Positions 1-48,781 of a stretch of DNA of 48,781 nucleotides are shown here, one piece after another. Position 1 is the stretch's first letter; every line of letters begins with the position of its first letter. The notes beneath the pieces were generated by a model, which saw only the letters and a list, made by a program, of their open reading frames with translations, made no database searches and had not been told where the DNA came from. A program made the translations under genes and the position numbers. Location of the stretch: the NCBI GenBank assembly GCA_044892505.1, contig CM097882.1, positions 513,127,220-513,176,000 on the forward strand, written 5' to 3'. The stretch is from Schmidtea nova (lineage: Eukaryota).

Positions 1-11442: not shown

Positions 11443-11721
11443 GCGTGTTTACGCGAGTCCCTCCCAACTCCACTCGCATGTCTAGTCAGTCGAGAACGTC
11501 AATTAGTTGCAACTCCGTCATGGATTAATTTAACCACTGATGAGCGAATTTGTCTAACAACATTTTCTCGAATTCATTCCAATATTTCGGATGTTCTCAT
11601 TCGAATACCTTCAATAGATGAACATACTCTATATCGACTCGTTCAAGTGGAATTAATTAGAGATGTCGCCATATTGATTCTGTGTGGATCGGATTTATCA
11701 ATTCCTGAATTGAAAATTAAA
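11443..11721 (+). CDS. FUZ: fuzzy planar cell polarity protein, internal exon (longin 2 region), 93 codons
   Basis: ttcattag|GCG...ATT AAA|gtaatg, phase 0/0. ESLPTPLACLVSRERQLVATPSWINLTTDERICL...YRLVQVELIRDVAILILCGSDLSIPEL aligns with recalled FUZ EAAGTTFVSLVVSGRVVAATEGWWRL...HRLLTLTLLPSLELCLLCGPSPPLSQL. Confidence 0.85.
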
Positions 11722-12249
11722 GTAATGTTCATATGATTTATTTTATGTGCATGTTTCATTGAAATTATACAAACACAGTCAACTTCATCCTTTGTTTATC
11801 ACTGCTGCAAATATTTAGCTTTAAATGTTGGTTATGGGATTTCTAAGCTTGTGTTGCTCATCCTGTTTCTATTAACGTTTTGGTAAACAAGAAAGTCCAG
11901 TTTTTACCTTTTTTAGGAATACAGAGAATTGAAGTGTTTTTATAGTTAGTTTTCAAATTTGAACAATTAATTGAGTATCTTATATGATTGAAAATTTAAG
12001 TAAATATGCAGTTACGTTGTACTGGATGGTCAAAAATCAAATCATGTGAGATCAAAAATTTGAAAATAATGTAAAATACAAAAAGATTAAGACAGCGAAT
12101 TAAAAATAAAATATTGTAAAATTAACTTTGTGCAATTTTACAGAGTTATATCTAAAGGATTCGACACATTATGTTTATTTAATCCAAATTTATAAACTCA
12201 ATTTAAGCTTGATAATTCCAATTTCTAAAAATTACTATGCCAAAAGATA

Positions 12250-12778
12250 TACAAGGTGTCCCTAAAAATGTATACACAGTTTGAATGATTATAACTTCAT
12301 TTTTATTCACATAATAAGAATTTAAATTGTAAAAGAATTTACCTAAAATCTAAAAGTTTTCCCCCTAACGCAAATGTTCAACATTATTACCGTCTGGTCA
12401 ATACACTTCTGATAACCGTGAGCTATTGATTCATAAACTTGAAAAAATATTTCTTTTGATGTTTTGGTGTATTCTTGCTCAATTTCGGATTTTAATTCTT
12501 CCAGTGTCATCGGTATCCTGGCGTAGACTTTATTTTTAAGGTATCCCCATAAGAAAGCGTGGAGTGGCGTCAGATCTGGGAAACGACAGGGTATTTTACG
12601 GGACCTCTTCGTCCAAGCTATTTGTTTGAAAGATTCTCATCAAGATATGTTCTTACATTATGATGACAGTGTGGATGTGCTCTATTCGGTTGGGAATAAA
12701 ATTTGTCATCTTTATCAAAGTCCTCCTAAGTGCGTTACGACCCGTTAAACATTTTACAGTTTTTGGAACACTCTGATA
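12250..12778 (-). mobile_element. Internally deleted maT/DD37D-like Tc1-mariner element
   Basis: Terminus tacaaggtgtccctaaaaatgta with a degenerate partner at ~12755-12778; peptide HNVRTYLDENL..LGRRGP..PDLTPLHAFLWGYLKNKVY..TLEELK. Confidence 0.75.
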
Positions 12779-13047
12779 ATATTTGAAATATTAAAATATA
12801 GTTAAGTTTGTTCATTTGGTAAACAAATTAACGCAAAATTAATATCGGACTTCAAAATGATATAAGAAAATGTTGCGTTTAATAAAACAATAATTAAATA
12901 AATAAACAATATGATTTTTTAATATTTATTTGATGTTTACGAAGATAAATGAGATTTCCAAAACAAAACGATTAGTTTTATATAAATAAGTAGTTACTAT
13001 TTTTAGCTTTTCAACTTTATTAATTACTATTTTTATATTCAAGGTAT

Positions 13048-14039
13048 TACCCTGTTTTTTGGTTATAAGGTACGACCTTAGTAAACTTTAAAAGTTTTTT
13101 TTGAGCCCAAAGGTACCTTAGTAAAGAATGGTACCTTAGTATCAAGTGGAATCTTAGAAAAAAAACGGTAAAAAAATTTATATTCAGAAAATATAAAAAG
13201 TATTAAAAATTTTTATTCAAAAAATTCTACTTCCTCTTCACTAGCAAAGTTTTCTCCATCAAGAAATATATCAATAAGCTGATCACGAATATCATTATCA
13301 TCTTTTTCTTCTTCATCTTTATCATCCAACAATTCCTCAACCATTGGCTCATTAATATCATCCAACTCTTCTGTATAAAAATCAATGGTTGTCGATCTGA
13401 AACCATTTTTATTGCAGAAACTGGCACTGCCTTCCATGCCTCAGATATCCAATGACAAATCTCTTCGTAGGAAGCTCGCTTCATATTTCCAGACTTTGTG
13501 TATTCTTGATATCCTTTTACCATCCAATTCTCCCAATGACGTTGGAGATGAGTTTTAAATGATTTATTTACACTTATATCTAGAACTTGTAATTTTTTTG
13601 TTAAACCACCTGGAATCATACCAATCAGTGACCCAGCTGCAGTAAATTTAGATTTGACTTCATCAGTGCGATGACCAGGGGCAGAATCGATCATGATAAG
13701 TGATTTTCTATTGAAAAGCGCCATTTTTCTTTTCATCCAAACTTTTTCATGCCACAGCAGAGTTGCCGTTGAAGTCATTTGAGATTTTTCATTAGCTGAT
13801 ACGATTACATTTGATGGAAAGGAACCTGATGGAATTGTTTTTTGTCGAAAAATCACATAAGCTGGTAATTAGTATCTTAATTTTTTAAAAAAATTTTATT
13901 AAATATTATAACGTAGAATTAGTACCTTAGTAAAAAGTGGTACCTTTGTAAAGATGGTACAAAAATCGTGGGCTTTCAAAAACTTTAATAAAGTCGTACC
14001 TTAGTAGGAAGTAGTACCTTATAACCAAAAAACAGGGTA
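13048..14039 (-). mobile_element. pogo-family deletion derivative A (keeps DDE region and C-terminus)
   Basis: TIRs taccctgttttttggttataaggtac / gtaccttataaccaaaaaacagggta. ORF 13227-13856 has MIDSAPGH, IPGGLTKKLQVLDISVNKSFK. Confidence 0.92.
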
Positions 14040-14574
14040 TTTAATTACCAAAAATAGATTATTTTAATTTTTTTAAAGTTATTTCCTAAATTTAATAATT
14101 TTTAAATTACTAATTGTATTTTTTTTGTTCTTGATATATATTTGTTCTTGATTTTACAAATATGAGCCTGATTCTAACATTATTATTATTTAACGCTAAA
14201 TAATGATACTGTTACTACCTCTGTTATCATTGCGCCATCCTTTTATAATGAAATAACAATATGGAATTGAAGAAACAAAATAAAACAATTAATTCTTTAA
14301 ATTATCGATACAATTAGTATGCCTGATATCTAAAGTTCGCAAGTGTTTTGTGGACCTATATTGAAATATTGTAAGAAATTCCATGGAGATAATTCAAGAT
14401 TTCTATATTGTTCTAAGTTGGTAAGTGTCCGCAAACGTCAATTTAGTTGGACGTATTTTTTCTTCGATGCTTCAGGTTGTCTGATTCCAGTTTGAAATCG
14501 GTGTATATCGATCTGGACTCGATCCTGATCCTTCTGAAATTGATCGACGAATCTGTAAATGGATGAATGATTGC

Positions 14575-14702
14575 AGTTAATGACAATTTGACTCAGTAGA
14601 TTTCTATGATACATTTAGATCCGCGTTGATCCTTGGCTTCCGATATTTATATCCATCATACAACAGCAATTCTTTTCTTTTCTGTGATTCTTTTTTCTCC
14701 AT
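14575..14702 (-). pseudogene. FLYWCH-type zinc-finger N-terminus of a Mutator-like transposase
   Basis: ESQKRKELLLYDGYKYRKPRINADLNVS*KST, FLYWCH-like (L..DGY.Y...R....W.C), with a frameshift and a stop. Confidence 0.55.
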
Positions 14703-15081
14703 GATTAATAAAAATTAAGTAAGTTATCTATATAATAAAATTGAAAAATTGAAAAATATACAATAATAAATATAACTAGTCTACTAAACTATTTAAACTA
14801 TACTACAGCATGAATATGTCTGTTTTTATAATACAGTAGAACCTTGATTATCCGACGAATTCTTGCCGAATATTCAAAAATACCTAGTAATAAAAAAGTA
14901 CTTTTAAAATTTTTTATAAATCCCCATAGGACATACACAAGCTAAGACCCTTTTAAGTTTGCTTTATAGCATCCGATCATCTTTCCGAATAATGTGCTAA
15001 TCAGAATTGTAACTTATGCATTGATTAACAGAAATTATTCTTTTAAAACCTAAAATTGCTTGATTTAATTTTGCTACATAA

Positions 15082-15931
15082 CTAGGATTCTGTCCTCTTA
15101 CAATATTTTTCCATTGTGAAAAAAAGTTTCTCTATGGGATTAAAGAACGAACTATACACTGGTAAAAATCTCAATACATACCCAGCTCTTCTTATATTTT
15201 CTTCTTTTTCATTACAATGATGGAAAGCTGCATTATCCATTATAAATATTACATAATTAATGTTCTTGCTATTAAGAAGATAACAAAGATCCAAAAGGTT
15301 ATTCTGTTGCCAGATCTTTCTCATTGTATGATATAAAAGTAAACCATTCTCTGAAATCGCGGCTATAATTGTTTTGTTACGACTTCTTATCGCAGTAACA
15401 ATGCTAATATCCCTAGTTCCTATTTTGAATCTGCCACTAAATCTTGTCATATTTACTTGGAACCCTGTTTCGTCAATAAAAATAATAACAACCAGCTACT
15501 ATATTCCCTTCTAAGGTTATTTAAACTACGATTATTGACAGCAGCTTCTACAACTAATTGTAATCTTTTGATGGAAAAATTTAACACTTTAATGTACTTT
15601 GAAATGGTTGAAAATGATACTCAAACTCCAAATTCATTCTCAATTTATCTTTTCAATTCTTTCAAAGTCCAAGCACAGTTTTCATTTACACGCTGTTTTA
15701 TAAAGTCAATATGAATTTCAGACAAATTCTTAGGTTTTTTACTGTCTTTCTTTTCTTTGTTCATCTTTCCTTTTGACATAAATTGTGAATATATTGTATA
15801 CAATGTAGAGTATGTAATATTGAACATTTCGGCAGCAGAAGCTCTAGAATGATTACTTCGTTCAATTGTTGAAATTATATCTTGTCTTTTTTAATTAGAT
15901 ATTTTTCTGTTAGTTGACTGCGTTCTGGCAT
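15082..15931 (-). pseudogene. IS630/Tc1 DD34E transposase, frameshifted
   Basis: HTH (SAAEMFNITYSTLYTI), IFIDETGF (~15460-15485), MDNAAFHH...FLPVYSSFFNPIE with 34 residues between D and E. Confidence 0.85.
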
Positions 15932-16074
15932 GGGGTAACCCTGCATCACTATTAAAAATTATTTACGACAGACAAAGCTTTACTTGTTCATTTAAAAAAT
16001 TTCATAGTTGATTATTTCTATAGATTACGAAATTTCAGTTAAAAATTACGAAATTAAATTGAAAACCCTATATA

Positions 16075-16760
16075 TGTAGGTACGGACAAAAAAATAAGGA
16101 CAACTGCATTTTTTCAACAACATTTGTTTATCTGAATTAAATATATGTACTTATTGATGTGAACTTGTTTTAAGTTTCATGCATGTGAGTTACATTATTG
16201 ACAATGGGAAAAAGATCAAATTTAAGTCAAGATCTTCGAGAAAGAGTGATAAAATATTTTAACGAAGGAAAGTCATTTTGTGCAATTGCTGACATTTTAA
16301 GAGTTTCAAGGGAGCTCTGTTGAGGTCATTGTCAAGGTAATTACTAAAATAATAATATATTTTGTTGGTGTTGTGTAAACAAACATGAAAATTAAATTAA
16401 AAAGCACAAAAACTATGTGCAAATCAATAAAAAATATACAAAATCTGAAAATAATAATTAAAGTACAGATATTAATTAAAATTTTTAAAAATTCAAAAAC
16501 AAAGATTTATCTATAAGGAGGAAGCCATTTATGACATCTACAAAGCTTAAGAGTGAACTTGTAGAAAGTGACCACATTCCAGTATGCACCAGAACAATTA
16601 GAAAGCATTTGGCAAGATTAAATCTTAAGAGCTTGGAGCCTAATAAAAAAACCTTTGGTAACTTTTTTTCAAAGAAAGATAAGAGTGAATGGGCAAAGTA
16701 TTATTAAAGTAAACCAGCAGGATATTAGAAAAAAAACATTGCTTTCCGATGAAACAAATT
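16075..16760 (+). mobile_element. Tc1-like element, 5' part
   Basis: Terminus-like tacggacaaaaaaataaggaca; MGKRSNLSQDLRERVIKYFNEGKS..IADILRVS; later CTRTIRKHL, KKPL and LLSDET. Confidence 0.75.
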
Positions 16761-17645
16761 TAACACACACACACACACAATAATCAATTCGTTGATATTG
16801 AGGATCGAAAAACTCAGTTTGCTTATTAACATTATCTCTTCGTTTGTTCATTTTTTTACGATAATCCAAACTATAATTGCTTTATTTTATTGCTTACAAC
16901 TATTTACAATATTAATTCGTTTCAAAATGTTCATTAATGCTTCAAAGAATTTCCAGTCAATACCAAGGTTCTCCTCCAAGATGCTTAATATTTATTCATA
17001 GAAAGATTCAATTATTTGAACATTACTTTCTTCCATTAAAATTTCCTTAACTATACAACCTAATACGTTGTAATTCATTTCTGAAAATTATTTAGCTGTT
17101 CACAATGTCGATATGTGTTAATTGAATTATTTTTAAAATTACAAAAATATTCTTGTCCAAATTCATCTTCATCGAATTTATCTATTATTAAAAACCCAGA
17201 TCCAAGACGTTTTGCCATATCACACTTGTAGCGTCTGCCGCCAATTCTTTTGTTCCTTAAAACTATTTTTTCTCGATGGAAACATTTAGACATAATTTAT
17301 TTACTTTATAATAATACTGCCAACTAGAAAAAATTCATTTAATCATAAGATTTTAATAATTTATTAGCGGGGTATTGTGAATGGCCTGAACCAGACGAAA
17401 TATTCCTGCTCATACAGTGTTACTCAATAACTATATATTATAACCAAATATTTTGCATTTATTACGTCATATATAACATATTACATATAAGTATTATATA
17501 ATAAATGTGGTAGCTACAAATGTAAAAAAATAAATTAAATTTTAAATATTTTTGAAGCATGAAGAAAGTATAATGCCCTCAAGCTGTGTACCATGATTAT
17601 TAGCGATTGAACGGACGACATTTTAAAAATTTTTGAACTTACGAG

Positions 17646-20600
17646 CAGGGCCGGATTTACACCTTTACGGTCCCCCGGCGCATTTTCAAAAATGGCCCCT
17701 CAAATATTATATTATGATGGTAAACAAAATCAGTAGAAATGATTTCAATTTGCATTCAAGGCTTAGTAAGACAATATCTAAACGATCAAACATGCATACA
17801 CTCAAAATGTATCAGTTGTGTTGTACAGCATAAATTTATGCTCCAGATAACAAGTTACAGACAAACACCAAAGTAATTTAGAAAATTGAGATTGTCAAGA
17901 AAGAACAAGTAATGTACCATAACTTTATAATGGTTTTCGGCGTGCCTTTTTGTCAGCAAACGTTTGAATGACACTATCAACATCAATAGACTGCATCAAA
18001 TCTGCCTCTATTTCCAGTAATGCCAATGCGCTCAACCGATCCTGGCTTTGAGTGGAGCGGAGATAATTCTTTAACTTCTTCAAACATGAAAATGACCTCT
18101 CTGCAGATGCATTTGATGACTACAATGTTAGGTATAGACGAAGAGCTAGAATAATGTTGGGAAAAGTATCCTAAAAAGGAAAGTGCAAAGACAAATGCTG
18201 CATAACTTATTCTGTATATTTTGAATAAAAAACAAACCTGTAAATTCAATAGCCTTCGGAATAATGAGATGGGATCCAACACACTATCATCGCTTTCCAA
18301 GAAGTATTTCATGTGGATTAGTTCATCTCCAATTTTTTCAACGTCTTCAGCATACACTGCATTCAGATTTGATGCAGCTAGATATAGTTCTTCATCTTTC
18401 ATCTGTCTCCAGCTATGTAGAAAGTCAAAACGGTCACGCAAAATTGTGTAATTGTTCATACGTTTAGTTAACTCAGTCAACAGGCGATCAATAATGACAT
18501 AGAATGTAGTAGTACGGAATTTATTACGTTGTGATAAGGATATTTCGTTCTCACTTATCTCATCAAATGCTCTTTTCCTAGACGGAACCCTGTTATTACG
18601 ATAATCAGCATCAACAAGTGTTTTGGCTTCCTCAAATCTGTCAAACTGTTCACGTATGTCACAGTTAAAATCGCAGAGAGACTCATATAAGCGAACAGAT
18701 TCCACAAGAGAAACAGTCACATTTTCGAGACTGTGTTGTTGCATCAAATCTTCTTAATACTATGTCTCAAATCACTGTCATTAACGACATCTCCGATTGT
18801 TCCATCTTTTCACCTAGACATGAAGCCTCATGTCCTGTTAAGTTATTCTCAGATTCGTCATCTGAAATTTCCTGTAAGCAGTTCATTATTTTCTTATAGT
18901 TTTTTCGGAGTAAATTGTTAGCTACTGCTCTTGCTGACCATCGAGTGCATGATAATGATGGCAAAGAAACACTAACATTGTCCAGAAGAATACACAATCG
19001 ATGTGTGGATGAAGAAAAATAAACAAACAGTTGTTGCAGTAAACCAAAGTAAATGACTGCCTGAGTACTGTCCATGTACTGCATTCAGCTTACAGCTACC
19101 AACAAGGTTAAGGGAATGGTTGCAGCATGGGACAAAATCAAACAAATTATTAAGAGATTCGATTCGGGCTTGAAGTCCACTGTATTTACCTCCCATATTT
19201 GCAGCATTGTCGAAAGACTGTCCCCGGCAGTCACTAATCGAAAGCTCCAGTTCATTCACAATGTTAAGTATCACTGATTCTAGTTCTTCAGAAGCATGGC
19301 TGATGATTGGACAAAACTGTATAAACCTTTCTATAATTTCGCCAGTTGAAGGCTTCACATAACGAAGGACAACAGATAATTGATCGACTTTAGACACATT
19401 AGGAGTTGAATCAATAATAAGAGCAAAATACTTGGTAGTCTTCGCTTCCTGTTTGATAATTTTTTCAGCTCTTCTCCCATGATAAAGATCAATTCTTCAG
19501 AAGTTGTTTTTGATAAATACGATGTCTTTCCACTTCCAGCATTGCTATGGTCTGGAATGTGACTAGCTAGGAATGGGTCAAATTCAGCTACGAGTTCCAG
19601 CGCTCCAAGGAAATTACCATTCTGATTGGAGCCAAATTCTTTTTCACCTCTAGTAGCAAGATATGGTACAACTGCCGTCACTCTTTTTAAAACATCACAC
19701 CAATACTTTTTCTGTAGATGGTAATGATGAATAACTTCATGATCCACACGACATTTTTCAGTCTTCCTCTTATAAAGTGTCATCAAAGCATTGCGGTGAG
19801 AGATACTATTTTCATGTTCAGAGATACTTTTGTGGCCATGTTTCCAATCATTAAAACCATCCAAAGAAAAATATGAAGGCTTCTGTGTAAACAACTGACA
19901 AACCCAGCAGAAGACAGCTCATCTTGTTGGCAAATATACCAAGAATGCACGTTGCACAATTTCACCATTTGGCATTTTACGTTGAAATAACCCTTCAGTC
20001 AAGTAACGAATTTTTGTATTTTTTGTCATTTGAGTATATTCGAAGAGACCCACTGAAGTCACCAATGTTTCTCTTAGGAGGCTGTTCAGTAAACCACTCA
20101 CGCAGTTTATCTGTTATTATCCATAACGCTGGCTCATCTCCAGACACAGATTCTTTGATTACACTCACTTGCTCATTATCATCTGTGCTGTGGGTGCTTA
20201 GGTATGGAAGCTTCTCAGAATTTGGTGACAAACACTGCTCAGTTTCAACTGAAATTTCAATTGTCTCTGACAAAAAAAGATTTTTCAGTTTCAATCACAT
20301 CATCAAGTTGGTTTCCTGACTCCTCGAGGATTATTGATTACATTTACTGTAAAGAATGAGGCCACTTTAGGTAGTTTACTCCTTTTCTCTTCCTGCTATT
20401 TTGTTCTTTTCACCTTAGCTGCACCGCTAAGAAAATTTCTCATGGTTGGATGGTTCGCTGACAATCCAGGTAGCCAAGCTCTGGAAAGAAAGTAAAACGC
20501 AGTAATATAGAGAAGAAAATTCCTAAGTTACATTCAGCTAAATATAATCAACGAAGAAAACATGATGTGCGATGAGGCAGTGAAATTATTTTCAGAAAAT

Positions 20601-21708
20601 CAGAATTAACTATAGTGGGTTAGTGAAAAAAATAGCAAGGCATGCACCAGACCTCATAGAAGCACGAGCCATAAGGATCATATGGGGAGTGGAGCCCATG
20701 TTTTTAGAAAATAATTTATAAACATTCCATATAGACTACCGTATATACTCGTGTATAAGCCGATCCGTATATAAGCCGAAGTGAGTTTTTATAGTCAATT
20801 TTTTGTCCAAAATCAAGTACCCGTATATAAGCCGAGGTAAAAAAAATAGCTAAAATCTGACGAATTATTTATGTTCTTTTCCATTTTTTGTTTAATTGGG
20901 TACTTTGAAAATATGTTGCGATGTCAAAAATTTCAAAATAACTGAATACAGAGAAGAGAGAATATTTAATTCACAAAAATAATAATTAATATAAAATTGA
21001 TTAAATAAATATTTTTAATCTTACAAGAGTGTTAAATTAAATATGATTTTTTAAATTAAAATTAATGTTTTTTTGGCTGGCAAAAAATATTGGTTTTTGT
21101 TACCCGTATATAAGCCGAATGGAAAAAATTGCCCAAAATTTCTCGGCTTATACACGAGTATATACGGTATATATTCTGATTTTTATGTTAGAATGGAACT
21201 AAAGAAAGCTCTATACTATGTGAAATACTTTATGAATAATATTGGACCTCTTGTTTTAATGCTAGAATGACCAGGAGGACATTTTTCTGCCTCTGTAATT
21301 TTTTATTCTTATTTGGGTGAATATTACAAGGCAGTTCTATGTTGCTGTTTCTTTAACTCAAAAATATTAGGAGTATTTGATATTAAAATAACTTTCATAG
21401 TTTTATTAAAATTTCGAAAATTTTTGTCTATTTTATTCTGCAGTATATATTTTTAATTTTAATAGTTCTGTAAAGCAACACAATTAAACATATTTACTTA
21501 CCTTCCAGATATATCTATAGGACAACTAAGAGAGCTTTTAACTTTCGGAGCTTCACAGTAATCACTGAAAACGTTAGGCTATGGAAAAATTACAGAGAAA
21601 GTCTACGATTTACATACTTATTATTAATTTTTTTATGAACAAGAGGCACCTTACCAGCATGAGGCCCCTGGCGGCTGCCCATTGCGCCCATGCGTAAATC
21701 CTGGCCTG
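17646..21708 (-). mobile_element. Full-length hAT element (TTF/ZMYM1-like transposase), degenerate
   Basis: TIRs cagggccggatttac / gtaaatcctggcctg; 8-bp TSD CTTACGAG / CTTATGAG. Frameshifted ORFs carry GFNDWKH, NGNFL, DQLSVVLRYV, GQSFDNAANM, CNHSLNL, TRWSAR. Confidence 0.93.
20737..21169. mobile_element. pogo-type MITE nested in the hAT
   Basis: TIRs taccgtatatactcgtgtataagccga / tcggcttatacacgagtatatacggta; internal tataagccga repeats. Confidence 0.9.
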
Positions 21709-22195
21709 CTTATGAGTCTTGTGATTCAGACTTTAAAAGACGATAAATGTTAACTGTAGATCACTTCATTGATAATTTTTAGATCTGCGCTTTTCAGAGG
21801 TTTCCGCTTATTCGATCTTTACCTTTTCTATCGATAATCAATAAATTTTCAATTTTCTCCAAATAGTTTCTCTTCGAACAAATAAGAATCTTAGGCTTTT
21901 CCAAATTGTGTCCCTCGTCCGATTTTACTTTCTTATTTATATAACTCAGTATGGTAATTAGTCTCTGCAAATTCTAAAGTTTTATTGCTTCAAATTACAA
22001 AATGCAATTTTTTTCTAATGTTACACAAAAGTGTTGTTTCTAATTTCGGAATAAATTTAGAACGAATTTATAATAATTGATATGTCGGTGTCTGTTCGTA
22101 TTTCTTGCAATACATTGTTTTTCGCTAAAATATTTTTTCCAATTAACATTTAAACTGCTGACCTTCATGTACCAAATTAATCTATATTTAGTAAT

Positions 22196-22250
22196 TATTA
22201 AGTTGTTCGGAATGAAATGTCACTAAATGGATTATAATTCCAATATGCGT

Positions 22251-22332
<82 letters not shown>

Positions 22333-23492
22333 ATTTATTATATAATCAAAATATGATCCATCAACAATAATACACTCTTGTCATCGTTGCGGGAGCTTTT
22401 CTATACCTTTTTTTAAAAAAAAATGTCTCATGTCTAGAGTCCAAGAAAGTTATAACTGTCGATTTTATCTCCTCCAAATCGTTGAACTTCCTGCCTTTGG
22501 TATAAAGACTTAAATATCTAAATTAGTGGAAATCAGTTGGTGATAAATCGGGTCAGAAGTTTGATGTAGTAGAACTTCAAATCTTAAGTCGTGTAATGTT
22601 TTTGTAGTTACTTTCGATACGCGAGGCCTGGCGTTATCATGTAGGATAATTGGACCTTTTCTATTAACAATTGCAGTTTGACTAATGGTGAGTTTTTCAT
22701 GCATTTGTTCTAGTTCAACACAGTATCGTTCAGAAGTGATTTTTATACCCATTTTCAAAAAACAGTAAGTATTACACCATACTTAAACCACCAGACTGAG
22801 AGCGTGACTTTCTTTTGGTGAAGTTCCAGTTTTGGAAACTGATTTGGGCATTGATGTTTATCAAACCGTTCTCCTGGCCGCTTATGATTATCATATTGAA
22901 TCCATTTTTCATCCCAGGTAATAATATTATTTAGAAAAGATGACTTTCATTGTCGTGTTTGAAGAGATAAGCAAGTTTGTAATCTGTTTAATTTCTACAA
23001 TTCAGTCAATTCATGTGGGACCAGTTTTAGGGCTTTTTGACCATACCAATTGTCTTTAAATTGTCATGAAATGTTGATTTTGAGCAACAGTTTCACGTAA
23101 ATCTTCCTCCGACAGTTTGATATTGGGTCTACCGCGATGCATATTTTCTACACCAATTTCTCCGCCATCAAATGTTTTAAACCAACTTCTTTCATTAACT
23201 GTATCGATCCCAAAAGTATTATTAATATTCTTCTCCGCCTCAACTGAATTGTTCTTCGATTTCCAATCATATAAATAAAGAAGTCTCAAATCATGATTTT
23301 CTAACTTGTACATTTCTATTTGAAAATGAAATTTATACTAATTAAATTATTATAAATCTTATTAATATTTGAATTTGAAATAAGCGCTTTCTGATGAACT
23401 TTAAAATAAAGAAATTCGTTTTATATAAAAAAGTTATGATGATTTAAAATTATTATATATTATTCGGACATTTCATTCCGAACAACCTAATA
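22196..23492 (-). mobile_element. Full-length mariner element, defective
   Basis: TIRs tattaagttgttcggaatgaaatgtc / gacatttcattccgaacaacctaata; HTH ORF 23056-23313 (RGRP motif) and ILHDNARP in ORF 22510-22758. Confidence 0.92.
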
Positions 23493-23643
23493 TTCAAAAT
23501 TTAATTTACTAAATTTATTATCCTAATTATTATATTTATAATATATATTTATTACTATTATTACTTCTATATTTATTATTTTTCTCTATCTAAAAATATT
23601 AATTTTTAATCACTATTTGGTGATTTCTGGCTGATGGTTTTTC

Positions 23644-23832
23644 GCGTCTGTGTGCGCGTAGTTAAAACCTTGAGTTTTATATGCGTCTGTGTGCGCATTG
23701 CCGGTTAGAAGGTTTCGCGTCTGTATGCGCGTTGATGTTTTATATATGCGTCTGTGTGTGCATTTCTGATTGTTAAATTTTGTCTCGCATCCGTGTGCGC
23801 ATTGCTTCTTCAGGTCTCGCGTCTGTGTGCGC
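23644..23832. repeat. Array of six 14-bp GCGTCTGTGTGCGC motifs with variable spacers
   Basis: Copies start at 23644, 23683, 23717, 23748, 23787 and 23819 (periods 39, 34, 31, 39, 32). Confidence 0.9.
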
Positions 23833-24004
23833 ATTGTTGGTGAATTATTTTTATTGAAAGATAATTCTCATTTTTTAATTTATTTTTAGAACAGTTGGTT
23901 GTTTTACTAGATCTTTTTTTAATAATTAATCGAGTAATTGGGATAAATGGATTTTTAACTCTCGGATTTGGAAATTTTATCTTGGTGGTATTTAAATTTG
24001 AAAG

Positions 24005-24780
24005 ATGGACAAAATTAATATCAATATGATGTGTTATGGTTCAATGGTAAATGATTTATTGAATGAAACCGATATCGGGACGGATTATGACAATATGAAA
24101 AAAGCCACCGCAAGTTTCATTCGTAGATTCCATGGGAATTATTTCAATTCAAATGAATGTCCTCATTATCTTCGTGACTTAAATAAGACAATCGTGTTAA
24201 TGTTTTCGCGTGTCTCTAGCGATAATCCACCTGAAGATCGCTTCAAACTTTGAAGCTCAAAGTATATCTAAATGGAAATTTCCGTAGATTAATGGCAAAA
24301 GAAAATCTGCGGCGATCGCTATTTTCTCACCATCAATTTATTTCATTCTCTATATACAGTTCTGGCATTAAGTGGTTCATTCTCATCTTGGCGAAGAAGC
24401 ATTATTTGCAACAATTTACATTGTTTGGATCGACTCATGTGACACTGCTAATAATATGCGCTTCTTCGCATTTGATGATTGACAATTTATTCAATGGATT
24501 TTCAATGAAAGTTTCTAGAAAGTTATGTAATGATATTATGACAAATATGGTTGGGTTTTTCGTTGGAAGTAGTAATTTAATATTCAGAAATTTTAATATT
24601 CATTGTCAAGTTTCTAGATAGATATTTGGAGAATATTTTCAGTAAATTAGAGAAAGAATTGAAAAATTTGAATTTTATTTTAATGAGAAATTGTTAAAAT
24701 TTCTAAATTCTAACAGAGGGAAAGTCCGTCATCTTGGATCAACCGAAATAGCTAAATTTCGGCAAACTCACTAATTGAAT
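24005..24780 (+). other. Degraded coding-like region of unknown origin
   Basis: 82-aa and 123-aa ORFs plus broken frames with protein-like composition; no family recognised. Confidence 0.25.
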
Positions 24781-25132
24781 TACCTGAAAACTATGCTCAT
24801 TTGAAATGGCTGCACTTTGTGACCGCATTCCTTGCAATTTGCAACATTTTCAATTTTTTCAAAATTCTTTTCCTTTTTGAAATTTTATTGTATTTATAAT
24901 CCATTATGTGGGTTTTGGAAATAAGTATTTATTTTTAACAATTAATAATAATTTATTAATAGCACATTATTATTACCCATACAAATTATAAATAATAAAA
25001 GCACGATTTATGGGTTGTTATGGCCAAACTTTAAATTTTCAAACAACTATTCATCATTTTAAAAATAAAAAAACTATTTTTCAATAAATGTTAGCAATTT
25101 TCCATGGTAATTTTAATGATTTATGTGAAAAC

Positions 25133-27220
25133 CAGGGGCGTAGCTAGGGGGGGGGCGAGTTGCCCCGGGCGCCGAAGAGGAAGATACAGTATATTCATGC
25201 TAGACTAACTCTCTCTCAAAGTTTGCGTAAGATGCAAGAAAAACAGTAGTTTCCTTCCTTGCATCAGGATGTCGTCCACAGTCTAGTTGTATATCTGTTG
25301 CTTCAGTCCATTTAGTTGTTCTGCAGCATCAAACTTGTTAGGTTCTTAGGAAGGGAGAGAGCCATGTCACTCATGTGTTTCATTTCAAACCCATCAGGCA
25401 CAGATCTCCGGCTCAGGCAAGGTGGAACTTGGTGACCCCTTCATGCTCCAGCCACCAGTCATTTCACATCGTTGACGTAGAGCCAATGTTTTGAAAGCTG
25501 CTCTTGCTATCTAGAACGTCTGTGCAGCACACCTTGCCCACGCCGTGTGGGAACATGGGCATGGCCTGCTGAACAGACGGTCTAGATAGATAGTATAGGA
25601 GCCTCATCACCGCTCTGCCTCAGCCTCTCTTGAAAAAGTAATCACTGAGAAACTGGATTCTGACAACTTACCTCTAGAAGATTGTAGATCACAATGTTAT
25701 GATAATGCGTCTGTGATGACAGGGCATATATCTGGTCTTCAACAAAGAATCTGTGCCCGAAATCGACGAGCTGTGTTTGTCAACTGTGACAATCATAGTT
25801 TGAACTTGGTTGGAGTTCATTCAGCCAAACAAGATGCGATCGTTGTAACCTTTTTTGGAACGGTCGAAAGTATTTTTGTTTTCTTTTCTCGTTCTTCAAC
25901 GCTTCGCTGGGAAGAGCTAAAGAAAGCAATACCTATCACTTTGAAGCGGGAATCAGAAACCCGGTGGAGTGCAAGAGTGGAGGCCGTCAAACCAATCTTC
26001 GAAGGATTAACTGAACTTGTGGAACTGCTAGAGAAACTATCAGATGACAGAAATCAGACAAATGACACCAGAACTGATGCAGAAAGGTTGCTGCCGTGTA
26101 TTCTGGACTTCAATTTCCTCGTGCTACTTTATTTCTGGAACACAATTCTACGAAAAATTGATCAAGTTCAAAAACGTCTTCAAGACCCCACCATGAATTT
26201 CAAGGATGCAGCGTCTGATCTGGATGCATTAGAGAAAAACATCAACTTGGAGCGCGACGATTTGTGTGAAGGCGCAATTAACAGTGCAAAGATCAGATGT
26301 GCAGAATGGGGAGTGGAAATTCAACGACGAACAAGAAGGAAACGCATGCCTGGAGAGTTGGCACGGGATGCCGGGCTTTCAGCTGAAGAAGAGGCATCAC
26401 GAGTTATGAAAGGTGTGTTGGATAGATTTCAACAGGAACTAACAACGAGATTCATTCGTCTCACTGACTTAAACTCAAAATTCGGATTTTTACTGGATGT
26501 TAAAAATCTCACCAAGAGCGATGATTTGGATATTCTTCGCGCAAATTGCTTAGATCTAGCTATTTTCTACGACACAGATGTTGATGGAAGAGAACTATTC
26601 AACGAAATATGCGACTGCAAAATGCTGCTAAACGCGAGAGGTGATACTTTACCATTGACTCCCTTGGAACTCATTTCTTTCATTGTGTCATATGGTGATG
26701 ATGTTTTTCCAAACTTGCGCATTGCTCTGCAAATTCTTTTAACAATTGCAGTATCAATAGCCAGTTGCGAGCGTTCCTTCAGCAAGCTGAAGCTAATACT
26801 CTCGTATCTTAGAGCATCTATGGGTCAGGATCGTCTTTCTGATCTTGCACTGCTAAGTGTCGAGAAGGAAACAGCTGAAAAAATCGACTTCGATGATATT
26901 ATTAACAAATTTGCAAGCATGAAGGCGAGAAAAATAAATTTGGTATAACGTACGTTTATTATCATGATAATTTTAAGAATGAATGGGCCGTTGTTATAGC
27001 TTGTAACTCAACTGTTGGTTAGGCAAAGTACTGTAACGAACACGGACATTTTTTCTGCGTCTGTAATACTCTGTATATAGATTAAAATAAAAATTCGTTT
27101 CACTTGAAATGGCTTCAAATTGTGTTTAACTTTTACTTCTTCATTGCAACGGGGGAGGCCCGGTGGGGCGCAAAATTTATAGTTTCGCCCCGGGCGCCAA
27201 AAACCCTCGATACGCCTCTG
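25133..27220 (+). mobile_element. hAT element, 5'-internally deleted, young
   Basis: TIRs caggggcgtagctagggg / accctcgatacgcctctg; TSD tgtgaaa(a)c / tgtgaaac; subterminal gccccgggcgcc at both ends. Confidence 0.9.
25713..26948 (+). CDS. hAT transposase C-terminal ~2/3, uninterrupted ORF
   Basis: In-frame CRSQCYDNASVM just upstream, then CDNHSLNL, ETRWSAR, and the SIASCERSFSKLKLI..MGQDRLSDLALLS dimerisation domain. No N-terminal zinc finger or first catalytic Asp. Confidence 0.9.
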   Translation: MMTGHISGLQQRICARNRRAVFVNCDNHSLNLVGVHSAKQDAIVVTFFGTVESIFVFFSRSSTLRWEELKKAIPITLKRESETRWSARVEAVKPIFEGLTELVELLEKLSDDRNQTNDTRTDAERLLPCILDFNFLVLLYFWNTILRKIDQVQKRLQDPTMNFKDAASDLDALEKNINLERDDLCEGAINSAKIRCAEWGVEIQRRTRRKRMPGELARDAGLSAEEEASRVMKGVLDRFQQELTTRFIRLTDLNSKFGFLLDVKNLTKSDDLDILRANCLDLAIFYDTDVDGRELFNEICDCKMLLNARGDTLPLTPLELISFIVSYGDDVFPNLRIALQILLTIAVSIASCERSFSKLKLILSYLRASMGQDRLSDLALLSVEKETAEKIDFDDIINKFASMKARKINLV

Positions 27221-28049
27221 TGTGAAACATGGAATTATTATTGAGTATAAATCAAATTCATACATGGTTTTATTTTCGATAAACAAACACGCATTTCTTC
27301 ATCAACTATTTGCTATCTTTCGGTTTCTTTGATTTTTTCCGGTATGTACTGAAAATTCTTGCTTGCAAAGATGTGAGCTTAGAAATTTTCAGTCTTCCGT
27401 TCAATTTTTAGGTTTTTTAAGTCATGAATTTTTAAAAATACAAAATCATAAATTCTCTGACACATTGGATTTCTTTTGCGGCACACATTGTCCGACGCTG
27501 ATTTAATTCAATCATAAATTATATTTTACAAATAAATAAATAAATAAAATTAAGTTTTAATCCATGGCATGTTTTGACGCCGTAACAAAGGCACCCAATG
27601 ATAATAGCCTCGACAAAAGTGCCAACAAATAAAGGTTGGTAAGTAATTTTATATTTAATTTTAATAAACAGCAAAAATAATTAAGCAAAACCTTATGACG
27701 GCCAAAAAAATTTAAATTAGAAAAATTAATTGACTTCTACTCATCATCTACTACTACTACTCGTCGGCTACTCATCATTTGATGTCCATTGACAAAATAT
27801 TTATTTGCAGTAGAAAAATTAATTGATGCCGCACGGTTGAAAATTAAAGCATTAATTGGTTTCTTTTGACGCGTACAATTACTTAGCTCTAATTAACTCT
27901 AAATAATTTAACGACATTAGTGAATTAATTACGTGTTAAATTTTATTGATTTTCAATAAGATTTTCGTTTTCACAATTGATTTAAATTATAAATTTTGTT
28001 ATTGTGGTAATTTAGTAATTTCTAAATTTAAAAAAAATTATATTGGTTT

Positions 28050-28800
28050 TTGTAAAAAGTCGAAAAGGACATTATAACATTTATTGCGATTTCTTAAAGC
28101 TGTCCGTTGTTAATTTGAATATTATCAATTTATTTAACGCTCGAAAATATAAATTTAATCTTTTTCTTTTTTATCATACACATGCTATCGATGTATTCCA
28201 TGGAGAATTACAATTTTTTTTAATTCTTTGTGGCTGTATTTCTAGATACGCTGGCTGCATTTGTGGTTTTATTAAAATCGGTTTTTCTGTTGTCATTATT
28301 GTGTCTTAAAATATTTGTTTTGCCAATGTCTCATTTATTTGCCAATAAAGCTTTTATATTCTTTTCAACTAAAATAAATATTTCTGGCTATTAATTCTTA
28401 GAACTTCCATGGTTCTCTTAAATCTCATAACGTCACTTACTTCCCTATCATACTATGCATCTATTATTCAAATATCTTTTCCATTATTATTTATGAATTT
28501 TTTTTCGTTCTGTTCCTCTACTTTCCTTCGAATTTTCAGCTAAATACAAAATTCATTTATAAGATTAGTTCTTGCAATTATCTATGGATATAATTTTTTG
28601 CTAGTTTAATTTATTCATAGTCAATTGAATAGTAAGTTTCCCTATTATTTATAATGGGCTACCGTTTGAACAGCTCACTACACCACTCTGATTTTTTATC
28701 ACTATTCCTTAATTTATTGACCATCTCTTTTGCTCCTGTATCTAAAAGACAGATTCTCCATATTTTTCAAATATTCATACTTGGTCTACCTCCCACATCT
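28050..28800 (-). pseudogene. Gypsy pol fragment (protease and start of RT)
   Basis: CLLDTGA (~28732-28750), NSPWNTSIACV (~28180-28210), FRALNKL (~28126-28146); many stops. Confidence 0.75.
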
Positions 28801-29099
28801 TATTATATTCTATTTTAATATTATTACTGTTGAGGATACCTAAATAATAAAATTAAATAACATCATAAATAAATAAAATAACTTTTAATAAAGTAAAAAG
28901 GAAATCAGATGAGAAGATATTATTTTATGCTGTCAAATGTAAATTTAAAGAAACTTAACTCTTTGAAAGATAAAATAATTTTAGCTATTGGTAGTATACA
29001 ATTGTAGTACATGCTAATTGATGTAAAAAGGTATCCGAAATAGAATATCAGCTGCGATCGAAACAAAATAACATACATTGAATAAAAATTTCAAAAAAT

Positions 29100-29690
29100 C
29101 AAACTCCATTAGGTTTTATTTGTAACCGCAGTTTTAATAAGTATCATACCATATATCAAGGAATGAAAATTAATCTTTCTTATACAGTCAATGAAGTGCC
29201 TATTGTTGGAAAAAATCGATGTATACTCGACTTTTACCTTCACTGTGTGGTTATATCATTTCGAAATAAACAGATAAAATGGAAATCAATAATCTACTAA
29301 ATCCATTTGAATCATTCATTACTAAACTATGAAGAAAAATGTATATGTTGCTTGATAATTAGCAGCAAATTACAAATATCCTTTGAAAATTAGACAACAT
29401 GATCTTCAAATAAATGCAACACAAAATTTTTTTAATTTAATACAAATTCGTTCTGGACAAGAGTGGAGAAACTTTATTGAAATTGAACCGATGATAAACG
29501 AAATTCATGTATATTTGAAAGCAAAAAACAGCAGAAAGTCAGAGTTATTTTTCAGAACCATACGATTGAGACATTGAATAATAGAACATTTTTGTCAAAT
29601 ATGAGAATTTACAAGTAAATCTCATTTACAGTCTTTCTATATCTTATTACGAAAATCTTTACGATAATGGAACATATATGAATAATCAAT
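29100..29690 (+). pseudogene. env-like accessory ORF, copy B
   Basis: Hydrophobic VLFVTAVLISIIPYI, then KIDVYSTFT..YH, MEINNLLN, NYKYP, IEPMINEI, FQNHTIETLNNR, YYENLYDNG; colinear with 35650-36450. Confidence 0.6.
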
Positions 29691-29899
29691 AGACAAAAGT
29701 GCAAACTCAATACGAAAAAAATATCTCAGTAATGAAATGGATCGAGTTCAAATAGAAATCTATAATAACGAAGTTTTTGTTTCACTATTATAGGAAACTA
29801 TTATAAGAAAAAAAGAAGCCGAACGGAGAAGGATAATGTAATAGAAGAAAATTTGAAGGTCCTAAATTGGACAAGAACTTGGGATGAAAAAATGAGAAT

Positions 29900-30219
29900 A
29901 TGCGTGGTCGGAATTGAAAGAAATTCAATAATGAAGTTATCAGAACTACTGGTTAGGAAAAGGGAAGAACATTGGTAAATTCATATGTAAAGGAATGGTA
30001 GAAACTTTAGAGAATGATGGAATAGTGTGGAAAATGATGCTAAATAAGTCATCATGGAAAATCAAAAAAGAAAATTGGCGTAAACTAATGAGAGTAGCAA
30101 ATGGAATTACTTGGATGGTCTTCGAATGCCGAATAAAAACTGCAACAAGTTTCGTAATATTGCGAATTCTGACCATGGAAGAGGAAAACAGTTTACTACC
30201 AATAACGAAAACATGTTAA
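29900..30219 (+). pseudogene. Unknown accessory ORF-X, copy B
   Basis: KGMVE...SSWKIKKENWRKLMRVANGITWMVFE is colinear with ORF 37264-37602. Confidence 0.55.
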
Positions 30220-30249
30220 AATATCGAAAATCATTTATACAAAAGAATA

Positions 30250-30520
30250 TGTCTAGCGAAGAAATTAGAAAAAACATCATATTTATGTATGCTGAATATG
30301 GAATAAGCGAAGAAAACCGAATGATCTCTTAAACAATTTGTCTTATGGGGTATACTGGGAGAATATTATATAATTCGTTAATAACACCAAAGGACAAACT
30401 CAAAAATTACGGACGCAAATTCATGGAATCACGGAAAAAATAAAATTGATGTCAGGAAATTTTTCATATGTAAAGACACATTAACCGATAAGTTGTAACA
30501 GGATGGAAACAGGAAAAATT
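30250..30520 (+). pseudogene. DEDDh exonuclease relic, copy B (truncated)
   Basis: EEIRKNIIFMYAEYG (ExoI Asp changed to Tyr), TICLMGYTGRII, QIHGITE (30416-30436). Confidence 0.65.
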
Positions 30521-31209
30521 AACCATATAAGTTTATAATGGGCATCTGCAATCAATATGGTTGATGTTGACGCTAGGTTTGGTAACCACCAAATACTTCA
30601 AAAATCGAAATTTGGGTCATTAATAGTTTTTTCGATATTGTCATCATCTATGGCAGTTTGTTTACTATCATCCTTATCATAAGATTATTAGTAAGATATT
30701 TGTTGAGCCCAGTCGAGTCACCAGTTTACAGTGTTGGAAAGGTCTGGGGTAAATGCTATGTAAGTGTGTGTGTGTGTGTGTGTGAATGATTGTCTGTTTG
30801 TGTTTGTACACTAATAATGACAATTAACAAATAACAAACTATCTAAAATTACAATCTTTATTAAAAAACGTTAAATTCAATACTGATGATTTTAATTAAG
30901 ATAATGTTAAGGTAATTTTATAATCCTTCTTTGAGTTTCCTTGTCTTATTGTCTTAATTTTATTTCTAATTTCAATTCTTCTAATTCGAAGGGAAAGAAA
31001 ATTTAAAATAGTTTATATTCAGCTTGTTCGATTTTTTTCTTGATATTTTAATTTCTTTAGTTTTATAATTTGTCTCTAATTATATCTATTTCTATTGATT
31101 TTTTTCGTATTTGAGTTTTTATTATAATTTTAATTATTTTTAAAATAAAATAAATAAAACACAAACAACACATAGTAAACAAAAAATAAAAAATTGAACA
31201 CTTACAATC

Positions 31210-31780
31210 TTCATCACCGCAAAGAACTTTATAATTTACGACAAAAGCTTGATCATCTGACTCTGGTATGGTCCTTGATAAATTTAACCAATTCTATAGC
31301 TCACCTAAACTAATGGCCGGTGATTCCAACTTCTTTTATAATCTGTATCAACTGATTTTTTAGTTTCGAATCACTTGGTACCGAAGTAATATCACGTTCA
31401 TTACAGATATCTTGTATGCATTTTGACTTTGTTGTAAACTTTGATAAATCTTTAATACACTCATTAGCCTCTACGGTTAAAACTGATTTGGCTAAATTTT
31501 TATTATTCTTATGCTCATCTTCTGCTTTAAATATATTTACTTCAGTGTCACATTACTTGCCCCTAAAATTAATTCTATTATACTTTTGTTGGTGTATGCA
31601 TAATCCATTTTTTCTCATCCTCTAAAGCTTCTATAGCTTCTTCGACATTAGGAAAATCTTTCTCGTGATTCCAAATTCTGGAACGTTTTTAGCTTTCGGC
31701 TGCTTCGACGCTATATCTTCAGCTTCCTATTCAGAATTACTCTGAAAATCGCCAATAATAGTAATATTATTGACCATTTT
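31210..31780 (-). pseudogene. Mutator-like (MULE) transposase N-terminal fragment
   Basis: LGEL*NWLNLSRTIPESDDQAFVVNYKV resembles the invertebrate MULE ELE.W......P...D..FVV.Y motif. Confidence 0.5.
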
Positions 31781-32349
31781 GTCGCGGTTGGTAATATTAT
31801 TTCTGATATGATTTTGTAAATAATTGACACTAAAATATGGATAACCTGAATCTGAAGTAAATTAATTTTTGACATAGTTTCTTTAAAAATACTGATACTT
31901 TATTTTCTTTACTTGACAATTGTATATTCTACAAGGACAATAAATAATTTACTGTAGAGAAATATTTATAACTTATAATTTTATTAAATCGATAGCATTC
32001 ATTTATTCTACCGATTGAAAATTTTATTTTACACAGATTTTGAATAAAAATATCATTTATTATCATTCAATGTTATTTCTATATTATTACTTAGATTACT
32101 GTATATTTACTCTTATTTCTTATACTAAAGTTTTTAATAAAATTATCATACATATTATTATATTTATAGTTACTACTTTTGATTTTAATATTACTATTAT
32201 AAATACTAATAATACCGTTACCCTTTTCGTCTACATTTATCTATCTTTCAAACATTTTTGCATCGTTCCGCTTGTATTTTCCAATAAATTCATGTTTTTA
32301 GGTATTTGATTTAAGATATTTGTTCGATTTGCGTGGTTTAAAATTTTTG

Positions 32350-34170
32350 TTTGATTTTAAATCCTCATCAGGCTAGGGTTACGCATAAATACTTTTGTCC
32401 GTATGCTCGTATATACCTCTTGGCAGATACGTTGGTACTGCATACGACAGTCGAACGTAAGTTGGCAGATGAGCGTTTATGTTAACATTTTTCACGACTT
32501 AATTCATTCTAAATGGGTTCACTACGATCGATAGAAGATCATCTCAAGCAATTTATATCTTCTTCCCCAGTTAAGTCTCCATTAGGGAATCTCTTCCTAT
32601 CGAATACACTTCGAAATTCCACTTAACTGACGAAGTCACACCCCAATATACCCTATTCTATTCTGAGCTTTTTGTAACGTGCTTAGTCTACTGTACGGGA
32701 ACTACATTTCACATCCTTTAAACTCGAAACATCAAAAATTATAACTAATTAAAACTACCGCCTAATTTTTTAATACATTTATTTAATCTCATTACAACTG
32801 TGCACAATACAATGCCGAAAATCAAATGAATAGAGTTCATGAACCAAAGTCGCATTTCTTCTTTCGTCGTCTTATTTTTATCGCACTGGTTCACTTTCTC
32901 TTAGGTAAACCAGTCTGGAAATAGCTGGGCTTGTCGATTACTTCGGTAGTCTGCTCGATTCCAGGAAACCATTTATCCAAGGTTATCGGCCTTATCTGAT
33001 CTCTCAGGTGGCTACTGATGAATTGCTGAGTTAAGTGACGTCGGAAATTTCGCAATTCTTATTTCAAGGCACTCGTCTCTAGCTGTAAGTCCAAGACAGT
33101 TTGGATGGCGCGATCGAGTTTCTCTTGTACCAAATTCATTTCTTGTGGAGTAAAATAACTGTTTTCTAATTGCAGGAATCTTCACTTTTATTGTGCCATT
33201 ATATTGGACGTTAACATTGCCTCTTGGCACTTCGGATACGATCTTCGATTCATCGACATATAAATTTTATCTTAAAAACATGACATTCATTTCCATCGGT
33301 TTGCTCGTCTGACTCTTTCCATATTTATTTATTTGCAAGTCGTATTTATCTATCCAAGTTTATAGCCTCGTTTATTACTTCTGACGTTCTATCACGCCCA
33401 TCTGGCACTTCAATCTCGATAGCTAGTACTCTCTGGTGGTAGGTTGTCTCAATCCCTATACCATCACTTATTGCCATTTTCTTCAATGAATTTAATATAC
33501 ATGCCCTTTATTTATATGACTATATTCATCATCTTTCTCATTTAATTTATTATTTATCACTTAGTAACTAAACAATTACATAACAAGGCAAGAGCAACAA
33601 GTTTTTATAAATTAAATACGTTTATTAATAAATAAATACGACTAAATAAACAAGTAAAATCAACGATACACACGAAATCACACGATCACATCTCAATTAA
33701 GCTGGATCTCCATATCGGTTGGGCTAAGAGGGGGTGATGGATTCGTTCGGTGTTTCCATTTCAAATACTAATCTGCACATTGCGAAAAACTCAGATGACG
33801 GAATGTCTCCCGTGTAGATGAATCGATTACACCCTTGAGTTTTACTAAGGGATTCCGCAAAGTAATTAGGACATGTTGTTGAGTAAACTATATCCACATT
33901 GATGGGCCATTCAGCACTGCCGTGCCAAATGATCTGTTCAGGGCTATCTCTGCGGAGCCTAAACTTAGGTTTCACGTCTTCTTGTTGAAAAGCCCTCTGA
34001 TGTTCTTAAAAAATTTCTTGTGACAACTGGGTTGGAATTGTCTTTAGTGGTATCTCAGTGATGAGATTATTATCAAAATTAGATGTTGGAATTTGTTTGC
34101 TTTCCTTCTTTGATGAACTACTCTCTCCATCCTTAACACCTCTGAGATTTTTGGTATCGAAACTAAGCAT
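32350..34170 (-). other. Cluster of ~3 degraded, compact, unidentified ORFs (34170-33724, ~33477-32800, ~32740-32350)
   Basis: Two start at a clear ATG after an AT-rich spacer; all have few disablements and higher GC than the flanks; no family recognised. Confidence 0.4.
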
Positions 34171-34759
34171 CTTCTACAATCTATAATTAAAATTTATTTT
34201 TATTTTAATTGACACCGTGGTTCTTATCCTGTTAGAAATTTTAATATCAAATAAGAAATTAGAAAATAAATACAGATATTACTAATGCCTTTAAATACTT
34301 TCAGTTATAAAGTTCAGGAAATTTATCAAAATAGTCAAAACTCCACACATAATTTCTATACAAAACCCCGGACTTTTGTTTCCCTATTCTGCATACTCAG
34401 CTAATTCGGTCGACGGGAATGACAATTGCTTTTAATAGAAAATCGCTTTCGTTTCCCTTTCCGTTACTCAAGCGTGCTCCTACTGCGAATTTTCAATCCC
34501 TCTATTGTTCAAACTCACATTAAATTTCCTGTTTGGAATTTAAGTGTCTTTTTCCAACAATAAGTTCCGGATTAGTTGTATTAAAGGGACTAACGCTTAA
34601 ATCTTTAGACAACTTAGAACAATTAAGTACGCAAATTTGCTAAACAAAAGGTTTCCGCTTTCATATCTTGAACTATTAAACTGTAAATTTCAGCGTATCG
34701 ATAGATTTCCCGATTCGCTTACGCTTAGACAATTTTTTATTGATTATTATAAACAATAT

Positions 34760-35080
34760 TATTTGGGTTTAATGAAATTAGTAAAATAGAAAGCATAAAA
34801 ACTTTGTAAAAATCAATAAAAATATAAAATTTTAAAAGCAATAATTAAATCAAGGAAATTAATAAAAAAGTTAGAAAATTTAAAAATAAAGATTCTGCGG
34901 GGAAATTGGTATGGGTGTATGCCGAATTGAGACGAATCCTAAAATGGTAAAATAAAATTAAGGGGTCCCCAAAAGAAAAGAATTAAAAAGTAATAAATTA
35001 ATTAATTGGCTAATGGGAAACCCGATATAATAGAGAACCTGAGTAGTGTGGGAAACCGGACAAAAATAATTAGCCATGGA
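34760..35080 (+). mobile_element. Partial LTR (5' part), family L1
   Basis: Homologous to 44580-44890 and 48578-48781 (shared ggaaattggtatgggtgtatgccgaa block); preceded by ATAT. Confidence 0.7.
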
Positions 35081-35084
35081 ACAT

Positions 35085-35600
35085 TGATTAATATGATATC
35101 GTCGTATATGAATAGAAAACAAAGACCGATTTATTCATTAAGCAATATTTGTTTGCGTACAGAAATGCAGTGAATGAATATACCGGTGAAACACCTTTCT
35201 ATCTCATGTATCTACGAAGAAACAATATGCCAATTGATCTGAAATTAAAATGTCACTGATTTCTCAATATATGGATGTATCGGATTATAAAGTGATTATA
35301 CAAGATAGACTGCAGAAAGTATGGGTCTAAGCTGGACTCAAAATAAAACACCAGCAAGAAGTATATAAGGAATGCTACGATAATCGCGCTCATGCACTGA
35401 TATCAAAATTGGAGATTTAGTGTAAATGATTAAACCAGAGCCGGCAAAGGAATTATCAACAAAATTGCAGCGACCGTTTAAAGGACGATACTTGGTATGT
35501 GATACTACAGAGACTTATTTGAAATTACGACCACAGAATAATAAAAAAGATTGGAACAATAATTGTTCACGTATATCGATGCAAAAATCTAAAGACGGGG
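35085..35600 (+). pseudogene. Gypsy integrase C-terminus with GPY/F-like module
   Basis: LFAYRNAVNEYTGETPFYL (35150-35206), IKIGDLV, LSTKLQRPFKGRYLV. Confidence 0.85.
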
Positions 35601-35649
35601 AAGGAGCAGTGAAACAAAAATTTACAAAAAATCCAGCTCCACTAAATTA

Positions 35650-36450
35650 TATAAATAAAGTTTTATTTATTTCAACAATAATGATGCTAAATGTTTTGTA
35701 TATGAGTTCAGTATAAGTCTTTCCATTGTATGCAACAAAAAGAATCACAATGATAAATAAAATTGACAAATATGCGACATGTACCTAGATCGTATAGGTT
35801 TATCATTGTGAAAGGACAGAGGAAATTGAAATAAATAATTTACTAAATTATTTCGAGCCCCCAATAACACTAAATTATAATAAAAACATCCACGTTGCAC
35901 GTCAGTTGACAATGAATTATAAATATCCGTGGTTAATAACCCAATTAAATTCGACTGAAAACACTACAAAAATATATAATATTGTACATCTCGATGTTTG
36001 CACAAAAAGGTTAGAGAATGGTGTCTTGATTGAACCCGTTATAAATTGAATTAATCTTAATTGGGAACCACGAGAAACCCACCAAGTAAAAACTGTCTTC
36101 CAGAATTATGCTATAAACACGTTGAATAGCAGAAAACCCTTTATAAACTATGTTTATTTCAAATTATTTCAAACATATAATATTTTGATTCGTTATTATG
36201 AAAAATCTTTATATGACAATGGAACTGCTGCTGATAGTTTGTGGATTGAAAATCATTCTACATAACAAGTGATAACATTGATAAACGAACCGAGTTCAGT
36301 TCTATATTTGGAATCAGTTAATAAATATTACTTGGTTGGCAGACCCAAAATCAAAAAGCTGTTATATACTATTGCGGAAAAATTCAGGCAATCTTAAACA
36401 CTAATAATAAATCTCAGATATTAACCTTTCAACAACTACGATCAAAATTA
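35650..36450 (+). pseudogene. env-like accessory ORF, copy A
   Basis: Directly follows integrase; hydrophobic VLFISTIMMLNVLYM start; EINNLLN, NYKYP, IEPVIN, FQNYAINTLNSR, YYE-NLYDNG. Confidence 0.6.
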
Positions 36451-36663
36451 ATGTCAAAATTTGTTCATGAAAATCAAATATTATCGCCACACACTATCTA
36501 TGGCGAGTGACTTGAGTAGAGGACAAAATCTTTTTTGATAACGTAAACAACAGTGATTCAAATAAATTATATCAATATCAGCTGACAACGCTTCTTACAG
36601 AGTTAAGCGTTAATATAAATAGGTTAATGTATATAAGTTATGAATTAATATGTATAGTTTATG

Positions 36664-36711
<48 letters not shown>

Positions 36712-36740
36712 TTATGAATTAATATATGTATAGGTTATGA

Positions 36741-36779
<39 letters not shown>

Positions 36780-37263
36780 TTATTATGCAATATATATATA
36801 GGCTATAATTAATAAAGACAACTACCATCTATGTTTTTATTTTATTACATACTGCATTCGAATGGAAAAAATATAAAATTAATGATATAACCAACAGAAT
36901 AGAATAATAGTAAAAATTTACTAAAATTGCTCCCCATTAAAGGCTTTATCCAGATATAACCTCATATGGCCATAGAATTCGTCAAATACAATGCCTGCAT
37001 CATCGTTTATCTCTGATATCGCAATTTGGACATTGACAGCTATAGGTAAGACAATATCCTTCGGGCTCTCATCTCAACCATAGCTTCAAAAATTAAATTT
37101 ATCAAACGTTAATCGTAAATATTTTAGAAATGGAGCAATTCAACGGGCAAGGGCGAATGCTATAGCTACGCAAAACTTCAAAGGAATCATGCAGGGCAAA
37201 AAATTCAAATAGAAGATAATTTAAAAATCCCAAATTGTTTCAGAATAGATGAAATAAAAATGC

Positions 37264-37602
37264 ATGAAACTACACCGGAATATGGGAATGAGACTAACTG
37301 ATGAAATTCAAATATCCAGGAAAGAAAAATATCATCTGCATATCATTAAAGGGACAGAGGAAATAATGTACGGGCAACGTCAACCGCCGATGGAATTAAA
37401 GAAATTATCATCTTGGAAAATTCACAAAGAATTTATGGCTAAACCAATACGCGCAGCAAATGAAGAAACTCTCATTGCTTTGGAAACAACAACAGAAAAT
37501 GAACCAAATGAGAGACCATGCATGCTGATAACGGAGAGCCAGGATTCAACAATTATGCAGATCTTAGAAAAAAATATTGAAACAAAAATTATCATTTCCT
37601 AG
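37264..37602 (+). CDS. Unknown accessory ORF-X, copy A
   Basis: KGTEE...LSSWKIHKEFMAKPIRAANEETLIALE; homologous to copy B. Confidence 0.55.
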   Translation: MKLHRNMGMRLTDEIQISRKEKYHLHIIKGTEEIMYGQRQPPMELKKLSSWKIHKEFMAKPIRAANEETLIALETTTENEPNERPCMLITESQDSTIMQILEKNIETKIIIS

Positions 37603-37609
37603 GAAAGAC

Positions 37610-38060
37610 ATGGACCTCAAAGAGGTTCGCAACAAAATATTATTCGTTGATGCCGAGTATGACAGTTTGGAAACGATGCAAATCATTCCCTTATCGGTGG
37701 CTTTGATGAATTACTATGGGGAAATAGTCAAAGCTGTATATTTTACCCTAAGAGGAAGAATTTCAACTCAAAGATCCATGTGATCACCGAAGTGGCAAGC
37801 AGGAATCAACACGATCAATATTCGGAAATGAAGTATATCCAGAGATTTACGGCGGGGAACCTATTTATAGGTCATATCTCACATGCCAAATTACACTATC
37901 TGGGAATACGGATAGACAAACTTTATGGAAACTACAAATTCTAGAACGGGAAATGTGTGAGGAAGAAACTCAGGTCGGATACATTCTACTTTAGAGGATG
38001 TGAAAACCATAATACACCTTCGGGTAGAAAACCAATGGATCGATGACATAGTGATTCCCA
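37610..38060 (+). pseudogene. DEDDh 3'-5' exonuclease (REX4/ISG20/DnaQ-like), copy A
   Basis: ExoI ILFVDAEY (D 37649, E 37655), SVALMNYYGEIV, KIH(V)ITE, LFIGH (~37864-37875), ExoIII HSTLEDV (37982-38002); frameshifted. Confidence 0.8.
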
Positions 38061-38629
38061 GAAACAGCCGTCAAAGAAATATTCTGTGAAAGAATATAAA
38101 AATTTACAGGCTAATATATCAAAGCCAAATGAGGAAATCAAATCGCAAAAGTTGGTACAAGTCCCGGAGAAAACTGCTATGAAAGATATTCACTTGACAT
38201 TTAAACACGTAATAATGACAGAGATTGATGTTCCTTCTACTGAACTTAGTTGAGCCACGGAAATAATTATGGAATCAATGGTAGACAGCTTGGTATTATG
38301 TATAGTTATTATTGTTTAGTATTGTTTAATGTGTAAATTGCTGTGTATTGTCTAGTGTTGTTTAATGTGTAAATTACTGTGTAAATGGAAATTATTGAAG
38401 GGCCCAAAAGAGTCTCCCAGAACTTATTATGGGGGCAATTGGAGTGCTGGTTTTGTTTGTGGAAGAATGTATGCGAGTATGTAAGTAAACAGATTTTACA
38501 TATATAACAAAATATTTAACACGAACTATTAAACACAATTTTTATTATTACGATAACGAAATGTTAAAAATGTAAATTAATCTAACTCTGAAATTGGGTC
38601 GAAACTTTCTGGGTAGTTGGGATTGTTAA

Positions 38630-38860
38630 TTTTAGGCTTGTATGGCTTTTTAAACTTTCTTGGATTTTTCTTATCTTCAATTTCTTTTAATCTTTTTAAT
38701 TTTTAGGCTTGTATGGCTTCTTAAACTTTCTTGGATTTTTCTTATCTTCTATTTCTTTCGACTTATTTTTAAAATTACATCTTTAATTTTTTAGGCTTGT
38801 ATGGCTTTTTAAACTTTCTTGGTTTTTTTATCTTCAATATCTTTCGACTTATTTCTTTTA
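38630..38860 (-). repeat. Three imperfect tandem repeats encoding a Lys-rich peptide on the - strand
   Basis: ttttaggcttgtatggctttttaaactttcttgg at 38630, 38701 and 38789; - strand reads EDKKNPRKFKKPYKPK. Confidence 0.8.
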
Positions 38861-39201
38861 ATTTTAATTTTTAAGGTTTTTTTCTCATTAACTGTTCTTG
38901 TTGGCTTGGATTCTGTTACTATATTTGATTATTATTTTCCATTGTTAAATTAGTTTTATTTCCAATTGATTTTTTTTATAATTTATAATTTGTGATTCGG
39001 CTTACTATAGTAATTTACTATAGCAAGCCAAATTCAAATTTATAATTTGAATTTTGATAATTATTATGAAAAAAACCCATACACAAAAATAAAAATTAAC
39101 AACAAAGGGGGGAAATAAACTACAGGGAAAAAGAAACCACACAAATCGTGAACATTACACTTGGATACAATAACAACCATAGATATGGTAAAACTTTAAC
39201 T

Positions 39202-40173
39202 TACCCTGTTTTTTGGTTATAAGGTACGACCTTAGTAAATTTTAAAAGTTTTTTTTTTGAGCCCAAAAGTACTTTAGTAAAGAATGGTACCTTAGTATCA
39301 AGTGGAACCTTAGAAAAAAAGCGGTAAAAATATTTATACTCAGAAAATATAAAAAGTATTAAAAATTTTTATTCAAAAAATTCTACTTCCTCTTCACTAG
39401 CAAAGTTTTCTCCATCAAGAAATATATCAATAAGCTGATCACGAATATCATTATCGTCTTTTTCTTCTTCATCTTTATCATCCAACAATTCCTCAACCAT
39501 TGGCTCATTAATATCATCCAACTCTTCTGTATAAAAATCAATGGTTGTCGATCTGAAACCATTTTTTATTGCAGAAACTGGTACTGCCTTCCATGTCTCA
39601 GATATCCAATGACAAATCTCTTCGTAGGAAGCTCGCTTCATATTTCCTGACTTTGTGTATTCTTGATATCCTTTTACCATCCAATTCTCCCAATGACGTC
39701 GGAGATAACCCATTTCTTCAAATGATCCTCCAATGCTGGCCATTGAATGGGTCGAATTCTCTTTACTACTTTTGCATTTTTATTCCCAATCGATTGCAGA
39801 AGATCTTTTTGTTTTTTCCATCGCTTGATGAGGTTAATGTGACAACCATAATGTTCAGCTGCTTTTGAAATGGATGAATTCAAAGCATAATTCACAGCAG
39901 CTTCTTTAAATTGTATTGTATATGTTTTTCGTTTTTTGTCTGCCATTTTTCAATTTGATTTGAATTTGTTAAATTAATTATATAATTAAACAATATTATT
40001 GATTTATTATTAGTATCTTAATTTTTTTAAAAATATTTTATTAAATATTATAACGTAGAATTAGTACCTTAGTAAAAAGTGGTACCTTTGTAAAGATGGT
40101 ACAAAAATCGTGGGCTTCCAAAAACTTTAATAAAGTCGTAGGGAGTAGTACCTTATAACCAAAAAACAGGGTA
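39202..40173 (-). mobile_element. pogo-family deletion derivative B (keeps N-terminal HTH and C-terminus)
   Basis: Same TIRs as 13048-14039. ORF 39674-39946 (KRKTYTIQFKEAAV..IKRWKKQ..WPALEDHLKKWV) is joined to RRHWENWMV. Confidence 0.92.
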
Positions 40174-40480
40174 GTTTGGAATATGGCCCAATTCCCAAAG
40201 AGAAAACGGACAGGAAAATAAAAGCAGATTCATTCATCAAAGTTAGCCAGACTATATCATACAACGGCCTGATTTATGAACGATAGGAAACGATAGTCCG
40301 ATATAAACATGGATCCAAGAGAAAGGAAATCAAAATGGATTAACTGAAATTTATTAATTTATATATGAAGTATCTATAATATAAATAATCGAAAATTTAT
40401 TGTTGATTCGTCTTCTTTATTAGGGCAGCTCACCAGTTAAACCCTGTAGTAAACTTTAATTTTCATTCATATTATTACTA

Positions 40481-40668
40481 TTATTATTATTATCAATAAT
40501 TCTCATAATGATGACTATAGATCAAAAAATTTTTTTAAACAATACCACAATATTTCGGCACAGCCTTTATACACACTTGATAAAGGCTGTGCCGAAATAT
40601 TGTGGTATTGTTTAAAAAAAAATTTGATCTTTAGTCATCATTATGAGAATTATTGATAATAATAATAA
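40481..40668. repeat. Near-perfect palindrome, ~89-bp arms, 9-nt loop
   Basis: 40481-40570 is the reverse complement of 40580-40668; inner ~40 bp perfect; loop acacacttg. Confidence 0.95.
40569..40608 (+). ncRNA. Minimal type I hammerhead ribozyme motif (U3-A8 variant), Penelope-type
   Basis: AUACACAC-UUGAUAA-A-GGC(UGU)GCC-GAA-AUAU-U-GUGGUAU: helix I of 7 bp with a bulged A, 3-bp helix II, palindromic AUAU helix III. Confidence 0.6.
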
Positions 40669-42371
40669 AAAAAGATCAAAGGTGAAAAAAGATAATTATG
40701 ATATTACTATTATTATTAATTTTTAGAATAAAATAAATAACTATAAATAAGAACAAAATAATAATAAAATAAAATCGAATTAATTAATGAGCAAGCAAAG
40801 CAATTCCAAACGCCAGGGTTTGGCTACCCTGGACGACGTTTGGAAAAGGTTTGTTGCTAAGAATTACGAAATTGGGCGTAGAATATTATTATTATTGCTG
40901 TTGGGATAATTTGTATTATTTCTAAAGTTTGTATTATTTCTATCATTATCATTACTAATATAATACCACAAAAATTAATTTAAATATTAATGTAAACAAA
41001 TTAAAAAGAATTTTTAAATTTCAAATATTGTAAAAAAAATTTTTTGAAAATTATATCAAAAACATCTTTAAATCAAACCTTGCCATGATTTAATTGTAAT
41101 TAATTTCAGAACAGTCTCAGGTGGTTCCAACATACTTTGCAAACAAATTAGAAAAACATTTATCCATACAGAACAATTTATTGGGATATAATATAAATGT
41201 ATCTGCAACTGAGACTGTAAATGATAATATCAAATATCAGTATTATTAAACTAAAATAAATAAAAGAATATCTTTCCCAAAAAATTTAGCAGAGAAGTTT
41301 GATTTAATTCCTTCTATTAGGCCAAGTTATGAACTTTCAATAATAATTCTATGATTTGTTGGTATTTTATGATTTACAATTAATGTTTGTCTTAACGAGT
41401 AACACTGGAAATAAAATCAGTTTCGGTTCTAATAATTCTTTGACAATAATTGAATAGTGAGATATAACTCTGAATATTATTAATAAATAAATTATTCAAA
41501 TAATAGTATAACCCTGAATATTATTAATAAATAAATTATTCAAATAATATGCTTAAAAAATTTGGAAAAATTAATTTGAGAAGATAATTCTTCAAAATCT
41601 TTTTTAAAAAAACAATTTCATAAAAATAATGAAATTGATTGAAAAAATTCCTTATATAGCTGGGTACAGCAACTCTCATTAGTGAGAGAGATAACTTTAC
41701 ATAATTGAATAAATGCATGCCGACAAATCGGGTGATCTCCGAAATACACACACAACATCATTCCATAATCAATAGTGTGTACGGTGAGCAACTTTTATCC
41801 TAAAATTATTTAAATTATATTTCTAAATAAAAATCGATTTCGATCCAATTAACGAAAATAAAAAATGAACTGAAGAAAATTCTTTGAATGCTGAAAACAA
41901 TATGCTGATTTAAAACAATTCAAAAAAATGTTTCTATTTCAATTAAACTGCCAGTAAAAATAAATTCAAAAAAATAACTGTTTATTTTGTTTCAAACTAG
42001 TTCACCTGTTTTCATACAATAAAGAAAACTATATTCAGGTTTTCTATTAATATTAGTAGACATAATGAAACTGAAAAAAAGCAAATAAATCACTTACACC
42101 TGAAAGGCTTTGATTTAATGAAAGCTTTCAAAAAAATTGAAAATTATGTCAAAACTTTTGAAAGTCTGATATATTTTTTAACAATTTAGCTGTTTTAATT
42201 TTATTTAGTCTGACAGCAGAAATAATTTTGAATTGCAAATTGGCACGAAAAATGATAATAAATCAACCAATAAATCTGAAAATGATTAATAAATAAAGTT
42301 GGCATTATATATACATAATAAATTTTTTAAATTAAATTTTGTCAGGCATTTTATCAACAAGTTATTGCTAT

Positions 42372-44404
42372 TACAGGTCGAACCCCGTTAATTCGATTTC
42401 TCAAGAGACTTAAAAAAATAATCGAATTAAAGAATTGAAAAATAATGAAATTAAAAATAAGAATAATACTGTGTAAACCTTTTCTTCGCAATCAGTTTTA
42501 AAATTTTGTCCATATTTAGCTTGTTCACGTAAAAGTATATGATGTGATGAATTGAATTAAAAAATCTTCAAAATTCTGTTTGCTTTTAGTTTGGAGAAAA
42601 CTTCAAATAAAAGTTCTTTAAAAATATAAATAATTTTATTAAAGTAAAACAATATACCGTAACAGACAACGAACACATAACAAAATAAATATACTCCGGG
42701 ATCATGGCTTGATGAATTTGACGTTATAAATTTTTCAATTTCATTAAGGGTATTAAAGAAAGTAACAGGAACTGATGGATTTTGAACCACTCTATTATAT
42801 ACCGTCCGGAGGGACTGCAGTATTTCACATTTTGTGATAACGTTATTATTGTTAGCAGCGTAAGTATCTCCATTTTTTCCATTAGCATCCATCTCATTTT
42901 CGATCGGCAATCGTAAATTATTATTTTCCTCCCTCTGAACCTCCTCAATGATATCTTCATTCGTTGTGATACTTCCACAAGATAAATAAGCATCATATTT
43001 TAAATAATCTTCAAATTCTTCTGTAATATCAACTACTGCTCTTAACATATAGAAATTACTTTAGGCTTCTTCGGCTAAATGTATTAAAGGAATGTTGTCA
43101 TCCTCATCCACGAATTCATCTTCGAAAACCCCAGATTTTTTAAAGCAATTATTAATTTTTTTGGACGATACTTTAGTGTCTTTAATCCAAGATATGCGCT
43201 TTATACAGTAGAGAAGAGTAATTTTTGAAATAGATTCTTTCTTTCCTATGCATGTTAACATCTCACTCACAATTTCATTCCTGTAATGAACTTTTAAACA
43301 TTTTTTATTATCCCCATATCCATAGGTTGGATAAGTGCAGTTAGGTTTGGAGGAAAAATTTCAAGTCGAATATTTTGTAACTTTTGTTGAACATCTTTTT
43401 TGTACGTAGAGCAATTGTCAAAAAACAATACTTTTCGATTTTGTTTCATATAATTTCAACAGCCATTTTTCGAAAATCGTACCGTTCATCCATGCTTTTC
43501 GATTGAAATCATATTCAACTGGAAGTGATTTTACATTTTTGAAGGAATGGGGTCGCTTTGATCTCCCTATTACCAAAGATGTAATCTTGTCGCTCCTTAA
43601 GAAATTTGCCTTTTTGACACTTATCTCCTTTTAATGCAAATGTTTTCCCAGGTAGGCATTTATAAAAAGGCCGGTTCCATCTCCATCATAAATATCATTT
43701 TCGTCATACTTTCTTAGCAAGGGTTTTAATGTAATATCGATCCAATCAGTAGAAACACTTTGGTCGGCCTCCGCAGCATCTCCAGTTAAACACGCCATTT
43801 CATTCAAATATATTCTTGGAGCGAATAAACCACCCGTTGCTTGCTTTAAAGCCTTCACAAATTAAGGATTCGCCATATTTTTGTGCCTTTTATTGAATCA
43901 TAATACCATTAACTGGAATATTGCTATTTCTGGATTCGGAGAAAGTTTTAATAGTCTCATCCACTTTTTCAAATTTTCCTGCCCTCATGCGCTTCTTTTT
44001 CGCCATTGCAGGATTTCTTTGTAAATCTTGTCGCAATTTTGCACGATTCTTGTCAATTGTAGACAACGTTTTAGGTTTCATTTTAAATTTTGCAGCCACA
44101 TCTTTTTGAGTCTTTCCCTTTTTAATTTCTGGAATAGCTTTTAATTTGTCTTCAACTTTTAATGTTTTATATTTTGTATTTCGTTTCGAAATTTTGTGGC
44201 TTTGAAATATGCTTGAAAAAATAATTTTATTTACATCGATTTATTGAGGTAAAGATGTTTTAAATTGAAATTCATAAATAAATAAAATTATGGTGGGTTC
44301 TAATTAATGAAGTAATCGAATTAACTAAGTAGTTTTAATTGAAAAATTGAACAGACAGAAAAATACTTCGAATTATCGAGAGTTCAAATTAACGAGGCTC
44401 GACC
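42372..44404 (-). mobile_element. Tigger (pogo superfamily) element, degenerate; right end runs into the gap
   Basis: TIRs tacaggtcgaaccccgttaattcga / tcaaattaacgaggctcgacc; motifs FKASNGW, NDIYDGDGTGLF, KAWMNGTIF, IQPMDMGII, acidic tail. Confidence 0.9.
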
Positions 44405-44579
44405 NNNNNNNNNNNNNNNNNNNNNNNNNNNNNNNNNNNNNNNNNNNNNNNNNNNNNNNNNNNNNNNNNNNNNNNNNNNNNNNNNNNNNNNNNNNNNNNN
44501 NNNNNNNNNNNNNNNNNNNNNNNNNNNNNNNNNCATATAAATGATCAAAAGATTGGAGGTCGAATCTAAATTAAAGGTA

Positions 44580-45423
44580 TGTTTGGGTTTATTGAAATTA
44601 GTCAAATACAAAAATAGAAAGCATAAAACTTTTTAAAAATCAATAAAAAGATATAATTTTAAAATCAATAATTAAATCATGGAAATTAATTAAAAAGTTA
44701 GAAAATTTTTAAAATAAAGATTCTGCGGGGGAAATTGGTATGGGTGTATGCCGAATTGTGAAACAAATCCAAAAATAGCAAAATAAAATTATTGGGGATC
44801 CTCAAAAGAAAAGAATTAAAAAGTAATTAATTAATTAATTGGCTAATGGGAAACCCGAGCCAATAGTAGTGTGGAAACTCGGACAACGATAATTAGCACT
44901 GAGCAAATTGAGGTCAAAAGAAAACCCGAGAAGCATAATTAACGAAGGTATAATTAATGTATTATTTTAATTAAAGTAGTTAGGAAATGACAACTAGGAG
45001 ACCCGCCAGACAGCCTGCTAAGGAAAACCTATTAAAACTATCAGTATATAAATGATACGAAAATCCCAGAAGTTGCCAGGGTGGCAAAAAAAGCAGGTGA
45101 ACAAATTATTTAACAGAAAGGTCAAACGAATTACAAAGGAAAGTTAAGCGAGGAAAACAAGGGAAAGTTAAATATATTCTTCACAGTGGATCAGAAGGGG
45201 AGATCTTCCATTGGGAGACGTATCCCCACGCTTAATCGAAAAGCAGTTCCAAAATTATTGTGAATTTTTACAGATACTTGTTGTTGTCAGAAATTTTATC
45301 GAAAAATTGTATTAACTATAATTTCAAATAAATATTTCTGTGTCGGGTTATTTTTGTGAATCAATCTTAAGAACACTGAACTGTCAGATAGATAATACCG
45401 ACTTAATTAATAAATACCCAACA
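44580..45423 (+). mobile_element. Complete LTR (844 bp), family L1, probably a 3' LTR
   Basis: TGTTTGGG...CCCAACA termini, TATA-like cagtatataaat (~45042), purine-rich ggaggtcgaatctaaattaaaggta just upstream, followed by ATAT. Confidence 0.75.
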
Positions 45424-45937
45424 ATATGAACGTTAATTTAAACTAGTTTTTCAACTGCATATAACGACATTGAACTTATTTCGAATTTAGACTTATCGGC
45501 TCGATTTAATTTAAACTTTAATGATTACATTATCGGTCATAAAATTTCTATTAGAACTGACAATTTACTTATGTCTAACTACGCTGTTTTTATGTTAAAT
45601 TCAGTCCTCTTTTTGTAAAAAAAATTGCATGTTCGACAGCCATTCTTGGAAAATCTCTCGCTGCTGCAAACTCTTAGTAATAATATACAACCAAAAAACT
45701 TCTGTTCGTTCTCTGAAAATTCAATTGCTTATAACCTATTGTCGACCCTATCCTTTCGTCTGAAAATTTCTCAATGTTAGTTTGAATTTGCCGATGACTC
45801 GAACCATTGGACACACCGAATTGCGAAAACGACAACTTCAACCACCGAAGGCCAGCTACCTGGAGGGCCGTCGAATGACCTCTAGTCCTATGCACAGCCT
45901 AAATCATTAAAATATGCGGAGAACAAACGATATGAGG

Positions 45938-46567
45938 TGTTAGCCAAATTCAAATGAGAAAACAAACAATAAAATTACGTGACTAAATTTTATTTGATAA
46001 CAAATTTCAAAGATCTTCTACTACAATATTTTCCGAGTAATCACGAATCAAAGTTTTAGAGTCAAGTAAATAAAGTAAGTTTGCTCCTTGCCGTTTACAG
46101 TCAAAGTTAATGTCTAAAATTTTCGTTTAGGTTTTACGTTCAGTTAAGTTAAAAGTTATTCGACTAAGTTTGGCTTCCCTTTATATACTGTTTTTCTAAA
46201 AAGGTCAGCCAATCAGCGCTCGACCTCTTTGTTATTGGTCGGAAAAATCAAATTGATTTACCCAATTAAATTGGTGTTTTTTCAATTAATTTTCTTTTTA
46301 TTTTATTATTTTTTAATTACTTTTTAATTTATTTTATTTGTTTCGTAATAATTCTTGGATTTGGGGTTTTTTCTTCAATGATCATATTTTTTACTTCTAA
46401 TTTATTATTTTTAATCTTATTTTATTATTTTTAGCCTTTTTTCTTTACTTCCTTATTTTATTTTTCTCTTAATTATTTAAAATTCTTCATTTATTTTCTG
46501 ATTGTTTCCTTATTATTTTTATTATTTCTTATTTGATCTTATTTTTATGTGTTGTGCTAACCCAACA
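45938..46567 (-). mobile_element. LTR-like element, family L2
   Basis: - strand starts TGTTGGGTTAGC and ends GGCTAACA; contains gattggc (CCAAT), cagtatataaag (TATA) and AATAAA. The inner boundary is uncertain. Confidence 0.55.
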
Positions 46568-47548
46568 TATTCATACTGATCCCCCTAATTCGCTTTTTCC
46601 CTAACCGATCTATATAATTTTAGCGATGTTTCGATGACTCAGTTTAATATCCTCTAACCGATCGGAATTCGTGGCCCTTGGGCGACAGAGTTCATCCTAA
46701 ATCAGTTTAATATAGAAATTATTTGAGCCAGAACATAATAAGATTTAACAGAGATAAACAAAATTCTAATTCAAATATTTATTAAATGATTATACAAATG
46801 ATAAAACCAATACTTGTTTCGTCCTGTCAAAAAATTGTTCCACTCGAACTATCAAATTCAATAGTGATGTGGCCTGGCAAACGAGAAAAATTAAAATCAA
46901 TGTCTGTTAGGAAAAAGCTGAGTTGAATTATGATTTCTGGCGTCCTAATTTTACAAATTTTGAGTGTCACGCCTACGAATTTTGTTCATCGTGTGAATTA
47001 AATGAAGAAATTTATAATTTAATTTGAATGCTTATTTTAATAAATTAATCATTATTTATTTTTCAGTAAAATTAGTTTTACAATTTATTTCATATTTTTT
47101 CTAAATATTTATTATTTATTCTAATTAACTATGTTTATGGCATCATTTTGCGTGTGTTAATTTATTAAATATTCGAAGTTTTCTATTATTCTTTTTATTT
47201 TACTACTAATTTTATCTACGATCATGCTTTTTCGTATTTAATACACGAGCAATGGTCTTCCCCATTCAATTCTCACGCGGTTCTTCTAATGTATATTTGA
47301 CCTGTAAATTCGTTTTATCCCTACCTCAACCGACTTATGGAATGCGGTTCGTATGCATACTATTTTTTGCTTGTTTGTACTTTAATATTCTATGTTCCTT
47401 TGCTATTTTACTACCTAATGTTATTATGTTTTATCGCACGTTTTGAATTTACCTTTTTTGTGTGTATATATTTTTCCATGTATTAAAACATTTTACTTCT
47501 GTCATCCCAACATCTCTAAACCAAATGATCAAGGTAATGAAAATGTAA

Positions 47549-47730
47549 TACAGGTCAAATCTTGATATAACGAATACCAAAGTAAAGAAATTTCCAGTAT
47601 AACAAATCTATAATTTGTCCCCGACGAACTTCCATACAATATTGTATAGTACTCACAATAACAAATTTTCAGTATAACGAAACAATTTACTCAGTCCCGT
47701 GAGCTTCGTTACAACGAGATTTGACCTGTA
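47549..47730. mobile_element. Tigger-type MITE (182 bp)
   Basis: TIRs tacaggtcaaatcttgatataacgaa / ttcgttacaacgagatttgacctgta. Confidence 0.88.
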
Positions 47731-47951
47731 TTACAAAATTTTAATTAAGTAAAAACTTAAATATCGCTTCAAATTCTTATTATTTGTATTATTTCAAGTA
47801 AATCAACTTTTCATTATACACTTTGTTTTTAACATATTTAAAGGTGATATATTGCCATTTAATGCATATGTATTCTAGGACAAATATTTTGTGGAAAATT
47901 TTATAGTGTTAATTATTTAATTAAATTATTTTACTCATGTTTTCAATTTAG

Positions 47952-48380
47952 GTCAATAACTACTGGAGTCCGCTAATCACCGATTTGTATTCGTTTCAAT
48001 TAGAAAATCTTCTTTACGCTTCTGTTGAAGGAATACCCATAAACTTGCGAGCCTTTTACAAGCATCAAATAGATAAACAGTTTTGTGTCCATGGATTCAT
48101 GAGACTGGATGTTTCAATGGACAATTGGATCAATCTTACGATGAAAAAATTATTCCTGCGATCAAAGTCGACTCAAAATCAAAAGTGTATGCATACAAGT
48201 TACAGTATCATTTTTGAAAAGATTCGGAACATCTCATTAATTGTCTATCAACCTTCAAATTTTCCAAAAATACTTATCCTGGCATTCGATGGACAAATTG
48301 CCCATAACGACATAAGACAAATAGTTTCGCAGGTTGATACTAAATTAGATCAATGGCTGCAGTCAGGCAATCAAATTTGA
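47952..48380 (+). CDS. FUZ: fuzzy terminal exon (142 aa plus stop)
   Basis: tttcaatttag|GTC AAT AAC TAC TGG, phase 0. VNNYWSPLITDL continues the recalled FUZ LERWWQPLLDPL directly after PELKIK; open to TGA at 48380. Confidence 0.78.
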   Translation, partial: VNNYWSPLITDLYSFQLENLLYASVEGIPINLRAFYKHQIDKQFCVHGFMRLDVSMDNWINLTMKKLFLRSKSTQNQKCMHTSYSIIFEKIRNISLIVYQPSNFPKILILAFDGQIAHNDIRQIVSQVDTKLDQWLQSGNQI

Positions 48381-48577
48381 TAAACTCCACATTAGTGTTG
48401 TTTTTATATTGTCCTTGATATCATTTATCTGTGATTGCATTTCTTTGTTTTACTGTCTTGTCGAGTTTGCTCGTATGAATCTCGAATATTTTATAAATGT
48501 TTTATAATTTGCCTTATTCGTCAGAAACTTCGTATCAATAGTTAATGAAGTTATTTATTTTATTAGAAGTTTAATAT

Positions 48578-48781
48578 TGTTGGGGTTTAGCAAAAATTAG
48601 TAAAATACAAAAATAAAAATCATTAAAACTTTGTAAAAATCAATAAAGTATAAAATTTTCAAAATTAATTAAAATTTATGAAAAATTCGAAAACAGAGAA
48701 TTAGTGGAGGAAATCGGTATGGGTGGATGCCGAATATTGAAACGAATCCAAAAATAATAAAACAAAGTGAATGGGGTTCCC
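48578..48781 (+). mobile_element. LTR family L1, third copy (cut by window end)
   Basis: ATAT|TGTTGGGGTTTAG start and the shared ggaaatcggtatgggtggatgccgaa block. Confidence 0.7.

What the first reader, a model, noticed from the sequence alone, without database searches (positions are those of the whole stretch)
29100..30520. A second, protein-level-diverged copy of the same three-module cassette
Seen: the same order and motifs recur ~6.5 kb upstream. Pairs (A vs B): EINNLLN/EINNLLN, NYKYP/NYKYP, IEPVIN/IEPMIN, FQNYAINTLNSR/FQNHTIETLNNR, YYE-NLYDNG/YYENLYDNG, SSWKIHKE/SSWKIKKE, KILFVDAEY/NIIFMYAEY, KIHVITE/QIHGITE. Similarity is mainly at the amino-acid level, so this is not a recent duplication. 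Inferred: the cassette was kept under selection in at least two families, which argues that it is functional rather than a one-off capture.
Basis: seen in the sequence. Interest (0 to 1): 0.8.

Follow-up and report, generated by a model that had tools for sequence, protein, structure and literature searches.

The report
Retrovirus-like transposon's nuclease and glycoprotein cassette
The two stretches are decayed copies of extra genes carried by a family of envelope-bearing jumping genes in an animal genome: a predicted second membrane glycoprotein and a relative of the antiviral nuclease ISG20, both kept under selection, which likely help the element enter cells and evade the host's RNA defences.

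Summary
The similarity is real (tblastx E=5e-21; best of 30 shuffles 2e-4). Both copies are dead fragments of the 3' accessory region of GAG-ENV-POL Ty3/Gypsy elements (errantivirus type, close to a published planarian element). Young natural copies elsewhere in the genome show the anatomy. One ~3,400-aa ORF (Gag, class III Env, PR, RT, RH, IN) runs on into a second signal-ectodomain-TM-tail protein (module 1). A separate ORF2 holds a cupin-fold domain (module 2) fused to an ISG20/REX4-like DEDDh exonuclease (module 3). So it is two genes, not three modules. dN/dS between intact families is 0.15-0.20 (ectodomain) and 0.09-0.23 (cupin domain); exonuclease pN is 0.15-0.18 against saturated pS of 0.82-0.84. 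Copy A belongs to a pol-less lineage. A distant young family keeps the layout with a catalytically degenerate ORF2, and dozens of diverged ORF2 homologues exist in public data. Accessory DEDDy nucleases are known in rotifer LTR elements; my searches found no description of this DEDDh-plus-cupin ORF or of the post-integrase glycoprotein. Function is inferred, not shown: likely RNA counter-defence and an Env partner. Verdict: new variant of a known kind.

The parts
28890..28997 (+). Copy A: end of the gag-like ORF typical of the pol-less (non-autonomous) lineage
   Evidence: 81-83% nt identity to family C, L144 and L146
28998..29112 (+). Copy A: remnant of the integrase C-terminal tail and linker; env, PR, RT, RH and IN core are absent
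   Evidence: matches A-lineage copies L156 and L047/48 from 28998 on; no IN-core match
29113..29782 (+). Copy A module 1: decayed post-integrase membrane protein (signal-like segment plus N-terminal part of ectodomain; stalk, TM and tail deleted)
   Evidence: tblastn to family B post-IN protein 22% over 245 columns, 11 stops; to L156 34% over 155, 6 stops
29787..30170 (+). Copy A module 2: decayed N-terminal cupin/double-stranded beta-helix domain of ORF2
   Evidence: 44% to family C ORF2, 27% to family B ORF2; fold
30180..30441 (+). Copy A module 3: linker and first half of the ISG20/REX4-like exonuclease; ExoI motif degenerate, truncated before ExoII
34774..35063 (+). LTR fragment of the same element group, directly upstream of copy B
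   Evidence: 70-74% nt to LTRs of B, D, E
35076..35590 (+). Copy B: C-terminal half of integrase
   Evidence: tblastn with family B polyprotein; 81% nt over 35076-36591
35591..36704 (+). Copy B module 1: post-integrase membrane protein (signal near 35660, ectodomain), broken by stops and frameshifts; an (AT)n run follows and TM/tail were not recovered
   Evidence: 64% over 311 columns, 8 stops
37122..38292 (+). Copy B ORF2: acceptor-like T-rich AG, ATG at 37130, cupin domain, exonuclease, start of acidic region; broken
   Evidence: 42-64% to family B ORF2, 7 stops
38293..40154 (.). Later insertion(s) splitting ORF2 of copy B, including a DNA-transposon fragment also found at 13047-14042
40155..40475 (+). 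Copy B: C-terminal end of ORF2 and start of the 3' non-coding region
   Evidence: 68% over 62 aa; 76% nt
44550..45423 (+). Probable 3' LTR of copy B (polypurine tract plus two LTR pieces, 44550-44864 and 45170-45423)
   Evidence: 71-73% nt to family B PPT/LTR; assignment to copy B is inferred

Best explanation
The two stretches are dead copies of the 3' accessory cassette of envelope-bearing GAG-ENV-POL Gypsy elements, encoding a predicted second membrane glycoprotein that likely partners the Env fusogen in cell entry, and a cupin-plus-ISG20-like exonuclease protein that likely binds or trims RNA to blunt host RNA defence. Shown: ORF1 is one ~3,400-aa frame with four hydrophobic segments, two bounding Env and two bounding the post-integrase protein; ORF2 is a separate frame 0.2-0.55 kb downstream; all parts are under purifying selection between families. 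Inferred steps: (1) the hydrophobic segment after integrase acts as an internal signal peptide, as the one before Env would, releasing a type I glycoprotein with about three beta-sandwich (FN3/Ig-like) domains in fixed ratio with Env; (2) ORF2 is made from a spliced subgenomic RNA; (3) in families A-E the nuclease is active (D-E-E-D-h) on element RNA or on RNA that would feed piRNA/dsRNA sensing; (4) RNA binding rather than catalysis is the conserved core, since one successful young family has lost the catalytic residues. Odds: identity of the parts about 0.9; Env-partner role about 0.4; counter-defence role about 0.4.
For: Intact anatomy: LTR pairs 99.1-99.8% identical in 4 of 6 family-B stretches, TG..CA ends, PBS, PPT, 4-bp target duplications, 3,402-aa ORF1 plus ORF2. 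The same holds in families D/E, LTR pairs 99.2-100% in 5 of 6, and family F, 99.0-100% in 3 of 3. Pfam: Monjiviricetes_fusion E=3e-83, PR, RT, RH, IN; ORF2 RNase_T E=5e-6 to 8e-4. ORF2 matches human ISG20L2 (E=3e-11) and ISG20 (E=8e-9); the model's top structural hit is ISG20, Z 11.8, rmsd 3.5, 149 aligned. Catalytic D, E, H, D are invariant in 31 of 31 sequences I chose for alignment A4. The N-domain is modelled at block pLDDT mostly 68-87 (one block 55) with cupin/AlkB-type hits at Z 8-9.4. Hydropathy and 7 N-glycosylation sequons. dN/dS. The layout is kept in family F (RT-RH 56% identical to B) and in metagenome contig L208; contig L207 carries a gag-CCHC ORF near its ORF2 homologue. A T-rich AG lies 2-6 nt before the ORF2 ATG in B, D, E, F and window copy B. 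PMC13524379 (section 11) notes that herpes gB needs gD/gH/gL and that entry of gB-type errantiviruses is unexplained.
Against: No expression, processing or activity data exist. The post-integrase ectodomain could not be folded (pLDDT 36) and has no Pfam, PDB or database homologue. Its FN3 label rests on an Atlas score of 0.93 with recognition below the trusted level and weak HMM scores. The equivalent proteins of family F and L208 show no significant sequence similarity to it, so their homology is by position and topology only. The ectodomain evolves much faster than Env (dN/dS 0.15-0.20 vs 0.05-0.07), which fits a host-facing protein but not a tight structural partner. Family C shows no clear acceptor before ORF2. 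Loss of catalytic residues in family F and a 13-row subclade argues against an essential nuclease step, but says nothing positive about defence. PMC5408684 found no clear link between rotifer DEDDy ORFs and copy number.
Confidence: 0.5

Rival explanations
1. ORF2 is a replication helper: it trims 3' ends of element RNA, the tRNA primer or cDNA intermediates inside the particle, and has nothing to do with host defence.
For: REX4/ISG20L2-type enzymes trim structured RNA (recalled; PDB title). The same role was proposed for rotifer DEDDy ORF3s (PMC5408684, passages). Catalytic residues are kept across lineages only about 35% identical.
Against: ORF2 is not part of Pol, so it has no obvious route into particles. 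Young, high-copy family F transposes with a degenerate active site. Pol-less family C keeps ORF2 open in 24 of the 30 best-scoring loci (a biased sample), although such elements borrow their enzymes in trans.
Confidence: 0.25
2. The post-integrase protein is not an entry factor but a host-receptor mimic or decoy (captured FN3 receptor fragment) that manipulates signalling, or blocks superinfection, at the cell surface.
For: FN3-like features, fast evolution, a conserved short tyrosine/acidic tail end in B, D, E and L208, and retention of a shortened signal-TM version in a pol-less, env-less family C copy.
Against: It is in frame with Env and Pol and so would be made in fixed ratio with particle proteins. 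No host donor was found among 26 host FN3 domains used as a profile.
Confidence: 0.3
3. The cassette is neutral cargo kept only by linkage to active elements.
For: Within the young D/D2 pair the ectodomain and cupin domain show dN/dS of 0.7-0.9 on few changes. Family F has lost catalysis.
Against: Between families pN is far below pS in all three modules; frames stay open while synonymous sites saturate.
Confidence: 0.04
4. Copies A and B arose by an old local duplication.
For: Same strand, 6.5-7.4 kb apart.
Against: A is closer to lineage A/C (44% vs 27% in ORF2) and B to family B (81% nt); A is pol-less while B has integrase; unrelated sequence lies between them.
Confidence: 0.02

Closest known systems
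Platyhelminth GAG-ENV-POL HSV/gB-type errantiviruses, especially Smed_errantivirus_1 (Chary and Hayashi, PMC13524379)
   Same: Env between Gag and Pol, class III fusogen, multi-copy and young. 49 of the first 60 residues of the Env stretch listed for Smed_errantivirus_1 in supplement file 3 equal family B (compared by eye).
   Different: The paper does not mention an exonuclease in its main text (0 hits) or in 7 supplement files (0 hits for exonuclease, DEDD, fibronectin). I saw no mention of a post-integrase membrane protein in the abstract, passages, the first part of section 5, the first part of section 9, or section 11.
Burro / GYPSM1 giant planarian Gypsy elements (review PMC6431247, section 7 read whole)
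   Same: Single huge ORF1 with Gag-CCHC, extra domains, in-frame Env before PR, and a conserved spacer between PR and RT.
   Different: 15-17 kb rather than over 30 kb; ORF1 3,400 rather than 4,900 aa; no BIR, MATH or ankyrin hit. The review lists no exonuclease or second glycoprotein for Burro.
DEDDy exonuclease ORF3 of bdelloid rotifer Juno/Vesta LTR elements and Terminons (PMC5408684, passages)
   Same: Stand-alone accessory 3'-5' exonuclease ORF downstream of pol; third acidic residue is Glu (DEED) in both.
   Different: Those are RNase D-like DEDDy in elements mostly without a true env. This one is DEDDh of the REX4/ISG20 group, fused to a cupin-fold domain, in env-bearing elements: an independent capture.
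Cellular REX4 / ISG20 / ISG20L2 exoribonucleases
   Same: Fold and ExoI/ExoIII motifs.
   Different: Element-type sequences form their own group (SH-aLRT 98), carry Glu at ExoII in many members and an N-terminal cupin domain; one subclade has lost the catalytic residues.
Arenavirus nucleoprotein exonuclease (DEDDh used for immune suppression; PMC7968707, abstract and passages)
   Same: A virus-borne DEDDh nuclease is the functional precedent for the counter-defence reading.
   Different: No sequence relationship was tested or seen; analogy only.

Membership tests
Ty3/Gypsy LTR retrotransposon | LTRs with TG..CA, PBS, PPT, short target duplication | tested here: met
   (in relatives; the window copies keep only LTR fragments)
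Ty3/Gypsy LTR retrotransposon | Pol order PR-RT-RH-IN | tested here: met
GAG-ENV-POL gB-type errantivirus (operational, PMC13524379) | class III fusion glycoprotein between gag and pol | tested here: met
   PF24664 E=3e-83 (B) and 3e-69 (F)
GAG-ENV-POL gB-type errantivirus (operational, PMC13524379) | placement in the published RT tree and cysteine-bridge class | not tested
   published sequences were only seen as supplement text; Env compared by eye
Burro/GYPSM1 | over 30 kb, ORF1 near 4,900 aa with BIR/MATH/ankyrin | tested here: not met
   15-17 kb, 3,393-3,449 aa, no such Pfam hits
Burro/GYPSM1 | ubiquitin-like and BCL2-like domains before Env; dUTPase-like between PR and RT | tested here: inconclusive
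   resemblance by eye only; Pfam and PDB sequence searches negative; a conserved 217-aa PR-RT spacer exists
DEDDh exonuclease, REX4/ISG20 group | ExoI D-x-E and ExoIII H-x4-D, RNase H-like fold | tested here: met
   for families A-E; not met in family F
DEDDh exonuclease, REX4/ISG20 group | ExoII Asp | tested here: inconclusive
   Glu in 8 of 8 own-genome ORF2s of alignment A2; Asp or Glu among outside homologues; conservative change, effect unknown
DEDDh exonuclease, REX4/ISG20 group | 3'-5' exoribonuclease activity | not testable with these tools
   needs an assay
Rotifer DEDDy ORF3 | RNase D-like DEDDy (Tyr general base) | tested here: not met
   His at ExoIII and best hits ISG20/ISG20L2
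AlkB / 2OG-Fe(II) oxygenase or metal cupin | double-stranded beta-helix fold | tested here: met
   model residues 1-130, Z 8-9.4 to cupins, ALKBH and vaccinia C16; middling Z, subtype not resolved
AlkB / 2OG-Fe(II) oxygenase or metal cupin | HxD..H or HxH..E..H metal ligands | tested here: not met
   only one conserved His (29 of 31) in the domain
Fibronectin type III receptor-like protein | tandem FN3 beta-sandwiches | tested here: inconclusive
   Atlas 0.93, 10 of 10 best hits FN3 but low recognition. Host-FN3 HMM best domain 5.1 bits in B (0 of 300 shuffles reach it), 6.6 in D (2 of 300), not above shuffles in E (58), L208 (25), F (173). Whole-sequence scores did not exceed the top of 1,000 shuffles. 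Model pLDDT 36, Z at most 5.6 to Ig-like folds.

The most novel reading that the evidence does not exclude
Flatworm gB-type errantiviruses are complex, virus-like elements with their own accessory genes. A second FN3-like envelope glycoprotein cut from the end of Pol serves as the attachment partner that a herpes-gB-type fusogen otherwise lacks. A captured ISG20/REX4 nuclease fused to a degenerate cupin has been turned into an antagonist of host RNA defence, surviving as an enzyme in some lineages and as a catalytically dead RNA-binding decoy in others, and is swapped between autonomous and pol-less elements.
Probability: 0.25. Interest if true: 0.85.

Novelty: new variant of a known kind. Interest (0 to 1): 0.6.

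Why it matters
The element class is catalogued, but how gB-type errantiviruses enter cells is stated to be unknown (PMC13524379, section 11), and why some LTR elements carry nucleases is untested (PMC5408684). This cassette names a candidate partner for the fusogen and supplies a natural series (active-site-intact families, a pseudo-nuclease family, a pol-less family that keeps ORF2) in a host group where piRNA control can be switched off by RNAi (PMC8532177, passages). Both questions become testable with single proteins. It is also a second, independent capture of a DEDD nuclease by LTR elements, from the same family as an antiviral restriction factor.

Tried and rejected
Word-indexed homologue searches found nothing for ORF2, for the post-integrase protein or for that region within long polyproteins; the index-free profile search did find ORF2 relatives. 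Folding the ectodomain failed (pLDDT 36), so its fold search is uninformative. No RNA holder was listed. The four runs laid are contigs; three of the four (X1, X3, X4) show transposase adapter ends, i.e. DNA libraries, and none of the listed joints looks like a splice. This is no evidence on expression. The viral-contig scan found no relative. The metagenome scan gave 13 loci: 10 short contigs with element-type ORF2 (only L207 and L208 informative on context) and 3 weak hits; I examined 11 of the 13. A Pfam RNase_T scan of the genome returned one ERI1-like host gene by my reading and no clear REX4 donor; intron-split genes would be missed. Env-ectodomain complex prediction was not run. Selection on ORF2 inside the pol-less lineage was considered and not accepted: against older pol-less copies the gag-like ORF differs at pS 0.10-0.14 but ORF2 at pS 0.39-0.51 (cupin) and 0.72-0.76 (exonuclease), so the cassette was swapped in by recombination and its low dN/dS may have built up in autonomous donors. 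AlkB demethylase was rejected for the cupin domain (no metal triad). The second tree used labels taken from the first, so its grouping is not independent. Literature: 8 searches found no description of a DEDDh/ISG20-like or cupin ORF, or of a post-integrase glycoprotein, in these elements. The 2018 genome paper that named Burro was not held and Repbase was not seen; either may annotate these ORFs. No earlier scan findings existed.

Full report
Observation. The + strand translations of 28800-31000 and 34800-38400 contain 8 of 8 motif pairs in the stated order, one slightly misread (by eye). tblastx gives a colinear chain of 11 segments at E=5.4e-21 against a best of 2.4e-4 in 30 codon shuffles; relaxed blastn gives 61% over 622 nt and 58% over 474 nt. 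Neither copy has a long open frame. The window is an AT-rich eukaryotic repeat landscape with DNA-transposon fragments (family names by my reading).

What it belongs to. The genome (G000, 1.25 Gb, 283 contigs) holds many relatives: 658 candidates for the B module-1 DNA, 180 and 179 for the two halves of A, 2,208 for the exonuclease protein and 1,549 for the ectodomain. These are first-look candidates, of which only 40-150 were scored. By my count 33 of the 150 listed ectodomain matches lie in open frames of 3,381-3,402 aa. Natural copies read as they lie show LTR elements of 15-17 kb with near-identical LTRs, a primer-binding site (tRNA-Trp-like, recalled), a polypurine tract and 4-bp target duplications: family B (4 of 6 stretches with an LTR pair) and families D and E (5 of 6). 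ORF1 holds Gag with CCHC knuckles, a class III viral fusion glycoprotein (PF24664, E=3e-83), PR, RT, RH and IN, and continues in frame for about 430 aa. This is the GAG-ENV-POL arrangement reported for flatworm errantiviruses. The Env is close to Smed_errantivirus_1 (49 of the first 60 listed residues, by eye), from which I infer a planarian host.

Module 1. In family B the polyprotein has four hydrophobic segments: 1081-1110 and 1645-1676 bounding Env, and 3004-3029 and 3343-3381 bounding a ~320-aa region with 7 N-glycosylation sequons, followed by a tail of about 25 aa. This predicts a second type I glycoprotein behind integrase. It has no Pfam, PDB or database homologue. The Atlas suggests FN3 (0.93; low recognition). 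A host-FN3 profile gives weak support in B and D and none in E, F or L208. Repeats 2 and 3 resemble each other weakly (E=0.001, probability 21%). AlphaFold gave an all-beta model of no confidence. FN3 is therefore a lead, not a result.

Modules 2 and 3. ORF2 (467-487 aa from the ATG) starts 0.2-0.55 kb after the ORF1 stop. Its middle is a DEDDh exonuclease closest to ISG20L2 and ISG20 (Z 11.8) with D-x-E, Glu at ExoII and H-x4-D in 8 of 8 own-genome sequences of alignment A2. Its first ~127 residues model with fair confidence as a double-stranded beta-helix with a single conserved His (29 of 31), so it is a degenerate cupin rather than an AlkB enzyme. A T-rich AG sits just before the ATG in B, D, E, F and window copy B, but not clearly in C, suggesting a spliced RNA; no RNA data were available.

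Selection. Pairwise Nei-Gojobori counts between single natural intact copies of B, D and E give dN/dS of 0.02-0.03 for RT and IN, 0.05-0.07 for Env, 0.15-0.20 for the post-integrase ectodomain (282 codons) and 0.09-0.23 for the cupin domain. The exonuclease has pN 0.15-0.18 against saturated pS 0.82-0.84. Stalk, TM, tail and the acidic region are much freer (about 0.3-1.2 on few codons). dS is at or near saturation, so the ratios are approximate. The window copies themselves, counted segment by segment against intact relatives, give 0.28, 0.15 and 0.09 (B: ectodomain, cupin, exonuclease) and 0.14, 0.30 and 0.09 (A). In the very close D/D2 pair the ratios are 0.3-0.9 on few changes, as expected if recent differences are mostly unselected.

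Copy A versus copy B. B is an old member of family B (81% nt over IN and ectodomain), split by a microsatellite and a later insertion, with LTR pieces at 34774 and 44550-45423. A is 44% identical to family C ORF2 and 27% to family B ORF2, and joins a gag-side piece directly to the IN tail, as pol-less elements do. Decayed A-lineage copies with Env, RT and IN exist elsewhere (RT-RH 73-83% to B). Family C is a young pol-less 10.5-kb element (LTRs 96-99.8%, 3 of 3) with a shortened module 1 and ORF2 open to its end in 24 of the 30 best-scoring loci. Divergence patterns show its ORF2 was exchanged by recombination.

Breadth. A profile of ORF2 found 1,502 proteins at E<=0.001 and 39 at E<=1e-30. 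In a tree of 141 exonuclease domains from the best 150 hits plus own copies (rows under 130 residues dropped), 65 rows including all own copies are separated from 76 REX4-like rows (SH-aLRT 98, quick tree). The 20 clusters looked up are almost all unnamed metagenome or assembly proteins; one cluster lies on contigs up to 17 kb, the size of a whole element. Context was seen for two: L207 has a gag-CCHC ORF nearby, and L208 has a signal-ectodomain-TM-tail ORF upstream. For the rest the element origin is inferred. A 13-row subclade has lost catalytic residues. A member of it led to family F in this genome: 77 of 77 scored matches, 14.9-kb elements with 99-100% LTRs, a 3,449-aa Gag-Env-Pol ending in its own signal-ectodomain-TM protein, and a 654-aa ORF2 with degenerate ExoI and ExoIII. 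Its post-integrase protein shows no significant similarity to that of B.

Mechanism. I commit to the following: internal signal peptides release two glycoproteins from the polyprotein, the second likely being the attachment or helper partner of the gB-type fusogen; ORF2, likely from a spliced RNA, is an RNA-binding protein whose nuclease (where intact) or dead fold (family F) shields the element from piRNA or dsRNA defence. Topology, domain identity and selection are shown or strongly predicted; processing, splicing, partners and substrates are inferred. The rivals are a replication-trimming role for ORF2 and a receptor-mimic role for the glycoprotein.

Relation to the literature. What I saw: PMC13524379 (abstract, passages, first parts of sections 5 and 9, section 11, supplement term searches); PMC6431247 (passages, section 7); PMC5408684, PMC8532177, PMC11410931, PMC3985635, PMC7968707, PMC9289625 and PMC6338049 (passages only). 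Accessory DEDDy nucleases and in-frame Env are known. Eight searches found no account of this DEDDh-cupin ORF or of the post-integrase glycoprotein. The Burro primary paper, its supplements and Repbase were not seen and could bear on novelty. Verdict: real, two dead relics of a selected accessory cassette; new variant of a known kind; interest 0.6.

Noticed in passing
L029:600-2250 (family B ORF1 between CCHC knuckles and Env): About 560 aa of extra domains; by eye two ubiquitin-like stretches and a BCL2-like end, as described for Burro, but Pfam and PDB sequence searches were negative.
   Followed up: partly
L035:6795-8258 (family C): Pol-less young element keeps a 488-aa gag-like ORF whose C-terminal two thirds match nothing in Pfam; dN/dS 0.5-0.8 against most older pol-less copies.
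   Followed up: partly
window 48578-48776: Start of a young family-B LTR (93-94% nt) near the window end; a further insertion may continue beyond it.
   Followed up: no
window 25599-26948 (+): 449-aa open frame of a hAT-like transposase C-terminal part (by my reading); other hAT, mariner and pogo-like fragments at 448-1131, 13227-13868 and 17983-19918.
   Followed up: no
L208:1773-3058, L209:588-1166, L207:226-699: In metagenome relatives, short coiled-coil ORFs lie between the membrane protein and ORF2, in L208 as a duplicated pair.
   Followed up: no
L049+L029+L030 concatenated positions 21075-24541; same region in D, E, C: A 2-9 kb, largely non-coding, microsatellite-rich and length-variable stretch between ORF2 and the 3' LTR; family F lacks it.
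   Followed up: no
L036:5915-6544 and L154:1-549 (-): A 180-210 aa ORF with a duplicated Cys motif and a C-terminal hydrophobic segment recurs next to two C/A-lineage copies; origin unknown.
   Followed up: no
P0043: 1,113-aa protein with a degenerate element-type exonuclease followed by long acidic repeats; could be a domesticated or giant-element version.
   Followed up: no

What the first reader, a model, noticed from the sequence alone, without database searches (positions are those of the whole stretch)
40481..40668. Hammerhead ribozyme with compensatory U3-A8 core at the apex of a long palindrome
Seen: UUGAUAA replaces CUGAUGA, so both partners of the 3-8 pair change together. Helix II is GGC/GCC, helix III is the palindromic AUAU, and helix I (AUAC-A-CAC/GUG-GUAU) uses the unique loop sequence. 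Known: C3-G8 is a Watson-Crick pair in hammerheads, and Penelope-like elements carry minimal, dimer-acting type I hammerheads and form inverted repeats. Inferred: a fold-back Penelope or retrozyme remnant in which the ~89-bp hairpin competes with the ribozyme fold. It lies on the sense strand of the FUZ intron, so it could yield dsRNA or cleave the pre-mRNA (predicted site after 40601).
Basis: partly seen in the sequence, partly recalled or inferred. Interest (0 to 1): 0.7.

Follow-up and report, generated by a model that had tools for sequence, protein, structure and literature searches.

The report
Penelope retroelement stub with hammerhead motif
The palindrome is a dead, back-to-back double stub of a very abundant Penelope-like jumping gene. 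The hammerhead-like motif at its tip is that element's own minimal ribozyme motif, a kind already described in flatworm Penelope elements, and it is almost certainly inactive in this copy.

Summary
40481-40668 is a near-perfect palindrome. At 40577-40601 (+) it carries a type-I minimal hammerhead (min-HHR) motif: U3-A8 core, one extra A before helix II, G10.1-C11.1, palindromic AUAU helix III, U17.

It is not chance. My descriptor hits the window once and hits 300 shuffles never. A covariance model built only from unrelated Penelope-like elements (PLEs) finds this one site in the window (26.4 bits, E 0.004).

My first reading, a DNA-transposon MITE with a chance look-alike, was wrong. The arms are the last ~90-130 nt of a young PLE encoding reverse transcriptase plus GIY-YIG endonuclease. 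The genome holds at least 70 ORF copies at 99-100% identity and about 58,000 copies of this motif.

The window copy has two 5'-truncated 3' ends joined head to head, a 34-nt tail on one side only, and an 11-16-bp target duplication in ATT-rich DNA. All of these are published PLE hallmarks, as is the U3-A8 variant (Schistosoma PLEs).

In this copy the -122 kcal/mol hairpin buries the motif and no partner copy lies on the same strand, so self-cleavage is unlikely. The FUZ-intron claim is unverified. No RNA data could be laid.

Verdict: a new member of a known kind.

The parts
40474..40484 (.). Left target-site duplication (ATTACTATTAT). The shared string runs up to 16 nt (to 40489), because it merges with the ATT repeats at the end of the arm.
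   Evidence: The same string, with its diagnostic ACT interruption, follows the tail at 40703. Other copies with unique flanks show 11-13-bp duplications, and some reach 20 bp or more.
40485..40570 (-). Antisense arm: an inverted, 5'-truncated copy of the PLE 3' end without the tail. It breaks off inside the hammerhead core (it starts at A6), so the minus strand has no complete motif. The outer boundary is ambiguous within 40481-40489.
   Evidence: Its reverse complement aligns to positions 101-186 of the parent 3' UTR (L092).
40569..40570 (.). Junction of the two arms, with a 2-nt microhomology (AT) that fits either arm.
   Evidence: Both arm alignments to the parent include these two bases.
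40571..40668 (+). Sense arm: a 5'-truncated PLE 3' end that starts 8 nt (counting the AT) upstream of U3 and runs to the usual end of untailed arms.
   Evidence: 97% identical to parent UTR positions 90-186 (three substitutions and one 3-nt indel over the arm plus tail).
40669..40702 (+). 34-nt PLE 'tail' extension, present at this end only.
   Evidence: Exact match to the parent's terminal sequence. The 29-mer inside it occurs 29,294 times in the genome. A 30-40-bp tail at one end only is a published PLE signature (PMC8557442, PMC11167929).
40703..40713 (.). Right target-site duplication.
40569..40609 (+). Minimal type-I hammerhead motif of the PLE (U3-A8 variant). Helix I 40569-40576 with 40602-40608. 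Core 40577-40583. Bulged A 40584. Helix II 40585-40593. G12-A15.1 40594-40597. Palindromic helix III 40597-40600. U17 40601 (predicted cleavage after it).
   Evidence: Descriptor hit. Only hit in the window of a covariance model built from foreign PLEs. The same motif in the parent scores 30.2 bits.
40481..40668 (.). The palindrome as reported: the mutually complementary part of the two arms.

Best explanation
This is a dead-on-arrival insertion of a very young, very abundant Penelope-like retroelement (PLE: reverse transcriptase plus C-terminal GIY-YIG endonuclease).

How the insertion formed. Only the last ~90-130 nt of the element's RNA were copied, and they were copied twice in opposite orientation. 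The two short cDNAs were joined head to head at a 2-nt microhomology. The result is an 89-bp-stem palindrome with the PLE-specific 34-nt tail on one side and an 11-16-bp target duplication in ATT-rich DNA. This is inferred from the anatomy and from the published finding that a PLE enzyme nicks and extends both target strands.

What the motif is. The hammerhead-like motif on the sense arm is the element's own minimal type-I hammerhead. In the parent it lies in the pseudo-LTR, 98 nt after the stop codon and 39 nt before the ATG of the next unit. It has the U3-A8 core variant, the extra base before helix II, G10.1-C11.1 and the self-complementary AUAU that would let two copies pair through helix III.

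What it probably does. In multi-unit PLE transcripts such motifs are thought to cleave weakly, as dimers or with help from the element's protein. That step comes from the literature and was not shown here.

This copy. The motif is a passenger. There is no second copy on the same strand, and the left arm, transcribed first, pairs with the whole motif. It should therefore not cleave. The locus can at most give a long hairpin RNA.
For: Repeat family.
- The 208-nt query has 1,552 first-look candidates, and all 40 that were scored match at 86-100% identity.
- The exact apex occurs 989 times.
- The tail 29-mer occurs 29,294 times.
- The hammerhead 29-mer occurs 57,792 times.
- Controls were 0 in every case.

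Parent element.
- Four of 20 randomly sampled tails run into a long body.
- L092 carries a 625-aa ORF with RVT_1 and GIY-YIG (27.7 bits, above the cut-off).
- Its homologues carry the same two domains, and the catalytic residues are invariant in alignment A1.
- At least 70 ORF copies are 99-100% identical.

Window arms. They align to the parent 3' UTR at 97% identity. One arm starts 8 nt before U3, the other starts inside the core, and the tail is on one side only.

PLE hallmarks.
- Other copies have different, near-symmetric apexes.
- Flanks are (TTA)n, (TAA)n or (TA)n microsatellites, with duplications of 11 to 20 bp or more.
- These match published PLE signatures: inverted 5'-truncated copies, a one-sided tail, a microsatellite bias (PMC8557442), and cleavage and extension of both strands with internal start of reverse transcription (PMC11167929).

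Motif.
- One descriptor hit in the window and none in 300 shuffles.
- 16 hits in 58 foreign PLE loci against none in 100 shuffles; 15 of the 16 are on the ORF-sense strand.
- L100, whose protein is only 27% identical, has the same U3-A8 core, bulged A and AUAU, with helix II one compensating pair longer.
- Other loci have C3-G8 with 3-bp helix II and helix III sequences ACGU, AAUU or AGCU.
- In alignment A2, 93.6% of cells pair against 59.7% in shuffles, and 11 of 13 pairs change on both sides.
- The model built from A2 finds only 40569-40609 in the window.
- The U3-A8 covariation, the extra base between positions 9 and 10.1, G10.1-C11.1 and palindromic 15.2-16.2 are exactly the features published for metazoan and Schistosoma PLE min-HHRs (PMC4209133).

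Inactivity of this copy.
- Hairpin -122.2 kcal/mol against -8.3 kcal/mol for the hammerhead fold.
- Only 14 of 31 sampled sister copies still pass the descriptor, and their changes are uncompensated.
Against: - No catalysis was tested. Published PLE min-HHRs cleave poorly in vitro and only as dimers or with protein.
- Helix II here has 3 bp, against 6-8 bp in the published Schistosoma and Drosophila examples.
- No Rfam hammerhead family matches, even at E <= 10.
- The foreign motifs used for covariation were picked by a descriptor that demands pairing, so part of that signal is built in.
- Within the family the motif is nearly invariant, because the family is young. Nothing shows selection on it inside this genome.
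- The twin-priming origin of the palindrome is inferred, not observed.
- 989 copies share this same asymmetric apex, which could instead mean copying of a palindromic master.
Confidence: 0.85

Rival explanations
1. The motif is a conserved part of the PLE, but not as a ribozyme. It would serve as a protein-binding or priming structure, or as part of the pseudo-LTR promoter or 5' UTR, and would be hammerhead-shaped only by descent.
For: - Published PLE min-HHRs have very low activity. In the Anolis element, catalytic mutants did not affect insertion in vitro, and no RNA-seq ends were seen at the cut site (PMC11167929; PMC4209133).
- Here helix II has only 3 bp.
- 78% of motif-bearing arms end within 26 nt 5' of the motif (57,792 against 12,892). 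Some other feature, such as an RNA 5' end, therefore sits right there.
Against: - The catalytic boxes, the 3-8 covariation (9 C-G and 3 U-A), G10.1-C11.1 and H17 are kept across PLEs whose proteins are only 25-53% identical. A mere binding site would not explain this easily.
- The literature reports weak cleavage of dimers and protein-assisted cleavage.
Confidence: 0.2
2. This copy was not made by a fresh double priming event. It is a retro-copy of an already palindromic, non-autonomous master element (a mini-PLE, retrozyme-like in dependence) that the PLE enzyme moves in trans.
For: - 989 copies share the same asymmetric 29-nt apex within 2 mismatches.
- The palindrome carries a valid PLE 3' end on both strands.
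- The apex occurs in both orientations relative to the tail, about 19:18. Transcription of a two-tailed master from either strand would produce this, and two-tailed copies exist (L016, L062).
Against: - The same apex sits on at least two sequence backgrounds.
- In nearly every copy both arms carry the same variant (GTGG with CCAC, or GTGT with ACAC). That fits two cDNAs of one RNA per event better than descent from one master followed by mutation.
- Random tails show many different apexes.
Confidence: 0.3
3. It is a chance hammerhead look-alike at the tip of a DNA-transposon MITE or fold-back element. This was my own first reading.
For: - It is a short palindromic repeat with target duplications and more than 1,000 copies.
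- No Rfam hammerhead match.
Against: - The parent encodes RT plus GIY-YIG, not a transposase.
- The element is asymmetric, with a one-sided tail.
- The motif recurs in unrelated PLEs and is found by a model built from them.
- No hits in shuffles.
Confidence: 0.02
4. The hairpin is a microRNA or other small-RNA gene.
For: Sub-threshold Rfam matches to mir-266, mir-31 and mir-147 across 40533-40617 (33.9-49.4 bits). The stem is very stable.
Against: - All matches are below the gathering scores, and the same stretch matches on both strands (mir-31 and mir-147 on each), as any long perfect hairpin would.
- There is no seed identity.
- It is one of roughly 29,000 transposon stubs.
- Small RNAs from it would be a by-product.
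Confidence: 0.03

Closest known systems
Minimal hammerhead motifs (min-HHRs) of metazoan Penelope-like elements, in particular the U3-A8 variant found with the Cercyon PLEs of Schistosoma mansoni (Cervera & De la Pena 2014, PMC4209133)
   Same: - Type I topology, with virtually no helix III and palindromic 15.2-16.2.
- An unpaired base between positions 9 and 10.1.
- G10.1-C11.1.
- Short helix I.
- U3-A8 in place of C3-G8.
- Position in the pseudo-LTR on the sense strand.
- Thousands of mostly solitary or opposite-strand paired copies from truncated elements.
   Different: - Helix II has 3 bp with a 3-nt loop, not 6-8 bp. Several metagenome PLEs also have 3-4 bp.
- The host is apparently a planarian.
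- The copy number is far higher: about 58,000 against about 1,300-2,000.
- The family is almost invariant in sequence, whereas the Schistosoma motifs are described as highly variable.
Canonical structure of PLE insertions (Evgen'ev & Arkhipova 2005; Craig et al. 2021, PMC8557442; Frangieh et al. 2024, PMC11167929)
   Same: - Extreme 5' truncation.
- An adjacent inverted 5'-truncated copy that forms an inverted repeat.
- A 30-40-bp tail at one end only.
- AT-rich or microsatellite targets.
- The insertion end lies inside the start of the ORF.
   Different: - Both copies are cut down to about 90-130 nt, so the whole insertion is a bare 218-bp hairpin.
- Most arms of the family stop within about 12 nt 5' of the hammerhead. 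I found no description of such a pile-up.
Non-LTR retrozymes of animals (Cervera & De la Pena 2020, PMC7229834; Li et al. 2026 preprint, doi 10.64898/2026.07.22.740005)
   Same: Short non-coding derivatives of PLE pseudo-LTRs that carry type-I hammerheads and depend on PLE enzymes.
   Different: Retrozymes are tandem direct repeats that give circular RNAs through two hammerheads on one strand. Here the two copies are inverted, and only one complete motif lies on either strand.
Rfam Hammerhead_1 (RF00163) and the other Rfam hammerhead families
   Same: The catalytic boxes and the type I connection.
   Different: No match at E <= 10. Probable reasons are the missing helix III and loop, the U3-A8 core and the extra base.

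Membership tests
PLE minimal hammerhead (min-HHR) | Core boxes N3-U-G-A-N-N8-A9 and G12-A-A-A15.1, with positions 3 and 8 Watson-Crick (C-G or U-A) | tested here: met
   UUGAUAA at 40577-40583 and GAAA at 40594-40597, with U3 and A8.
PLE minimal hammerhead (min-HHR) | [quoted passage not shown] | tested here: met
   A at 40584; G40585 pairs with C40593. The same holds in all 12 foreign PLE motifs.
PLE minimal hammerhead (min-HHR) | Minimal helix III with self-complementary 15.1-16.1 (for dimer formation), followed by U16.1 and H17 | tested here: met
   AUAU at 40597-40600 and U17 at 40601. Foreign motifs have ACGU, AAUU, AGCU or AUAU.
PLE minimal hammerhead (min-HHR) | Short open helix I (4-5 bp) | tested here: met
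   4 bp in the parent. In the window copy, 3 + 4 bp around a bulged A. Helix I covaries across PLEs.
PLE minimal hammerhead (min-HHR) | Long helix II (6-8 bp), as in the published Schistosoma and Drosophila examples | tested here: not met
   3 bp plus a UGU loop. Six of the 12 foreign PLE motifs aligned in A2 also have only 3-4 bp, so this looks like a clade trait and not a defining feature.
PLE minimal hammerhead (min-HHR) | Lies in the pseudo-LTR of an RT plus GIY-YIG element, on the sense strand | tested here: met
   In the parent L092 the motif is at 4652-4676, 98 nt after the stop codon. ORF domains. Sequence.
PLE minimal hammerhead (min-HHR) | Recognised by a sequence-and-structure model built from other members | tested here: met
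   Model R1, built from 12 metagenome PLE motifs: window 26.4 bits, E 0.0043, the only hit; parent 30.2 bits. E-values are rough because the calibration was short.
PLE minimal hammerhead (min-HHR) | Site-specific self-cleavage after H17 | not testable with these tools
This needs bench work.
Penelope-like element insertion | Parent with a single ORF encoding RT and GIY-YIG endonuclease | tested here: met
   RVT_1 at 30 bits; GIY-YIG at 27.7 bits against a cut-off of 22.6. Homologues and conserved residues.
Penelope-like element insertion | 5' truncation with an adjacent inverted 5'-truncated copy | tested here: met
   Both arms align to the parent 3' end, in opposite orientation. Sister copies have variable apexes.
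Penelope-like element insertion | 30-40-bp tail extension at one end only | tested here: met
   34 nt at 40669-40702, absent from the left arm. Of 40 sister copies, 37 have the tail on one side only, 1 has it on both sides and 1 has none; the 40th shows only a degenerate remnant of the tail on one side.
Penelope-like element insertion | AT-rich or microsatellite target, and target duplication of variable length | tested here: met
   Most copies lie in (TTA)n, (TAA)n or (TA)n. Duplications run from 9 to 20 bp or more, most often 11-13.
Rfam hammerhead families (RF00163, RF00008, RF02275-RF02277) | Score at or near the family's gathering threshold | tested here: not met
   No hammerhead family is listed at E <= 10 for 40300-40850 or for the whole parent locus.
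MITE or fold-back DNA transposon | Terminal inverted repeats shared with a transposase-encoding parent | tested here: not met
   The parent encodes RT plus GIY-YIG. The ends are asymmetric, with a tail on one side.
Animal non-LTR retrozyme | Tandem direct repeats, each with a hammerhead on the same strand | tested here: not met
   There is one complete motif on the plus strand and none on the minus strand. The two copies are inverted.

The most novel reading that the evidence does not exclude
The apexes of the roughly 29,000 palindromic mini-insertions may be a genomic record of the 5' ends of the PLE template RNA.

- Major class. Arms start 2-12 nt upstream of U3, and 78% of all motif-bearing arms stop within 26 nt of the motif. 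This would mark a pseudo-LTR transcription start or processing site directly at the foot of helix I.
- Minor class. Arms start 1-14 nt after the predicted cut site (+26 to +39). These would be cDNAs of RNA already cleaved by the hammerhead.

If so, a single-nucleotide histogram of arm starts would give in vivo evidence for, or against, self-cleavage of a PLE min-HHR without any RNA data.
Probability: 0.2. Interest if true: 0.6.

Novelty: new member of a known kind. Interest (0 to 1): 0.3.

Why it matters
Annotation. About 29,000 hairpin-shaped stubs and about 58,000 hammerhead motifs in this 1.25-Gb genome belong to one young, probably still active Penelope-like element. They should not be mistaken for MITEs, microRNA genes or host ribozymes.

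Ribozyme biology. The U3-A8 minimal hammerhead, so far described for Schistosoma PLEs, now also appears in a free-living flatworm-type genome and in several unrelated metagenome PLEs, some with a helix II as short as 3 bp.

An open question. Whether PLE hammerheads cleave in vivo is unsettled. The pile-up of arm ends just 5' of the motif is cheap to analyse genome-wide and could bear on it.

This locus. For the window itself the result is ordinary. It is an inert transposon remnant that at most yields a hairpin RNA.

Tried and rejected
1. MITE or fold-back DNA transposon with a chance motif. I held this view through. I dropped it when random tails ran into an RT plus GIY-YIG body.

2. Covariation argument against helix I. 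The GTGG to GTGT change tracks the palindrome partner. I withdrew the argument because both variants still form helix I, with the bulge shifted.

3. Rfam.
- No hammerhead family matched. Rfam models expect a helix III, so I treat this as a weak negative.
- The miRNA hits are sub-threshold and come from both strands (mir-31 and mir-147 on each), which makes them generic hairpin scores.

4. Whole-genome search with RF00163. It scored only 73 of about 106,000 candidates and returned one sub-threshold hit, so it is useless as a control.

5. FUZ. Fuz_longin_1 and Fuz_longin_3 have no match in the window. Fuz_longin_2 gives one weak ORF 29 kb upstream.

6. Cross-species 3' UTRs.
- I used metagenome PLE loci instead.

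7. RNA evidence.
- No run holding the sequence is on record as RNA.
I sent those places to no search tool afterwards. One script that read them locally returned no answer, so it may or may not have run; I repeated it without them.

8. Cumulative 29-mer counts as a map of truncation points. The downstream anchor count (46,542) cannot be compared with the others because a 3-nt indel splits the subfamilies. I used only the comparison of the motif count with the upstream count.

Full report
**1. The observation**

The sequence at 40481-40668 is a near-perfect palindrome. The outer arms are 58 nt and 91% complementary. The inner arms are 46 nt and 96% complementary. A 9-nt apex lies at 40571-40579. 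As RNA it forms a single hairpin of -122.2 kcal/mol, z = -28.

- UUGAUAA at 40577-40583
- an extra A at 40584
- GGC-UGU-GCC at 40585-40593
- GAAA at 40594-40597
- AUAU at 40597-40600
- U at 40601
- GUGGUAU at 40602-40608, facing AUACACAC at 40569-40576

Cut out on its own, this 47-nt piece folds no better than shuffles (-8.3 kcal/mol, z = -1.0). No Rfam hammerhead family matches at E <= 10. Rfam gives only sub-threshold microRNA-hairpin scores, with mir-31 and mir-147 matching on both strands.

**2. First reading, later rejected**

The stretch is a dispersed repeat. There are 1,552 first-look candidates, and all 40 that were scored match at 86-100% identity. The 29-nt apex occurs 989 times against 0 in the control.

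I aligned 31 copies and then 40 more. The unit turned out to be larger and asymmetric. A 34-nt extension sits on one side only. The flanks are mostly (TTA)n, (TAA)n or (TA)n. Copies with unique flanks show target duplications. In the window the duplicated string is ATTACTATTAT, at 40474-40484 and 40703-40713.

At this point I took it for a MITE with a chance look-alike of a hammerhead.

**3. The turn**

The extension 29-mer occurs 29,294 times, thirty times more often than this apex. I sampled 20 random extensions:
- Four run on into a long unique body.
- Fourteen are short fold-backs, most with their own apex.
- Two end in a microsatellite instead of a second arm.

The window's 'unique loop' is simply the next 9 nt of that body, kept on one arm only.

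The body (L092) carries a 625-aa ORF with RVT_1. It also has a C-terminal Cys-rich linker and a GIY-YIG domain (27.7 bits against a cut-off of 22.6). Its homologues carry RVT_1 and GIY-YIG, and the catalytic residues are invariant in alignment A1. This is a canonical endonuclease-bearing Penelope-like element (PLE).

The family is very young. At least 70 ORF copies are 99-100% identical, with open frames of up to about 870 aa. Tandem ORFs are spaced 2,762-2,770 bp apart.

What I had called the head of the element is its 3' end. On the sense strand the ORF stop is followed by 98 nt, then the motif, then about 100 nt to the extension.

**4. Anatomy of the window copy**

- The right arm plus extension (40569/71-40702) is 97% identical to positions 90-220 of the parent 3' UTR. 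It starts 8 nt before U3.
- The reverse complement of the left arm (about 40485-40570) aligns to positions 101-186. It starts inside the core, at A6, and has no extension.
- The two arms meet at a 2-nt microhomology (AT).

Every element of this anatomy is a published PLE signature:
- strong 5' truncation, an adjacent inverted 5'-truncated copy, a 30-40-bp tail at one end only, and a microsatellite insertion bias (Craig et al. 2021, PMC8557442);
- an enzyme that nicks and extends both target strands at ATT-rich sites and starts reverse transcription at two internal sites that delimit the tail (Frangieh et al. 2024, PMC11167929).

A double, head-to-head priming event is therefore the most economical origin of the palindrome. 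This is an inference.

**5. Is the motif a real PLE hammerhead?**

Cervera & De la Pena 2014 (PMC4209133) define metazoan PLE min-HHRs by these features:
- type I topology with virtually no helix III and palindromic 15.2-16.2;
- a conserved extra base between positions 9 and 10.1;
- a conserved G10.1-C11.1 pair;
- a short helix I.

For Schistosoma Cercyon PLEs they also report a U3-A8 covariant core with about 1,300 hits, and dual motifs on opposite strands. The window motif has all of these. Only their long helix II (6-8 bp) is missing.

I wrote a descriptor from the published features, relaxed to allow a 3-bp helix II and a bulged helix I:
- It hits the window once and hits 300 dinucleotide shuffles never.
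- In 58 PLE loci fetched from metagenomes with the protein alignment, it gives 16 hits against none in 100 shuffles.
- 15 of the 16 lie on the ORF-sense strand, mostly just downstream of the ORF or in both pseudo-LTRs.

The nearest foreign motif is in L100, whose protein is 27% identical. It has the same UUGAUAA core, bulged A, UGU loop and AUAU, but its helix II is GGCC/GGCC, one compensating pair longer. L096, L097, L099 and L138 have C3-G8 cores with 3-bp helix II. Their helix III sequences are ACGU, AAUU or AGCU. Their helix I sequences are unrelated to one another but paired.

On that alignment:
- 93.6% of cells pair, against 59.7% in shuffles.
- 11 of 13 pairs change on both sides.
- The 3-8 pair is C-G nine times and U-A three times.
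- Slid controls collapse.
- Part of this signal is built in, because the descriptor selected for pairing.

A covariance model built from these 12 foreign motifs alone finds one match in the whole window, at 40569-40609 (+): 26.4 bits, E 0.0043. It scores the parent copies at 29.6-30.2 bits.

I conclude that the motif is a member of the PLE min-HHR family. Catalysis remains untested.

**6. State of this copy**

- The minus strand has no complete core, and the plus strand has only one, so no dimer can form in cis.
- In a plus-strand transcript the left arm comes first and pairs with the entire motif.
- Sister copies decay freely. Only 14 of 31 still pass the descriptor, and their changes in the core and helix II are uncompensated.
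- The copy is best seen as an inert remnant. A long hairpin RNA is its only plausible product.

**7. Gene context**

- The window has no Fuz_longin_1 or Fuz_longin_3 match.
- It has one weak Fuz_longin_2 ORF at 11476-11715 (+), 29 kb upstream.
- The genome holds about 17 dispersed intron-less FUZ-like copies and a multi-exon candidate on another chromosome.
- The surroundings are full of transposon remains.
- Whether 40.5 kb is intronic cannot be told from this evidence.

**8. Numbers of wider interest**

- The motif 29-mer occurs 57,792 times, about two per tail.
- The 29-mer just upstream of it occurs 12,892 times. So about 78% of motif-bearing arms stop within 26 nt 5' of the motif.
- In the random sample, arm starts cluster at -12 to +1 relative to U3. 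A minor group lies at +26 to +39, just after the predicted cut site.
[quoted passage not shown] The sample is too small to decide.

**9. Limits**

- Further loci from this genome could not be cut out.
- No listed run holding the sequence is on record as RNA.
I sent those places to no search tool afterwards.
- Other notes of this scan name the organism as the planarian Schmidtea nova. I did not verify this.

Noticed in passing
genome-wide; sampled in L072-L091: About 78% of the PLE arms that carry the hammerhead motif stop within 26 nt upstream of it (57,792 against 12,892 29-mer hits). In 20 random tails the short arms start at -12 to +1 relative to U3, or at +26 to +39, just after the predicted cut site. 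This may be the 5' end of a short pseudo-LTR transcript, and of its cleaved form.
   Followed up: partly
L031-L070 and L001-L030 (sister copies of window 40481-40702): The window's exact asymmetric apex (989 copies) occurs in both orientations relative to the one-sided tail, about 19:18. It also occurs on two sequence backgrounds, and in nearly every copy both arms carry the same variant. It is not settled whether this reflects repeated fresh formation or a two-tailed palindromic master.
   Followed up: partly
L092 (genome C1:1046421-1051694): A 4.3-kb PLE unit built as a giant inverted repeat. The arms are at least 1,500 nt long and 100% complementary, around a 1.1-kb spacer. In addition, 448 nt of its left flank are repeated, inverted, inside it. 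A second, similar unit lies 75 kb away (L093) with a homologous flank.
   Followed up: no
L092:4555-4774 and the tandem ORF spacings listed: Tandem ORF spacing of 2,762-2,770 bp equals the ORF (2,610 nt) plus the 160 nt from the stop to an ATG at L092:4715. The ORF therefore seems to start inside the '3' end', 39 nt after the predicted cut site, and insertions end inside the ORF start, as reported for the Anolis element.
   Followed up: partly
window 11476-11715 (+) and about 17 places genome-wide: FUZ/MON1/HPS1-type longin domains 1 and 2 occur as about 17 dispersed, apparently intron-less open frames (retro-copies, or captured by a mobile element?). The window holds one weak longin-2 copy. 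A multi-exon FUZ candidate lies on contig C2 near 441.72-441.76 Mb.
   Followed up: partly
window 13227-13856 (-), 25713-26948 (+), 39674-39946 (-): Other transposon remains in the window: a pogo-type DDE_1 ORF, an ORF with the hAT dimerisation domain, and a transposase HTH ORF about 550 bp upstream of the palindrome.
   Followed up: no
L126 (metagenome contig Ga0209935_1020524): A textbook PLE layout. The same min-HHR sits in both pseudo-LTRs (556-586 and 3462-3492, sense strand), and an inverted copy lies upstream (365-335). It is a useful reference for the architecture.
   Followed up: no
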